From positions 1-60,626 of the IMG/VR virus record IMGVR_UViG_3300008113_004447: a stretch of DNA of 60,626 nucleotides; one strand, 5' to 3'. Below, piece by piece: positions 1 through 60,626 of the stretch. Source of the stretch: a virus (taxonomy: Duplodnaviria > Caudoviricetes). Under the pieces are notes generated by a model. The model saw nothing but the letters and a program-made list of their open reading frames with translations. It searched no databases and was not told where the DNA came from. The position numbers and the translations under genes are program-made. How positions within the stretch are numbered: position 1 is the stretch's first letter; every line of letters starts with the position of its first letter.

Positions 1-331
1 CTTTCTAGAATTGGATGATGGTAGTTACTGTTATCTAACTCCTGCTACACTTGAGTATCAGGCGTACTTACACAAACTAGGCAATGATCCACAACGTAAA
101 CATCTTGTTAAAGCGCATCTATACTGCCGTCATATGGGCGACCTATTCGGTGGTCAAATCATTAAGAAACAAGTAGCACATATTTCAAGCGGCAAGTTCT
201 ACGACTTTGAAAATGGCGATGCCATGAAGATGTCCATACGTGAATTACGCACTGACGATTTAGGGGACGAGGCTCGTGTGGCATTTGAGTATGCTATTAA
301 GATGATGCGGGACCTATATCGTGGAGAGTAA
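1..331 (+). CDS. hemO: Heme oxygenase (5'-truncated by window edge)
   Basis: AHLYCRHMGDLFGGQII matches the heme oxygenase distal-helix motif (HxYxRYxGDLxGGQ); adjacent to a bilin reductase. Confidence 0.9.
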   Translation, partial: FLELDDGSYCYLTPATLEYQAYLHKLGNDPQRKHLVKAHLYCRHMGDLFGGQIIKKQVAHISSGKFYDFENGDAMKMSIRELRTDDLGDEARVAFEYAIKMMRDLYRGE

Positions 332-1004
332 GGTTTGGGACACACTGATTGAGATCCAACATCTACTGGAAGATAACTTCAGCCGCACGGGTCAAGAGGT
401 TAATGAGCCTGGAATGGAAAGATTTAATCAACCTGGCTGGGTTAATCGTGTGTGGACTAGTGATCGGTATCGTCGTGCTCACGTTGATGTTGTAGACGCT
501 AGAGAAAGTAAAGGACTGTGGATGATGCACTGTTGTATCTTTCCGCATACTCATAATCCAGCACCGATCTATGGGTTTGACGTTATTGCTGGCAAGAACA
601 AAATCACAGGTTGTTTCCACGATTACTCAAAAGCAGGCGATACTGACCATCCGATGATGCAGTGGTTTCACGATGAAGTTGCTAAATTAGCATGGCGTAA
701 ACAACGTGCTTTACCTGAGTGGGCCACCAACATATTCAGTGGTAGCATGGTAGCCGCGGGCAATGTACAAGATCCAGAAGAACTAGAACAAATAACAGAT
801 CTCGCTCGAACTACTATAGAACACTATCTAAGCACAGTAGCAGAAACCAACAATACAGTACAAGATACTACCCAAGCACAGAACTACTACGCACAAAATC
901 AGAAGTGTAACCCGCATACACCTCGTGTAATGGTCAGTCTAGGGCTAAGTGAGGACGATGTACAGCATTTTATACAGGAATGCCTGTTCCCAGAAATCCG
1001 ATAA
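321..1004 (+). CDS. pcyX: Ferredoxin-dependent bilin reductase, PcyA/PcyX family
   Basis: RRAHVDVVD...MMHCCIFP...PIYGFDVIAG...FHDYS and C-terminal NQKCNPHTPRVM...LFP; His and Asp sit at the positions used by PcyA/PcyX; overlaps hemO. Confidence 0.8.
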   Translation: MESKVWDTLIEIQHLLEDNFSRTGQEVNEPGMERFNQPGWVNRVWTSDRYRRAHVDVVDARESKGLWMMHCCIFPHTHNPAPIYGFDVIAGKNKITGCFHDYSKAGDTDHPMMQWFHDEVAKLAWRKQRALPEWATNIFSGSMVAAGNVQDPEELEQITDLARTTIEHYLSTVAETNNTVQDTTQAQNYYAQNQKCNPHTPRVMVSLGLSEDDVQHFIQECLFPEIR

Positions 1005-1012
1005 ATAACTGT

Positions 1013-2035
1013 ATGAGATCATTTGAATTCCTTACTGAAAAAACAATCGTAAATCCGCAGGTAAAACAAACCCAAGGAGTTATCAACAATAAAGTCAAAT
1101 CTATTTTTGATTTAGACGAGTTGAATCAGATTTATAGCTACGTTAGAAAGATGGATCTAGGTGGCGGATTTGAAGATATATTTGAAAAGGACGTGGATCT
1201 TAAACAAATCCAAACAACTTTATCAAAAGCGATTATTGATGTAAAAGCACCATTTGACGACAAAATGGCATTTGCAAAAGAGATAGTTACCACAGGTATT
1301 ATCGATATAGAAGCATTGTTAACATCAGGAGTCACTCGAAATGTTGTTGACTTGGTGGTAACGCAGTATCCTGCAATTTATCAAGGTGTTTCAAGTGAGT
1401 TGATGAACATCGCCGGGTCCTTTAAGAGCGGACCAACAAAGACTAATCGTGGAAAGGGTGAATTTTTCCTTGCTATATTGAGTCCGAATATTATGCTTAG
1501 TAAACAAGGTCATGGTGATCTAACTATAAACGGCAATGGGTATGAAGTTAAAGATAATCTAGCCCGAATTAAAGGACGTAAAGGTTACGGTTCTGTTGAG
1601 AATCCTACTAGCCCGCTTGCAGGACAAACATTTGGTGTGGGCGTAGGGGCCAGACAAAACTTCTGGACAGAGTTTGGACCTTTGGCTATCCAAGGTGGTG
1701 CGACACCGGCAGTGGTTGTTGACTTTGTCAAAAAACAATGGAACACCACTATTAAGTCTTTGTACCTAAATATTACAAATCAACAGTTAGCATCTATCAG
1801 TCCTTTCGACGAAAATGGTGTATTAAATTTCCAAGGTCTTCACGCTCCGATGAAAACATTGGCCTTTGATTATTATAAGAGTGCAGACGGATTTAAAGGT
1901 GTTTTGTTTGTTAACAGTTCAAAGATGACTATCACATACGTAGAAACTGCCGAAGAGTTTATCCAGTTAATCGGTGTTAAAAAATACGGATTTGATGCCG
2001 GAGCACAAAACGGCATGCAAGTTTCTACTCCATAA
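1013..2035 (+). CDS. Hypothetical protein with possible PD-(D/E)xK nuclease motif
   Basis: ATG 5 nt after TAAATA; GKGEFFLAIL...GDLTINGNGYEVK motif. Confidence 0.5.
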   Translation: MRSFEFLTEKTIVNPQVKQTQGVINNKVKSIFDLDELNQIYSYVRKMDLGGGFEDIFEKDVDLKQIQTTLSKAIIDVKAPFDDKMAFAKEIVTTGIIDIEALLTSGVTRNVVDLVVTQYPAIYQGVSSELMNIAGSFKSGPTKTNRGKGEFFLAILSPNIMLSKQGHGDLTINGNGYEVKDNLARIKGRKGYGSVENPTSPLAGQTFGVGVGARQNFWTEFGPLAIQGGATPAVVVDFVKKQWNTTIKSLYLNITNQQLASISPFDENGVLNFQGLHAPMKTLAFDYYKSADGFKGVLFVNSSKMTITYVETAEEFIQLIGVKKYGFDAGAQNGMQVSTP

Positions 2036-2053
2036 ACAGTGAACTAACTATAT

Positions 2054-2079
2054 AAAATAGGACCGTTGGGTCCTATTTT
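2054..2079 (+). terminator. Intrinsic terminator hairpin
   Basis: aaaataggacc-gttg-ggtcctatttt perfect inverted repeat after the ORF. Confidence 0.8.
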
Positions 2080-2198
2080 CACGACCGGGTGTTGGATTTT
2101 TAACATGTTAAAAAATTAACATGTTGTAATAATAACACTGCGTTATAATCTTCACAGTTTCATAGTTAAATATTATACTAACTAGTAGGAGCGACATC

Positions 2199-2630
2199 AT
2201 GATAGACGGAGTCAGGTCCGCCACAACTGCCCTTAAATCTGCGCAATCAGCAGGTAAAGAGCTAGGCGCAGTTGTATCAACCCAGCAGGCCGATATAGAG
2301 GCTACTGTTCAACACGAACATCAAGCCCGTGTAAAAGCTAAACTAACAGAGCAACATCGCGCATCAACATTGGAACTTCGAGCTCTTGAAAAATTTGAGT
2401 CCAAGATGAAGTACGAACGCGAAGTGGCTAGACTAAAAGCTGAGACTATTCGCAAGTACGGCAAGGATGCTTGGACCAAGGTAGAAGCTGAAAAAGCTCT
2501 TATGGAAAAAGAACATCAAGCCGAATTATCTGCAATGGATCGTGACCGTCAAAGACAGGTAGATCTACTGTGCTGGTGCTTTGTGGCTGGTGCCTTAATT
2601 ACTTACTTTTTAAAATTATACAAATTATGA
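2199..2630 (+). CDS. Hypothetical coiled-coil protein with C-terminal TM helix
   Basis: AGGAG RBS; hydrophobic C-terminus LLCWCFVAGALITYFL. Confidence 0.7.
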   Translation: MIDGVRSATTALKSAQSAGKELGAVVSTQQADIEATVQHEHQARVKAKLTEQHRASTLELRALEKFESKMKYEREVARLKAETIRKYGKDAWTKVEAEKALMEKEHQAELSAMDRDRQRQVDLLCWCFVAGALITYFLKLYKL

Positions 2631-2707
2631 GACTACCACAAATTGTTCTAATATTAACACTGTTGATCACTACATTATTGATGTGGTTGGAGCATCAAAT
2701 AAAGTGA
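2627..2707 (+). CDS. Small membrane peptide (26 aa)
   Basis: ATGA overlap with upstream stop; MRLPQIVLILTLLITTLLMWLEHQIK. Confidence 0.4.
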   Translation: MRLPQIVLILTLLITTLLMWLEHQIK

Positions 2708-2714
2708 TTGGCAT

Positions 2715-3497
2715 TTATCTACCTATGTAGATCTGTATGGCCGATTCCTTTTTACGGCTTTCCTCACTCTTAGGAAATAATCCATCTCCGTACTGAGGAT
2801 ATTTTTTCTGTCTATCGTGAGCCACCCACATAAACATTCCAGCCATAACAAATATTATAATCATGATTGCGACGCCTATCACAAACTCATGTTTTAATTG
2901 TTTCAATCTAGTTTGACGACGTCTTTCTTGAACTGCCTGAGATTGCATTTGTCGAGTGACAAGAAGTTTTTGTTCCTTGCTCATTTCTTTCATCATTTCT
3001 TCTACGTCTGTGTACAATGCACCCAATTCTTTGGGACTTTGATACACCATCAATTCACGCAGATCGATCTCCATTTGTTGAAGTTGTTTACGCATTAGCA
3101 CACGTTGTAGGGCACGTTTGCCCAAGCTGTCATCACCTGTGTAAACTTCAGTTTTTGCCCTGCGTTCTTCTTCTTCAAACACAGCTATACATTTGTAGTA
3201 GTTATCGTAATATGTGCCAAGGTGATTGCCAATCTCTGTGTAAATGCCAGTGTGCTCGTCTGCATTGGCTTGTTTGTTCAATGTGATTACACGATTCTTT
3301 TCTTCTATGTAGGCATTTTTCTGTGCTGGAGTGGGGGGTTTTTCGGGAGGAAAGAGCTTGTGAAATTGGTCGTCAAGATCTTTGAGGACGTCTTTGACTT
3401 CCCCAGCGGCACCTTTTATATCTTTGTAAAGTTTACAACCGGCCTTGACAGCAGATACTGCTCCGTTAGCCAATGCAAACAGCGTTAATGGATCCAC
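2715..3497 (-). CDS. Hypothetical protein with C-terminal TM helix
   Basis: 260-aa ORF; GGAG RBS and TAAATA upstream on the minus strand. Confidence 0.75.
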   Translation of the reverse strand: MDPLTLFALANGAVSAVKAGCKLYKDIKGAAGEVKDVLKDLDDQFHKLFPPEKPPTPAQKNAYIEEKNRVITLNKQANADEHTGIYTEIGNHLGTYYDNYYKCIAVFEEEERRAKTEVYTGDDSLGKRALQRVLMRKQLQQMEIDLRELMVYQSPKELGALYTDVEEMMKEMSKEQKLLVTRQMQSQAVQERRRQTRLKQLKHEFVIGVAIMIIIFVMAGMFMWVAHDRQKKYPQYGDGLFPKSEESRKKESAIQIYIGR

Positions 3498-3531
3498 GGA
3501 TTCGCTCCCGATTATACGAGTATTTAATCGA

Positions 3532-3560
3532 TTGACAAGTGATTACTCTGATGCTATAAT
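3532..3560 (+). promoter_or_regulatory. Sigma70-type early promoter
   Basis: TTGACA-17 nt-TATAAT perfect consensus. Confidence 0.85.
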
Positions 3561-3587
3561 ATATACATATATTTCCATAGGGGTATT

Positions 3588-4430
3588 ATGAAAGTTCAAC
3601 TTGCTTCTGATCTACATCTTGAGTTTGCAGATGTCATGATCAAAAACGATACAGGTGCAGACGTACTTATACTGTCTGGCGATATTCTCGTGGCTGATGA
3701 TTTGCGTAATCAACCAGCAGATCTATCACTGGCAGATATCCCTGACGAGGGGTTTGGCCGTGCTAAACGTGCTCTGCGTTACAGAGACTTTTTCCTACGT
3801 GTAAGTTTCCAATTCAAACATGTAATTTACATTATGGGAAATCATGAACACTATCACGGCAAGTTTGATCGCAGTGCAGGAATTATTCGTGAAACACTTG
3901 GATACCTAAATATCCATAATGTCTATCTGTTGGATCGTGATACCAAACTGATCGACGATGTTTATTTCATCGGTGGTACCATGTGGACTGACTGTAACAA
4001 AAGTGATGCATTGACTCTGTATCATTTGGAACAGTGCATGAACGACTTCCGTGTGATTCGTATTGCCAATGAAAACTTTAAAAAGTTTTTGCCTTCACGT
4101 ACTGTTAAGGAGTTTACCAATACACGTGATTACTTTAAAACAGTAATCGGTAACTTGCCTCAAGATGCAAAGGTTGTTGTGTGTAGTCATCACGCTCCTA
4201 GTCACTTGAGCATACATGAAATCTACAAACACGACACCCTAATGAACGGCGGATATAGCACAGACATGAGTGAGTTCATTTTGGATCGAGCTTGTATCAA
4301 AGTATGGACACATGGTCACATGCACAACAACTTTGACTACATGGTTGGTGACACTCGAGTGATCTGTAACCCACATGGATATCCGGGTGAAAACGATAGT
4401 TTTGATTTTAATTTTACATTTGAGGTTTAA
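3588..4430 (+). CDS. Calcineurin-like metallophosphoesterase
   Basis: SDLH, GDI, GNHEH, SHH, HGHMH motifs. Confidence 0.9.
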   Translation: MKVQLASDLHLEFADVMIKNDTGADVLILSGDILVADDLRNQPADLSLADIPDEGFGRAKRALRYRDFFLRVSFQFKHVIYIMGNHEHYHGKFDRSAGIIRETLGYLNIHNVYLLDRDTKLIDDVYFIGGTMWTDCNKSDALTLYHLEQCMNDFRVIRIANENFKKFLPSRTVKEFTNTRDYFKTVIGNLPQDAKVVVCSHHAPSHLSIHEIYKHDTLMNGGYSTDMSEFILDRACIKVWTHGHMHNNFDYMVGDTRVICNPHGYPGENDSFDFNFTFEV

Positions 4431-4718
4431 ATGAACGAACACACTAAAAAACTTGCCAACATCTGGGCTAACCGTAGAGCAGAAGAGGAGAAGCTGGGTA
4501 TTGTCTATACCTTTTCCGAAAAGGCCCTAGAAGTATTTGCTGACAAGGTTCGAGAAGAACACACTCAATCAGTTATAAAAATGTGTGCCAACACAATCAA
4601 TAACAATCTAAACGATCAGGCTCGTCGCAAACGCAACAACTTTGAAGTTATGGAAGCCATGGTCATTGTTGGGGCACTGATAGCCTGGGCCACTTGGTGG
4701 TACACCAATGCTCATTGA
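4431..4718 (+). CDS. Hypothetical protein, C-terminal TM
   Basis: Abuts upstream gene; GAGG RBS. Confidence 0.6.
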   Translation: MNEHTKKLANIWANRRAEEEKLGIVYTFSEKALEVFADKVREEHTQSVIKMCANTINNNLNDQARRKRNNFEVMEAMVIVGALIAWATWWYTNAH

Positions 4719-4853
4719 TATGAAGATTATTGTACTCTACGCTATTGTATCGTTTGTGTTGTATCTTAATTGGACAGACATGGGTCAGGATAATGAAAAG
4801 CAAGCATTGGATAAAATACAAAATTCACAAGGACTCTTAGTAAAGGCAACACA

Positions 4854-5096
4854 ATGAGTACACTAGCAGAATACTTTGCAGAGCACAGACCCAAACCTAA
4901 GTATCAAGTAGGTGATAGGATTGAAGGCACATATAAGGGCATACCTTATGTGGGCACTGCTTATACTGACAATATGCGTAGCGAACTAGAAGGCCCTATG
5001 GTGAGCGTACATTTAGACTTGCCTATAAAGATTGATAGTGTATGGCACAACAGCATCCGTGTGACATACAAACAGATTAAAGGATTGAGAACATGA
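4854..5096 (+). CDS. Hypothetical phage protein
   Basis: ORF in early operon; overlaps next start (ATGA). Confidence 0.65.
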   Translation: MSTLAEYFAEHRPKPKYQVGDRIEGTYKGIPYVGTAYTDNMRSELEGPMVSVHLDLPIKIDSVWHNSIRVTYKQIKGLRT

Positions 5097-5388
5097 CTAT
5101 CTTTATACCTGTGCTGTTTATTTGCCTTAACGGCAACTGCGAGTTCATGCAGGGCAAAACATATTACAAAAATGAAGCTCAATGTGTAGCCAGTTTGGAC
5201 ATGCAAAAACAGCACATGCGAAATTTGGTTAAGCAAGCAGAGCAACAAGGTACCAAGGGTGAAATAACCATTTTGGAAGGTACTTGTATTGATGCTGAAA
5301 TTAAAACCACCCAGGGACGAGTAACATGAAAGTAGGTGCCATAATGGCACAACAGCATCCGTGTGACATACAAACAGATTAAAGGATT
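5042..5388 (+). repeat. 45-bp exact direct repeat (5042-5086 and 5344-5388) flanking ORF 5093-5329
   Basis: atggcacaacagcatccgtgtgacatacaaacagattaaaggatt occurs twice. Confidence 0.95.
5093..5329 (+). CDS. Small hypothetical protein (4 Cys, hydrophobic N-terminus)
   Basis: ORF coupled to upstream stop. Confidence 0.65.
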   Translation: MTIFIPVLFICLNGNCEFMQGKTYYKNEAQCVASLDMQKQHMRNLVKQAEQQGTKGEITILEGTCIDAEIKTTQGRVT

Positions 5389-5394
5389 ACGTAA

Positions 5395-5688
5395 ATGAAT
5401 GAACGAATTAAGCAACTTAAACAACAAGCTGGGATTGACTATAATCCAGATCAAGAAGGATTGGATTTGTTTGCCGAGTTGATTGTGCGGGAATGTTGTT
5501 TAGCATTGTGGACAGAAGAATGTCATACAAGTGACTTAGCATTTGACGAAGTAAGGCGCAACGCTACAAGGATCAAAGAACACTTTGGTATCGACCCAAA
5601 TGAAATCACAGAAGATATGTTAACCCGGTCTATTACATGGATGGAACAACAGTTAGCAGATAAGAAACATTTCGGAGTTGAAGAATGA
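5395..5688 (+). CDS. Hypothetical phage protein
   Basis: MNERIKQL...FAELIVREC...IKEHFG; ORF in operon. Confidence 0.7.
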   Translation: MNERIKQLKQQAGIDYNPDQEGLDLFAELIVRECCLALWTEECHTSDLAFDEVRRNATRIKEHFGIDPNEITEDMLTRSITWMEQQLADKKHFGVEE

Positions 5689-5698
5689 AATATGGCAA

Positions 5699-5727
5699 TT
5701 GACAATATTTCTATTTGATGCTATAAT
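5699..5727 (+). promoter_or_regulatory. Sigma70-type early promoter
   Basis: TTGACA-17 nt-TATAAT. Confidence 0.85.
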
Positions 5728-5756
5728 ATATACTTACATAGTGAACAGGGAATATC

Positions 5757-5927
5757 ATGGCAGGCAAAGCAAAATCAGTTTACCTTACAGTAACCACAAT
5801 GGATCACAAATCCGTTTTTCATCGTGTGTTCTTTAACGCTAAAGACTTCAACGACTACGTGAACAGCGAAGAATTCAAAGCCAAGTATCCAACAACAGAG
5901 TTTAAAATTGTAAAAGAAACATATTGA
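5757..5927 (+). CDS. Small hypothetical protein (56 aa, not in ORF track)
   Basis: MAGKAKSVYLTV...KIVKETY directly after the promoter. Confidence 0.65.
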   Translation: MAGKAKSVYLTVTTMDHKSVFHRVFFNAKDFNDYVNSEEFKAKYPTTEFKIVKETY

Positions 5928-5936
5928 AGTCTAGGT

Positions 5937-6392
5937 ATGAAAAAGATCTATTACGAAAAGGTTGGTCGTAAGTATGTGCCAGTTGCCGAATACGATAACG
6001 ACTTTTTGGACAGCTTCACCAAGGGTACTCATTTGGTTATGAGTTATCCAGGAGGCACTAGTCGTAGGTTTAATATTGATCCTAACTATGCCGCAATGAT
6101 TGCCGCAGGTCGTGTGGCCGAAGAAGCTATTTGTGAAGCAATACGTAAAGAAAGTGAACTACGGCCACAACAAACTCCTATCACTTTAGGACAAAAGAAG
6201 GCATGGCAAAAGTTGGCTAAGGAATTTGGGTCTGATCTTGCTACACTATCTGGTTTATGTATCCGTGATTGTGCAGAAGCTGGAGTAAAGGCCATGCAAC
6301 TAGAAGCGGATAAACTTATGCAACACGAAGGTGTACGTAAGGCCTACGATCATTTTATGTTGTTGTGTGAACTAACTAAAGATCGGCAATGA
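5937..6392 (+). CDS. Hypothetical phage protein
   Basis: 151-aa ORF in operon. Confidence 0.7.
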   Translation: MKKIYYEKVGRKYVPVAEYDNDFLDSFTKGTHLVMSYPGGTSRRFNIDPNYAAMIAAGRVAEEAICEAIRKESELRPQQTPITLGQKKAWQKLAKEFGSDLATLSGLCIRDCAEAGVKAMQLEADKLMQHEGVRKAYDHFMLLCELTKDRQ

Positions 6393-6658
6393 GCAAGCCC
6401 ATAGTAATGACTACTAGTGCTTGGGGCAACATTCTTGAAAGAATCAAAAAAAACGAAAATCCCAGCGTCTATCTTTCACGTACCAAGATGAAACATGTAC
6501 TGGGATTTACAGTGCGTGAACATACTGAATATCAGTATCATGTTAGTACGCACAATTCTTTCGATACAGCATCACATGTGTTTACTATACGTCTTGACTT
6601 TTACGATGAGCAGAAACGCACAATGTTTTTATTAAAATATGGCAACGGGCAAAACTGA
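6389..6658 (+). CDS. Small paralog-family protein 1
   Basis: C-terminus LDFYDEQKRTMFLLKYG. Confidence 0.7.
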   Translation: MSKPIVMTTSAWGNILERIKKNENPSVYLSRTKMKHVLGFTVREHTEYQYHVSTHNSFDTASHVFTIRLDFYDEQKRTMFLLKYGNGQN

Positions 6659-6890
6659 AGTAGCAACTCTAAATGAACTGCTAGCAACACGAGCTAGGGC
6701 TGTGTTTCCCTATAGAGTAAACTTCAATAATATTACACGTAATCAAATTGAAGAAATGGCTTCGTGGTGTATTAACAACTGTAAAGAATTATGGCGTGAA
6801 GAACACTACCACGCATTATACTTTCAATTTGCAGACGAACGAGATGCCATGATGTTCATGCTGAAATTTGGCGGCAGAGGTAATGTATGA
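6639..6890 (+). CDS. Small paralog-family protein 2
   Basis: WCINNC...FQFADERDAMMFMLKFG. Confidence 0.7.
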   Translation: MATGKTEVATLNELLATRARAVFPYRVNFNNITRNQIEEMASWCINNCKELWREEHYHALYFQFADERDAMMFMLKFGGRGNV

Positions 6891-7144
6891 ATTTAGAAAA
6901 AGAAATCTTAGACGAACTTGGAACACAGATGCAGAGCGAGATGGATAAAGAAATACTCTGGGGAATGCTAGTCAAGATAGGTTGGACTCGAGTGTTATTA
7001 CCAAGATTTAACAGTCGAGAACACTCCGTTGATGTTATTACCTGGTTAGCAGATAACTGTAAAAATCCCCACGAACGTAGAGGTAACGAAGTTATCTTTG
7101 AAAATTCTGGAGATGCTGTTAACTTCATTATGAGATGGCGATGA
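6887..7144 (+). CDS. Small paralog-family protein 3
   Basis: WLADNC...IFENSGDAVNFIMRW. Confidence 0.7.
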   Translation: MNLEKEILDELGTQMQSEMDKEILWGMLVKIGWTRVLLPRFNSREHSVDVITWLADNCKNPHERRGNEVIFENSGDAVNFIMRWR

Positions 7145-7404
7145 AAACATTGGTACATCATTGGAGATTCAATGACGGAGTAACACCTATCAATCCCGGA
7201 AATCGGTTTGGAGAAACTGTTCTGCCACGCAGTTGGAGTTGTTGGGTATATCCTGAAGATGATCACGATTTTGAAATTTGGATGTCGCGGCATTGTCCTA
7301 CCGCAGATTATACACATCGTTTCAATAGCGGCAATCCCATGTGGACTGTTACTATTTTGGACGACAGAGAAGCGACCCTCTTTACACTGAAGTATGGCAA
7401 TTAA
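7135..7404 (+). CDS. Small paralog-family protein 4
   Basis: WMSRHC...ILDDREATLFTLKYG. Confidence 0.7.
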   Translation: MAMKTLVHHWRFNDGVTPINPGNRFGETVLPRSWSCWVYPEDDHDFEIWMSRHCPTADYTHRFNSGNPMWTVTILDDREATLFTLKYGN

Positions 7405-7741
7405 CACACTTACCTGGGACACTAGCCACGGTTGGCTAGGGCCTCCTCCAACAAAGACTACATATAGACATACTGTAGTAGGAGATCGTGTGGAAGAAAC
7501 TAAAGAAGTAGTTGTTCATACATTCACAATGGGCGATGTTGAAGACCCAGACTTGTATGCAGCCCAACCACTTTGGGAATGGCAACAAAGTGAAGCAGGC
7601 AAATGGATTATGGAAAATGCTGTAGAAACACCATGTTGGCATAGAGCAGTAGATCACTTTGATCGCGGTTACAAGTATCAGATCCGTGCCAAACTGCAAG
7701 GTGCTAGATTAACAGAATGGTTATTAAGGCAAAGTAAATGA
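7394..7741 (+). CDS. Small protein, divergent member of the paralog family
   Basis: WIMENA...LQGARLTEWLLR. Confidence 0.65.
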   Translation: MAINTLTWDTSHGWLGPPPTKTTYRHTVVGDRVEETKEVVVHTFTMGDVEDPDLYAAQPLWEWQQSEAGKWIMENAVETPCWHRAVDHFDRGYKYQIRAKLQGARLTEWLLRQSK

Positions 7742-8007
7742 GCAGCACTCCGCATGAAGCTCGAACATCTACAATCTTTAAAGCTCTTCGAGCAGAAAAT
7801 CATTTGAAGGCGGACGAACGACTAATGGAGTTGTTGGGTACATATCATTCTGTCCACCTTGGTAATGATGAAGATTTCCCAGAAAAACTTACATGGTGTT
7901 TAGAGAATTGTCAAAGTAAATTTCGAGATCTTAGCGAAATTGACGGGCGAGTTTGGTATTTTGAAAATGAATACGATGCAACACTATTTGCAATAAAGTG
8001 GTCATGA
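7738..8007 (+). CDS. Small paralog-family protein 6
   Basis: WCLENC...YFENEYDATLFAIKWS. Confidence 0.7.
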   Translation: MSSTPHEARTSTIFKALRAENHLKADERLMELLGTYHSVHLGNDEDFPEKLTWCLENCQSKFRDLSEIDGRVWYFENEYDATLFAIKWS

Positions 8008-8255
8008 TTGATCCAAAATATCTAAAAGATCTAAGTCCTCCTAGAAATTTGTTGGATGCTTGTTTTTCCGTGCAGGTTAGCGATTCGGATATACCAATGT
8101 GGAAAATGAAAAAATGGGCACGTGATCAATGCCAAAGTTTTGTTTGGGCAGAATTAGTAGACACTTCGGATGTTAGCTACAACTACGATAGCGTTTCGGC
8201 ATTCTACTTTACCACAGAAGCGGACAAAATAATGTTTGCTCTTAAATGGAAATGA
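8004..8255 (+). CDS. Small paralog-family protein 7
   Basis: WARDQC...YFTTEADKIMFALKWK. Confidence 0.7.
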   Translation: MIDPKYLKDLSPPRNLLDACFSVQVSDSDIPMWKMKKWARDQCQSFVWAELVDTSDVSYNYDSVSAFYFTTEADKIMFALKWK

Positions 8256-8294
8256 TGTTATAATAGTATATCATCACATTATAATTGGATTGAA

Positions 8295-8699
8295 ATGAAA
8301 ATCGGTTTTAGCCTTGGACGTTGCGTCCGTGATATTGTCAACGGTAGTGTAGCTATTAACGATGTGGCATTTATTATTGCCGCAACTAATATCCACGACG
8401 AACCTCAACTTAAAAATGTCATCAGCGACTATATGTATCGAGATGACGAATATCTTTATGGGCTTGATGAAGATACGTGTCAAGCTGTTGCTTTAGAACT
8501 TTGGGCAACTAATAAAATTTTACAACCACGTAGACAGGGCATGCATCGCCATCGTCAACCTGAAAATTCAATTTGGGTAGACATGTTTCCTACAACTCCT
8601 AGCGCCAGCGAAAGCGTTAAAACAGCATGGGAACAATACCGCTTTATGTTACATATGGTAGAGAATGTTGAAACAGATGCATTAGAAACATTTAAATGA
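8295..8699 (+). CDS. Hypothetical phage protein
   Basis: 134-aa ORF. Confidence 0.7.
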   Translation: MKIGFSLGRCVRDIVNGSVAINDVAFIIAATNIHDEPQLKNVISDYMYRDDEYLYGLDEDTCQAVALELWATNKILQPRRQGMHRHRQPENSIWVDMFPTTPSASESVKTAWEQYRFMLHMVENVETDALETFK

Positions 8700-8762
8700 A
8701 TACTATAGATTGTAATAATACTGTAAATTAACATATGCTATAATGAGATAAGTAAAGTATAC

Positions 8763-9341
8763 TTGGAGCAAAGAGTGAAAAAAGTTGACGATTTTAATGC
8801 GGAAGATCGGATTGATTTAAAATTGCTGGAAAATTCAGTATTTTTCCTCACAGGCGAAATCGCTGAAGAAAATATAGGAAAATGTATAAAGTGGCTGACC
8901 TACGAAAATCTTGACACTAAAACTGAAAAAGTTTTAACACTGTATGTTAACTCAACCGGTGGTGATTTATACCAAGCATTGGCGTTGATTGATATGATGA
9001 CCACTAGCAAGTATACCATACGTACTATTGGCGTAGGTACTGTGATGAGCGCAGCATTTTTAATTGTGGCATCTGGTTCTAAAGGAGAAAGGTATCTTTC
9101 TCAGCATACCAGTTGTATGTGTCATCAATTTGCCGGAGGTGGCAGTGATGCCAAGTTTCATGATCTCAAAGCTGAAATGAAAGAAAATGAAATGTTAAAC
9201 ATTGCAATGACAAATGTTCTAGTAACAGCCACAGGCAACGTGCCCAGTTATGTTAAGAAAAGACTTTTACCACCAACCGACGTGTACATGACAGCAGCCG
9301 AAATGATAGAACACGGTGCTGCCGACTACATCTTAGAATGA
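8763..9341 (+). CDS. clpP: ClpP-like protease subunit
   Basis: YVNSTGG, MSAA (Ser), MCHQ (His), TDVYMTA.E (Asp), final GAADYI. Confidence 0.85.
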   Translation: MEQRVKKVDDFNAEDRIDLKLLENSVFFLTGEIAEENIGKCIKWLTYENLDTKTEKVLTLYVNSTGGDLYQALALIDMMTTSKYTIRTIGVGTVMSAAFLIVASGSKGERYLSQHTSCMCHQFAGGGSDAKFHDLKAEMKENEMLNIAMTNVLVTATGNVPSYVKKRLLPPTDVYMTAAEMIEHGAADYILE

Positions 9342-9348
9342 GGTTAAT

Positions 9349-9591
9349 ATGGAAGTAGTAAGTATTGGCGACAAGAAAGAAAAGAAAAGAAAAGACGACA
9401 TGTTAGAAGTTCTTGATGAGATGCGTCGACAAGTTGAAGCAGGCGAAATAGTTGAATTTGTAGCAACTTCACTTGACAACGATGGTATTGCGCAGATTCA
9501 TATATGTGCCATGGACATGCCTGGCAGCGTCGGACTTTATGAAATAGGCAAGCACTTGCTCATTGCTCAAGAAACATACGTTTTTGATTAA
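9349..9591 (+). CDS. Hypothetical protein
   Basis: GAGG RBS; 80 aa. Confidence 0.65.
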   Translation: MEVVSIGDKKEKKRKDDMLEVLDEMRRQVEAGEIVEFVATSLDNDGIAQIHICAMDMPGSVGLYEIGKHLLIAQETYVFD

Positions 9592-9704
9592 ACGTTGTAA
9601 AAATGCCACATAAAGTAGTCATATTTTTCTTGACTGCTAAATAAAAAGACTACATAATATACACATGTTGTTGATAACCTTTTGTTAAAAAATACAAATA
9701 GTGG

Positions 9705-9733
9705 TTGACAACAAGAACAAAAGAAGTTATACT
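9705..9733 (+). promoter_or_regulatory. Sigma70-type promoter of tRNA array leader
   Basis: TTGACA-17 nt-TATACT. Confidence 0.8.
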
Positions 9734-9765
9734 ATTAACATAGTAAGGAATTAGAGAGAAACAAA

Positions 9766-9906
9766 ATGCAAAACTTATCAAATTTTAGACAACATAATAC
9801 AATAGCCAAACAGGTAGGCGTGCCTTCTTGCTGGTCATTGGATAGTCTATCATATGATCGTTTACCAGCAGAGATTATCTTGGGGTCCACGGAGATGTTA
9901 GTGTAA
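9766..9906 (+). CDS. Putative leader peptide (46 aa) of tRNA-array attenuator
   Basis: MQNLSNFRQHNTIAKQVGVPSCWSLDSLSYDRLPAEIILGSTEMLV; purine-rich RBS; lies between promoter and terminator. Confidence 0.55.
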   Translation: MQNLSNFRQHNTIAKQVGVPSCWSLDSLSYDRLPAEIILGSTEMLV

Positions 9907-9930
9907 CATAAAATACACTTAAACTTCAAA

Positions 9931-9967
9931 GGACCCCAGGATTAAACACCCTGGGGTTTTTGTTTTT
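9931..9967 (+). terminator. Intrinsic terminator (possible attenuator)
   Basis: ggaccccagg...cctggggtt followed by a U-rich tail; 5' arm can alternatively pair with 9877-9888. Confidence 0.8.
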
Positions 9968-9979
9968 GTAAAGGAAAAA

Positions 9980-10156
9980 ATGGAACAGATAGATTACGAA
10001 AAATTGAATCAACGAATTGTTGAACAGGCTTATGAAGCCGCTCTTAGTAATACTCTTACTAAAGAACAGCTTCAAAAACTTATTCAAGATAAGTTTGAAC
10101 GTGCTAGAGTGTATCACGAAGCGTTAGTGAAATCGCCGACGTTTAGTGTAAACTAG
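9980..10156 (+). CDS. Small hypothetical protein (58 aa)
   Basis: AAGGA RBS; MEQIDYEKLNQRIVEQAYEA... Confidence 0.55.
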   Translation: MEQIDYEKLNQRIVEQAYEAALSNTLTKEQLQKLIQDKFERARVYHEALVKSPTFSVN

Positions 10157-10394
10157 TACACCGTGTGAAGATACCAGTAACGAGGACTGGGCCCTGCACG
10201 TAAAACATGGGGCAAACGGGCGGCCTGTAGGATGGAGCACTTCTTCTAGTGTGAAAAATTACAGCGTATTAAAGCATTCTTTAAGAACAGGCAGCCTAAG
10301 TATTTTAGAGTGCTTTAATACACACTCTCTTGTAGCACTAGAAAGATAAACTAGATGTTGACAGCATAGCTGAGAGAGTGTATAGTTAGTACAT

Positions 10395-10480
10395 GGAGGA
10401 ACGGCGCAGTTGGAGGGGCGCGGCAGACTGTAAATCTGTTCTCAAAAGGCTAGTAGGTTCGAATCTTACTTCCTCCACCA
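10395..10480 (+). tRNA. tRNA-Tyr(GTA)
   Basis: Cloverleaf, long variable arm, CCA. Confidence 0.9.
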
Positions 10481-10490
10481 GATTAAAAGT

Positions 10491-10575
10491 GCGACTGTGG
10501 TGAAATAGGTAGACACAAGAGACTTAAAATCTCTCGCCGCAAGGTGTACCGGTTCGATTCCGGTCAGTCGCACCA
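10491..10575 (+). tRNA. tRNA-Leu(TAA)
   Basis: Cloverleaf, CCA. Confidence 0.92.
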
Positions 10576-10583
10576 GAAGTTTA

Positions 10584-10660
10584 GGACTGGTGGCGCAGTT
10601 GGTTAGCGCACATGCCTGTCACGCATGGGGTCGCGGGTTCGAGTCCCGTCCAGTCCGCCA
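10584..10660 (+). tRNA. tRNA-Asp(GTC)
   Basis: Cloverleaf, CCA. Confidence 0.92.
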
Positions 10661-10665
10661 AATTT

Positions 10666-10741
10666 GCTCGGTTCGTCTATCGGTCTAGGACACTGCCCTT
10701 TCACGGCAGGAAGAGGGGTTCGATTCCCCTACCGAGTACCA
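10666..10741 (+). tRNA. tRNA-Glu(TTC)
   Basis: Cloverleaf, CCA. Confidence 0.92.
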
Positions 10742-10746
10742 GTTAT

Positions 10747-10824
10747 GTGTCGGTGGCAGAGTGGCCCATTGCAACGGATTGCAAATCCGTAAAACCGTGA
10801 GTTCAAATCTCACCCGACACTCCA
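10747..10824 (+). tRNA. tRNA-Cys(GCA)
   Basis: Cloverleaf, U73, CCA. Confidence 0.88.
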
Positions 10825-10826
10825 AT

Positions 10827-10900
10827 GTATCCCTAATGTAATGGCAGCATCACAGTCTCCAAAACTGTTCGTCGGGGTTCGAGTCCCTGGGGGTACGCCA
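10827..10900 (+). tRNA. tRNA-Trp(CCA)
   Basis: Cloverleaf, CCA. Confidence 0.9.
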
Positions 10901-10906
10901 ATTAAT

Positions 10907-10996
10907 GGAAGCGTGGCAGAGTCCGGTTTATTGCAACAGTCTTGAAAACTGTCGTGTCGAAAGGCACCGTGAGTTCGAATCTCACCGCTTCCGCCA
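10907..10996 (+). tRNA. tRNA-Ser(TGA)
   Basis: Cloverleaf with long variable arm, G73. Confidence 0.92.
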
Positions 10997-10999
10997 AGT

Positions 11000-11199
11000 T
11001 TTGTAAGTGTTAGCAAGAGAAAGTCACGCTGTCTAGGTTTCTTCGAAGGACTGAAACAGTAGAAGGTGATGGGTTCGACACCCACTAGGTCCATTGAGGC
11101 GACTAAACTGGACCGGTATCCCAAGTAACGTATCCTGACCCTGCCGGCTTTGTATCAAGGGAAAATGGTTGCGATGAGAGGGGCGCAACTACTTACAAA
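11000..11199 (+). ncRNA. Candidate structured ncRNA (unassigned)
   Basis: Closed by tttgtaagt/acttacaaa; internal T-loop-like hairpin tgggttcgacaccca; GC-richer than flanks. Confidence 0.5.
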
Positions 11200-11207
11200 T
11201 TCAATAC

Positions 11208-11282
11208 AGCCTATTAGCTCAGTGGTAGAGCACCGTCTTGATAAGGCGGGGGTCCTTGGATCGTTCCCAAGATAGGCTACCA
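11208..11282 (+). tRNA. tRNA-Ile(GAT)
   Basis: Cloverleaf, CCA; atypical T loop (GGATCG). Confidence 0.85.
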
Positions 11283-11333
11283 ATTTTTTAAAAGGAGATC
11301 TGTCATGACAAGTGACAAGAGTGATAAGATGTC

Positions 11334-11407
11334 GGGGGTATAACTTAACGGTAAAGTAGTAGGCTTTTAACCTATTAATCAGAGTTCGATTCTCTGTGCC
11401 CCTACCA
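11334..11407 (+). tRNA. tRNA-Lys(TTT)
   Basis: Cloverleaf, CCA. Confidence 0.88.
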
Positions 11408-11494
11408 TATAAAAACACATTTATCTCTCACATAGTCGAGAGTAGTAAGGACAGCACACCACCGTTGAGAAAAGTGTTAAGTGTGTTTTTATAT

Positions 11495-11570
11495 GGTAAT
11501 GTAGCATAGTGGCTAATGCAACTGCTTCATACGCAGTCTATCGCTGGTTCGAGTCCAGCCATTACCACCA
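11495..11570 (+). tRNA. tRNA-Met(CAT) elongator or Ile2
   Basis: Cloverleaf, paired 1:72, CAT anticodon. Confidence 0.85.
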
Positions 11571-11576
11571 AATTGT

Positions 11577-11650
11577 TGGGGATTAGTTAAATGGTATAAC
11601 CGCGGATTTTGATTCCGTTATTAGAAGTTCGATTCTTCTATCCCCTGCCA
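11577..11650 (+). tRNA. tRNA-Gln(TTG)
   Basis: Cloverleaf, G73, CCA. Confidence 0.88.
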
Positions 11651-11665
11651 AAAAAGGAGAAATAT

Positions 11666-12196
11666 ATGCCGTGGATACAAAATGTAGCACTTGGTGATAT
11701 CCCAAAAGGACATCACGTGGCAGTGGGTGAAAACTCAATGCTGATTCAAATTGTGGATCCCGAAATGGAGTTCCCTAAACCCAAGCACAAGTTTAAAGAA
11801 GTTCATCAGTTTGAATTTTTAGACATTGAAGCCAACGACTTTACTATCGACGAAGCATTTCGTTGCAGCCAAGAGCAGGCCAACGAGCTGGTTCGATTGT
11901 TGCAACACGCATTAGAGAATCGCATGGATGTTGTTGTGCATTGTCATGCTGGCGTTTGTCGCAGCGGAGCAGTGTGCGAAATTGGTGTTATGCTAGGCTT
12001 TAGAGATACCGAGGCATTCCGCAGTCCCAACCTGTTAGTCAAACATCGCATGATGAGAGCCTTGGGTTGGTTATACGATGAGCAAGAACCCCACACTATT
12101 AATGGTGTGGCAGTTCCCGAAGATTGGTCCAACGACAACGAAAAAGTTTTTACACTTGCGGCTGCAAGACGTAATCGTAGATTAAATGAAAAATAA
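11666..12196 (+). CDS. Protein-tyrosine/dual-specificity phosphatase-like
   Basis: VVHCHAGVCRSGA (HCx5R); AAGGAG RBS before MPWIQNV. Confidence 0.85.
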   Translation: MPWIQNVALGDIPKGHHVAVGENSMLIQIVDPEMEFPKPKHKFKEVHQFEFLDIEANDFTIDEAFRCSQEQANELVRLLQHALENRMDVVVHCHAGVCRSGAVCEIGVMLGFRDTEAFRSPNLLVKHRMMRALGWLYDEQEPHTINGVAVPEDWSNDNEKVFTLAAARRNRRLNEK

Positions 12197-12269
12197 CGGT
12201 CCGTAGCTCAATGGAATAGTTCTGATCTTGGACCCCAACTATTGGGAGTTCGACTTCTTTGCGGTACCA
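12197..12269 (+). pseudogene. Degenerate copy of tRNA-Arg(TCG)
   Basis: cggtccgtagctca...gggagttcga...cca resembles 13260-13334 but anticodon arm and acceptor pairing are broken. Confidence 0.75.
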
Positions 12270-12294
12270 AAAATTACAGAAATAGATATCATCC

Positions 12295-13245
12295 CTATCT
12301 TTGAAATAAGCCAGGTAACTTTTGTAAAAATATTACATCTTCAACTTTTGATTTAACAATAGATTTTAAAAACGCTCGGTGCGGTTTAATAACTATGCCT
12401 ATTGGAAATTCTAAAGGTGGTTTAATTATATTGTGATGAGATACCCATTCTTTAAAATCCTCAGAAGTATATACATCACTTAGGTTATTATCAACATCTA
12501 TATGAAAATTGCCATGCGAGCCAATCCGCCCTGTGCAATCTACACATGCAGGATCATCGTTGTCAAGAAAAGATTGTAAATATGATTTACCAAGTATAGA
12601 ACTATCAAGGAGAACTAACGGTTTTTTAAATTTCTTTTTGTATATTTGATATTTGTAATTTTCTTGTTGTTCTTCTAAATTAAAATCAATCCACGAATTA
12701 TCAGTTGGTGTAGAATTCATTATAACTTGTAAAAATGTCAACGGATATCCTTTTAAGATATTACGATTAACAACCTGTGTATATTGTTCTAAATTATGAA
12801 CTGATTCGTTAATTTGATTCAATAAGTCATGCCAATCTTGGTAACTTGTACATTTGATTTTAAAATTTGGATCAAATGGATTATTGATATTATCTGCATC
12901 ATGGTACCACAATACATTATATGTAAAAAATCTGTGCAATTGATTCAATAATTTTTGATCAAAATTAAAGTATTCAGGTAAATCAAACAAGTCTGTATTG
13001 AATCCAATATCTTTCAATTTTTGTAATGTTAATTTAATATTGTCCCAACTAGAATTTATGTTACTTAATGCATATGGCAACTCGTCTATATTGATTATGT
13101 CCGGTTGATTATGTATATTATTAACCATAGATGCCCTATCAAATCTGCAACTAGAAAATTTTTCAAACCATTTTCTAGTTGCAGAATTATCAAATAATTT
13201 GATATATATAGATTTTTTAGAAATAAATTTAATTCGAATATACAT
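12295..13245 (-). CDS. Hypothetical AT-rich protein inserted antisense in tRNA array
   Basis: ATG (MYIRIKF) 5 nt after minus-strand TAAATA. Confidence 0.75.
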   Translation of the reverse strand: MYIRIKFISKKSIYIKLFDNSATRKWFEKFSSCRFDRASMVNNIHNQPDIINIDELPYALSNINSSWDNIKLTLQKLKDIGFNTDLFDLPEYFNFDQKLLNQLHRFFTYNVLWYHDADNINNPFDPNFKIKCTSYQDWHDLLNQINESVHNLEQYTQVVNRNILKGYPLTFLQVIMNSTPTDNSWIDFNLEEQQENYKYQIYKKKFKKPLVLLDSSILGKSYLQSFLDNDDPACVDCTGRIGSHGNFHIDVDNNLSDVYTSEDFKEWVSHHNIIKPPLEFPIGIVIKPHRAFLKSIVKSKVEDVIFLQKLPGLFQR

Positions 13246-13259
13246 AGGGTTATTTATTA

Positions 13260-13334
13260 CGGTCCGTAGCTCAGTGGAAGAGTTCTGGTCTTCGAAACCA
13301 GCTGTCGGGAGTTCGAATCTCTCCGGACCGGCCA
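13260..13334 (+). tRNA. tRNA-Arg(TCG)
   Basis: Cloverleaf, CCA. Confidence 0.88.
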
Positions 13335-13339
13335 ACAAC

Positions 13340-13416
13340 GGTGACGTTAGTGTTAACGGTCAGCACCACGGATTGTGATTCCGTTAGAATGGGTTCGAAT
13401 CCCATACGTTACCCCA
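13340..13416 (+). tRNA. tRNA-His(GTG)
   Basis: G-1, C73, CCA. Confidence 0.9.
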
Positions 13417-13463
13417 AACATGGCTCTACTCGTTTGACATAGTCGATGCTGTAGAGTTTTTTT

Positions 13464-13555
13464 GCCAGTGAGACTTGGTAGTCAGAGAGGTTTTATAAAC
13501 CTTTTAGCGCCAGATTAGCGTTCTTGAGAGGGTTCGATTCCCTCCGCTGGTACCA
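13464..13555 (+). tRNA. Atypical tRNA with TAT anticodon (Ile?) and long variable arm
   Basis: Acceptor gccagtg/cgctggt, T arm gagggttcgattccctc, anticodon loop tttataa, minimal D arm. Confidence 0.7.
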
Positions 13556-13557
13556 AT

Positions 13558-13633
13558 GCAACTTTAGCTGATGTGGTCATAGCGGTGGTCTGAAGAGCCA
13601 TTGAACCAGGTTCGATCCCTGGAGGTTGCACCA
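13558..13633 (+). tRNA. tRNA-Phe(GAA)
   Basis: Cloverleaf, CCA. Confidence 0.88.
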
Positions 13634-13639
13634 ATCAAT

Positions 13640-13720
13640 GCCCCAGTAGACAAATTGGCAAAGTCGTCTCTCTCAAAAGGAGAAATTTTAATGCGGGTTC
13701 AAATCCCGCCTGGGGTACCA
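13640..13720 (+). tRNA. tRNA-Leu(CAA)
   Basis: Cloverleaf, CCA. Confidence 0.85.
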
Positions 13721-13742
13721 CACATCGGCGATACATAGTAAT

Positions 13743-15338
13743 ATGAAAATTAAAAGTATAACAATTGTAGGTGGCGGGAGTGCCGGTTGGATGACTGCTG
13801 CCGGATTAATTGCACAAGTACCCAACATTGAAATAACTTTAATTGAATCACCAAACATTAATATCATTGGAGTTGGAGAAAGCACACTGGCTGGGTTTAA
13901 TGTGTTTCTTGATGCGCTAGATTTAAAAGACGAAGAATGGATGCCGCATTGCAATGCAACGTACAAGACATCTATTAAGTTTACAGACTTTAAAGAAAGA
14001 TTACAAGAACCTCAAAGTTTTCATTATCCTTTTGGCAGTCCTAAGGTTGATAATAAAAAATTTGGTATTATGGAATGGTTCTTGGCAAAGACCCAAGCCC
14101 CAGAGTTAGCGTCTAATACATTTGCAGAATATTATCACGATAATGTATTGATGACCAATGCTAATAAGTTTACCAACAACAGTCGTAACGAATTATCAAA
14201 TTTTAATTTTACATATGATACTGCGTATCATTTTGATGCAACGTTATTTGGACTTTATCTGCGAGATCACTATTGTAAACCCAGAGGCGTAACACATATT
14301 TTAGCAGAAGTAAAAAATGTGCAAGTTAGCAACAACGGAATTGACAGCATTACTTTAGACAACGACAGTAATGTCTCCTCAGATTTGTTTATCGACTGTA
14401 CAGGGTTTAAATCCTATCTTTTAGAAGAAACGCTAGGAGTAGCATTTAAATCGTTTGGTGATACATTATTAAATGACAGCGCCATTGCTACACATCTTCC
14501 ATACATCGACAAAGAACGAGAAATGGAAAGTGTTACTAACTGTACTGCTATAGAAAATGGCTGGGTCTGGAATATACCTGTATGGAATCGTATAGGAACC
14601 GGCTATGTGTATTCTAGTAAGTTTGCAACACAGGCACAAGCAGAAGAACAGTTTAGACAGCATTTAAAATCCAATCGCATGATTTGTCCAGATAGTGCTC
14701 GTGCTGATGCCGCAGTCTTTAAACATATCAAAATTCGCCATGGTGTTCACGAACGTTCTTGGGAAAAGAATGTAGTGGCCATTGGTCTGTCTAACGGTTT
14801 TATCGAGCCTTTAGAATCAACAGGTTTATTAATTACACATAACTCAATCATGAAGTTAATTGATACACTGCATTTAAAAGACGGTAATGTAAATCAATTT
14901 GATATTGACGTGTATAATTCAACATTCTTAAATGAAATTTTATCGTTTAAAGATTTTGTTAGTATGCATTATGCATTGTCGTCAAGAACGGATACAGAAT
15001 ACTGGCGATATGCAACACAGCAAACAACATATTCTAAGATTTTATCCAGTGGCGAGTGGACTACACTGAGCGACGGATACGTTGAGTTTGCCAAACAGAT
15101 TAATAAAAAAGAATTTGGTATGGATTTAGCAGGATTGATTTATATTGCTGCTGGCATGGGCTATACTCCAATAAGTCCTAGACACATGAAATTTACTAGT
15201 AAACTACATCCGGAAGTGTTAACAGCATTAGAAGTATATAAAAAATCATTAGCACTACACAAAGTTAAGATGGAAAGAAAGATATCTGCAATGCCAACTC
15301 ATTTTGAGTATCTATTAAAAAATATTTACAAACAGTAA
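13743..15338 (+). CDS. Flavin-dependent tryptophan halogenase-like protein
   Basis: GGGSAG, GVGEST, FIDCTGF, GWVWNIP (WxWxIP), FIEPLESTG. Confidence 0.92.
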   Translation: MKIKSITIVGGGSAGWMTAAGLIAQVPNIEITLIESPNINIIGVGESTLAGFNVFLDALDLKDEEWMPHCNATYKTSIKFTDFKERLQEPQSFHYPFGSPKVDNKKFGIMEWFLAKTQAPELASNTFAEYYHDNVLMTNANKFTNNSRNELSNFNFTYDTAYHFDATLFGLYLRDHYCKPRGVTHILAEVKNVQVSNNGIDSITLDNDSNVSSDLFIDCTGFKSYLLEETLGVAFKSFGDTLLNDSAIATHLPYIDKEREMESVTNCTAIENGWVWNIPVWNRIGTGYVYSSKFATQAQAEEQFRQHLKSNRMICPDSARADAAVFKHIKIRHGVHERSWEKNVVAIGLSNGFIEPLESTGLLITHNSIMKLIDTLHLKDGNVNQFDIDVYNSTFLNEILSFKDFVSMHYALSSRTDTEYWRYATQQTTYSKILSSGEWTTLSDGYVEFAKQINKKEFGMDLAGLIYIAAGMGYTPISPRHMKFTSKLHPEVLTALEVYKKSLALHKVKMERKISAMPTHFEYLLKNIYKQ

Positions 15339-15339
15339 G

Positions 15340-15368
15340 TTGACAGACTGTAACGAATCGTATATAAT
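15340..15368 (+). promoter_or_regulatory. Sigma70-type promoter (internal to tRNA array)
   Basis: TTGACA-17 nt-TATAAT. Confidence 0.85.
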
Positions 15369-15403
15369 ATACTTTGTTCATTAAAAATTTAAGTTGTTAT
15401 TTT

Positions 15404-15486
15404 GCCCCGATGGTGGAATTGGTAGACACGCTGGTCTTAGAAGCCAGTGCGCGAGCGTCCGAGTTCGAGTCTCGGTTGGGGCACCA
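15404..15486 (+). tRNA. tRNA-Leu(TAG)
   Basis: Cloverleaf, CCA. Confidence 0.92.
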
Positions 15487-15496
15487 TATAAAAGAA

Positions 15497-15572
15497 GGGT
15501 CGTTAGCTCAGTTGGTAGAGCGTCTGCCTTACACGCAGAATGTCGGCAGTTCGAGACTGTCACGACCCACCA
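15497..15572 (+). tRNA. tRNA-Val(TAC)
   Basis: Cloverleaf, CCA. Confidence 0.92.
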
Positions 15573-15580
15573 AGTATTAC

Positions 15581-15668
15581 GGAGCATTGGCCGACCGGTT
15601 AAGGCAACAGATTGCTAATCTGTCATTCAGCAATGGGTGAGTAGGTTCGATTCCTACATGCTCCGCCA
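15581..15668 (+). tRNA. tRNA-Ser(GCT)
   Basis: Cloverleaf, long variable arm. Confidence 0.9.
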
Positions 15669-15691
15669 ATTTTTAAAAGAGAGAAAAACAT

Positions 15692-15904
15692 ATGAAACCA
15701 GGTCCAAATTATAGAATGAGTTCTTTGACTAAAGCAAGTCTAGCATTGAGTAAAGTACTAGATCCGCATAAACGAGGCGAGTGGAAACGTGCCATGATTG
15801 ATGCAGAATTGAATGCAGCCGTACAACCAAAACGTGAACCACGCAAACCAGGAAATGGTAATTTTACCACCCATGCATCTGGGACCGTGTCTTCAGGAAG
15901 CTGA
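15692..15904 (+). CDS. Small basic hypothetical protein
   Basis: ORF with purine-rich RBS. Confidence 0.6.
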   Translation: MKPGPNYRMSSLTKASLALSKVLDPHKRGEWKRAMIDAELNAAVQPKREPRKPGNGNFTTHASGTVSSGS

Positions 15905-15905
15905 C

Positions 15906-16196
15906 ATGGGCAAGGGATCTAAAGCAAGACCGTTTAGCGTCAGCCAAGAAGAATTTGACAACAGTTTTGAACTTATTTTTGGGAAGAAAGACAAAATGCA
16001 AATACGTGTAAAAGAAGATGTAACAGAATTTGGCAAGTGTGGTTGCGGTCGTAGCCCAACAGGTAAATGTATCGGTTGGCACGGACTCAATGAAGAACAA
16101 CTTAAGGCAGCACGAGATGCATGGGATTTAGCACAGTATCAAAAACAAGCATCAGAGTTGTGGAATAATAGTTGCACTAGTGGTAGAGCAGAGTAA
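15906..16196 (+). CDS. Small protein with CDGSH-like Cys/His motif
   Basis: CGCGRSPTGKCIGWH resembles the C-x-C-x2-S...C-x-G-x-H 2Fe-2S motif. Confidence 0.55.
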   Translation: MGKGSKARPFSVSQEEFDNSFELIFGKKDKMQIRVKEDVTEFGKCGCGRSPTGKCIGWHGLNEEQLKAARDAWDLAQYQKQASELWNNSCTSGRAE

Positions 16197-16202
16197 TGTA
16201 TT

Positions 16203-16278
16203 GGGGGTGTAGCTCATCTGGTAGAGCAGGACCTTTGCAAGGTCAAGGTAGCGGGTTCAAGTCCTGTCACCTCCACCA
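16203..16278 (+). tRNA. tRNA-Ala(TGC)
   Basis: G3:U70, CCA. Confidence 0.92.
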
Positions 16279-16300
16279 ATAATTTAACGAGGATACTAGC

Positions 16301-16486
16301 ATGGCAAAAGGTGCCGGTGGTAAAAATATTAAAACAGCAAGTCCGATGCTAACCCGAAACGGTAAGACACGTTTGGGTCCATTGAATTTAACACAGTTAA
16401 CCAGCATGTTAGAGAAATCTAGCAAGCCAAAAGACAAAGCAAAAATTCAAAGTCGCATTAGAACTTTAGAAGCAAGAACTAAGTAA
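16301..16486 (+). CDS. Small basic hypothetical protein
   Basis: GAGGA RBS. Confidence 0.6.
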   Translation: MAKGAGGKNIKTASPMLTRNGKTRLGPLNLTQLTSMLEKSSKPKDKAKIQSRIRTLEARTK

Positions 16487-16493
16487 CAACGTT

Positions 16494-16569
16494 GCCCCTT
16501 TAGCTCATCTGGTAGAGCAACTGATTTGTAATCAGTAGGTGGTCTGTTCGAGTCGGACAAGGGGCACCA
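16494..16569 (+). tRNA. tRNA-Thr(TGT)
   Basis: Cloverleaf, CCA. Confidence 0.92.
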
Positions 16570-16575
16570 AAATAT

Positions 16576-16651
16576 TCTCCTATAGCTCAGCCGGTAGAGC
16601 GTTTGACTGTTAATCAAAATGTCCGTGGTTCGAGCCCACGTAGGGGAGCCA
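16576..16651 (+). tRNA. tRNA-Asn(GTT)
   Basis: Cloverleaf, CCA. Confidence 0.92.
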
Positions 16652-16666
16652 AAACAAAGGTAATCG

Positions 16667-17284
16667 ATGAAATTTGCATTTTTTAATCCAACAGTAGTTG
16701 CAGTAGATGATGTGCCTGCTGAACTATATACTAACTTTAAAAGTCAAGTAGATTATGCACATCATCAGTCTCAATTTAATGATGCTGGTAATTCTAATAT
16801 CAGTGTTCGTGGCGGACAACAGATACAGCTATTGCCAAACGAATTTGGGTTAGATACTACTGATCTAAAAACGTTTGTTGAATCAAGATGCCGAGTTTAT
16901 ATTGATACTATATTGAAAACATTAGTACGAAATGATCTCAGTGATTATGAGCCTGTATTAATTAGTGCATGGACTATTAGACAAGAAAGTGGTCAGTATC
17001 AAGCATTACATAGTCACGAAGCACACATTAGTGGAAATATGTATATTGATGTTCCAGACTTAGATTTAAATTCAAACAGCAGTGATGCAAACATTGAATT
17101 TAGATTGCCGGTCATTAGAAACCCTTTAAATTTTATTTTTACTGATGCGTGGAGATTTACTCCGCAGCCTATGAAAATGGTAGTATTTCCAAGTCATCTT
17201 CCACATACCGTATATCCGTGGCAAGGACAAGGACACAGAACTATTTTGGCATGGGATGTTAAATTAATTCCAAGAAAAGATTGA
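16667..17284 (+). CDS. Putative 2OG-Fe(II) oxygenase
   Basis: HSH...ISGNMY...VFPSHLPHTV...R.ILAW. Confidence 0.75.
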   Translation: MKFAFFNPTVVAVDDVPAELYTNFKSQVDYAHHQSQFNDAGNSNISVRGGQQIQLLPNEFGLDTTDLKTFVESRCRVYIDTILKTLVRNDLSDYEPVLISAWTIRQESGQYQALHSHEAHISGNMYIDVPDLDLNSNSSDANIEFRLPVIRNPLNFIFTDAWRFTPQPMKMVVFPSHLPHTVYPWQGQGHRTILAWDVKLIPRKD

Positions 17285-17309
17285 CAAACACTCTAAAAAG
17301 TGTTATAAT
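17281..17309 (+). promoter_or_regulatory. Sigma70-type promoter
   Basis: TTGACA-17 nt-TATAAT. Confidence 0.85.
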
Positions 17310-17332
17310 AGTTTTGTTGTGTAGCAATATAC

Positions 17333-17573
17333 AACCGGTAAAGCGAAGGGTAGATGAGAATAGACACAAAGGTGTGAGCTTCATGCTTACTCCAAACTTA
17401 CAACCATCTGAACAATGGAACGTGTTTATGTGATCCGACCCTAATAGAATGTCATTTGTTAATCGGAAATATATGGACCTCTGTGTATTGTATATTGCAC
17501 ATTGTCAAAGGAAGATTACAACCCTTCCGTTGCATATTGTCCGGTCTATTACTTGACCTTTCGTTGACCCGTT
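17333..17573 (+). ncRNA. Candidate structured ncRNA upstream of rpoZ
   Basis: 5' and 3' ends pair (gcgaagggt/acctttcgt; aatagac/gtctatt); own promoter; no ORF in track. Confidence 0.5.
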
Positions 17574-17594
17574 ATTTTTAACTTAAAGGATATC

Positions 17595-17804
17595 ATGGCT
17601 AGAATTACATCACAAAGAGCAGTTGAAGCAATCGGCGGAAACCGTTACGACCTAGTGTTGGCAGCTAGCCAGCGAGCAAGAGAATTGCGTCGCGGAGCAA
17701 CTCCAATGGTTGTATCCGACAACGGTCCAGTAGTTACTGCATTGAGAGAAATCGAACAAGGCAAGTATACTCAATTGGACTATTTAAAATCTATTAGGAG
17801 ATAA
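17595..17804 (+). CDS. rpoZ: RNA polymerase omega subunit
   Basis: MARIT...[16 protein letters not shown]...PVVTALREI. Confidence 0.9.
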
Positions 17805-17805
17805 A

Positions 17806-18378
17806 ATGAATATTTCGTTACGCAAGGCAAACGTCTTGCAGAACTTGATCAATGAAGCTATTCGCAACATTAAGATCACCACCAATATTGAAATCAATGA
17901 ATTTCAAGATCCTGCAATTACATTGCAGACTGCAAACACCATGCTGTTTGAAAACGATGCACGTCGTCAAAAACTGTTGTTGGCGTTATACAACATTCGT
18001 GGACTTGTTGGCACAGCCAATGCTAGTTCAGGAATTGATTTAAAATTAGCAACTGCTGCCTTCGTGGACAAGCGTATCAATCAACTTGAAGACATTACTG
18101 CTCTTTCTCCAATGATGGAAGAACAAGTATTAGTAGGTAAGTTGGATAAGATTCGTAATCGCAAGGACGAAAGTCGTGCAAGTTTGTATGGTCGTGATGA
18201 TACGGTATCTACTAGTGTTGTAAGCCAAGAACAGATCAAAATGGCAAAAGCAGAGGTTCAAAATCTCAAGAAGCAAAAACAGAAAATCAATGATGAGATT
18301 CTTGAGCTCAACATTAAAACTGAGATTCCCCTCAGTGACGATGTAAACGAATTGCTAAAGGTCGAAGGCCTGCTGTAA
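17806..18378 (+). CDS. Hypothetical coiled-coil protein
   Basis: AGGAG RBS; 190 aa. Confidence 0.75.
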   Translation: MNISLRKANVLQNLINEAIRNIKITTNIEINEFQDPAITLQTANTMLFENDARRQKLLLALYNIRGLVGTANASSGIDLKLATAAFVDKRINQLEDITALSPMMEEQVLVGKLDKIRNRKDESRASLYGRDDTVSTSVVSQEQIKMAKAEVQNLKKQKQKINDEILELNIKTEIPLSDDVNELLKVEGLL

Positions 18379-18717
18379 TAAACCCCGCGTTAACTCAGCG
18401 TTAAAGAGTTAGGTGATGGTTGAGTTCCTTAACGACAACTTGGTACATACGGACTTACCACACAGCCCTCCTTAGGGGCCTAGGAAAAAACCGTAGGTGA
18501 GGTCTAACACCTTCCCATAAGAATAAACGTTATGGACAGAGTAACAGCTCAGTCTAGGGCTCATGTGGTGTGAGTAGCTAGACACTTTATAAAAGCTCTT
18601 TGAGCGGCTACAATGGAACTACACTGAACTTGCTATGATACCGGTCGACGCAAGAGGTGCCACGAAGAGTAGGGCCGTCAAGGATTCAAGCGCCACAGAG
18701 AGCCTCTATAAAGTTAT

Positions 18718-18793
18718 CGCGGGATGGAAAAGTTGGCATTTCGTCAGTCTCATAAGCTGAAGGTCGTCGGTTCGAATCCGGCTCCCGCAACCA
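18718..18793 (+). tRNA. tRNA-fMet(CAT) initiator-like
   Basis: C1:A72 mismatch, CAT anticodon, CCA. Confidence 0.88.
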
Positions 18794-18806
18794 ATTTGAG
18801 GACATA

Positions 18807-19556
18807 ATGTTTTTTATCAAACGTAAAAAAATAACAGTTGATTGTTTTATTAACAATCCGGCAATATATGATCTATTCAAAATTGATCATGCACACAAAT
18901 ATGCTCCTAAAGAATGGCGACAACTGCCACCGTTAGTTGATGTAAAGTCACTTCAGGACCCAAAAAGTAAAGAAACCATTCCTGTGCCAACAGCAAAGCG
19001 ATGCGTTGGTATTGTTAACTTGTTTACTACTGGGTTTATAATGCCTTGTTGGAGTGACTTCAAAATTGAAATGATGACTGATGGATTGTTTTACAAGCAC
19101 GATCCTATGAATGACTTAGATGCTAATCCTCATCCTCCGTTTATGTATTGGGATAGCCTGTACAAAGGGTTTCAACATGTAAAGATTTCTAGCCCTTGGT
19201 TAATTAAAGAAAAGACCGGTGTTAATTTTACATGGAATCAATGTACCTATAATAATACTGATCGTCACCAAACGTATCATGCACTATCAGCTGTACTTGA
19301 TTTTAAAGCACAATATAATACGCATCTAAATGTTTTCATTAAAAAAGGATCTACTGTTACTTTTAATGCAGGTGATCCTCTAGTACATTTAATTCCGTTA
19401 TCTGAAAAAGAAGTAGATGTAAAATGTCATCTAATCGACGATACAGAATATGCAAAAATGTCTAACGCATACACACGCAAAAGCATGTGGGCCGGACAGC
19501 ATAGAGCATTGCATAATCAAAAAGAAGAATCTAAATGTCCGTTTGGATTTAAGTAA
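18807..19556 (+). CDS. Hypothetical phage protein (beta-rich)
   Basis: 249 aa; KISSPW...GDPLVHLIP; ends SKCPFGFK. Confidence 0.7.
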   Translation: MFFIKRKKITVDCFINNPAIYDLFKIDHAHKYAPKEWRQLPPLVDVKSLQDPKSKETIPVPTAKRCVGIVNLFTTGFIMPCWSDFKIEMMTDGLFYKHDPMNDLDANPHPPFMYWDSLYKGFQHVKISSPWLIKEKTGVNFTWNQCTYNNTDRHQTYHALSAVLDFKAQYNTHLNVFIKKGSTVTFNAGDPLVHLIPLSEKEVDVKCHLIDDTEYAKMSNAYTRKSMWAGQHRALHNQKEESKCPFGFK

Positions 19557-19562
19557 AAAATT

Positions 19563-19639
19563 CGGAGTGTAGCGCAGTCTGGTAGCGCACCTGGTTTGGG
19601 ACCAGGGGGTCCAAGGTTCGAATCCTTGTACTCCGACCA
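19563..19639 (+). tRNA. tRNA-Pro(TGG)
   Basis: Cloverleaf, CCA. Confidence 0.93.
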
Positions 19640-19644
19640 ATAAC

Positions 19645-20238
19645 ATGATAATAATTGATAACGCATTTTCAGAAAGTATATTCAAAAAAATACAAGAAGA
19701 AATTCTTGGATTTGGATTTGATTGGCATTACGGCCGCAGAGTCAATGAAGATGACGGTTCTAATGAAAATAGTTTTTTAATTGGGTGGGTACACACTGTT
19801 GCTGACTCGGGATTAGAACAAAAATTTACTCCCGAACTGTATTCACTAATCGAGTCTGAATTATCTAAAGTATTAGCTAACAATAATGAACCCTGTGTTG
19901 AAATAGGCAGGGTAAGAATAATTTGTAATACAACTGCAGATAAGTCATATATCACACAACCACATGTTGATTTTGATAATACTCATCAAACAGTTTTGTT
20001 ATACATAAATGATGCCGACGGTGATACTATTATATACAATGAAAAATTCAAGCCGGGATTGGGTATTGGTTCAGTGCAACTATGCAAGTCTATCAAACAC
20101 AAATTAACAGTTAAAGCAGAGATTACACCAAAGGCAAATAGATTAGTTATTTTCAATGGATTACATTATCATAGTGGTACTACTCCGACAGAATCAGATC
20201 GTCGTGTAGTCATGAATATCAACTACAAACAGAAGTAA
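19645..20238 (+). CDS. 2OG-Fe(II) oxygenase
   Basis: PHVD...LLYINDADGDT...NRLVIFNGLHYH...RVVMNIN. Confidence 0.85.
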   Translation: MIIIDNAFSESIFKKIQEEILGFGFDWHYGRRVNEDDGSNENSFLIGWVHTVADSGLEQKFTPELYSLIESELSKVLANNNEPCVEIGRVRIICNTTADKSYITQPHVDFDNTHQTVLLYINDADGDTIIYNEKFKPGLGIGSVQLCKSIKHKLTVKAEITPKANRLVIFNGLHYHSGTTPTESDRRVVMNINYKQK

Positions 20239-20257
20239 GATTAAATAAAAGAACAAT

Positions 20258-20331
20258 GCGGGGTTAGTTTAATGGTAAAACAGCAGATTTCCAATCTTCG
20301 GTCGAGAGTTCGATTCTCTCACTCCGCTCCA
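20258..20331 (+). tRNA. tRNA-Gly(TCC)
   Basis: Cloverleaf, U73, CCA. Confidence 0.88.
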
Positions 20332-20344
20332 TACAAAGGACACA

Positions 20345-20962
20345 ATGAGCACTGAACATTATTATGGCAACTTTCCTAATTTGGGATTTGTAGGCGCTAC
20401 GCTGTCCGAAGAAGAAGTAAGTACTATCAAAGCAGAAATTGCAGACATACAGGCCAACTTTGACACTGCTGAACAAATACATCACAGTCATGCTGGCAAT
20501 ATCAAAAAAGAATACACACTGACAAAATCGCTGCCTGCAATCTTCGATGCAGTAGTTCCGCTAGTAACAGAATATCAAAAGGTTTTTGATTTTGGGTTGA
20601 AAGGTGAGCACCAGTATGCTATTTCTACAGCATGGGTTAACTTTCAAATTAAGCATGAATTCTTTACCGGACACACTCATCAAGGCTTGTTCAGTTTCGC
20701 TCTTTGGGTACAAGTGCCATACACTATTGCGGAAGAACAAGAATACTGTTCAACTCAAGACAAATATATTAACACTATACCTTCATTTAATTTCCATTAT
20801 ACAGATGCGCTAGGACGTATTCGTCCTTGGGTTATTCCAGTAGATTCTACCTTTGAAAATAAAATTGTAGTATTTCCCGGCCCAATGACCCATTCAGTCA
20901 ATCCGTTTTACAGTTCAGATGGATATCGTATTGCTGTATCGGGAAATATTGACTATGCCTGA
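20345..20962 (+). CDS. Putative 2OG-Fe(II) oxygenase
   Basis: WVNFQ...HTH.GLFSF...FPGPMTHSVNPF...RIAVSGN. Confidence 0.8.
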   Translation: MSTEHYYGNFPNLGFVGATLSEEEVSTIKAEIADIQANFDTAEQIHHSHAGNIKKEYTLTKSLPAIFDAVVPLVTEYQKVFDFGLKGEHQYAISTAWVNFQIKHEFFTGHTHQGLFSFALWVQVPYTIAEEQEYCSTQDKYINTIPSFNFHYTDALGRIRPWVIPVDSTFENKIVVFPGPMTHSVNPFYSSDGYRIAVSGNIDYA

Positions 20963-21533
20963 TACTGTTATCGATTCTAACGATGTTTTTCGCAAGTTTG
21001 ATTTTAGTTCCACGATTACAGAGCAAGACAATCAAACAGCAATAGATATTGTTAAACAGATAATTGCCGCTGGCAACTATTTTAAAAATAGTCCACCATA
21101 CCAGACACAAGAAAATATCTTCAGCAGACCCGAAGCTGTTTGGTTAAAGTATCGAATGAGTTTCTTATTCAGTGTATTCATGTATTTGGGCCGCGAGGTT
21201 CGAGTATCTGAAATGATGGCTTGGTCATTTATGACCAATTTAGATACAGTAGAAAATCGAGATACATATTGGCACAATCATTGGCACCCAAAAAATCCAG
21301 ATAGTAAAATGATGAGTGGTATTATGTATTTGCATATTCCGCAAGATGTTAAGAATCGAGATACTTGCGGTACTGAAATGGCTCCTAACGGACCAGACGG
21401 TGACGAAAAGTTTTTTGTACGTCCTAGTGATTACACTTGGTTAATTTATCCTAGTGATCAATGGCATAGGCCAGGCATAGTTCAGAGTGCCGATTATAGA
21501 TTTATTATTGCGGCGGATATAGAATATCAATAA
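20955..21533 (+). CDS. Putative 2OG-Fe(II)/cupin-fold oxygenase
   Basis: WHNH...MSGIMYL...YPSDQWHRPG...RFIIAAD. Confidence 0.7.
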   Translation: MPDTVIDSNDVFRKFDFSSTITEQDNQTAIDIVKQIIAAGNYFKNSPPYQTQENIFSRPEAVWLKYRMSFLFSVFMYLGREVRVSEMMAWSFMTNLDTVENRDTYWHNHWHPKNPDSKMMSGIMYLHIPQDVKNRDTCGTEMAPNGPDGDEKFFVRPSDYTWLIYPSDQWHRPGIVQSADYRFIIAADIEYQ

Positions 21534-21537
21534 TTCT

Positions 21538-21612
21538 CTGGCGTTAGTATAATGGATAATACAGTAGCCTTCTAAGCTATCAATAGAGGTTCGATTCCTC
21601 TACGCCGGACCA
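21538..21612 (+). tRNA. tRNA-Arg(TCT)
   Basis: Cloverleaf, CCA. Confidence 0.9.
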
Positions 21613-21619
21613 GTATTAT

Positions 21620-21695
<76 letters not shown>

Positions 21696-21728
21696 ATTTA
21701 TTAGTAAATAATATACCGATATCCCCAC

Positions 21729-21757
21729 TTGACACACACGCAAAATGATGCTATAAT
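21729..21757 (+). promoter_or_regulatory. Sigma70-type promoter
   Basis: TTGACA-17 nt-TATAAT. Confidence 0.85.
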
Positions 21758-21793
21758 ATTTAATGTAAAAACATAAAGTTGAAGGAAGAATGT

Positions 21794-22045
21794 ATGATTA
21801 AAGAATACGAAAGCATTCAAGGTGACAATTTAGAAGAAGCCGACATGGCTCAATTGCTGTCAGTGACTGCTAACGCAGATGCGGTAGCACGAGTTCGGGC
21901 TGCTATTCCAACAGGCCCCAGTCAAAGTCACTGTGACGAATGCGGTGAAGAGATTCCTTTAGCAAGACAACAGGCACTACGTGGTTGCAAGACCTGTATT
22001 GATTGCCAAAATTTATTAGATAGACTTAAGAAAAATTACGGGTAA
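21794..22045 (+). CDS. DksA/TraR C4 zinc-finger protein
   Basis: EEADMA...HCDECGEEIPLARQQALRGCKTCIDCQ. Confidence 0.88.
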   Translation: MIKEYESIQGDNLEEADMAQLLSVTANADAVARVRAAIPTGPSQSHCDECGEEIPLARQQALRGCKTCIDCQNLLDRLKKNYG

Positions 22046-22116
22046 GCCTGTGGCATCTATGCAACACCCCGTTGATTTTGGTTGACGGGGTTTCTTTTTG
22101 GTGTTACAATAGACAA

Positions 22117-22317
22117 ATGATAGAAGTAAAAAGCAAAACAAAAACACAAGAATTTGAAACATTAGCCCTGGCAATGGCATGGGCTAAAGTAACTGGAGAA
22201 TTTGTTACTATTCAAGTTAATGGAATGGAACTTGTAGGCAAGTTTGGGGCAGACAGCATTGTTGACGGCAAATGCCCAGACGGTGTTGATTATACTTGGA
22301 AAAAACGAAGAATTTAA
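22117..22317 (+). CDS. Hypothetical protein, probably leaderless
   Basis: ATG 6 nt after TTGACG-17 nt-TACAAT. Confidence 0.65.
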   Translation: MIEVKSKTKTQEFETLALAMAWAKVTGEFVTIQVNGMELVGKFGADSIVDGKCPDGVDYTWKKRRI

Positions 22318-22333
22318 AAGAATAGGGGGCATT

Positions 22334-22939
22334 ATGCCAGCAGTATTTTTAGTAAGCGATACACACTTTGGTCACTCGGGTGTTTGCCGCTTTACCGAAG
22401 CAGACGGAGTAACAAAAATTCGCCCGTGGACTGATCCAGACGAAATGGACGAAGCCATGATTGCCGCTTGGAACGATCGCGTTCGACCCAACGACAAAGT
22501 CTACCACTTGGGTGATGTTGTTATCAATCGTAAAAGTTTAAAAACTTTAGCACGTTTAAACGGAGACAAAGTGTTGATCCGAGGTAACCATGACATTTTT
22601 CGAGACGACGAGTACCGCGAATACTTCCGAGAATTACGTGCTTACCATGTTATGAATGGAATGATTTTAAGTCATATTCCCTTGCACGAAGCAAGTTTAG
22701 GTCGTTTCGGTGTTAACATCCACGGACACTTACACACAAATCGTGTGTTGAAAGCTCGTGGTGTTGATGCTAAAACAGGTGCTACATTATACAGTGACGA
22801 AATCGATGTTAGGTATCATTGCGTATGTGTGGAACAAATCCCAGACTTTGCACCTATTTTGTTTGAAGATGTTATCAAACGCATCGAAGCAGAAGGTGGT
22901 GTAGTAGGCTTTAAGAACGGTAATGGACCTACAATGTAG
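22334..22939 (+). CDS. Calcineurin-like phosphoesterase
   Basis: SDTHFGH, YHLGD, GNHD, SHIP, HGHLH. Confidence 0.9.
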   Translation: MPAVFLVSDTHFGHSGVCRFTEADGVTKIRPWTDPDEMDEAMIAAWNDRVRPNDKVYHLGDVVINRKSLKTLARLNGDKVLIRGNHDIFRDDEYREYFRELRAYHVMNGMILSHIPLHEASLGRFGVNIHGHLHTNRVLKARGVDAKTGATLYSDEIDVRYHCVCVEQIPDFAPILFEDVIKRIEAEGGVVGFKNGNGPTM

Positions 22940-22942
22940 TAC

Positions 22943-22972
22943 AAGATAGGGCTCTTAGAGCCCTATCTTTTT
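22943..22972 (+). terminator. Intrinsic terminator
   Basis: aagatagggctc-tta-gagccctatctt followed by T run. Confidence 0.85.
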
Positions 22973-23045
22973 GACTGTTTTTTCTAGGTTTATATGTTGA
23001 GCACCGGCATAAATACAACATAATTGAAAAATCAGGAGTGCTAGA

Positions 23046-24713
23046 ATGCCTTTACAATTACGAAGAGGACTCGCGAGTCAAAGAGCAAGCAAAACCTATG
23101 CTTCCGGTGAACTTGTCTATATTACAGATACCGGGGCCTTGTACATAGGTAATGGAGTAACCGCGGGCGGTGTGGCCATTGCTAATCTTCCCCAACAAGA
23201 TATTAAAGATTTTACTGCTGCCATGTTTACTGGCGGCTCTCACACTGGCATTACATTTAGTTATAACAGCACAACAAAACTAGTTAGTGCAGCCGTAGAT
23301 ATAGAAATTTCAAACTACGCAGGAACTATTAGAGCAGACGCATTCAAAGGTACATTAGTTGGCGAAGATTCTACAATTTTAGTTGATGCACTTGCTGGAA
23401 AAATTAATCTAAGCGGAACTGTTCAAGGTCATATTATTCCTAATGCTACTGAAACGTATGACTTAGGTAGTTCATCTTACAAATTTAGAGATTTGTATCT
23501 AAGCGGGTCTAGCATCAAACTTGGCGGAGCAACAATTACAGCTTCGGGTTCAGCAGTTAATTTACCTGCCGGGTCAACTGTAAACGGTGTAGTAATCGGT
23601 ACAGGCACTAGTACCGGCGACGGCGTCATTGCAGGCATGAATTACAATATTAATATTGTAGGTGATGACAGTACGTTGATGTTAAATGCTCGAACAAGAA
23701 CTATAACAGCAGCCGGTGGATTCGTTGGTGATCTAAGTGGTAATACATTCGGTAATGCCAGTACTGCAACTACGTTACAAAATACCAGAACAATCAATAG
23801 TGTAAACTTTAACGGTAGTGCCAATATATCAATTAATACTTTAATTAACGGTTTAAATGATATTTCATTAGAATCTAATGGCAATTTAACACTAGCCGAC
23901 GGTGTAGAAATCACATCTTCTACTTCTGGTGCTATATCATACATAAAAGCTGCTCCTACAAAGAATATTGGCATTACCACTTACGACTCGACAATTGGTG
24001 TTTCAGCAAAATTAACAGGTGTCGACATATATACATTCGGTAGTTCTACTACTAGAACATGGTCGTTTGGAAACAATGGTATATTGACGTTACCTGGTAA
24101 CGGAACAATTTCTTCCGCTGGCGGCCTTGTTAATATTCCAGCCGGATCTACAATTGGTGGCGTGGCTATTAGCACAGCTACCCAAGTTAGTTTAGGTGAT
24201 TATACATTCACTAATAGTACTATTAATATTGGTACCGCTACGTCAACGTTGACTAGCAGTAATTCTGAACCTTTTGAGATTAAAACATTAACCACAGGCT
24301 CCTCTGGTGGCATGCCTTTCTATGGTATTAAAGCATCCAAAGGAACTGTTGCTGTTCCAACAACAACTGCGGCGAGTGACAAACTTGGCGGTTTTAATAT
24401 ACAGGGCTATGCTGTTAATGCTTTTAAATCTGCCGCAACATTCTTTGCAGAATGGGAATCTACTGCGACCCTAAGCGACGATAACCCAGGATCTAAATTA
24501 TCTATTGTTACTGGAAATAATGCCGGTGGTGTCAATATACTAACCTACGACAGCAAAGGAGTTTTATCTGCTCCAATTTTCAAAGCAACAAGTTATGCTA
24601 CTGGAAGTTTACCGACAAGCCCAGTCGCAGGATGGATTGTATACGATTCAACTACTAATGAGTTTAAAGGCTATAGAGGTGGTGGTTCAGCTGGTTGGGT
24701 AGTACTAGGTTAA
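23046..24713 (+). CDS. Tail-fibre-like virion protein
   Basis: N-terminal LQLRRG...GELVY..D...LYIG.G.T.GG; Gly/Ser/Thr-rich; internal repeats; late-type TAAATA upstream. Confidence 0.75.
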   Translation: MPLQLRRGLASQRASKTYASGELVYITDTGALYIGNGVTAGGVAIANLPQQDIKDFTAAMFTGGSHTGITFSYNSTTKLVSAAVDIEISNYAGTIRADAFKGTLVGEDSTILVDALAGKINLSGTVQGHIIPNATETYDLGSSSYKFRDLYLSGSSIKLGGATITASGSAVNLPAGSTVNGVVIGTGTSTGDGVIAGMNYNINIVGDDSTLMLNARTRTITAAGGFVGDLSGNTFGNASTATTLQNTRTINSVNFNGSANISINTLINGLNDISLESNGNLTLADGVEITSSTSGAISYIKAAPTKNIGITTYDSTIGVSAKLTGVDIYTFGSSTTRTWSFGNNGILTLPGNGTISSAGGLVNIPAGSTIGGVAISTATQVSLGDYTFTNSTINIGTATSTLTSSNSEPFEIKTLTTGSSGGMPFYGIKASKGTVAVPTTTAASDKLGGFNIQGYAVNAFKSAATFFAEWESTATLSDDNPGSKLSIVTGNNAGGVNILTYDSKGVLSAPIFKATSYATGSLPTSPVAGWIVYDSTTNEFKGYRGGGSAGWVVLG

Positions 24714-25318
24714 CGATAGTAACAATGCTCGGGGATGATTTTATCCTCGAACCATTTGTAATCAACTTCCCCAAATACACGCATAGTAATTCGAGTCCCT
24801 AGACCTTTAGGGACTCTGTGTTTTATAGAATCGTTTAATAACATAGCATTACCAGGGATAGATACGTACTCGTTTAATTTTTCACTCCAAACTTCACACC
24901 ATGTGTTAGCCGTAGAGGGAATAATACTCAACCCTAAAGTATGCAGATGATCGTCACTATTATCCCAATCTGTGTGTTCGACACACGGAACATCTGGAAA
25001 GTATACAACACGCACAGCAGTTAACTTTTGAAAAGGTAACGATTCAAGTATAGACTGTGTATACGGTATTTCCAAGTTGCACCATTCATATGAATCAATA
25101 GTTCCGGACTTGGCACCCCTATAACTATACTCAATAGGGGCTGTGCTATTGCGTAAAAATAATGAATACGCAGTAACCTCTTCTTTAGACCCTCGTTCTG
25201 CAGGATATGAAAATGGTACACATTTATCCGAGTGCATGGCCGCTAATAACTCCTGAGACATTTTTTTGTAATCGATGTCCAAATTTAATCCAGCGGCTAT
25301 TATGTTTTTATAATCCAT
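24710..25318 (-). CDS. Putative Fe(II)/2OG hydroxylase-like protein
   Basis: EHTD...LLNDSIKHRV...RITMR. Confidence 0.6.
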   Translation of the reverse strand: MDYKNIIAAGLNLDIDYKKMSQELLAAMHSDKCVPFSYPAERGSKEEVTAYSLFLRNSTAPIEYSYRGAKSGTIDSYEWCNLEIPYTQSILESLPFQKLTAVRVVYFPDVPCVEHTDWDNSDDHLHTLGLSIIPSTANTWCEVWSEKLNEYVSIPGNAMLLNDSIKHRVPKGLGTRITMRVFGEVDYKWFEDKIIPEHCYYR

Positions 25319-25374
25319 GAATTATTTAGTGGTGGTCCATTACTAGTGATATATAATAGATAAAAGGATACTAT

Positions 25375-26232
25375 ATGAATTATCATCTGCACGAAAACGG
25401 TTGGACTATTATTTTAGACGACGTGGATCTCAAAACAATCAGTCAAGATGAAATTAACCAAATATCTAAATTGTTATCTACTAACACATGTGTGGTTGTT
25501 AAAAAACAATTCTTAACTGTAACTGAAGAATTAAGAGTTATAAACATGTTTAAGAATCCAGAGCCTCTTTATAAACCAACTGATTTTGATTTTATTCATA
25601 GTGCTGCAGATTTAACGCAAGATCCAACAGGAGTCATCTGTCGTGTGTCAGGAGCATTAAACGATCACGGAATGGAAGGCATTGCCGGATATGTTGACGA
25701 GATGACATGGCATTGTAATCACCCTTATCGTGCAGATCGTAGACCAGTCGTTTGGCTCTATGGCGTAAAAGGAACAGTCGGGTCTCGTACCAGTTGGAAT
25801 AATAATATTATGACGTACCGTGACCTTGATCAAAGTATGAAGGATTTATTAGCTGATGTAAAAATTATTGCTAAAAAAGGAATGAATCACTGTGCTAGAC
25901 TAGATGCCGAGGAAGGCGGTGGCGAAGCTGTAGAAGATTTTACTCCTAATATTGTTCATACAAATATTGCAGGTATCAAGGGTTTGTATTTTCCGTTTTT
26001 ACAAATTGACAGATTTAAAGACTGGTCTGTAGAAGAAAGTCAAAAAATTATTAAACCCCTAACTGAATTCACAACCCAAGAAAAATATTGTTATCACCAT
26101 GATTGGGAAGATGGCGATCTTGTTCTTAGCGAGCAGTGGCTAGGAATACACAAACGGTGGCGATTTGAAGGGATTAAAAATAGGTTAGTACACAGGGCCG
26201 TAATGGATTTTCCTGATCAAAATTATCAATAA
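25375..26232 (+). CDS. TauD/TfdA-family dioxygenase (paralog 1)
   Basis: WHCN...YHHDWEDGDLVLSEQWLGIHKR...RLVHR. Confidence 0.8.
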   Translation: MNYHLHENGWTIILDDVDLKTISQDEINQISKLLSTNTCVVVKKQFLTVTEELRVINMFKNPEPLYKPTDFDFIHSAADLTQDPTGVICRVSGALNDHGMEGIAGYVDEMTWHCNHPYRADRRPVVWLYGVKGTVGSRTSWNNNIMTYRDLDQSMKDLLADVKIIAKKGMNHCARLDAEEGGGEAVEDFTPNIVHTNIAGIKGLYFPFLQIDRFKDWSVEESQKIIKPLTEFTTQEKYCYHHDWEDGDLVLSEQWLGIHKRWRFEGIKNRLVHRAVMDFPDQNYQ

Positions 26233-26234
26233 CA

Positions 26235-27098
26235 ATGAAGTACACACTAGACAAAAACGGTTGGACTGTTTTAATAGATTTTGATTTAAAAACAGCCACA
26301 CAAGAAGACATCAATCAAATAGCGTTGTTGTTAAACACTAATACTCTAGTGGTTGCTAAAAAACAAAACTTATCTTTAGAAGAACAGTTACGCATTACTA
26401 AAATGTTTAAAGATCCTGTATTTCTAGATCCAGAGTTTCATCCAGATAGTCAAAGCATAGTTGTACCAAACACCGATGGACTGTTTCTTAGAGTTGGCGG
26501 AGTCGAGGACGAACATGGTGTACCTGGTATTGCCGAAAGCGTTGCCGAAGTAATATGGCATAGTGATCCGCATTGGCCTAATCTTGAATGTATGCTGCTT
26601 ATGATAATTGCAAATTATGGAACGAACAATTCAACTACTAGCTGGTGCAACAATTTATTGGCTTATTCAGAGTTAGATCAAGATACTAAAAATTCACTAG
26701 ATGGGCTATCTGCTATATTGTTAACTGGAATAGATTTTAATAAAGATCTTCAGTTTGTTGACGAGTACGGACTACCGAGGCCTCCAAGTTCAGGATTAAA
26801 TCAATCCGGCATTAAGGTTGTTCAATCTAATCTATCCGGGCAAAAAGGTTTATATTTCCCATTTAACCAATTGCACGGGTTTGAAGGAATGTCAGAAGCA
26901 GATAGTAAAGCTCTAATTAAAAAAGTTTCTGATCATATTACACAAGAAAAATACTGTTATCATCACACATGGGATGACGGCGATGTTGTTTTTACAGATC
27001 AAAGATTTGGTCTACATAAACGGCATCATTGCAATCATATTAAACAACGATCATTGCAGAGATCGGTTTTTAATTATCCGGATCAGGAATATCAATGA
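26235..27098 (+). CDS. TauD/TfdA-family dioxygenase (paralog 2)
   Basis: WHSD...YHHTWDDGDVVFTDQRFGLHKR. Confidence 0.82.
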   Translation: MKYTLDKNGWTVLIDFDLKTATQEDINQIALLLNTNTLVVAKKQNLSLEEQLRITKMFKDPVFLDPEFHPDSQSIVVPNTDGLFLRVGGVEDEHGVPGIAESVAEVIWHSDPHWPNLECMLLMIIANYGTNNSTTSWCNNLLAYSELDQDTKNSLDGLSAILLTGIDFNKDLQFVDEYGLPRPPSSGLNQSGIKVVQSNLSGQKGLYFPFNQLHGFEGMSEADSKALIKKVSDHITQEKYCYHHTWDDGDVVFTDQRFGLHKRHHCNHIKQRSLQRSVFNYPDQEYQ

Positions 27099-27742
27099 GA
27101 GATTATTTTGAATCAGATGCAAGGTATCTAAAATTAGATATTCCGTTTGATCACAAACTAATGCTTGCTGAAGCTCAAGCACTGCGTCATAGATTTATTC
27201 CTCATCGATACGATGAGTCTAGTCACAGAGGGTGGTCTTCATTGTCACTATACGGATTACATGAATCTAAAACTGAAAATTGGGACGAGTACGGATACGC
27301 TTCTGGTGCAGATGCTGCAAAAGATTTTGTGTGGACAGATGCTGCAAAAGAATGTCCTACTATTATGAATTTTTTATTAAATAGTTTTCCATGTAAAAAA
27401 TATGGTAGAGTAAGATTAATGCTATTGGAACCAGGCGGATGGATTGGTATGCACTCCGATGGTAAGATGAAATTTGTAGAAAATGTCAACGTAGCTCTTA
27501 ATAATCCGCTAGGTTGTAAATGGCTATGGAACAACGGCCAAGAGTTAATTATGGCCCCAGGAAGTATGTATGCTATGAATCTAAGCTATCAGCATAGTGT
27601 GGTAAACGAAAGTGACGAAGATAGATTTCATTTAATAATTGCTAAACACGATTCTACAGACGAATGGAAATTAACTATGAATATGGCAGCTACGCTTGCT
27701 GGAGTTACAGGAACATATGTACCTCTTGATATGTACGCATAA
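27095..27742 (+). CDS. Aspartyl/asparaginyl beta-hydroxylase-like
   Basis: RVRLMLLEPGGWIGMHSD...HSVVNESDEDRFHLII. Confidence 0.8.
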   Translation: MRDYFESDARYLKLDIPFDHKLMLAEAQALRHRFIPHRYDESSHRGWSSLSLYGLHESKTENWDEYGYASGADAAKDFVWTDAAKECPTIMNFLLNSFPCKKYGRVRLMLLEPGGWIGMHSDGKMKFVENVNVALNNPLGCKWLWNNGQELIMAPGSMYAMNLSYQHSVVNESDEDRFHLIIAKHDSTDEWKLTMNMAATLAGVTGTYVPLDMYA

Positions 27743-27750
27743 GGACTAAC

Positions 27751-28587
27751 ATGAAATATCATATACACGAAAATGGATGGACAGTAATTGTTGACGAGAT
27801 TGATCTTAAAACTATTACTCAAGAAGATATTAATTATCTAGCAAAATTAATTGCAAAAAATACTTGTGTAGTAATTCGTGATCAATTCTTAACTACTGAA
27901 GAAGAAGTTAGAGTTATCAAGATGTTTAAGGATCCTTATTCGTTTGATCCTGATAATCGAGAAGCCGAAGCAGGGTATAGAAATTGCATAGTGCCCGATA
28001 GTGAAGGATATGTTATACGAGTTACTGGAGATGTCGACGAACACGGTAATCCGGGATTTGCAGGAGACGATGATGAATTAAAATGGCACTGCAATGACGC
28101 TACTCGACACGAAAGAAGATCAATAGTTTGGCTATACGGAATCAAGGGAACTGTTGGATCTAGGACTACGTGGAATAATAACATTTTATCGTATAATGAT
28201 TTAGATCAAGATACAAAAAATAAACTGCTTCCGCTAAAAGCTCGAATGAAGCATTGGCGTGATAACGACGATAACGAACCAGGTGTAGAAGAATTTACTC
28301 CTAACATTGTTCATACAAATATTGCCGGTAATACTGGATTGTTTTTTCCGTTCCTACAAATACACAGTTTACTAGGTGTCGACAAAGATGAATCAGAAAA
28401 ACTTATGACGTTTTTATCAGAACATACTGTGCAGGAAAAATATCTGTATCATCACGATTGGAAAGATGGGGATCTAATTATTTCTGAACAATGGCTGGGA
28501 ATACATAAAAGATGGCAATTCCCAGGAATGGTTGATCGATTGCTACATCGAATTGTTTTTAACTTTCCAGACCAAGACTATTCTTAA
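27751..28587 (+). CDS. TauD/TfdA-family dioxygenase (paralog 3)
   Basis: WHCND...YHHDWKDGDLIISEQWLGIHKR; close to paralog 1. Confidence 0.8.
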   Translation: MKYHIHENGWTVIVDEIDLKTITQEDINYLAKLIAKNTCVVIRDQFLTTEEEVRVIKMFKDPYSFDPDNREAEAGYRNCIVPDSEGYVIRVTGDVDEHGNPGFAGDDDELKWHCNDATRHERRSIVWLYGIKGTVGSRTTWNNNILSYNDLDQDTKNKLLPLKARMKHWRDNDDNEPGVEEFTPNIVHTNIAGNTGLFFPFLQIHSLLGVDKDESEKLMTFLSEHTVQEKYLYHHDWKDGDLIISEQWLGIHKRWQFPGMVDRLLHRIVFNFPDQDYS

Positions 28588-30029
28588 TCAACACCGAGTG
28601 GTTTGCACCCTTTATTAAACCAGTCATTTTGGTGCCACGGTAATTTTTTAAGTTTCGAAATATCAGTCATTTCAAAACTAGTAACTGGACCGTAGCTGTG
28701 CTGAACGGTTCTTTCTAATTCATATCCATCTGCTGCCCTAGATGTCAACATTAATATTATATTAGGATCGAGCTCAATTAATTTTCCTAATATTTTATTT
28801 TCGCAAGCAATTCTATATTTTAATGGCAAGTTAGCAATATACGGACCGTGATTAAAAAGATCACTAAGATTCAACAAAGTCTTTTTATTAGGCTCTAACC
28901 AATTAAAATTATGTGCAGCAGTATAATCAATTGAGATATATTCATAACTTAATTTTTTAACTTGTGACCATACTGTGTCCCAATCATTGAATACTGAAAG
29001 AAACATTTTCCACTGCTCATCAATTTGAGTAAAATAAGATTCTGAAATAGTAATTGGGCCGTTTGGTACTATAGGCATATTCTGTTTATAAAACTCAGCG
29101 TAATTTTTACCGTCCCAGTTAGTTACCATTTCTTTCATAAACATTAAACAATTATAATTAATGTCTGTAAAGATAACTTTAGTGTCTTTGGTAAATCCAA
29201 TTAATTGCAAATTACGAATCCAATTAAATCCAATACCAACTGTTGCATATTGTTCTACAGGACCATCAAACTCAATAGATTCTCTAAGAGGATCAGAATT
29301 CCATCCGGCAAAAAAATTGTCGCAAAAAAACTGGTGTTGTTTAATTTCTGAATACATTCTTGTAAACACATGATCATGTTCGTAGTATATGTATTTTTTA
29401 CTGTCTCGAATACTTTCTCCAAGATCAATTAGTGTCTTGTTATTTTCAAAAGCAATTTTTAAAATATTCCAGCCGTGTAGTTTAGTGTCATAGGTTTTAA
29501 TTTCAGTACCAGTCTTAATCCACACCGGAATTTCGTGATCGTCATATTGGTACTCTACACTTCGCAACGGTTCTAATTGACTGTACGATTCGATAGACTC
29601 ATTGCCTACTGCTGGAAATCCTAATAACGCATACTCTTCTAAATTTATAATATAAAATTGATGATGTAATTCAAAGCAGGCATTTTTAAAATAAGAATGA
29701 GTGCTTCTATCTAATATATGTCCCGCAATAAAAAATTCTTCTGTACACTTTTGTTCTATGGCTGGGAACAATCTATCAGACAGTCCTAAACTTGTGCCGC
29801 CGGCTATAATTACTGCGTGAGTATAACCATCAGTGGCTGCATGATATAATAATTCGTTTTCATTTTCCCCCACATACACATCAAATTGTTTTACAGCAAA
29901 CCTATGCACCATATAATCAGTTAAATTAATGTTAACATCTTTTGCCCAAATACTATGGCAAGAATCTAAATTGTCAACTATACAACATAGGATAGATTTT
30001 TCTTTGTCAGTTTTAAATTTTGTTACCAT
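28584..30029 (-). CDS. Hypothetical protein (481 aa)
   Basis: Long ORF; IAGHILD...LHHQFYIINL; family not recognised. Confidence 0.75.
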   Translation of the reverse strand: MVTKFKTDKEKSILCCIVDNLDSCHSIWAKDVNINLTDYMVHRFAVKQFDVYVGENENELLYHAATDGYTHAVIIAGGTSLGLSDRLFPAIEQKCTEEFFIAGHILDRSTHSYFKNACFELHHQFYIINLEEYALLGFPAVGNESIESYSQLEPLRSVEYQYDDHEIPVWIKTGTEIKTYDTKLHGWNILKIAFENNKTLIDLGESIRDSKKYIYYEHDHVFTRMYSEIKQHQFFCDNFFAGWNSDPLRESIEFDGPVEQYATVGIGFNWIRNLQLIGFTKDTKVIFTDINYNCLMFMKEMVTNWDGKNYAEFYKQNMPIVPNGPITISESYFTQIDEQWKMFLSVFNDWDTVWSQVKKLSYEYISIDYTAAHNFNWLEPNKKTLLNLSDLFNHGPYIANLPLKYRIACENKILGKLIELDPNIILMLTSRAADGYELERTVQHSYGPVTSFEMTDISKLKKLPWHQNDWFNKGCKPLGVD

Positions 30030-30574
30030 CTAGGATATTTCTCCAATTCCTCTAAAAATTTGTTTGGAAATAATTGCCATACTGTTTGTTGGGTTCCTCG
30101 ATACTCAATTTCTTTAATACGTTTCATCTGCCCACTAGCTTCCATAACAGGACCAAAAATGTTATGCACTAGACGCTGGGTGCCTACGCTACTCTCGTTA
30201 CTGGTAATATATAGATCGGCCCACGGGGGAGTCCACTCAATACATGCCGGAATTAAAAACTGACTAGTAACATGCTGATGTGTGACTATTTGATTACGTG
30301 TGCGTATACTAGGAATAGGAATATGATCTGAGAATACACATGTACGTGCAGCTATTCGAAAGGCATCTTCTCCCATCTCAGGAAAGCTGTGTGCAGCTAC
30401 ACTGCCTATTGCTTTATCATAATAATAAAGAATCCAAACGGCCCAGGCTTTTTCTTTTGATAAGCTGTCTACTAACATCCGTTGACTAGCATTGTTAGTA
30501 AATCCTTTCGATTCAGCAGTAGTATAAAATTCTGTCAAATCTAATTCTGCCGACCACGGAACTACTTTAAACAT
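30023..30574 (-). CDS. Putative GNAT-fold acyltransferase
   Basis: IGSVAAHSF...FRIAARTC...LYITSN; fold inferred. Confidence 0.5.
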   Translation of the reverse strand: MFKVVPWSAELDLTEFYTTAESKGFTNNASQRMLVDSLSKEKAWAVWILYYYDKAIGSVAAHSFPEMGEDAFRIAARTCVFSDHIPIPSIRTRNQIVTHQHVTSQFLIPACIEWTPPWADLYITSNESSVGTQRLVHNIFGPVMEASGQMKRIKEIEYRGTQQTVWQLFPNKFLEELEKYPRW

Positions 30575-31248
30575 TTTATTTTCTCAATAAAGTCTGCAGG
30601 GTACATATTGCTAAAACTGTCCCAACATAATTGTTGAAGAGTATCTAGTGGCTGCGGAGTGTCCCAACCGATTCCTAAACTGTCAGTGTATTTTTTCATT
30701 TCTTCTTGTCTGTTAGAATGAATGTGACTTAGATGATCTTTAATGCTAATCGGACCTTCATCTTCGTGATAGCAAAAGAAATAATTTATAGTTTTTAACT
30801 GACCTTCAACTAAAAAATAACTACTAGGATGCATACTATACTTGTATAATCCTAACATACGATGCGCCTGGAAAGATCTTAACATTTGATCCTGCCAATC
30901 GGGCAACACTACATCAAAAGAACATTGTTGATCTAAACTTTGCTGCCAAAAATCAACTCCGTCTACTTCTAAATAGATTTTTCGTTCTGTATAATCGATA
31001 TCTAAAATAACAGGAATTAAATGTGTAAATGCAGTTTTAACATATTTCAGATATTCTACTTCTCTATTCCATTTAGCTTCCATTAGATCCGGATCAACTA
31101 CTTGGTTCTGTCCTTTGTGATAGTCACTGTCGTTATGGTACCATTGTACAAAAGTTTTCTTATCTTCAGATATTAAACTAGTGTAAATTAAATTATTTCG
31201 CCAGGGCTCTTGTCCAGGCACTTGATTGTAGTAGTATTCGTATTTCAT
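30562..31248 (-). CDS. Kinase-fold-like hypothetical protein
   Basis: REVEYL...IPVILDID...KIYLE; paralog of 35153-35836. Confidence 0.5.
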   Translation of the reverse strand: MKYEYYYNQVPGQEPWRNNLIYTSLISEDKKTFVQWYHNDSDYHKGQNQVVDPDLMEAKWNREVEYLKYVKTAFTHLIPVILDIDYTERKIYLEVDGVDFWQQSLDQQCSFDVVLPDWQDQMLRSFQAHRMLGLYKYSMHPSSYFLVEGQLKTINYFFCYHEDEGPISIKDHLSHIHSNRQEEMKKYTDSLGIGWDTPQPLDTLQQLCWDSFSNMYPADFIEKIKCLK

Positions 31249-31304
31249 AGGTTGTATTTAATTTATCCATAAATATCGTGAGACAAATATAATTTAGGAT
31301 TTTA

Positions 31305-32363
31305 ATGACTACCCAAACTGTATCACTTTGTGAAACCTGTTATCGACATATTCCTGCAGAACGGTTTGAGCGCGAAGGAGCAATGTGGTTAGGTAAGACG
31401 TGCGCCAAACACGGATATCAAGAAGCAATATTAGATATTAACACAGAATTTTATAAAAGTCAAAAATATACTCGCCGAACTCCTAGCTCATATTGGTTAG
31501 ATATTACTAATAGGTGCAATTTAGATTGTCCACATTGTTATCAAATTCCAGATAACACTAGCAAAGACCCAGACATTGATTATTTGTTAATGCAGGTACA
31601 ATCTTGGCCCGATGACGGTTTGCCTGTTAGTCTTGTTGGGGCAGAACCTACAGTAAGAAAAGATCTTGCAGATTTAGTGTTAGCCATACAGGCATTGCCC
31701 GGCAAACCTAGAACTGTTATAATAGTCACTAACGGGGTGTATCTTGCTAAATGGGATTATGTAAAAAGATTCGAAGGTATCCCTAGACTTAAATGGACGT
31801 TTGGATTAAATCATCCAGATTACAACGGCGGCAATATTAGAGTTAAGCAGTTAGAAGGTTTAGAGAACTGCATTAAATTAGGGCTCGAAGTTAAAACATT
31901 AACTTACACATTAGGCAATTTAACTCAATTAACTGATGTTCTCGAGGAAGTGCAAACATTTCATCGAAGAGGCGTTTGTCATAATGCAAGAATACAAGTA
32001 GGAGTTAATATTGGTCGAGTTCCGGAGGAGACTGAAGATAGCGAACTGTATCTTTCGGAATTAGTATGCGAAGCTGAAAAAATATGTACAGAAAAAAATT
32101 GGACATATTTTCCGGATATTGTTGGTGGTAACAGAACACACTACGCTGTAGATATTAACGGTGCAGAGCATAAATTTATTAAATGGTGCGATGTCAAAAC
32201 TATTGACCTTGAAGAAGTACAAAGTGAATCTTGGGCTAACATTGTGCCAGGAAAGCCAATGTCAACTTTATTGCATCAAGTGATATTAAGAGATCAGGCA
32301 ATAAACAAAGGATTACCGTTATTTGATACTATACCGGAAAAGTATCAAAGACAGGACATATGA
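31305..32363 (+). CDS. Radical SAM protein with N-terminal Cys/His domain
   Basis: CNLDCPHC; SLCETC...KTCAKHG; GAEPT. Confidence 0.9.
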   Translation: MTTQTVSLCETCYRHIPAERFEREGAMWLGKTCAKHGYQEAILDINTEFYKSQKYTRRTPSSYWLDITNRCNLDCPHCYQIPDNTSKDPDIDYLLMQVQSWPDDGLPVSLVGAEPTVRKDLADLVLAIQALPGKPRTVIIVTNGVYLAKWDYVKRFEGIPRLKWTFGLNHPDYNGGNIRVKQLEGLENCIKLGLEVKTLTYTLGNLTQLTDVLEEVQTFHRRGVCHNARIQVGVNIGRVPEETEDSELYLSELVCEAEKICTEKNWTYFPDIVGGNRTHYAVDINGAEHKFIKWCDVKTIDLEEVQSESWANIVPGKPMSTLLHQVILRDQAINKGLPLFDTIPEKYQRQDI

Positions 32364-33427
32364 AAAAATTAGCAGACACTACATCAATTTGTGAGCATTG
32401 TTATAGACATGTGCCAGCAGTTCGATTTGAACGAGACGGTGCTATTTGGTTGAGTAAAAAATGCGTATGGCACGGAGAGTCAGAATATCTTGTAGAGCCT
32501 AACGCTGATTTTTATATTAACTATACATATCCAATCCCTGAAAATACTACGTATTGTCTAGACATCACTAATAGATGCAATTTAAATTGCCCACATTGTT
32601 ATCAAATCCCCGACAATATGAGTAAGGATCCGTCAATAGACGATATTCTTAATATAATAAAATCTTGGGATGATGACGGGTATGCTGTTGCGTTAATGGG
32701 CGCAGAGCCAACGACTCGAAAAGATCTTCCTGAACTATGCAGGGCTATTCAATCATTACCCGGCAAGTTACGTGCAATTATGATTTTAACCAATGGGGTA
32801 TATTTGTCCGATTACGAATATGCTGAACAATTTGCAGACATGCCGAAAGTGTTGTGGACGGTTGGATTAAATCACCCCGACTATCAAGGTGCAACTGTTA
32901 GAAAGAAACAAATTGAAGGTATTGAAAATTGTTTAAAGCTAGGAATGAAAATTAAGAATGTTAGTTACACTCTTGAAACTATTTCTCAGCTTGAATACTG
33001 CTTAGAAGAAATACAAGAGTTCGGTAATAGAATTTGTAGTCAGTATCGAATTCGGGTTGGTACAGACATTGGCCGTCACCCTGGCGAGGAAAAAGTATTT
33101 CTATCGGAACTGATAGAAATGGTAATTGCAGTGTGTGACAAGAAAGGATGGCAACATGAGTATGATCCAGAATATGGGATTAGAGTACATTATCCTTTGC
33201 GTATTAATGGCATATTAGTTAAAATTATTCAATGGCCGGATGTACGTACTATTGATCTTGAAGAAGAGCAAACTGAGTCTTGGGCCGATATGCTACCAGG
33301 AAAACCAGTGTCTCCACTTGTTCACCAAGTTATACTTAGAGATGGTGCAGTAAATAAAAATTTACCTTTATATGATACTGTACCTGAAAAATATCAGAGA
33401 AAATATGATACACGGAATAAACAATAA
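32360..33427 (+). CDS. Radical SAM protein (tandem paralog)
   Basis: CNLNCPHC; SICEHC...KKCVWHG. Confidence 0.9.
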   Translation: MKKLADTTSICEHCYRHVPAVRFERDGAIWLSKKCVWHGESEYLVEPNADFYINYTYPIPENTTYCLDITNRCNLNCPHCYQIPDNMSKDPSIDDILNIIKSWDDDGYAVALMGAEPTTRKDLPELCRAIQSLPGKLRAIMILTNGVYLSDYEYAEQFADMPKVLWTVGLNHPDYQGATVRKKQIEGIENCLKLGMKIKNVSYTLETISQLEYCLEEIQEFGNRICSQYRIRVGTDIGRHPGEEKVFLSELIEMVIAVCDKKGWQHEYDPEYGIRVHYPLRINGILVKIIQWPDVRTIDLEEEQTESWADMLPGKPVSPLVHQVILRDGAVNKNLPLYDTVPEKYQRKYDTRNKQ

Positions 33428-34205
33428 AACATATTACAACATGGAACAATATGTGGATATGGAAGCATTTGAAAAAATGCAGCCAGAAATCCTAACAGGA
33501 TTTGCTGTAGCAAGACATCATGCTAAAGAAGGTACATGGATGGCACCGGGGTTTACCTTTGATGATATGAGCTATAAGCTGCACTGGAAACCTATATACC
33601 AAGCAATGGAAGAATTTAAAGCATTGCCAGACGGGCCTCTTAAACAAGCAGGTATGGCACTAATGCCTAAGAATTTTAAAAACTTTCAAGAACGTAACGT
33701 ATTCACTCGTTTCTTAAAAATGGCCATGGGTGCTTATGATCCTTACATCTATTATTACTTGTGGGAAGAAGGTTCGTGGGACGATAGAACAGCACCTCGC
33801 AAACTAACACCCGAAGCACAATATTTCCCTAATGTAGTTAAGTGGGTCGAAAGCCTTGTAGGTACAGTGTTTGAAGATATTGGGCGTGTTATATTCTTTC
33901 ATTGCGAAGCAGACGGCATCCCGTTTGAACACAGAGACTTAGATGCTCGGAATGGGGTTAATGTTGTTGTCCCGCATCGTAATGAATTTATACATATACG
34001 TCCTAACACTAAGAAGGCAATGTACCTGTGGGATCCAGAGACTAAAAATAAAACTTACTTGAACTGCCGTGCTGCATGGTGGAATGATGTTGACTGGCAC
34101 GGTGGTGAACAGATTATGGAACAGAGCTACGGGTTACGCATTGACGGCAAATTTACACAAGCATTCCGTAAACAGTTAGGCGTTGATCATTTAGAGAACT
34201 ATTAA
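33405..34205 (+). CDS. Putative Fe(II)/2OG oxygenase-like protein
   Basis: EHRD...WNDVDWHGG...LRIDG. Confidence 0.55.
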   Translation: MIHGINNKTYYNMEQYVDMEAFEKMQPEILTGFAVARHHAKEGTWMAPGFTFDDMSYKLHWKPIYQAMEEFKALPDGPLKQAGMALMPKNFKNFQERNVFTRFLKMAMGAYDPYIYYYLWEEGSWDDRTAPRKLTPEAQYFPNVVKWVESLVGTVFEDIGRVIFFHCEADGIPFEHRDLDARNGVNVVVPHRNEFIHIRPNTKKAMYLWDPETKNKTYLNCRAAWWNDVDWHGGEQIMEQSYGLRIDGKFTQAFRKQLGVDHLENY

Positions 34206-34615
34206 TGAAATTTATTGAAAAATTTAAAGAAATGGCTCGACCTGGTTATTCAAATAATAATTTTTTCTTTCATCAGATGAATCCAAAATCTAAAGAAATG
34301 CAAAATTTTAAATTTACTCTACCTGAGTTGCCTGAAACACGAACCGACGTTAATTGGTGGTTTGTAATGTTATATCCTGGCGAGTTCCAAGCTATGCACA
34401 TCGACCCTCAACTGACTGAAGTCAGTAATCCGGTACGATACACTATGTTTTTACAAGATTGGGAACCCGGACACATATTTGTCTACGATGACAAAGTTGC
34501 TGCAAATTATAAAGCCGGTGATATATTTGAGTGGAGTGATCCTATGACCGTACACGGGCCGGCAAATATAGGATACAACACAAGATACACTCTACAAATA
34601 ACTATGTACGATTAA
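34205..34615 (+). CDS. Putative Fe(II)/2OG oxygenase-like protein
   Basis: PGEFQAMHID...HGPANIGYNTRYTLQI. Confidence 0.6.
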   Translation: MKFIEKFKEMARPGYSNNNFFFHQMNPKSKEMQNFKFTLPELPETRTDVNWWFVMLYPGEFQAMHIDPQLTEVSNPVRYTMFLQDWEPGHIFVYDDKVAANYKAGDIFEWSDPMTVHGPANIGYNTRYTLQITMYD

Positions 34616-35160
34616 CTATGAACAATTATATGAAAAATATACTGTGGACGTAGTCCGGCATTGATTCCGCTGTGCCATTCTTTGTAATTGTTCCACTTTA
34701 TCAACTGTCCAAAATCTTGATTGTACAGATAATCATTACCTACAATAAGAATATGGCCGTGATTAGCACCTTCCATAAAACAACTATATCTTGTTAAAGT
34801 TCCTTTTTCAAGATAAGCAGCTTCCTCTTCGTCAACATCCCAATGCCACGGAGCCATATAGCCCGGGTCTATTCGACTTATCCAGGCACGTACTAATCTA
34901 CCGCCCATGTCTTTAGCAAACTTTGTTGCAAACATTTCATCAAAATGTTCTTTAGGATAAAAATTAGTCCATTTGATACTGTCCATATTGAAATTAGCAG
35001 CTTGCCATCTTTCATATATTTCTTTGTATCCCGGAGTTTCTAAATTCCATATTTCTGGATCTGTAGTAATTGTTTTTCCTTGTTGGGATGATATAACGGC
35101 AATCAGTTGACTCCAGTTATACTCTCCTCCTGACGTGCCTAACGATGTAACACTATTCAT
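34612..35160 (-). CDS. Putative Fe(II)/2OG oxygenase-like protein
   Basis: PGYMAPWHWD...WHSGINAG. Confidence 0.6.
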   Translation of the reverse strand: MNSVTSLGTSGGEYNWSQLIAVISSQQGKTITTDPEIWNLETPGYKEIYERWQAANFNMDSIKWTNFYPKEHFDEMFATKFAKDMGGRLVRAWISRIDPGYMAPWHWDVDEEEAAYLEKGTLTRYSCFMEGANHGHILIVGNDYLYNQDFGQLIKWNNYKEWHSGINAGLRPQYIFHIIVHS

Positions 35161-35836
35161 TGAATAACCTTTTATAAAATTTTGGAAACGGATCACCTGG
35201 CCATTTCACATGTGTTGAAAGTGTTCTTTTAAAAAACATTTCAAAATCTATTAACCCATCAGAAGTAACTTCATCAAATCGAGTTCTTGATCCTTGGCCT
35301 AACATACCTTCTATTTTAGCTTTTTCAAGATACCTCTCTTCATGAGAAATACAAGAATAAAAATCAAAGGTTTTTAATTTATTATTTTTATCTAGATAAA
35401 AGCAATGGGGATATAACGCCATTTTGTAATACCCGGCAGAGACAACGTCTTTTAAAATATTGAATAATTGTGGTTGCCAATCCGAGCACTCTTTGTCAAT
35501 GTCACGGCTATCAGTATATACAATATCATTGCAAGTTTCAACATTCCATTCGATAAAAATCTTTTTGTTTTCTTTATCAATTTCAATAATGGAAGGTGCC
35601 CAACTGTACCCTTGAAATATTTCAAGATACTTAACTTCTCTTTCAAAAAAGAAATCTACTAATTCTTTTGTAAGCCGTGTATTTTCTTTTTGGTATTCAC
35701 TAGTTTCATCCCACAACATGCACATTATATTGCCCTCCGGATTAATCAACGGAGTGTACAATAAATTTGTGGCACATCGGATCTTATCTACAGGATCTTG
35801 CTTGTAGTAATATTTCCAATTGGTTGTATCTATCAT
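35153..35836 (-). CDS. Kinase-fold-like hypothetical protein
   Basis: EREVKYL...WAPSIIEID...KIFIEW...KTFDFY. Confidence 0.5.
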   Translation of the reverse strand: MIDTTNWKYYYKQDPVDKIRCATNLLYTPLINPEGNIMCMLWDETSEYQKENTRLTKELVDFFFEREVKYLEIFQGYSWAPSIIEIDKENKKIFIEWNVETCNDIVYTDSRDIDKECSDWQPQLFNILKDVVSAGYYKMALYPHCFYLDKNNKLKTFDFYSCISHEERYLEKAKIEGMLGQGSRTRFDEVTSDGLIDFEMFFKRTLSTHVKWPGDPFPKFYKRLFNE

Positions 35837-36504
35837 AATATGTGTAACTCGAATTCAGGATATAAAATATTTTTCAAATCATCTATTGCTATCTTTTCTA
35901 TAGTGAAAGAAACACAAGTCGGTGTGTGGTTAAATGCAGTTATCAAATTATTTTTATTGGCATAATTCAACCACACACTAATAGTTTGATCAAAAAAGAA
36001 TCTAGCATTATTTTGATCTAACCTCGATGGCGTAATTTTAACATCGATTGGGTTGTTCAAAATGTTAGGGGTCAATAGTTTTCTTACAACCAATTGTACT
36101 CGAACTATCTGGCCAAAGTTTGCTGCACTGTGCCTCGGACTAGCATCCATTTCATACCAAAATCCATCTTGGGTAGTTTCAAACATTTCTTGGCTATCAA
36201 TGTTAATTATAAAACTTTCGCTACCAGAAAGATTTAAATGGTAACGATCGTCAATGTCGGAATGACACTGATAACATTCCCCTGCCTTTAAGCCGATAAT
36301 CCTAGCTTCTCCAAAATCTACAGGAAGTGTGTTTAAAATCTTTTCCCAAGCTGTATCTTTATACTCTAATTTGGTTTCCCAGGGATCATAAAAGAATCTA
36401 CCCGTTGGTTCATTAATAGTCAACCGGAAATCAGTAGGCGGAACGGACTGTAGTGCGTCTTGTATCAGATTTGTAGAGACTGTATAATGTAACTTAGTTA
36501 GCAT
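35833..36504 (-). CDS. Putative Asp/Asn hydroxylase-like oxygenase
   Basis: CHSDIDDRYHL...RHSAANFG..VRVQLV. Confidence 0.6.
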   Translation of the reverse strand: MLTKLHYTVSTNLIQDALQSVPPTDFRLTINEPTGRFFYDPWETKLEYKDTAWEKILNTLPVDFGEARIIGLKAGECYQCHSDIDDRYHLNLSGSESFIINIDSQEMFETTQDGFWYEMDASPRHSAANFGQIVRVQLVVRKLLTPNILNNPIDVKITPSRLDQNNARFFFDQTISVWLNYANKNNLITAFNHTPTCVSFTIEKIAIDDLKNILYPEFELHIL

Positions 36505-36542
36505 GAAATATTTATGTGATACTTTAATGGTGTAAATAAAAC

Positions 36543-37391
36543 ATGAGTAGAATAACCATTGCACCGACTTACGATGCACAATGGCTTGAGATTGAGAGGC
36601 CGCAGCCTCTCACTGATTTTAAAATTGAACAACTTCAGCAAGATGTATTAAGTGGAAAAATTGACAAGGATATTACGGACAGCGTCTATGACAATTTTAA
36701 ATTTGAAGTTGAGCAATGGCTACTGAGGTCTCCGTTTAATAATTTTATAGGGCTTGATTCATTTTTACGCAAAGATATTATAAACGGATGTACACAATTT
36801 ATTGATAACTTATACATGCAAGGGCCTGTACAAGTATTACGTAACGATTACAAATATCACGAAAGATTGGGATTAGCGTATGTAAAAGATGTGGGCTCGC
36901 TGATACCAGATGTTCCATTAATCCTAGCGATGCCGTTTCCTAGCATCGGTGCGCCACATCAAGACATGGAGGAAATATTAAATGAATGTTTGGTTAAAAA
37001 GATTAAGGTCCACATTGACGGTGCTTGGACCACCTGTTGTCGTAATATCATATTTGATTATGGGCATCCTGCTATATCTAGTGTTGGTATTAGTCTTTCC
37101 AAGGGTCTAGGGTTAGGATGGAACAGAATAGGTTTACGTTGGACTCGGCAATCAACTCTAGATAGTGTTACAATAATGAATGACTTCCATATGAACAATC
37201 GTGCATTGGCAATGATTGGCTTACATTTTATACGCAATTTGCCACCGGATTATCTTTGGTTAACGTATGGTGAACATTATTATAAAGTCTGTAGAGATTT
37301 CAATTTACTTCCAACACGAAGTATACACCTAGCAATAAAGGACGGACATCCAGTAGGGGTAAGCCCATTGATAAGGTATTTAGAACAATGA
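36543..37391 (+). CDS. PLP-dependent enzyme-like protein
   Basis: VHIDGAW...ISLSKGLGLGWNRIG (fold type I Asp and Lys). Confidence 0.6.
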   Translation: MSRITIAPTYDAQWLEIERPQPLTDFKIEQLQQDVLSGKIDKDITDSVYDNFKFEVEQWLLRSPFNNFIGLDSFLRKDIINGCTQFIDNLYMQGPVQVLRNDYKYHERLGLAYVKDVGSLIPDVPLILAMPFPSIGAPHQDMEEILNECLVKKIKVHIDGAWTTCCRNIIFDYGHPAISSVGISLSKGLGLGWNRIGLRWTRQSTLDSVTIMNDFHMNNRALAMIGLHFIRNLPPDYLWLTYGEHYYKVCRDFNLLPTRSIHLAIKDGHPVGVSPLIRYLEQ

Positions 37392-38125
37392 AGTTACATA
37401 ATGTAGACGGAGTTAATATACCATTCGAAACTACATGGAATAATATTGCCATTAGTGTAAGCGGTGGCGCTGATAGTGCTATGTTAGCTTATCTTCTTTG
37501 CAACCTAGTTCCTAGCTATCAAAAGAATTTCAAAGTTCATGTCATTAGCCATGTACGTATGTGGAAAACAAGACCATGGCAACAATGGGACAGCGTGTCT
37601 GTTTATAACTGGCTTACACATCGATTTCCTAATATAACATTCCAGAGACATATTAATTTTATAGCACCCGAATTAGAGTACGGAAACATAGGTCCGTCAT
37701 TGACAGACGAATACGGAAAAAATGTTAGTGGTGATAATATAGAACAACGATCATTTGCTGAATTTACTTGTCATCGTGAAGATGTTGATGCGTACTATAA
37801 TGCTGTTACACGCAATCCTAAAGATGTAAATTTTAAAGGGATGTCGGAAAGAGACATTGACCCCAACGAAAGTAATCAACATTTAACAATAATGATCCAT
37901 ATGGGGAAATACGCAATTCACCCGTTTAGATTTGTAGAAAAGTCTTGGATAGTTAATCAATACAAACGATTAGACATTGAAGATCTATTTAATATTACCC
38001 GTAGCTGCGAAGGCGAGTTTAACGGAATAAATTATAAAACATATACACCTGGACAATTTGTTCCGTTATGTAACGAATGTTTTTGGTGTAAAGAAAGGGC
38101 GTGGGCAATTGAACAGCAACATTAA
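37388..38125 (+). CDS. PP-loop ATPase, QueC-like
   Basis: SVSGGADS; TRSC...CNECFWC. Confidence 0.7.
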   Translation: MKLHNVDGVNIPFETTWNNIAISVSGGADSAMLAYLLCNLVPSYQKNFKVHVISHVRMWKTRPWQQWDSVSVYNWLTHRFPNITFQRHINFIAPELEYGNIGPSLTDEYGKNVSGDNIEQRSFAEFTCHREDVDAYYNAVTRNPKDVNFKGMSERDIDPNESNQHLTIMIHMGKYAIHPFRFVEKSWIVNQYKRLDIEDLFNITRSCEGEFNGINYKTYTPGQFVPLCNECFWCKERAWAIEQQH

Positions 38126-39377
38126 TCCTCCAACATTTTGTATGCACCCTTTTACAGGACTAGCTACTAGAGAAGACGGTGCTATACAAGTATGCTGCCG
38201 TAGCCATCCTATTGGCTGGATACAAGAACAATCACTAGAAGAAATATGGAACGGCGATAACATGAAACGTATTCGCAAACAGGTACTCGGCGGTGTCCGT
38301 CCTCCTGAGTGTGAACCATGTTTTAGTTTAGAAGACCAAGGGGTTGAAAGTTTAAGATTGCGACATATCAAAGGCGAAATACCAGAAGCACGTATTAAAT
38401 TATATCCAAACGCAACTGCGGCAATGCATAGTGATTTTACTATGCCTTTTGAAATTCCAACAATGGAATTAAAATTAAATAATCTTTGCAATTTAAAGTG
38501 TCGTATGTGTCATCCAGGCGATAGCACCAGTTGGAATGATTGGAGTGAAATTAAAGATTTTTATAAAGGTTCTGGACAGGTTATTTTTAATCTAGTAGAA
38601 GAACATAATTTAGAAAATAAACCGTTACTTGATAAGTTCGAAGATAACCCTAATTGGTGGGCGAGTTTAGAAAAGAACCTGCCTCACTTTAGACGTGTGG
38701 AGTTTGCAGGTGGCGAGCCGCTAATGGATCCACAGCATTATCGAATCTTAGACATGCTTGCTCCGTATGGACACCAAATTGAAATTAAGTATGCTACTAA
38801 TCTAACTACCTTAGGTAAAGGTAATAGAACAGTTTGGGAATACTGGCCCAAGTTCAAATCAGTGGCTGTAAATGTAAGCATAGACGGAATTAGTTCTAGT
38901 TATGAATATGTTAGAGGAAATGCTTCGTGGGAAGAATTAATTAATAATATAAAACAAATACAAACTATCCCTAATATTAGTCGTATAGTCGGTGCTGTTG
39001 CAGTGCAAGTAAGCAATGTATTGGTATTAGATAAAATGATAGAATATTTTTTAAATGATTTAGGTATTGTATTTTATACAAACATGGTAAAATACCCTAA
39101 TGTATTATCCATTCAAACATTACCGGCGCCTTTAAAGAATATTGCATATCATAAATTAGAAGTAATGAAAAGTAAAATATTAGAATATAAAATGATTAAA
39201 GAACATCCAATGCTTGTAGGAATTACTATTGGACAAATTGAAGGAGTTCAAAATTTCCTCCGTGCTAAGGATGAAAATCACTTATGGAAAGATTGTATCG
39301 AATTTAATCGTAAACTAGATGTCACCCGCAGTCAAAGTTTTACAGATGTAACTCCGGAATTCAAACCATATGTATAA
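38109..39377 (+). CDS. Radical SAM protein with N-terminal SPASM/twitch-like domain
   Basis: FCMHPF...VCC; CNLKCRMC; GGEPL. Confidence 0.9.
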   Translation: MNSNINPPTFCMHPFTGLATREDGAIQVCCRSHPIGWIQEQSLEEIWNGDNMKRIRKQVLGGVRPPECEPCFSLEDQGVESLRLRHIKGEIPEARIKLYPNATAAMHSDFTMPFEIPTMELKLNNLCNLKCRMCHPGDSTSWNDWSEIKDFYKGSGQVIFNLVEEHNLENKPLLDKFEDNPNWWASLEKNLPHFRRVEFAGGEPLMDPQHYRILDMLAPYGHQIEIKYATNLTTLGKGNRTVWEYWPKFKSVAVNVSIDGISSSYEYVRGNASWEELINNIKQIQTIPNISRIVGAVAVQVSNVLVLDKMIEYFLNDLGIVFYTNMVKYPNVLSIQTLPAPLKNIAYHKLEVMKSKILEYKMIKEHPMLVGITIGQIEGVQNFLRAKDENHLWKDCIEFNRKLDVTRSQSFTDVTPEFKPYV

Positions 39378-40263
39378 AATTACAAGTTCGTGGCCTCATC
39401 AAGATCAAATTAAAATTGAATGGAATCTTGGCAAACGTTGCAACTACGACTGTACATATTGTCCATCAAGTATCCATGATAACTTTAGTCCGCATACCGA
39501 TATTAATTTGTTAGAAGCAACTGTGGACAAATTATGCAAGCTCGGCAAACCTCTAAGAATAAGCCTAACTGGTGGCGAGCCGTGTGTACACCCTGACATA
39601 GAAGATTTATTAGACTATTTTAAACGCAAGGGTATTTTTTGGGTCAATTTAACAACCAACGGCACTAGGGGTTATCGTTGGTATCTTCAACACGAAATGT
39701 TTTTTAATCATCTTGTGTTTAGTTTACATTTTGAACACGAATGGGCTAGAATATTTGATACTATTTTAAAATATTATGATAGTACAGAAAGAGATTTCTT
39801 TGTTAATGTAATGGCTCATCATGACTACATGCACAATGTTAAAGTTGTTGTTAAAAAGTTTGATGAAATTGGAGTCAAATATGCTGTTCGCAGAATTCGT
39901 TGGACCGAAGGTGATCATAATGTATTTGACGATTTGAAATATGATGGTAAAGATCTACAATGGATCTTGGACCATGACGCTACCGTTAAACCAAACTGTC
40001 GTATTGATGAAGAAAAAATTATCCATGCCAATGATGTGATTAAACAACACTTAAATCAATTCAAAGGTTGGCAATGCAATGCAGGCTTGGAAAGTTTGAT
40101 GATTAACTGGGACGGCGAAGTGCATCGTGCTACTTGTAGAGTAGGCGGTAGTTTAGGCAACATATATCAAGGTACCTTTACTATTCCTACCTCCCCAATT
40201 ATATGTACTAGAGATTACTGCACCTGTGCTGCAGATATACCATTATCTAAATTAAAGATTTAG
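39370..40263 (+). CDS. Radical SAM/SPASM protein
   Basis: CNYDCTYC; GGEP; C-terminal CNAG...C...CTRDYCTC. Confidence 0.9.
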   Translation: MYKITSSWPHQDQIKIEWNLGKRCNYDCTYCPSSIHDNFSPHTDINLLEATVDKLCKLGKPLRISLTGGEPCVHPDIEDLLDYFKRKGIFWVNLTTNGTRGYRWYLQHEMFFNHLVFSLHFEHEWARIFDTILKYYDSTERDFFVNVMAHHDYMHNVKVVVKKFDEIGVKYAVRRIRWTEGDHNVFDDLKYDGKDLQWILDHDATVKPNCRIDEEKIIHANDVIKQHLNQFKGWQCNAGLESLMINWDGEVHRATCRVGGSLGNIYQGTFTIPTSPIICTRDYCTCAADIPLSKLKI

Positions 40264-41248
40264 TAACATGTGTCTCTGGTTGGCATGAGCATGTTTCGCG
40301 TGGACATATGATTGACTTAAAATCAATTATTGGGGCAAAGTCTTGTTCAAATGTTTCTGAAAATACATTAGGCACATTATCCCCAAATACTGACTCCTGA
40401 CACGAACCTGTTGCTGATCCGTCTGGGTTTATCAATAGTGTTTCTAACGCAACATTACACTTCCAGCCTTTAAATTTGTTCCATCGATTAACTATAATCG
40501 AATGTGCTCTAGCAGGATATGCTGACTCATCATCAAACATCACAATACTTTCGTGTGTTCTAATGTCTCCAAAGTTTCTAATAATCCAATCAGAATCAGG
40601 AACACGCTTGAGACTAGCATTAACATAGGCCAGCTGTTCTTCGTTGTAGACATCCATTCCCCGTCCAGGCGAATCAACAACTTCCTTAGTTTGAATATAC
40701 CAAGGATATTCACTTTGTTTCATCTTTTCAACATATGAAATACACTTATCCCAATTTTGTGCATCCATTAACATAAGTCCGTTTACTTTAACTCCGTTGC
40801 TGTGTAACTTATCAGCGACCGCAACATAGTGATCGATATCAGTAAACTCATTATGTCCGCTTAAAGTTACTGCATCAAAGTATGCTGAATTTTCATTCCA
40901 CCAATTTAGTGTACGAGATCCGTTGGTAATAACAGTAATGCGAACATCGTGTTGTTCTTTTATTTCTTTACAAAACTTTTCAATATGCGGCCATATAGTT
41001 GGTTCGCCGCCGCCAGTAAGCATCAAGTTAAATTTTGTTTTGTTAAGATTGTTAGTGTATGCATCGAACAATATACGGAAATTCTTGATAACTGTGTCAA
41101 TATTCTTTGGGTATCTAAATTTGTTTACATTTCCAGAACCAGGGAAACAATAAGAACAGTTGAAATTACAGATGTCAGTGGGTATAAACCTTACGTGAAG
41201 GACATCTGGTTCTTGTGTTGATATAATTTTTATAGGAATTTTTTTCAT
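40247..41248 (-). CDS. Radical SAM/SPASM protein
   Basis: CNFNCSYC; GGGEPT; CPRETCSC. Confidence 0.9.
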   Translation of the reverse strand: MKKIPIKIISTQEPDVLHVRFIPTDICNFNCSYCFPGSGNVNKFRYPKNIDTVIKNFRILFDAYTNNLNKTKFNLMLTGGGEPTIWPHIEKFCKEIKEQHDVRITVITNGSRTLNWWNENSAYFDAVTLSGHNEFTDIDHYVAVADKLHSNGVKVNGLMLMDAQNWDKCISYVEKMKQSEYPWYIQTKEVVDSPGRGMDVYNEEQLAYVNASLKRVPDSDWIIRNFGDIRTHESIVMFDDESAYPARAHSIIVNRWNKFKGWKCNVALETLLINPDGSATGSCQESVFGDNVPNVFSETFEQDFAPIIDFKSIICPRETCSCQPETHVTKSLI

Positions 41249-42654
41249 AATATGTGTGCCAGTTCTGGAAATATTTTTTTAGCATCCAGATGTCGAATTT
41301 CATCTAAGTTTTTAATGTACTCTTTGAAGTCTGGCAACATATGACTATGGTCTTCTGCATCAATAAATTTTAAAATGCCTTCCCATCGTTTCCAGCCATA
41401 GGGATTATGATGCCAGAAGTTGTCGTCTTGAGTGTAATTGTCCCATAACCATTGTTTAAATTCAACAAACTGTTGCCGTATTTCGTCTTTGTCTTTTTGC
41501 GGTAGTATCCTAGCACTCAAGAAAGTAGGAATATATAACAGGTGTAGATTTATGATACCGCCCCCTGTTTCATAATCATCTAATTTAAACTTATTAATTT
41601 TTTTAAAGTTCTGTTCTAACTTCCATTTAGCAAAATCGACAATATGTTTGACGTTTAACACCTGTACCGCACAAGCAACAGCACAATGTACATTATCAGG
41701 AGCATTGTCCATTAGACGTAAACTAGCTAAGATGTCTTGCCAATCGGTCGGAAATCTAATATAGCCGTTACGTAAGTGTACTGCATCGATGCTAAATGCA
41801 AACCGCACCTGTTTGAACTGTGCCCAGATATCAATTATTTCTTGGTTGACAAAAATGCCGTTTGAATTATAGCGTAGACTAATTTGTTTGGCATATCCAC
41901 GTTTAATAATTTCATCTAAGAATCTACGATGCTCTTTAATCATTAAAGGCTCACCGCCAGCAAAGTATAACTGTGTTATATTAGGAATTTGATCAAATAC
42001 ATCGTTCCAAAATTCTGGCTTCTCGTACCAAGTATTATTAAATTCTGCTGCTTTCCAATCGATTTGTTTTAACACAATAGGACTAGAAGTCATGTTAACT
42101 ACTTTAGCATGATCCTGTATCCAACGACTGCTATCGTGCGGACTACACATAACACATTTTAAATTGCAGGTATGCCCAAGCCTTAGATCTAAGTAACGAA
42201 TAACAGGAGGAACTACTCCATCTTCTGTGGTATCGGCAATTAGTTGAGCAACATCTAACCCATCGCGATTCCATTCATACATTTCCCATAGACGTTTGCT
42301 CACAATACCGTTGCTTTCTTCTTCAAAACATTTACTACAACTAGCTGGTATCTTACCTTCTAGCATTGTCTTACGTACATCACGCATATATTCATTGTTG
42401 AATGCGCTTAGAGGAGTATCCTTGCCAAAGTTTGCAGGCTCTCCGTTTTCTTTTTTAACCAATCCTACAGTATGATCGCCAGTATGAGCTCCGCTAGCGT
42501 TAGTAACACAACACAATCTAGCATCTCCATTAGGGCGAGTAGCCATATGAATCCAAGGAAGGGCACAGAAGCTATAACTTCCAGTGAGTTTCTCAATTAA
42601 TCTCTGGCCTGCACCAATACGAGTATCTTCGGGCTGTAGCCAAAATACTTTCAT
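41245..42654 (-). CDS. Radical SAM protein with N-terminal SPASM/twitch-like domain
   Basis: FCALPW...LCC; CNLKCVMC; GGEPL. Confidence 0.9.
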   Translation of the reverse strand: MKVFWLQPEDTRIGAGQRLIEKLTGSYSFCALPWIHMATRPNGDARLCCVTNASGAHTGDHTVGLVKKENGEPANFGKDTPLSAFNNEYMRDVRKTMLEGKIPASCSKCFEEESNGIVSKRLWEMYEWNRDGLDVAQLIADTTEDGVVPPVIRYLDLRLGHTCNLKCVMCSPHDSSRWIQDHAKVVNMTSSPIVLKQIDWKAAEFNNTWYEKPEFWNDVFDQIPNITQLYFAGGEPLMIKEHRRFLDEIIKRGYAKQISLRYNSNGIFVNQEIIDIWAQFKQVRFAFSIDAVHLRNGYIRFPTDWQDILASLRLMDNAPDNVHCAVACAVQVLNVKHIVDFAKWKLEQNFKKINKFKLDDYETGGGIINLHLLYIPTFLSARILPQKDKDEIRQQFVEFKQWLWDNYTQDDNFWHHNPYGWKRWEGILKFIDAEDHSHMLPDFKEYIKNLDEIRHLDAKKIFPELAHIL

Positions 42655-43712
42655 TTAACTTCCTGATCCTTAAATTTAGCAAAGGTGTTTGTAGGACCTA
42701 CCCCACAGCTTCTAGCACAGACAATCATTTTTTCCTTATACCAGTAGTCGTCCCACATAGTTTGAAATGCTTCTGAATCAATTATATCTTGTAACGGACG
42801 CTCTATTAGATTAACAGTACCCAATCTTGAACTCATATCGTCATGTTGACGTTTCATTTCGTTACGTACACCGGCAGCTTCGTCATCGCTGATAACTGTA
42901 TAAGGTATATTTGCCATCCAGCAACAAGGATAAAAATCTTTGTATGCATCGATGTACACTTCGTTTTCATGTTGTGCTTTACAATGAATAGTCGAATCAG
43001 CAAGAATTTCCTTGTAAGCCTGAATAACTTTTCTATCAATAAATTTTAAAGGAGTATCAGATGCTGGCTCAACATAATGTGTTAAATTACCAGCTCGATC
43101 TACAACAGCCTGTCTCGGTTCTATGATAAATCTACTGCTGTTTTTTAAGGTGAATCTTGCAAACCCTAATTCATCTGCCATGCGTCTTGCATCTTCAACT
43201 TGATGTTCATTATGTTTGAATCGTATAAAACACCATTCTGCATTTCCGCCAGCAGCTATAAATGCCTGTGCATTTTTTAGAACCGTTTCAAATTTAGTAC
43301 CTACTCGATACAGGTGATGTGTATCTTCTAGTCCATCTAATGCAAAGACAACAATGTGGTCCGACGGTAATGCCTGAGCTAGCTTTTGCCACCAGTCGGT
43401 TGTACGGGCACCACCATTTGTATGTACTGCTACGTGTACTGTAGGAGCAGTGATCTTTGCATATGCGCACATCTTGATTAAATCATTGTTAAGCATCGGA
43501 TCGCCGAACGTCCCGCAGAAATAGAAACTGTGCAATTGTTTCAAAAACTCTGGATACATGATGGTTTTAAAATCTTCAAAGGTCCATTCGTTGATTTTAA
43601 TCAACGGGTTTTCTTTACCGCTATCAATATTTCTACTGCACATAGGACAACTTGCTTGGCAGTTATTGGATATTTCCAAATGTACTTGTTTTATTTCGTT
43701 AAATTTAAACAT
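42651..43712 (-). CDS. Radical SAM/SPASM protein
   Basis: CQASCPMC; YPCC; CARSCG. Confidence 0.9.
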   Translation of the reverse strand: MFKFNEIKQVHLEISNNCQASCPMCSRNIDSGKENPLIKINEWTFEDFKTIMYPEFLKQLHSFYFCGTFGDPMLNNDLIKMCAYAKITAPTVHVAVHTNGGARTTDWWQKLAQALPSDHIVVFALDGLEDTHHLYRVGTKFETVLKNAQAFIAAGGNAEWCFIRFKHNEHQVEDARRMADELGFARFTLKNSSRFIIEPRQAVVDRAGNLTHYVEPASDTPLKFIDRKVIQAYKEILADSTIHCKAQHENEVYIDAYKDFYPCCWMANIPYTVISDDEAAGVRNEMKRQHDDMSSRLGTVNLIERPLQDIIDSEAFQTMWDDYWYKEKMIVCARSCGVGPTNTFAKFKDQEVK

Positions 43713-44793
43713 TAGTTTCTACAATTTTAATTTTTTGCTCATTGATACTTATGTAAGGACTGTATGGTCCGCACATTATTATACAAGTAGAACTGGATCT
43801 TTCATCCCATTTTTTCTGCCACATAGTTTGCCATTGATCAGTATCGACAATGTTTTTTAACCCTGTAGTTAACACATTAAATTTTGGAAACGATAATACC
43901 TGTTCTTGAACTTTTGCGCCTTCTTCTACAATGGAATCTTCTTCATATAAATTATACTGTTTCAATAATTTAGAATCATAACTGGTATACATGAATGCGC
44001 CAATCATACAACACGGACTCAATAGGTAGTGAGCATCGATGTACAGCTCTTTGTCATTTTGTGATTGACAATGTATCTCGTCAGCTCTCGGCCACTCTTG
44101 ATGCCCAGCAACATCATTCTTGCTAACAAACTTAACTACGCTATCTGTAGTTTGCTCTATGTTATATAAAAGTTTACCATCAGCATCTACTACAGGGAAC
44201 GGTCTACTGAATCGTTTACTATTCTTTACTGTAAAACGTTTGAAACCAATTTTGGCCGATACTTTTTCTGCTTCGCTAACCTGATGTTCGTTATGTTTGA
44301 ATTTAATAAAGACCCATTCGGCAATTCCGCCTGCTTGAATAAAGGCACAGGCATTATCGATAATTTTTTTGAACGACGTGCCGATACGATAAATGTGGTG
44401 AGTACCTTCTAGCCCGTCTAACGCAAAAATTACTCTGTGATTTGGCGGCAACGACTGTGCTAACAGTTTCCACCACGAGGCAGATCTTGCGCTGCCGTTG
44501 GTATGTATTAGAACTTCAATATTAGGAGCATGCTCTTTTACATACTCACACATTTTGATTAGATTATTATTTAGAATAGGATCGCCAAAGTCTCCACAGA
44601 AGCTGAGTTGATTAATTTGTTCTAACACATCCATTGAAAAAATTGTAATAAAGTCATCAAGACTCCAATCATTCAAAGGCAAAAGAGGATTTTCTATCCC
44701 GCCATGGATGTTTCTAGGACACATTGGACAGGATGCTTGACACCTATTAGTGATCTCAACCTGCACAATTTCTAATTGATCGAACTTAAACAT
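43705..44793 (-). CDS. Radical SAM/SPASM protein (tandem paralog)
   Basis: CQASCPMC; SPCC; CIIMCG. Confidence 0.9.
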   Translation of the reverse strand: MFKFDQLEIVQVEITNRCQASCPMCPRNIHGGIENPLLPLNDWSLDDFITIFSMDVLEQINQLSFCGDFGDPILNNNLIKMCEYVKEHAPNIEVLIHTNGSARSASWWKLLAQSLPPNHRVIFALDGLEGTHHIYRIGTSFKKIIDNACAFIQAGGIAEWVFIKFKHNEHQVSEAEKVSAKIGFKRFTVKNSKRFSRPFPVVDADGKLLYNIEQTTDSVVKFVSKNDVAGHQEWPRADEIHCQSQNDKELYIDAHYLLSPCCMIGAFMYTSYDSKLLKQYNLYEEDSIVEEGAKVQEQVLSFPKFNVLTTGLKNIVDTDQWQTMWQKKWDERSSSTCIIMCGPYSPYISINEQKIKIVETNV

Positions 44794-46321
44794 TTAGTTT
44801 CTTATTAATATAATTTTGAACGTGGTCTTTGTATTTTTGATCAGCAGTATCTACTTCCGATACTCTCTTATCATATACATCTTCGTATTGATTTGTTTCA
44901 TTATAGATAAACAGTCGATCAGTCAGAAAAGGATTACACCCCCGTAGGCCTTTAAATCCGTTGTTTGAATAAAAATCTTTTACTAGAGTTTCAGCTTGGT
45001 ACCAATCCATTGTGTTATGTTGCCAAATAACAATGTCATTCCTGGTACTGCCTACGCCACCGCCCCTGGGAGTTGTTGATTGAAAGACTACATCTTTGTT
45101 TGCATCTTTAAAAACATCGTACCCTGGATTCTGTCTTGCCTCTAACTTAACAAGACCATTGCTTACAAGCTCTTTGGTAAATCGACTTTGATTAGTAAGT
45201 GTTTCATCATAGTCGCCTATCTCTAATATGTGTGCGCTGGCGCTTTGTCTAGTCCAATGAGTATTCAACCATGCTAAACTAGTGTTCCAGGACTCGGTAG
45301 TTTCGCCCGGTATACCGCAAATCATTTGTATGTTTGCTCTATAACGTTTAGGTGCATGTGTATCAGTGTATGTCTGAAACTCTAATAGGCCCTGTTGTAA
45401 CTTGTCAGGATCCATTCCCTTGCGCACAAGTTTACCGGCCTCATGATTAAAAGTTTCAATACCCATACTGTGGCCAAGGAAGCCTAATTTAATATAGGTG
45501 TCCCAGTGCTCTTTGTGTTTAACAACTAAGTCCCCGCGAGCAAATCCACATATCCACGGATCATATCCTAGTTCGTCGACTGCCTCTGCATATTTTTGTA
45601 ATTTCTCAGGACGGTCGTTAAACGTTTCGTCCATTACTCGCCAATTTTTAATGCCCCACTTCTCATAACCTGTTTGCATTTGACGTTTAAATTCTTCTTT
45701 GCTAACACTAACGTCTTTGGATTGTCCAAGTAATGGAAAATTACAATAGCTGCAACTAAACATACAACCACGTGCTGTTTCAATTTGCGGACAATCATAC
45801 GGGCTCATAAAATCACGAGCTTCGTAGTCTACTAGATAGCTGTCTAATGGTGTACTTGGGTAATGATATAACCCCCTAATGACTTTCTTTGTACCAAAAA
45901 ACGCAGGATCAGTTAGTAACGGTGCGCCTAATGTACCAGTAAGATGCTTGCATAACGACAAGATAGCATTCTCACCATAGCTATCTACCCAGTAGTCAAC
46001 TCCATCAGCTGGAGTAACTAGTGCATTATTGCCGCCGACTACAACAGGTATAGTGGGGTATGATAGTTTAAGCCACGTAATGAATTCATTTAAGTAAGGA
46101 CTCCACGGATTTAAAAATGCTGTGCCAAAACAGAACATAACTGTGTTGTCTGTTGTACGTGAACGTACTAGTTCCTGTAATTCTTCTAATCGCCAAAAAG
46201 CAGTAAAGTCAACGACTTCAGCGTCCCAATCATTCATACGTAAAAACGTTGCCACACGGTGTGGCCAGAGGGCTCGTTCCCAACGCTTGCCTGTTAACGA
46301 AAAGAATAATGCGTGGTTCAT
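44786..46321 (-). CDS. B12-binding-domain-type radical SAM protein
   Basis: N-terminal VVVGG...GE; ETARGCMFSCSYC; DETFN; MGIETF. Confidence 0.8.
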   Translation of the reverse strand: MNHALFFSLTGKRWERALWPHRVATFLRMNDWDAEVVDFTAFWRLEELQELVRSRTTDNTVMFCFGTAFLNPWSPYLNEFITWLKLSYPTIPVVVGGNNALVTPADGVDYWVDSYGENAILSLCKHLTGTLGAPLLTDPAFFGTKKVIRGLYHYPSTPLDSYLVDYEARDFMSPYDCPQIETARGCMFSCSYCNFPLLGQSKDVSVSKEEFKRQMQTGYEKWGIKNWRVMDETFNDRPEKLQKYAEAVDELGYDPWICGFARGDLVVKHKEHWDTYIKLGFLGHSMGIETFNHEAGKLVRKGMDPDKLQQGLLEFQTYTDTHAPKRYRANIQMICGIPGETTESWNTSLAWLNTHWTRQSASAHILEIGDYDETLTNQSRFTKELVSNGLVKLEARQNPGYDVFKDANKDVVFQSTTPRGGGVGSTRNDIVIWQHNTMDWYQAETLVKDFYSNNGFKGLRGCNPFLTDRLFIYNETNQYEDVYDKRVSEVDTADQKYKDHVQNYINKKLNV

Positions 46322-46911
46322 TGATGTCCAATTACCATAAATCTTTTGTACAAGGGCAATTCTAATTCGCCTGTCCATAGAACATTTTCTAACTGACATT
46401 GTTGTGTAAACTCAGTTAGGTCTTTTGCGGTTCGAACATGCTCTGGAATATTATAATTGTTACTTTGTAAAACAAGCAAACTATTATGCGGCATTCCACT
46501 TAACCACAAGTCATATTGGTCCTGGGTAATATGTTCACAGCTGGTATTGATAACAACATCAGCATCGCTACGTATTTCGCACATATCGGAAGTGATAGCA
46601 CGAAACATCCCAGCCATCTCTTCTTTTTTATTCATCATGGTAGCAATAGGTTCGCACAATGGATCGATGTCAATGCTACGAATAGTAGTTACGCAGATGT
46701 CGCTTTGGAATAACATACTTGCTAATACTCCAACCCACCCTCCATGAATGTCAATGCTGACAACTTTGTTTACATTTTTACGAAGGTTAGTAATTAACCA
46801 TTCTTTGCTTTTAAGTTGTCCCTGCCAAAAGGCATCCATGGTCCTCATAGGATCAGGACTTTGGCGGATGGCCTGCATCCAATAATGTAGGTGTTCTGTA
46901 TCTATTTGCAT
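46318..46911 (-). CDS. Class I SAM-dependent methyltransferase-like
   Basis: IHGGWVGVLA, SIDID, INTSCEH. Confidence 0.7.
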   Translation of the reverse strand: MQIDTEHLHYWMQAIRQSPDPMRTMDAFWQGQLKSKEWLITNLRKNVNKVVSIDIHGGWVGVLASMLFQSDICVTTIRSIDIDPLCEPIATMMNKKEEMAGMFRAITSDMCEIRSDADVVINTSCEHITQDQYDLWLSGMPHNSLLVLQSNNYNIPEHVRTAKDLTEFTQQCQLENVLWTGELELPLYKRFMVIGHQ

Positions 46912-47879
46912 TTTGGTATCTTGCTATCTGCTGAACTCACACAGTTAGGAGTAATGCAGCGTTGAGGAGTTTTAAATAACTCAAATTTTTCTAAAGAGCC
47001 TAACGGTTCATCATGACAACTATATGATCTTTTAACTTCCTCACCTCTTATTATAACACTTTGATATCCGCTATTGCAATCCCAGTCTTTAAATTTGTTA
47101 AAACCGTAGGCATTGAATCGTTCTGCTTGATCGAATAAATGTTTAGTGCCGTCTGCTTCATATAGGGCAATTTGGTAAGTGTCTTCACCATTAGCACGTT
47201 GTGGAAATCCTGTTTGCATCTTGTGTATCATGTCTTCGGTATAGCCATCAACGATGCCCGATGCAGTTGGATTACTCTGTGGCTTTAGCGTTACGTTGAT
47301 TCCACGCTTATGGAAACGTTCCATGCGTTCATACAGTTCATAAAACTTTTCAGGTACCATTACTTGATTGATTGTAACGTGTACTAGTTCGTATTGTAAC
47401 TGTAAACACTTGTCGCCAAACTCTTGTTCCTTGGCAAACTCATCGTGAAAGCTGGCTGTAATACTTCTACGTTGTAACAGCGCAGTGTTGGCACACCAAG
47501 TGTTCCACCATTTGCTACCGGGACTCAAATTGGTAGTCATATGGATACTTTGGTAAGGGCTTTCGGTTTCGTCCAAATGTTTAACAAGATCATTTAACTG
47601 TTTATAAGCAGTGGGCTCACCGCCCGAGAAGCTCCAATGAAATTGATTGAATCCATTTTCACGAGCCTGTCGTTTGATTTCATCTACTGTTCGTTTGTAT
47701 ACATCTAACGATTGGTGATCTACTTTGTCACTGCGGGCATAGGGCCAACAGTAGCTACATTTATAATTGCAAAATCTTCCCAAAATCCAGCTAGTAGAAA
47801 ACAACGGTTGGCTTAACATTGTTCGTTGTCCAAATCGTACAATATTGTTAAACGGAATATTTTGAAAATTAGTTGTCAT
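46902..47879 (-). CDS. Radical SAM protein
   Basis: CNYKCSYC; SGGEPT; C-terminal Cys cluster. Confidence 0.9.
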   Translation of the reverse strand: MTTNFQNIPFNNIVRFGQRTMLSQPLFSTSWILGRFCNYKCSYCWPYARSDKVDHQSLDVYKRTVDEIKRQARENGFNQFHWSFSGGEPTAYKQLNDLVKHLDETESPYQSIHMTTNLSPGSKWWNTWCANTALLQRRSITASFHDEFAKEQEFGDKCLQLQYELVHVTINQVMVPEKFYELYERMERFHKRGINVTLKPQSNPTASGIVDGYTEDMIHKMQTGFPQRANGEDTYQIALYEADGTKHLFDQAERFNAYGFNKFKDWDCNSGYQSVIIRGEEVKRSYSCHDEPLGSLEKFELFKTPQRCITPNCVSSADSKIPKCK

Positions 47880-47942
47880 AAAGTGCTAATATTTAACCGA
47901 TAACCGCTTGCATTATGTTAAACAAGGTTATATAATAATAGT

Positions 47943-48054
47943 GTGGTCGTGAGTGGAATATGGCAGACCTCCAGCTCGTTGGGAAACGATGTTAGGGTGA
48001 GAGGCAACGTCTTAGACATCGCCTTTGTAGGTTCGAATCCTACCGACCACACCA
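47943..48054 (+). ncRNA. tRNA-like RNA with expanded non-canonical core
   Basis: Acceptor gtggtcg/cgaccac plus ACCA; T arm gtaggttcgaatcctac; promoter TTGCAT-17 nt-TATAAT just upstream. Confidence 0.75.
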
Positions 48055-48099
48055 ATTACTATTATAAGTAGTAGAACATAACTATAAGGAAAAAATATT

Positions 48100-48288
48100 A
48101 TGTCAACAGTTGATCAATTAAAAGCAGACTTCGAAGCATTCTTGGCAGAGGACGCAAAGTTTACAGCAGGTAATGGCGCAGCAGGTACTCGCGCTCGTAA
48201 AGCTCTACAAGAAGTTGCCAAGGGTGTTAAAGCTCGCCGCAATGAAATTACGACAGAAAAGAACGCCCGCAAAGAAGCCAAGGCTTAA
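48100..48288 (+). CDS. Histone H1-like (Hc1 family) small basic protein
   Basis: KFTAGNGAAGTRARKALQE...RRNEI. Confidence 0.75.
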   Translation: MSTVDQLKADFEAFLAEDAKFTAGNGAAGTRARKALQEVAKGVKARRNEITTEKNARKEAKA

Positions 48289-48292
48289 TACA

Positions 48293-48805
48293 ATGAGCGA
48301 TCAAGATTCTACAGTAGATCTTGGTGAAGACGGTGCCACTGCCACCATCGATTGGGGTGGCACTGATACCATTACTCTTAGCCCAAGTACCTACGGAATT
48401 GACCTAAGCCGCTTTAGTACTAATACTTTGAGTACTGGTACTAATACTATTTCAATGCCGTCCAGTTCTACATATTACAGCCCAGGTGCAACTGTTGGTG
48501 GCATTACCACTATCAACAACATTAGCAACAATAGCCAATGGACTACCGGGACTAGCGGTTATACATTTAATAACACTCCGAACACTGTTCATATTAGCAA
48601 CACTGGTATTGAAATGGCAGCTGGTACTGATATTACTGTTGATGGACAGAGTCTGAAAAAGTTCATGAAGAAAATGGAACAGCGACTTGCTATTCTAGTA
48701 CCTGATCCTGCTAAGTTAGAAAAATTTGAAGCACTTAAAAAAGCCTACGAACATTATAAAACAATGGAAAGTCTTTGTTTTGATGAACCGGAAGAAGAGC
48801 AGTGA
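48293..48805 (+). CDS. Hypothetical Ser/Thr-rich protein
   Basis: C-terminus EQRLAILVPDP..LEKFEALKKAYEHYK. Confidence 0.7.
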   Translation: MSDQDSTVDLGEDGATATIDWGGTDTITLSPSTYGIDLSRFSTNTLSTGTNTISMPSSSTYYSPGATVGGITTINNISNNSQWTTGTSGYTFNNTPNTVHISNTGIEMAAGTDITVDGQSLKKFMKKMEQRLAILVPDPAKLEKFEALKKAYEHYKTMESLCFDEPEEEQ

Positions 48806-49341
48806 ACATTGAAGTACTTGATGATTTAATTCCAAAACATCTACAAGATTTTTTTGAATTAAGTATTTTGGGAAAGTCGGGCGATAAACAAATGCACCCG
48901 ATAGTTTCTTTAAAGGTCAAATACGAATTATCAGCAGAAGAACAGTATGCTCCTATGAGTTTTGTTCATGTGTTAAAATCATCAAATACGCTTTCAGAGC
49001 ACTTGCCTAACTTTGGGCTGATACCCCAGCTGGCATGTGGACACATTGGGCGTGTCATGAAAGAAATAATTGTAGCAAGGATATTTGTTTTAATGCCCTA
49101 TACCACAGATTTGGAACACTATTCGCCACATGTGGACTTGCCCTTTCCACATACTGTTGTGTTATACTATGTCAATGACGCAGATGGTGACACAGTGATC
49201 TTTGACCAAGACAACAACATTGTAAAACGTGTTTCACCCAAGCGTGGTCGCATTTTAATGTTCGATGGTACACTGTACCACGGTGGTGGAGTTCCAAAAG
49301 ATGGTCCTCGCTGCGCTATTAATTTTGATATTGTTACCTAA
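48802..49341 (+). CDS. 2OG-Fe(II) oxygenase
   Basis: PHVD...LYYVNDADGDT...FDGTLYH...RCAINF; paralog of 19645-20238. Confidence 0.85.
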   Translation: MNIEVLDDLIPKHLQDFFELSILGKSGDKQMHPIVSLKVKYELSAEEQYAPMSFVHVLKSSNTLSEHLPNFGLIPQLACGHIGRVMKEIIVARIFVLMPYTTDLEHYSPHVDLPFPHTVVLYYVNDADGDTVIFDQDNNIVKRVSPKRGRILMFDGTLYHGGGVPKDGPRCAINFDIVT

Positions 49342-49351
49342 GGAAATTTAA

Positions 49352-50029
49352 ATGGATGTTCGATTACTCAGCTACAGTCAACCCACACAGGAATTTGCAG
49401 ATCTTGGTATCGGAGATGCACAGGAACTCATTGCGTATTGCGCCCGTGTCAGCAATCCTAGCAACCAACTTAACACCGAGACATCAGAAAAACTTATCCG
49501 ATACTTGGTCAAGCACCAACACTGGAGCCCACTCGAAATGGTCTCCGCCTGTATCGAAATTACCACAACCAGAGACATTGCTCGACAAATCTTGCGACAC
49601 AGAAGTTTTAGTTTCCAAGAGTTCAGTCAGCGATATGCTGACCCTACTAAAGACCTGTCGTTTGTATTGCGAGAAGCTAGACTCCAAGATACAAAAAACA
49701 GACAGAACAGCATCTCAACAGATGATACAGAGTTACAAGCATGGTGGGAAGCTAAACAAAAATGGATCATCGAACAATCTAAAAACGCATATGCCCAAGC
49801 TATCGATAAAGGCATAGCAAAAGAACAAGCCCGTGCTGTATTACCAGAAGGGCTTACAGAAAGTCGACTATATATGAATGGCACATTGCGTAGTTGGATT
49901 CACTTTATTGAATTGCGTAGTGCTAATGGTACCCAATTGGAGCATCAAGAAGTTGCGGTTGCTTGCGCCAAAGCAATTGCTGCAATTTTTCCAATGACTG
50001 GAAGTTTAATTAATAATCAAGGAGATTAA
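49352..50029 (+). CDS. thyX: Flavin-dependent thymidylate synthase
   Basis: HWSPLE; RQILRHRSFSFQEFSQRY. Confidence 0.95.
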   Translation: MDVRLLSYSQPTQEFADLGIGDAQELIAYCARVSNPSNQLNTETSEKLIRYLVKHQHWSPLEMVSACIEITTTRDIARQILRHRSFSFQEFSQRYADPTKDLSFVLREARLQDTKNRQNSISTDDTELQAWWEAKQKWIIEQSKNAYAQAIDKGIAKEQARAVLPEGLTESRLYMNGTLRSWIHFIELRSANGTQLEHQEVAVACAKAIAAIFPMTGSLINNQGD

Positions 50030-50030
50030 C

Positions 50031-50723
50031 ATGTTTGGAACAGGATATACTGGAAATGAATTAGCGTATCGCTCAGCTTCGGGCATTAACGAAGCCATGG
50101 GGCGAGTGTATGGACACATGAGTCTTGCTGTAATTACCAGCATGCTTATAAGTTATTTTGTGGGAACTAGCCCTGAGCTCTTGCAATTCTTTTTCACCGG
50201 AGTCATGAAGTGGATTGTGATGTTTGCGCCACTAGTTGCTATTCTTGGAATGACATTTGCTTCTGAGAAATTAGATAAAACAGGATTACAAATCTTCTTG
50301 CATGGTTTTGCCGCCCTGATGGGATTGAGTTTTGCTGTAATCTTTGCGGTGTTTACTATGGGAAGTATCGTTACAGCCTTTATGGGTGCGGCGGTATTGT
50401 TTGCCACTATGAGCGGATACGGATATTTCACAAAGAAAGATCTAAGCTCTATGGGCCAGATGATGTTTGTGGGGTTAATTGCTATTGTAATTGCCAGCAT
50501 CATCAATATCTTTATTGGCAGTACAGTAATGCAAATGGTTATTAGTGCGTTGGCTATCATTATTTTTATGGGATTAACTGCTTACGACACACAGAACATT
50601 CGTGAAATAGTTTCTCAAGATACTGATACTGGTCGAGAAGAAGTATTTGGTGCACTTAGTTTATATATGAATTTTATTAATTTGTTTTTAAGCCTATTAC
50701 AATTATTTGGCGATCGTAAATGA
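50031..50723 (+). CDS. Bax inhibitor-1/YccA family membrane protein
   Basis: Multiple TM helices; YDTQ; ALSLYMNFINLF. Confidence 0.9.
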   Translation: MFGTGYTGNELAYRSASGINEAMGRVYGHMSLAVITSMLISYFVGTSPELLQFFFTGVMKWIVMFAPLVAILGMTFASEKLDKTGLQIFLHGFAALMGLSFAVIFAVFTMGSIVTAFMGAAVLFATMSGYGYFTKKDLSSMGQMMFVGLIAIVIASIINIFIGSTVMQMVISALAIIIFMGLTAYDTQNIREIVSQDTDTGREEVFGALSLYMNFINLFLSLLQLFGDRK

Positions 50724-51103
50724 CCGAACGGCTTGATCAGTTTTGTAAGAACTACGAAATACAAATCGTAGATGATCAAAAACGTAGGGCCAGATATCAC
50801 CCCCCTACGTATTTTACAGATCCTCTGCGAGCAGACATTGTCAGCAAGGATTTTGTAGAATATGAAACAGAGAAAGTCTTCACAGTTCAAATACCAGAAA
50901 GTAGATTTCGTGCCCTAGTCGAAATGGAACAGAGATTTTTTGGCAATCACACTCACGGTTATAGTGATGCTGACATGTTTTCCATGCTTATGGAAAAAGA
51001 ACGTGAAGAAAGTTGGTATCGGCAATCAAACAACGGTATTAAAAAAGCCTACGAGCAATATAGTATTATGTTAAACTTAGCAGGATATCAGAGGAAAATA
51101 TAG
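50720..51103 (+). CDS. Hypothetical protein
   Basis: Coupled ORF. Confidence 0.7.
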   Translation: MTERLDQFCKNYEIQIVDDQKRRARYHPPTYFTDPLRADIVSKDFVEYETEKVFTVQIPESRFRALVEMEQRFFGNHTHGYSDADMFSMLMEKEREESWYRQSNNGIKKAYEQYSIMLNLAGYQRKI

Positions 51104-51312
51104 TGGAAACTAAAAAAAGAACAGTAGTAAGAATGCTTACATATCGATTAACAGCATGGTTGTTTACAATCTTTTGGACATATTTGTTTACTGGAGATAT
51201 TAGTAGTGCCACAGGATTTGCCACAGCATTGCACATTCTTTTAAGTATAGATTATTACATTCACGAAAGAATTTGGTTAAAGATTAAATGGGGCAAAATT
51301 GATGCATCTTGA
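51103..51312 (+). CDS. DUF2061-like small membrane protein
   Basis: ETKKRT...TYR...YYIHERIW.KIKWG. Confidence 0.7.
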   Translation: METKKRTVVRMLTYRLTAWLFTIFWTYLFTGDISSATGFATALHILLSIDYYIHERIWLKIKWGKIDAS

Positions 51313-51373
51313 CATGTTTCTAGAAAGATAGTATAATTAAAGTGTTCGACAGGATAATCTTTAAGGAATAAAA

Positions 51374-52210
51374 ATGCGTAGTCATTATTGGACAATTGGA
51401 AAATTTGCAGACTGGGTTCGAGGAACTCCAGGTCCCGGAGCATTGACCTCTGAAGGATGGGATGCATGGCATACCAAAGCACAAACAGAGCATCCTATTC
51501 GCTATTGGATAGCCGAAGAAGGGATCGACTATGTTCAAAAATTTGTTTACTATATACCGGACCGACTAAATGACATACGCTATTATATTAATAATCGCTG
51601 GGTCTCTCACAGCCATGCTCTTACGGCCCATCCTCGAGACATACAACCGGGTAACTGGAGTGATGTTGGCAGTCGCTTTCTTCCTTGTATGTTCAACGAG
51701 CTTGTGGACTTTGTTGAAATAGAACAAGCATGGCATCACTGCATGTGGAGTGATGAAGCCAAAACTGAATTTGAAGTGCCTTGGTATCGCAAAGGTTGGC
51801 TACGTTGGCGTACATGGCGCTGTCCAGAAGCAGGCATGGAATATCTCAAGTGGGCAAGTGGACTGGTGATAGACGAAAATATGGGATCTAATCCTGACAG
51901 CAAGGGCTACGGCCAACCAACTTATCAAGCTAATAGTGCTAAAGAAATCATCGAGCTGTACACTTGGTGGACTGTGACTTATCGTGCTCGTCCAGACCCT
52001 TATGAAGCAAGTGGATGGACTGCGGCATGTGAAGCAAGTCGTGAAGCCAATGGTGGCAAACTAAGTTTTAGCACACCTAAAGATCCTGCCCGTAAAAAGG
52101 CACAAGACAAGGCACACAAACTTCTTCAAAAGATCGAAGCAGATTATGAAAAAGAGGATGAAGCCATGATGATCCGACTTATTAAAATTCGAAATAGTTT
52201 GTGGACTTGA
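51374..52210 (+). CDS. Hypothetical Trp-rich phage protein
   Basis: 278 aa; promoter TTGACA...TATAAT and AAGGA upstream. Confidence 0.75.
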   Translation: MRSHYWTIGKFADWVRGTPGPGALTSEGWDAWHTKAQTEHPIRYWIAEEGIDYVQKFVYYIPDRLNDIRYYINNRWVSHSHALTAHPRDIQPGNWSDVGSRFLPCMFNELVDFVEIEQAWHHCMWSDEAKTEFEVPWYRKGWLRWRTWRCPEAGMEYLKWASGLVIDENMGSNPDSKGYGQPTYQANSAKEIIELYTWWTVTYRARPDPYEASGWTAACEASREANGGKLSFSTPKDPARKKAQDKAHKLLQKIEADYEKEDEAMMIRLIKIRNSLWT

Positions 52211-52211
52211 T

Positions 52212-52397
52212 ATGAAAACATCATCTTTTAGAAATTGGATTCAGGAATTATGGATGCAACATAAAGACGAGTACACGGATTTGAAACTTCCAATTCCCGA
52301 AGAAACCTTATCTGAGTACTTTCAGAAATACAAATTTTGGCTCAAGAGAGAATACCGGCACCAATTAACATTAGAAAAGGAAAAACATGGACACTAA
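52212..52397 (+). CDS. Hypothetical protein
   Basis: ORF in operon. Confidence 0.6.
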   Translation: MKTSSFRNWIQELWMQHKDEYTDLKLPIPEETLSEYFQKYKFWLKREYRHQLTLEKEKHGH

Positions 52398-52626
52398 TTC
52401 AGATAACGGACTTGACGACCTGTATCAAGAATACTGGGCTATTCATGCTAAAATGATTGACAAGGATAACAATCCATTAGAGATTGCCGCTATCTTGATG
52501 GCACAATCATTGAGTATGTACAAAACTATTCTTGATACTGATGAGTATAATAAGATTGTAGACAACATTGCAGATCTTCGAGACAAAGTGCAGATTCTAT
52601 CGCAGGACCAACAGTATATTCAATGA
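52387..52626 (+). CDS. Hypothetical protein
   Basis: AAGGA RBS. Confidence 0.65.
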   Translation: MDTNSDNGLDDLYQEYWAIHAKMIDKDNNPLEIAAILMAQSLSMYKTILDTDEYNKIVDNIADLRDKVQILSQDQQYIQ

Positions 52627-52773
52627 AACAATTTATTTCGACTATCCTCTTTCATATAGGCGATTGGGTCAGTTACCCTATGTGTAAATTTGATTGGGCA
52701 TGGTTGTATCCGATTTATAACAAGCTCATGACTTGGAGTTCTAATTTAGACACTGCTGGAAAGATTTGGAAAG

Positions 52774-53313
52774 ATGGATAAGGTTTCAAAGAGTCCCGAA
52801 CGACATACCTTTCAAATGGAAGGATATATCAAGCGCCAGGAAGAGAAAGGATTAGAACCTCTTGAAGAATATATTGAGATGTTCAAAACCTGGCGCCAAC
52901 AGGATGAAGAAAATCTCGTGGATCCAGCGTGGCAAAAAGACAACATGCAGTACGATCTCCGTAGCACCGAATGGATTCTAGAAAAGGTCCGGACAAATGA
53001 AAATTATGCTCAAAATCTCTACGCCGCTATCTGTAATAACGACTTTCAAAAATTAGACGTCATCCCCATTCTCAAGAATCAAACCTGGAGCGCCTCGTGG
53101 CGTTCCGCCGGAGGCATTATTGCCGACATGAGAGAACAAGGTGACTATATCGATTGGTATTGTAGCGGCATCGGCAATGACGAGTCAGGGTACGGATTGG
53201 ATCACCGGCAGGCAACCGGGTATGTACCCGAAGGTGTAGTCACAGAAGAAATCAAAAACGACTTAAAAACCCTTGGTTGGGTAGTGTTACAACAAGATTT
53301 GGATAACTATTAA
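52774..53313 (+). CDS. Hypothetical phage protein
   Basis: YAQNLYAA.CN...SWRSAGG...YIDWYCSG. Confidence 0.75.
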   Translation: MDKVSKSPERHTFQMEGYIKRQEEKGLEPLEEYIEMFKTWRQQDEENLVDPAWQKDNMQYDLRSTEWILEKVRTNENYAQNLYAAICNNDFQKLDVIPILKNQTWSASWRSAGGIIADMREQGDYIDWYCSGIGNDESGYGLDHRQATGYVPEGVVTEEIKNDLKTLGWVVLQQDLDNY

Positions 53314-53335
53314 TTTTAGGAGATGGTAATTTAAA

Positions 53336-53527
53336 ATGAACTTCGAACTTTATGAAGTTTGGGCAGTTGAAGATGACGGTCACGAAGAGTTGCTCGAAAC
53401 AACAGCTAGCAGAAAACAAGCATTTGAATTTGCAAAAAGCAGTCTGGATGAAGATTGTAAAGAAGTAATTATATATCGTGAAAACGATCAGGGTGAATTG
53501 CAGGAAGTAGAACGGTTGACATCGTGA
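53336..53527 (+). CDS. Small acidic hypothetical protein
   Basis: AGGAG upstream. Confidence 0.6.
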   Translation: MNFELYEVWAVEDDGHEELLETTASRKQAFEFAKSSLDEDCKEVIIYRENDQGELQEVERLTS

Positions 53528-53576
53528 GCAAATGGTGTTATAATATACATATTGTTAAACGATACTAGGAGCAAAC

Positions 53577-54755
53577 ATGGCAACTAAGGCAAAACATCTA
53601 GCAGAAGCTCGGGCATCTAAAGGAAAAGATTATTCTCCAAAGTGGGATAATGTCAATGAGTTAACTACTGATCAATATTCCAAACACTTTCGTGTTAGTA
53701 TGCAATGGTATCGATTAGAGTCGAGTGGTAGAGAACTTAAACCCAAAGTAATCAATTGGATGAGTACTGCTGGGTATTCTAAAGAAGATATTGCTAGTTT
53801 TAAAAAGTCCAAAGATAATCGCTGTTCTCTTACTATGGGATCTATTGCAGCCTGCTTGCTTAGAGGCATGCCAGATGTAAGAGAAGATTTCAATCAAGGC
53901 CGATCAACTGTTGCCTGGTTACGGGATGCTATTAAAGATGCCCTCGAACAAGGAAAATACGATATTGATGAAGATGCAGTGGCAGAAGCGGCTGAGGCAG
54001 TTAAGACAACCGTGTATGTACCCAGTATTCAGGAACGGTTGCGTGAATCGGCAATTGGTATGACTACTGAAATTGAAGATGCTATTGAAAATTTCCAAGC
54101 AGATCCAGAAGCATTTGATCCAAAAGCATTTAAAATTTTAAATCTTCTCAAAGCTAAACAAGCTAAAGCCGCACACACTCGTATCATTAAGAACTTTTAT
54201 ATTCGAAATTTAGAAGAACTTACCGAAGCTGCTAATACAAAAGAAGAACAACTTAAAGAAGCATACAGCCATCTAAGTAAGATTCAACTAAAGAAAATTA
54301 CAGCGTTCTATCAGGAAGTTGTTAGTGCCTGCGATATGCTTGGACAAGAAGCCAAAGTTAATCGCAAGCCACGTGCCAAGAAACCCACAGATAAATCTAA
54401 AGTGGTTGCTAAACTCAAATATCAAAAGACTAACGAGCCACTAAAACTTGTAAGTATTAATCCAGAAGATATTATAGGTGCCCAAGAATTATGGATTTAT
54501 AATAGTAAATCACGTAAATTAGGCCGCTATGTTGCAGACGAATACAAAGAACTCAGCGTTAAAGGTACTACAATTACTGGCTTCAATGAAAGTAAATCTG
54601 TACAAAAGACTGTACGTAAGCCCGAGGAAAAACTCAAAGAGTTTAAGGCAGCTAACAAAGTTGCGTTACGTAAGTTCTTGGACGAGATTAACGCTACAGA
54701 TGCCCGCATGAACGGACGCATTAACGAAGAAACCATTTTACTTAAAATTGCCTGA
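53577..54755 (+). CDS. Hypothetical Lys-rich phage protein
   Basis: 392 aa; promoter TTGACA-17 nt-TATAAT and AGGAG RBS. Confidence 0.8.
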   Translation: MATKAKHLAEARASKGKDYSPKWDNVNELTTDQYSKHFRVSMQWYRLESSGRELKPKVINWMSTAGYSKEDIASFKKSKDNRCSLTMGSIAACLLRGMPDVREDFNQGRSTVAWLRDAIKDALEQGKYDIDEDAVAEAAEAVKTTVYVPSIQERLRESAIGMTTEIEDAIENFQADPEAFDPKAFKILNLLKAKQAKAAHTRIIKNFYIRNLEELTEAANTKEEQLKEAYSHLSKIQLKKITAFYQEVVSACDMLGQEAKVNRKPRAKKPTDKSKVVAKLKYQKTNEPLKLVSINPEDIIGAQELWIYNSKSRKLGRYVADEYKELSVKGTTITGFNESKSVQKTVRKPEEKLKEFKAANKVALRKFLDEINATDARMNGRINEETILLKIA

Positions 54756-54787
54756 CACTCTTTCTGTGTAGTTTGATAAATATCGTT

Positions 54788-55666
54788 ATGAACGATCAAA
54801 CTACACCTAATCCAATCGATATTATTAGCCAGGCTTTACAGGATCTAGCTGCCACACGGTCTGCTCAAGATCTTATTATTCAGGATTTAAGATTCCTAGA
54901 ATTTAAAGCTAAAAAAACCGAATCCAACAACGGGAAAGGGCTTCTTTTTAGCGGCGAGGGATACAGCCGCCAATTTGTGTTTAACACAGATCATTTCTTT
55001 TCATCCGAGCATATTAATCTTGATAGTAATAGACACTATGCTATCGACGGAGTCAAAGTTCTTGATAGCCAGTCGTTAGGATCAGGAGTTACAAAAAGTA
55101 GTTTAAAAGAAGTCGGAAGATTGAAAGGACTTATTGTAGACGGGTCCGTGGTTATAAATCAATATATGTTTTATAACGCCACAACCGATCGCTTAGGATT
55201 AGGAACAGAATCTCCTAATGCTGGGTTGAGCGTGGCGGAAAACGGTATTGAAGTGATGATTGGTTCTAATTTTGATACCAATCACGGTATCATTGGTACG
55301 TTTGGCAGTAACAATTTCGATATTGTAACTGACGACACTCCAAGAATTTCTATCAAGGCTAACGGAAACATCGATCTTGGCAATCCTACTAAAAATCCAA
55401 TTCATGTTGTAGTTCACGGAAAATTAGCTGTAGGAGTTAAGATTCCAGATCCTGCTGTTGACTTGCATGTCAACGGTGCGGTAAGACTAAACAATCATAT
55501 TCAAATGTATGCCTCGTCTACACCTAAAGAAGGAAACTATACAGTTGGTGATCTTGTGTGGAATTCTTATCCTAGATTAGGTGGATGCGTGGGTTGGGTA
55601 TGTTTGAAAGCCGGTAATCCAGGAATGTGGAACCCGTTTGGCGAGATCAAAGAATCAGGTAACTAA
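54788..55666 (+). CDS. Putative virion fibre/structural protein
   Basis: Late-type TAAATA; RLGLGTESPN and LAVGVKIPD...LHVNG repeats; GWVC...GxW end. Confidence 0.6.
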   Translation: MNDQTTPNPIDIISQALQDLAATRSAQDLIIQDLRFLEFKAKKTESNNGKGLLFSGEGYSRQFVFNTDHFFSSEHINLDSNRHYAIDGVKVLDSQSLGSGVTKSSLKEVGRLKGLIVDGSVVINQYMFYNATTDRLGLGTESPNAGLSVAENGIEVMIGSNFDTNHGIIGTFGSNNFDIVTDDTPRISIKANGNIDLGNPTKNPIHVVVHGKLAVGVKIPDPAVDLHVNGAVRLNNHIQMYASSTPKEGNYTVGDLVWNSYPRLGGCVGWVCLKAGNPGMWNPFGEIKESGN

Positions 55667-56265
55667 TGCCTATTGTTGTTGTTGGGAATGGCGAAAGTAG
55701 GCAAGTACTTGATCTACACTCTATTTCTCAACGACACACTATTGTAGGATGTAACGCATTACATCGAGACTTAGTTGTTCCGCATCTTGTATGTTGCGAT
55801 CAACGAATGGTCGACGAAGCTTTGGCTTCTCAAAATAATCAAAATACCATAATCTATACTAGACCCGAATGGGCAAAGTTTTATTCAAAGTATGTTCGTC
55901 AGGTTCCGTCTCTGCCGTATACAGGAACCCTACGACAAGATCAACTGTGGCATTGGGGTAGTGGTCCGTTGGCGTTGTTAGTGGCTTGTGGATTAGAATC
56001 CGAAACCATATACTTGGTAGGTTTTGATCTTCAAGGCAATGATAATAAATTAAACAACGTTTACAAAGATTCTAAAAATTATCTTAAATCAACCGCAACC
56101 GCAGTAGATCCAATATACTGGATTTATCAAATTGCCAAAATCTTTACATTATACCCGTCTAAATTGTTTGTGGTATTAAATAACAAAGAGTGGTCCGCAC
56201 CCAAATCATGGTCTCAAAAAAATGTTGTGTTTAAAAATATATGTGATTCAGAGGTTGACATATAA
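55666..56265 (+). CDS. Glycosyltransferase-like (GNGxS Rossmann) protein
   Basis: VVGNGESR...GCNALHRD...IYLVGFD. Confidence 0.55.
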   Translation: MPIVVVGNGESRQVLDLHSISQRHTIVGCNALHRDLVVPHLVCCDQRMVDEALASQNNQNTIIYTRPEWAKFYSKYVRQVPSLPYTGTLRQDQLWHWGSGPLALLVACGLESETIYLVGFDLQGNDNKLNNVYKDSKNYLKSTATAVDPIYWIYQIAKIFTLYPSKLFVVLNNKEWSAPKSWSQKNVVFKNICDSEVDI

Positions 56266-56378
56266 ATATCAGACTGTATAATATACAGTATACACACACA
56301 AAGAGGACTCTATGGCATCATCCCTCTCTAAACACTCTGCAGTCATCAAACTTGCTACCTATATAAAGGAGACTAGAG

Positions 56379-56894
56379 ATGGCAAAATTTTACTCAACAA
56401 AAACTTACGGCAACGACCGCGGCTTATCATGCTGTTTTAGACAATGGCGTGCCACACACAGCCACTGTTCAACACTGCATGGTTACTCAATTGGTATCAA
56501 ACTGATATTCGAGTGCGACACACTGGATGACAAAAACTGGTGCATGGACTTTGGAGGTCTAAAAGAATTCAAAGCATGGGCAGATCACATGTTCGATCAC
56601 ACACTAGTAGTTGCTGAAGACGATCCAATGCTGGATTTTTTCAAACACATGAACGAGATTGTAGACATTGAAAGCAAAGATCATCTAAGCAAACTTCCAT
56701 ACGAGCGTGGCGCCTTGTGCGATTTACGCATTGTACCTGGAGTAGGCTGTGAAATGTTTGCCAAGATGGCCTATGACCAGATGGCTGAACTTCTAGCATC
56801 AGGCGATATGCGTTATCCAATTAATCCAACTGTAAGAATCAAATCAGTTGAAGTATTTGAACACGGAGCCAATTCTGCTACTTACGAAGGGTAA
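56379..56894 (+). CDS. queD: 6-carboxy/6-pyruvoyl-tetrahydropterin synthase
   Basis: HCSTLHGY...MDFGGLK...FDHT...GCE...VEVFE. Confidence 0.85.
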   Translation: MAKFYSTKTYGNDRGLSCCFRQWRATHSHCSTLHGYSIGIKLIFECDTLDDKNWCMDFGGLKEFKAWADHMFDHTLVVAEDDPMLDFFKHMNEIVDIESKDHLSKLPYERGALCDLRIVPGVGCEMFAKMAYDQMAELLASGDMRYPINPTVRIKSVEVFEHGANSATYEG

Positions 56895-56896
56895 GT

Positions 56897-57088
56897 ATGA
56901 ATAGTTTTGAAAAAGTTTGGGCCCGGGCAACTGGGCACCGAATGGGACAAACTGATGAGGATATACCAGATGTGCCTATCCTCACTCTACGTGAAGCTCG
57001 CATTGTTTTATTCTTAAAAACTTTTTGGGTAGTCATCCACGTTGTAACCTGTGGGTTTATTATTGCCAATACCATCAGACATTGGTAA
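56897..57088 (+). CDS. Small membrane protein
   Basis: KVWARA.G...TCGFIIANTIRHW. Confidence 0.6.
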   Translation: MNSFEKVWARATGHRMGQTDEDIPDVPILTLREARIVLFLKTFWVVIHVVTCGFIIANTIRHW

Positions 57089-57096
57089 ATAATAAT

Positions 57097-57918
57097 ATGC
57101 GTACATTTAATATTCATAATATCGAACTAGGAAATAATAAACCGTTAGTATTAATTGCTGGCCCTTGTCAAATTGAAAGTCTAGATCATGCATTTGAAAC
57201 TGCTCATGCTATAAAAGAAACTTGTGATAATTTAGGGATTAAATTTATATATAAAAGCAGTTTTGATAAAGCTAATAGATCTAGCATATCAACTCAAAGA
57301 GGTATTGGAATTGACGAAGGTTTAAAAATTCTTAATACCATTAAACATAATCTTGGAGTGCCTGTTTTAACTGACATTCATGAAAGCTATCAGGCAGAGT
57401 TATGTGCAACAGCTGGCATTGACGTTTTACAAATACCAGCATTCCTATGCAGACAGACTGACCTATTATTGGCTGCTGGAGAAACCGGCTGTGCTATCAA
57501 TGTCAAGAAAGGACAGTTCCTTGCTCCCCACGATATGAAAAATGTTGCGGCAAAGATTGCTTCAACTGGTAATGAACGCATCATGTTATGCGAAAGAGGA
57601 TATACTCATGGATACAATAATCTTGTGGTGGACATGCGCAGTCTACCTATTATGGCAAGCACTGGCTATCCAGTGGTCTTTGATGCCACACATTCTGTTC
57701 AACAACCTGGAGGCATGGGAGAAAGATCTGGCGGAGATCGGACCATGGTCCCGTACCTGGCGAGAGCTGCTGTAGCCACAGGGTGTGTTGCTGCTGTGTT
57801 TATGGAAACGCACGAAGATCCAGATAACGCACCCAGCGACGGTCCTAACATGATACACATATCACAACTAAAAGTCATTTTATCTCAATTACAATCTATT
57901 GATAAGGTAGTTAAATGA
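57097..57918 (+). CDS. kdsA: KDO-8-phosphate synthase
   Basis: IAGPC, KSSFDKANRSS, QIPAFLCRQTDLL, KKGQF, DATHSVQ, SDGPN. Confidence 0.95.
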   Translation: MRTFNIHNIELGNNKPLVLIAGPCQIESLDHAFETAHAIKETCDNLGIKFIYKSSFDKANRSSISTQRGIGIDEGLKILNTIKHNLGVPVLTDIHESYQAELCATAGIDVLQIPAFLCRQTDLLLAAGETGCAINVKKGQFLAPHDMKNVAAKIASTGNERIMLCERGYTHGYNNLVVDMRSLPIMASTGYPVVFDATHSVQQPGGMGERSGGDRTMVPYLARAAVATGCVAAVFMETHEDPDNAPSDGPNMIHISQLKVILSQLQSIDKVVK

Positions 57919-58607
57919 TTTCAGTATTATGTGTTAGATTCGGTACCAAGTATGGCGTTGATTATGTTGAGCGGTTACGCAACATGGTGTCGCGGCATCT
58001 CACAGTACCCTATGAATTTTTTTGTTTGACTGACGACCCTACTCCAATTGCAGGGGTTAAACTACTAGTACAGCCTAATGCCAAATATGCTAGACCGTGG
58101 TGGCACAAAGTTCATATGTTTGATCCCACATTGGGATTACAAGGTCGTATACTTTATTTTGATCTTGATGTAATTATTCATGCAAATATTGACAAGTTAG
58201 TAGATTTTCAAGATCAAGAATTTAGAGGAATTCGAGACTTTAATAGAAAATATCATAAAGATTGGAAAATCCTTAATAGTTCCACAATGTGTTGGCCAGC
58301 AGGACAGCACTCAGATATCTATAATCATTTTATGGCTGATACAAAACGTGCCCAACAAATGCACGGCGATCAAGATTGGATTTGGCAAATAGCTAAAAAT
58401 CGAATCAAGTTTTGGCCGGACGAATGGTTAATGAGCTACAAATGGGAAATTCGAGATCGAAGTGAAATACAATTTTCTCATCCAAATAGAATCTTTCGAG
58501 ATGTTCGAAATCCTACAATTCCTAACGACTGCGCCGTTTGTGTTTTCCATGGCGATCCAAAACCGGAAGATATTAAAGATCCATTTGTAGTTGACAACTG
58601 GCGATAA
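57915..58607 (+). CDS. Glycosyltransferase (GT-A, DxD)
   Basis: YFDLDVII, NSS, GDQDWI, VFHGDPKP. Confidence 0.8.
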   Translation: MISVLCVRFGTKYGVDYVERLRNMVSRHLTVPYEFFCLTDDPTPIAGVKLLVQPNAKYARPWWHKVHMFDPTLGLQGRILYFDLDVIIHANIDKLVDFQDQEFRGIRDFNRKYHKDWKILNSSTMCWPAGQHSDIYNHFMADTKRAQQMHGDQDWIWQIAKNRIKFWPDEWLMSYKWEIRDRSEIQFSHPNRIFRDVRNPTIPNDCAVCVFHGDPKPEDIKDPFVVDNWR

Positions 58608-58625
58608 TGATGCTATACTAGTAGT

Positions 58626-58859
58626 ATGAACTTTACTACTCATCACAGTCAGATACGCACACTCAAACAGAATGATCCTCGGTTTCATATCCAGGATGAA
58701 TTCACAATCACTCCCAGAGCCGGTTTTGAAATTAGTCAACGATGCCCAGAAAATTATCGAAGCCTAATTCAAGAATGTATTCACCATGGCTGGCTCAAAC
58801 CTATAGCACATGTTACTGAACGTGAACTACTTTTTATGGGACTATCTAATGAAAATTAA
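58626..58859 (+). CDS. Hypothetical protein, probably leaderless
   Basis: ATG 6 nt after TTGACA-17 nt-TATACT. Confidence 0.65.
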   Translation: MNFTTHHSQIRTLKQNDPRFHIQDEFTITPRAGFEISQRCPENYRSLIQECIHHGWLKPIAHVTERELLFMGLSNEN

Positions 58860-59016
58860 ATTTGACAAAGACACCATGCCCGACGAACTGTACAATTCGT
58901 TGTTACAACATTTTGTAAATGAAGCAGTTGGGCTAGGTGTAGAAGTAACTAAGTTTACCGAGTTTAACAACTGGGTAGTTGAGTGTACAATTAACGAGAA
59001 AGCGGCGGTGCATTAA
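58849..59016 (+). CDS. Small hypothetical protein
   Basis: Coupled ORF. Confidence 0.55.
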   Translation: MKIKFDKDTMPDELYNSLLQHFVNEAVGLGVEVTKFTEFNNWVVECTINEKAAVH

Positions 59017-60041
59017 TGATTAAACGTATTGGTTTTGCTTGCAAATGGCTAGATGATGCTACTGAAGTAAAAGGCATGAAGGTGAATGCTGTCAATAGAG
59101 AACTAAATGGTCGTAGCACTACCATGCGGTGGTTGCGTGAACATCCACTAGAAGCCGAACAACGTCAGTGGGATATCATGAATCACAATACTGTGGCCGC
59201 AGTTAAAATGATTGAGCGTGTGGCTCAACTGCCTCCTGAACGCAGAATGGTTCGAATTGGATCTGAGATGTTACAGGGATACACTGAAAAAGACTGGAAG
59301 GTATGGTGGCAACAGCCCGACGTTCAAAGCCACTTAGAAAAAATATTTGCTCCGGTAGGTGAGGCAGCTCGTAAGCATAATGTACGCATCAGCTTTCATC
59401 CAGGACAGTTTTGTGTGTTGGCATCAGAAAATCCCGGTATTGTGGAACGAAGTATTGAGGAATTTGAATATCATGCTGACATGGCTCGTTGGATGGGCTT
59501 TGGTAAAACATTCCAAGACATGAAGATCAATGTGCATATCTCAGGCAAGCGTGGCCCAGATGGTATTCGCGATGCTCTTAAACGGTTGAGTCCAGAAGCA
59601 AGAAACTGTATTACCATTGAAAATGACGAAATGTCGTGGGGTGTTGACAGTAGTCTCGAATTGGTCAATGACTGTGCCCTTGTACTAGACATTCACCATC
59701 ATTGGATTCGCACTGGAGAGTACATTCAACCCAACGATGACAGAGTCAAACGCTTGATCGATTCTTGGCGTGGTGTGCGTCCAGTGTGTCATTACAGTGT
59801 GAGTAGAGAAGACGTGTTGATTGATCATGCTGTTGATGTTGCACCCGATCACGCTCAATTGCTTGAATTAGGTTACAAAAAGCAAAAGATGCGGGCACAC
59901 AGTGATTGGTATTGGAATCAGCCCGTGACTGACTGGGCTCTCGGCTTCTGGGAGAACTTTGATATCATGTGCGAAAGCAAGGGCAAAAACTTGTCTAGTG
60001 CCCAAGTATACAACCGGGCACTAGAACTTAAACTGCCTTAG
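59016..60041 (+). CDS. uvsE: UV damage endonuclease (UvsE/UVDE)
   Basis: RIGFAC, SFHPGQF, NVH, IEND, LDIHHH, HYS, RAHSD, MCESKGK. Confidence 0.92.
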   Translation: MIKRIGFACKWLDDATEVKGMKVNAVNRELNGRSTTMRWLREHPLEAEQRQWDIMNHNTVAAVKMIERVAQLPPERRMVRIGSEMLQGYTEKDWKVWWQQPDVQSHLEKIFAPVGEAARKHNVRISFHPGQFCVLASENPGIVERSIEEFEYHADMARWMGFGKTFQDMKINVHISGKRGPDGIRDALKRLSPEARNCITIENDEMSWGVDSSLELVNDCALVLDIHHHWIRTGEYIQPNDDRVKRLIDSWRGVRPVCHYSVSREDVLIDHAVDVAPDHAQLLELGYKKQKMRAHSDWYWNQPVTDWALGFWENFDIMCESKGKNLSSAQVYNRALELKLP

Positions 60042-60240
60042 GCTTTCGTGGAGCACGTGGCTTTTTAACCGCAGCTGACTTTTTAGGTGCAGATTTAGCA
60101 ACAGACTTAACAACAGCTTCGGTAGCTTTTTCTGCTATCGGAGTTGGTATTGAAGCAACTTCAACCTTGTAAGGTACAACTTCTGGTTGTGTTGATTCTG
60201 CTGGCTTAGAGCCAAATAGTTTTTTAATAAATTCGATCAT
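60028..60240 (-). CDS. Small protein with Lys/Ala/Pro-rich tail
   Basis: AAGGAG RBS and TAAATA on the minus strand. Confidence 0.7.
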   Translation of the reverse strand: MIEFIKKLFGSKPAESTQPEVVPYKVEVASIPTPIAEKATEAVVKSVAKSAPKKSAAVKKPRAPRKPKAV

Positions 60241-60295
60241 ATCGAAATCTCCTTGGAGTTTTATTTATGATTAAAATACCAGGCTAAATACAATT

Positions 60296-60626
60296 ATGGC
60301 ATATTCAAACAAAGTTATTGATCATTATGAAAATCCTCGCAATGTTGGATCTTTTGAAAAAAACGATCCAACAGTAGGCACTGGCATGGTTGGTGCTCCT
60401 GCTTGTGGTGACGTGATGAAACTACAGATAAAGGTAGGACAGGATGGCATTATCACAGATGCGAAATTCAAAACATACGGGTGCGGCTCAGCGATCGCAA
60501 GTTCATCACTCGTTACGGAGTGGGTCAAAGGTAAGACGTTGGATGAAGCAGGATCTATTAAGAATTCTGAAATCGCCGAACATCTTGCACTCCCCCCAGT
60601 TAAAATACATTGCTCAATTCTTGCTG
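60296..60626 (+). CDS. iscU: Fe-S cluster scaffold IscU (3'-truncated by window edge)
   Basis: MAYSNKVIDHYENPRNVGS...GAPACGDVMKLQI...KTYGCGSAIASSS...LPPVKIHCS. Confidence 0.95.
   Translation, partial: MAYSNKVIDHYENPRNVGSFEKNDPTVGTGMVGAPACGDVMKLQIKVGQDGIITDAKFKTYGCGSAIASSSLVTEWVKGKTLDEAGSIKNSEIAEHLALPPVKIHCSILA

Follow-up and report, generated by a model that had tools for sequence, protein, structure and literature searches.

Transcription attenuators with leader peptides, such as trpL, hisL, pheL, thrL, and ilvL, control operons for amino acid biosynthesis (PMC1183508, PMC3082878). The phage leader that we describe here resembles the trpL/hisL type in its layout: a promoter, a short open reading frame (ORF), a terminator, and a competing antiterminator strand in or beside the ORF. 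As in those leaders, the position of the ribosome would select the fold, with a ribosome at the stop codon favoring termination. But trpL/hisL-type leaders contain runs of codons for one to three regulatory amino acids, whereas this leader has about one codon for every amino acid. They also have a region 1 that acts as an anti-antiterminator; none is established here, so if our leader were not translated, it should give read-through instead of termination. And they control biosynthetic enzymes, while the genes downstream of this leader encode phage tRNAs, a structured RNA, and a small protein. In the narrow sense, then, this is not a trp/his-type attenuator: it has no codon runs, and it does not control the biosynthesis or charging of a sensed amino acid.

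Another group of attenuators, the leaders of bmrB-bmrCD, vmlR, and mef/mel, relies on ribosome stalling to control antibiotic resistance genes (PMC4191407, PMC9226507, PMC4335068). There, as we propose here, what the leader ORF registers is that ribosomes are slow in general, not that one amino acid is lacking, and stalling favors read-through; but the signals for those leaders are drugs, and the genes that they control serve efflux or ribosome protection, instead of forming a tRNA operon in a virus. To our knowledge, selection for a complete set of amino acids has not been described for any of them. In T-box riboswitches, too, antitermination ahead of translation-related genes depends on the state of the tRNA pool. 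However, a T-box binds one uncharged tRNA directly and has no ORF, unlike this leader, and we found no match to T-boxes or to any other Rfam family in positions 9000-23000 at E up to 1. Finally, at pyrBI and pyrE, the tightness of the coupling between ribosome and polymerase at the leader ORF decides termination. The logic there is the opposite of what we propose, as a closely following ribosome prevents formation of the terminator, and the signal is the nucleotide supply. Our search of the literature, at the level of abstracts, found no description of a leader like this one.

We propose that a phage operon for stable RNAs (ORF58, a structured RNA, and tRNAs) begins with a ribosome-mediated transcription attenuator in this region. 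From the sequence comparisons below, we would put the probability of this proposal at roughly 60%. Attenuation itself is known; the device would be a new variant of ribosome-mediated attenuation because of its one-of-each logic.

A leader module upstream of phage tRNAs

We analyzed all 60,626 nucleotides of a tailed phage record from IMG/VR (IMGVR_UViG_3300008113_004447), which we will call the window. The relevant features are:

9630..9658, + strand: promoter-like site, the upstream and weaker member of a tandem pair (10/12 matches to the sigma-70 consensus)
9705..9733, + strand: main leader promoter, TTGACA-N17-TATACT (11/12 matches to the sigma-70 consensus)
9766..9906, + strand: leader ORF of 46 codons plus stop, with 20/20 residue types and no match in searches of protein families
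9877..9888, + strand: 5' strand of the putative antiterminator helix P1, in codons 38-41, from folds and covariation
9891..9927, + strand: putative inner antiterminator, with P2 (9891-9894/9924-9927) and the apical hairpin P3 (9900-9905/9914-9919)
9930..9969, + strand: intrinsic terminator with an 11-bp stem, a 9-nt loop, and a T-rich tail
9931..9942, + strand: common segment, which is the 3' strand of P1 and whose bases 9931-9940 double as the 5' arm of the terminator
9980..10156, + strand: ORF58, a conserved small protein of 58 amino acids and the first gene past the terminator
10163..10290 (approximately), + strand: conserved structured RNA, with 23 predicted pairs, 14 of them with compensatory changes
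10358..10386, + strand: extra promoter just before the first tRNA (11/12), found in a minority of relatives
10395..21695, + strand: tRNA array, whose 27 genes cover all 20 amino acids, with protein genes and promoters interspersed

A preliminary description of this DNA had claimed a sigma-70 promoter at 9705-9733, a 46-codon ORF at 9766-9906, a strong terminator at 9931-9967, and a 12-bp pairing of 9877-9888 with 9931-9942 that excludes the terminator. All four are there: the promoter matches at 11 of 12 positions, the ORF has its ATG at 9766 and a stop codon that ends at 9906, and the 12 pairs (including one G-U) have 10 bases in common with the terminator of the window. (Our pattern scanner omitted this terminator only because its loop limit was 8.) The same description had placed the tRNA array directly after the terminator, which is not correct, as ORF58, the structured RNA, and a promoter intervene before the first tRNA (at 10395).

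The preliminary description also suggested looking for a conserved leader ORF upstream of tRNA arrays in related phages, and the same module does recur. All 98 related loci with usable upstream sequence (the window included) carry a leader ORF of 33-52 codons and a terminator; these loci have 74 distinct sequences, which are related, so that every count given here overstates the number of independent events. The family, from uncultured freshwater giant phages, is large, with 273 clusters at the protein level and no fewer than 74 distinct versions at the DNA level, and the leader ORF is annotated as "hypothetical protein" in public sets. When we looked for cultured relatives in a phage collection, there was no match to the leader peptide, ORF58, the structured RNA, or a neighboring protein of 537 amino acids.

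A scan for promoters found a site with at least 10/12 matches within 140 nt upstream of the leader's ATG in 55 of 56 distinct relatives, so that these relatives, like the window, have a promoter directly upstream and would yield a short leader transcript. Tandem sites are also found in relatives (for instance, at 2613-2641 and 2698-2726 in both L003 and L022). A contig from an RNA library spans 9666-9982 with no mismatches; the RNA contigs are available only as assemblies, which cannot prove where a transcript starts, and neither the uncovered stretches (such as 9504-9656 and 10269-10370) nor the depths of the contigs are informative about transcript ends or levels. Upstream of the leader is an ORF of 80 amino acids, which gave four related loci.

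The leader appears to be selected for its translation

The leader's ATG is preceded by a weak match to a Shine-Dalgarno sequence. The reading frame is maintained: it is open in all 71 distinct homologous coding sequences, while the +1 and +2 frames are open in none of the 71 and contain 3.9 stop codons on average. Across these sequences, the diversity at codon positions 1, 2, and 3 is flat (0.41, 0.35, and 0.41). As a comparison, ORF58 has values of 0.27, 0.20, and 0.36, as for an ordinary gene. Because the three positions of the leader's codons vary equally, it seems to be translation that matters, not the peptide. Near the C terminus, the reading frame shifts among the relatives and the paired bases are retained. 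These patterns argue for selection on the act of translating the leader rather than on its product.

The amino acid content of the leader points the same way. The preliminary description had stated that the first 36 codons include all 20 amino acids, and they do. It had also asked how often this would arise by chance. Given this phage's composition, a random 36-mer would contain all 20 types with a probability of 0.0056 and a random 46-mer with a probability of 0.045, and 3 of the 73 small ORFs in the window hold all 20. The odds for the window alone are thus only modest, and the weight of the argument rests on the relatives.

Among distinct leaders of at least 42 codons, 50 of 55 contain all 20 types (25 of 28 in an earlier round). 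Label-permutation nulls, which preserve the phylogeny by keeping the partition of each column, give a mean of 2-7 complete leaders, with a maximum of 34 in 10,000 draws. With a column-shuffle null, 4.6 leaders are complete on average, and never more than 12 in 2,000 draws. The high amino acid diversity claimed for the leader is therefore far above what phylogeny-preserving nulls produce. As a control, none of the 70 variants of ORF58 has all 20 types. These comparisons indicate that the presence of all 20 residue types is kept by selection.

What is conserved is that each residue is present, not where it is. Most residue types have 1-3 copies per leader, and Cys, His, Trp, and Tyr mostly have one. 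Cys is single-copy in 50 of the 55 leaders and is spread over 13 different columns; other rare residues occupy 9 columns (His), 7 (internal Met), 6 (Phe), 6 (Lys), or 5 (Tyr). "Presence but not position" is a rare and clean signature of selection on translating a sequence, not on its product.

Having all 20 types is not universal among the leaders. Those of 33-38 codons have 16-20 types and are complete in 3 of 14 cases. At 33-34 codons, there are only 16-19 types, which is near the random expectation of about 16; complete leaders do exist at 35 and 38 codons, where the probability is 0.004-0.01. In a separate database sample of 95 new members of 42-53 amino acids, 68 were complete and 26 lacked one type (mostly Cys). 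If we consider only the codons that lie 13 nt or more upstream of the antiterminator strand, then 39 of 60 main-clade leaders have 19 types and 6 of 60 have 20. The usual outlier is Glu, whose codon typically lies less than 13 nt from the antiterminator strand, at the edge of the sensing zone. At that distance, a ribosome that stalled on the Glu codon would not leave the antiterminator strand free.

The choice of codons is also broad. For each of the split families named in the preliminary description, the leader does have the listed codons (TTA, TTG, and CTA for Leu; TCA and AGT for Ser; AGA and CGT for Arg; ATA and ATT for Ile; GGC and GGG for Gly). With strict wobble rules, the window's leader touches 25 of the 26 anticodon classes of the array. 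Across the relatives, synonymous choice covers 667 tRNA classes versus 617.8 ± 7.3 by resampling, which is supportive only, as the rows are related. We also considered that the residues in a leader might mirror the tRNAs of the same phage. L020, the sole incomplete leader on a long record, does not show such a correspondence: the leader lacks Phe alone, whereas its record (only 46% complete) lacks tRNAs for seven amino acids, among which are Phe, His, Gln, Lys, Val, and Pro.

A terminator and a competing stem-loop

In the window, the terminator's stem pairs 9930-9940 with 9950-9960 (dG = -16.9), and T5-G-T5 follows at 9957-9967. All 74 distinct sequences have a terminator (dG from -12.9 to -23.9) with a T-tract. 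From 28 variants, RNAalifold derives a consensus terminator of 12 pairs, and compensatory changes occur in 3 of these.

If the window's transcript is cut before the 3' arm of the terminator, then the alternative pairing is the base of the minimum-energy fold (dG = -30.0), with z = -4.8 to -5.2 relative to shuffles of the ORF part. The 5' antiterminator strand lies within the last 30 nt or so of the ORF, and the stop codon (9904-9906) sits within P3. The 28 variants of the first round all have this three-tier stem-loop. For each of the 74 distinct sequences, the 3' end of the ORF is predicted to pair with 6 or more bases of the terminator arm when the transcript is truncated, and the stop codon is between the two strands of P1. 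The antiterminator fold is more stable than the terminator in 71 of 74 (median z of -4.9).

Covarying arms in the relatives, which the preliminary description had proposed as a check, are found for the antiterminator as well as for the terminator. Double-sided changes affect 3 of 7 pairs in P1 and 3 of 4 pairs in P2, as counted by a script on 26 plus-strand rows (25 distinct) from a covariance model, whose alignment is fitted to the structure. (Another 12 matches on the reverse strand were set aside.) The model missed L015 and L036, whose strands are wholly different yet complementary. More broadly, in 61 of 65 cases cognate strands pair more stably than non-cognate strands, with a mean advantage of 4.2 kcal/mol. 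We relied on per-sequence folds and the covariance model in place of a whole alignment: RNAalifold on the full MAFFT alignment of 28 sequences recovered the terminator only, because MAFFT had put the antiterminator strands out of register.

Overall, the locus has a terminator before the genes it would control, a mutually exclusive and covarying antiterminator, and an ORF that overlaps the antiterminator strand. Full-length folds showed no consistent upstream partner that could act as a region 1, and when the window was searched with the covariance model, the switch turned up only once. We considered hairpins within the ORF as pause signals, but none of their 10 predicted pairs had double-sided changes. 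By eye, there is a further hairpin near codons 17-21, whose register differs between groups.

Genes beyond the terminator

The ribosome-binding region of ORF58 begins about 5 nt past the T-tract. ORF58 has no significant match in Pfam, PHROGs, or Atlas, and the structured RNA has no match in Rfam. RNA-library contigs from four runs cover 10163-10265 of this RNA. The tRNA cluster of phage T4 also holds stable RNAs, known as species 1 and 2, that are structured and are not tRNAs; the likeness is one of position and bears only on the RNA at 10163-10290. Two RNA-library contigs cross the terminator, at 9796-10090 (1 mismatch) and at 9938-10108 (0 mismatches), although these could reflect carry-over of DNA.

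Do the tRNAs depend on read-through? In 42 of 56 distinct loci (such as L003, L022, and L029), nothing resembling a promoter lies between the terminator and the first tRNA, so in those loci the array would be reached only through the terminator. The other 14 loci have a promoter-like site there. In the window, this is the strong promoter at 10358-10386, so tRNA output there need not depend on the switch. The preliminary description had cautioned that internal promoters at 15340 and 17281 might limit the switch to the first part of the array. Both promoters are real matches (12/12), and the promoter at 10358-10386 precedes even the first tRNA. In the window, the switch certainly gates only ORF58 and the structured RNA; to the transcription of the tRNAs it merely adds. 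Separately, a unit of promoter, ORF, and terminator at 21729-22091 was considered as a possible second leader, but it is a DksA/TraR zinc-finger gene.

Proposed mechanism and alternatives

We propose that transcription begins at the tandem promoters upstream of the leader. As the polymerase advances, the last 30 nt or so of the leader ORF would pair with 9924-9942. The resulting three-tier antiterminator, being more stable than the terminator, would capture 10 bases of the terminator's 5' arm, and as long as it is intact, the terminator would not form and transcription would continue. A ribosome that reaches the stop codon, within the stem-loop, would have to open its 5' strand. This would free the common segment, so that the terminator would form and transcription would end. 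If the ribosome is absent, late, or stalled upstream, then the antiterminator would stay. Because the leader has about one codon for nearly every amino acid and covers most tRNA classes, slow decoding of almost any type of codon would raise read-through. The leader would thereby sense decoding capacity in general, with feedback on the phage's own supply of tRNAs. We infer that the leader is translated, that its translation is coupled to transcription, and that the response runs in this direction; the natural trigger might be starvation or anticodon nucleases. More tentatively, and with slightly less than even odds, we suggest that the leader is a general "decoding-capacity meter," with the time taken to traverse it setting the transcription of the phage's own tRNA operon.

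An alternative is that the leader is an ordinary gene for a small protein that has a promoter to itself and a terminator that leaks. The stem-loop at the stop codon would then be a 3' stabilizer or a site for RNase processing, and downstream genes would be transcribed by constitutive leak-through. This could account for the conservation of the ORF (with 273 clusters of "hypothetical protein" calls), for the strong terminator in every relative, for the nearly invariant Trp, Asp, and Arg columns, and for the separate promoter of the window's tRNAs. However, it seems inconsistent with codon positions that vary equally, unlike those of the neighboring ORF58, with a C-terminal frame that shifts while the paired bases stay, and with rare residues that move across columns while remaining present. 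A stabilizer would not need to overlap the terminator arm, as the helix always does, and the leader has no match among protein families. We consider this explanation unlikely. The nearly invariant columns also raise the prospect of a sensor that works by nascent-peptide arrest, as in TnaC or SecM, in which Trp and Asp-Arg-x-Pro-Glu stall the ribosome before the antiterminator and completeness is secondary. TnaC has a Trp/Asp/Pro pattern that may be comparable. Leaders of the main clade all keep the Trp, and shortly before P1 they have Asp, Arg, Pro, and Glu in fixed columns with a conservation of 87-96%. But the codons of the motif are conserved at their third positions as well, so the constraint may be on the RNA or the codons and not on the peptide. 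Furthermore, the motif is absent from L014, L015, L029, L036, and the short-leader clade, which all retain the switch, and peptide arrest does not explain why single Cys, His, Tyr, Lys, Phe, and Met residues relocate. We consider arrest as the main principle less probable still.

It is just as improbable, in our view, that the alternative folds act after transcription and that read-through is not the regulated step. Instead, how well ORF58 is translated, or how stable it is, might depend on the folds; another option is that the leader, once terminated at about 230-300 nt, serves as a small RNA with two functions. The closeness of the ORF58 ribosome-binding region to the T-tract, the RNA contig across 9666-9982 without mismatches, and the presence in many relatives of a 5' hairpin that is typical of stable RNAs would all fit. 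Yet neither of the predicted folds pairs with the start region of ORF58, and in contigs from relatives the end of the terminator is joined to the structured RNA with no ORF58 in between, which means that the module can occur in the absence of this gene. Also, the tRNAs of 42 of the 56 relatives show no other promoter.

Implications

Each textbook attenuator responds to a single amino acid or to a few of them; a leader selected to carry all of them once would mean that such a device is also capable of reading translation capacity as a whole. If so, it would be a sensing logic not known for any other attenuator. Because the entire module is only about 350 nt and has consensus sigma-70 signals, our hypothesis is directly testable. 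The structured RNA at 10163-10290 deserves a study of its own. How the expression of phage tRNA arrays is controlled is poorly known, and if our proposal is correct, the leader would provide the first regulatory logic for them. As a decoding-capacity meter, it could even serve as a homeostat of the entire tRNA pool and respond when the host's tRNAs are depleted or cleaved. Phage tRNA arrays are being actively studied for their roles in codon adaptation and in escape from defenses that cleave tRNAs (PMC11555353, PMC11464382).

The leader region and its relatives

The window record (60,626 bases, viral) has an estimated completeness of 16% and thus represents one fragment of a very large phage. 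A preliminary description had named a promoter, a 46-codon ORF and a terminator ahead of the tRNA genes, and all three are present at the locus:

9630-9658, plus strand: weaker promoter-like site, upstream of the main promoter
9705-9733, plus strand: main leader promoter, TTGACA-N17-TATACT, 11/12 to the sigma-70 consensus
9766-9906, plus strand: leader ORF, ATG start, 46 codons
9930-9940/9950-9960, plus strand: intrinsic terminator, 11-bp stem, 9-nt loop, T-rich tail, dG -16.9
9980-10156, plus strand: ORF58 (58 codons), between the terminator and the tRNA array
10358-10386, plus strand: strong promoter, 9 nt ahead of the first tRNA
10395-21695, plus strand: tRNA array, 27 genes, covering all 20 amino acids

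(Our pattern scanner passed over the terminator only because of its loop limit of 8.) The described order, terminator and then tRNA array, is correct, but the two are not adjacent: ORF58, a conserved non-coding stretch and the promoter at 10358-10386 lie between them.

Using ORF58 as the anchor gene, we found related loci in viral contigs (35) and metagenome contigs (65). Three were dropped for want of usable upstream sequence (L069, L083, and L091, whose match is at the locus edge). All 98 remaining loci, including the window, have a terminator immediately 5' of this gene, preceded by a 33–52-codon ORF that starts with ATG and ends 15–29 nt ahead of the terminator arm. So, the conserved leader ORF that was to be looked for upstream of tRNA arrays in related phages is found in 98/98 usable loci. 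These represent 74 distinct leader-plus-terminator sequences, 71 distinct coding sequences, and 69 distinct peptides. The leader, the anchor gene and the non-coding stretch had no cultured-phage match in the phage collection searched.

In a distant clade (L080, L095, L096, and L098-L104), the leader's ATG is about 7 nt past the -10 hexamer, leaving an mRNA that would be leaderless or almost leaderless. In the main clade, a 5' region of 25–60 nt is present, often with a covarying hairpin at its extreme 5' end. Five relatives have permuted tmRNA genes 0.3–2.5 kb upstream of the leader (L008 902-1318, L011 1565-1981, L015 2232-2658, L021 49-447, and L027 630-1061); no tmRNA gene was found in the window.

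Translation of the leader appears to be under selection

The leader's reading frame is open in 71/71 distinct coding sequences. Neither frame +1 nor frame +2 is open in any of them (mean of 3.9 stops). Codon-position diversity (positions 1, 2, 3) is 0.41, 0.35 and 0.41 for the leader, versus 0.27, 0.20 and 0.36 for ORF58, whose pattern is the one usual for a protein under purifying selection. Peptide identity among the first 28 leader variants has a median of 41% and falls as low as 8%, and the leader ORF has no match to a Pfam or PHROG family. The reading frame at the C terminus varies between groups; the paired bases are retained. These comparisons suggest that the leader ORF is maintained for being translated, not for its peptide product.

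A predicted antiterminator that overlaps the terminator

The minimum-energy fold of a transcript ending short of the terminator's 3' arm is a stem-loop with three tiers:

P1: 9877-9888 with 9931-9942, 12 bp
P2: 9891-9894 with 9924-9927
P3: apical hairpin, with the stop codon inside

P1, the base of this fold, is the 12-bp pairing claimed previously. The fold (dG -30, z about -5 versus shuffles) takes up 10 bases of the terminator's 5' arm. Truncated-transcript folds of the 74 distinct sequences all pair at least 6 terminator-arm bases with the ORF's last ~30 nt (at least 7 with the ORF's 3' end in 73/74), and the stop codon is between the two helix strands in every one. The antiterminator fold is more stable than the terminator in 71/74 (median z = -4.9).

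We also looked for covarying arms, as had been suggested. A covariance-model alignment of 26 plus-strand sequences (25 distinct rows) has double-sided changes at 3/7 pairs of P1 and 3/4 pairs of P2, with almost all cells paired, although this alignment was fitted to the structure. In L015 and L036, two loci missed by the covariance model, the strands differ but are complementary at the same place. In an alignment-free test, 61 of 65 ORF strands preferred their own partner over partners with a different arm, by a mean of 4.2 kcal/mol.

What the terminator gates

tRNA genes lie downstream in every locus of sufficient length. We searched for promoter-like sites (at least 10/12) in the 56 distinct loci in which a tRNA comes within 1500 nt. 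A strong site is just upstream of the leader in 55/56. Between the terminator and the first tRNA, 42/56 have no promoter-like site, so in most relatives polymerase can enter the first tRNA block only by passing this terminator, which would be an attenuator by position. The proposed gating of the tRNA array fits these relatives, but the other 14 loci have a promoter-like site before the first tRNA, and the window, with its promoter at 10358-10386, is one of them. In the window, ORF58 and the non-coding stretch are certainly behind the switch, which would also add to tRNA transcription.

RNA-library contigs, which give neither transcript ends nor levels and could include DNA carry-over, cover the leader and bridge the terminator in four coded runs (9796-10090 with 1 mismatch; 9938-10108 with 0). 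One contig spans 9666-9982 with 0 mismatches, and contigs from four runs cover 10163-10265.

The stretch behind ORF58 (10163-10290) is a structured RNA: 14 of its 23 predicted pairs have compensatory changes. It has no Rfam match. By eye, we saw a possible pseudoknot. A matching stretch follows the 58-aa gene in L003-L036. In contigs of relatives from coded RNA-library runs X15, X16 and X20, the end of the terminator is joined to the start of the structured RNA (window 9961 to 10163), which skips 201 nt that include ORF58; judging by loose ends, a few dozen different nucleotides may take their place. The switch therefore exists without ORF58 as well.

We noticed other features of the neighborhood. 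A ClpP-like protease gene (8763-9341; Pfam E = 1e-28) is just upstream of the leader region. One tRNA of the array (13464-13555, 92 nt) has a long extra arm and the anticodon UAU; ARAGORN calls it Ile, and in Rfam it scores highest, though below threshold, against tRNA-Sec (33.8 bits). An AUA-reading tRNA with a long arm is unusual, and it is kept in L003 (3991-4082), L005 (3472-3563), L020 (4214-4305), and others. Protein genes interspersed among the tRNAs (11609-21533) encode a dual-specificity-phosphatase-like protein, a tryptophan-halogenase-like flavoenzyme (E = 7e-106), and four 2OG-Fe(II) oxygenase-like proteins. Right after the last tRNA (21729-22091) are a 12/12 consensus promoter, a zinc-finger gene of the DksA/TraR type (83 aa; Pfam E = 1e-10), and a strong terminator. 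In bacteria, DksA/TraR-type proteins act on RNA polymerase at the promoters of stable RNAs. The region 31305-44793 has a cluster of at least five radical-SAM-like genes, on both strands.

Completeness of the amino-acid set

By count, the first 36 codons of the window leader do contain all 20 residue types, as claimed. Taken alone, this is only mildly unusual: with this phage's composition, the chance is P = 0.0056 for a 36-mer or 0.045 for a 46-mer, and 3 of the window's 73 small ORFs contain the full set. But among relatives, where high amino-acid diversity had been proposed as a test, 50/55 distinct leaders of at least 42 codons are complete, versus an expected share of 3–9% per sequence. 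As a null, we kept each alignment column's residue-sharing partition and relabelled the residues at random (10,000 draws). This gave means of 4.2 (proteome composition) or 7.1 (uniform) complete sequences and never more than 34. Results were alike for the first 28 sequences, for which simple shuffling within columns yielded 4.6 complete sequences on average and at most 12 (2,000 draws).

Completeness exceeds the null because rare residues change column while their presence is kept. Cys occurs exactly once in 50/55 leaders, spread over 13 different columns; the sole His uses 9 columns, the sole internal Met 7, Phe 6, Lys 6, and Tyr 5. Between the close relatives L003 and L004, Tyr was lost at one site and gained at another. 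A profile search of a large protein collection gave 273 clusters, with 117 new among the 120 matches listed. The 95 new members of 42–53 residues among the matches listed comprise 68 that are complete, 26 without one type, and 1 without more than one. Across all 98 listed members of this length (including 3 already analysed), the missing type was Cys 19 times, Val 8 times, and His once. As a control, ORF58 is complete in 0/70 variants, which hold 15–19 types. We conclude that completeness of the leader's amino-acid set is under selection.

"All 20" describes the longer leaders and not the shorter ones: just 3/14 leaders of up to 38 codons are complete. (Leaders L088, L051 and L097, of 35 and 38 codons, have complete sets, with P = 0.004–0.01.) The ten distant, nearly leaderless relatives with 33–34 codons have 16–19 types, versus ~16 expected. 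If the count is limited to codons that begin 13 nt or more upstream of the antiterminator strand (13 nt being an assumed ribosome footprint), then 39/60 main-clade leaders have 19 types, 14 have 18, and 6 have 20. Glu is the type outside this zone in 41 main-clade leaders.

The L020 leader lacks only Phe, while the L020 record, which is 46% complete, lacks tRNAs for seven amino acids, including Phe, His, Gln, Lys, Val and Pro; given this mismatch, the leader seems to be no simple mirror of the phage's own tRNA set. The leader's codons were said to sample the split families of the array, and by strict wobble the window leader touches 25/26 of the array's anticodon classes. Summed over the first 28 leaders, coverage is 667 versus 617.8 ± 7.3 under synonymous resampling, and for Leu, Arg, Ile (ATA plus ATY) and Gly, use of both boxes exceeds expectation. 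As the rows are related, this excess may be taken as supportive only.

The proposed switch

We considered that the leader might be an ordinary small gene with a leaky terminator. This seems unlikely, as it does not account at once for the relocation of single-copy residues and the constant overlap of the helix with the terminator. The same combination counts against a sequence-specific arrest peptide, which is somewhat less probable still even though the Trp is invariant and an Asp-Arg-x-Pro-Glu stretch, on which such a peptide could be built, is conserved. A post-transcriptional or small-RNA role leaves this combination unexplained too, and we give it similarly long odds.

The attenuator interpretation of the preliminary description began from an observation that is confirmed, and its anatomy and comparative predictions are supported. 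At the level of sequence, the comparisons demonstrate the geometry, its conservation, and the selection for completeness. We infer the physiology of the switch: translation of the ORF, coupling, which way the response runs, and what triggers it. The antiterminator would fold first and is predicted to be stronger, so the default would be read-through. Because the stop codon is inside the stem-loop, a ribosome at the end of the leader would have to unpair the 5' sides of P1, P2 and P3. The freed shared segment would then pair with the terminator's 3' arm, and transcription would end. If translation is slow, stalled or absent, the antiterminator would stay.

The layout is common to leader-peptide attenuators. 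However, the phage leader does not fit the narrow trp/his definition: codon runs are absent, no region 1 is established, and the target is not biosynthetic. Its proposed working is closer to that of the ribosome-stalling attenuators of resistance genes, but it has a different target and a composition rule that is not described for them. Our full-text literature searches turned up neither such a leader nor attenuation ahead of phage tRNA genes. With about one codon for nearly every amino acid, the ribosome's transit time through the leader would sample the whole decoding system.
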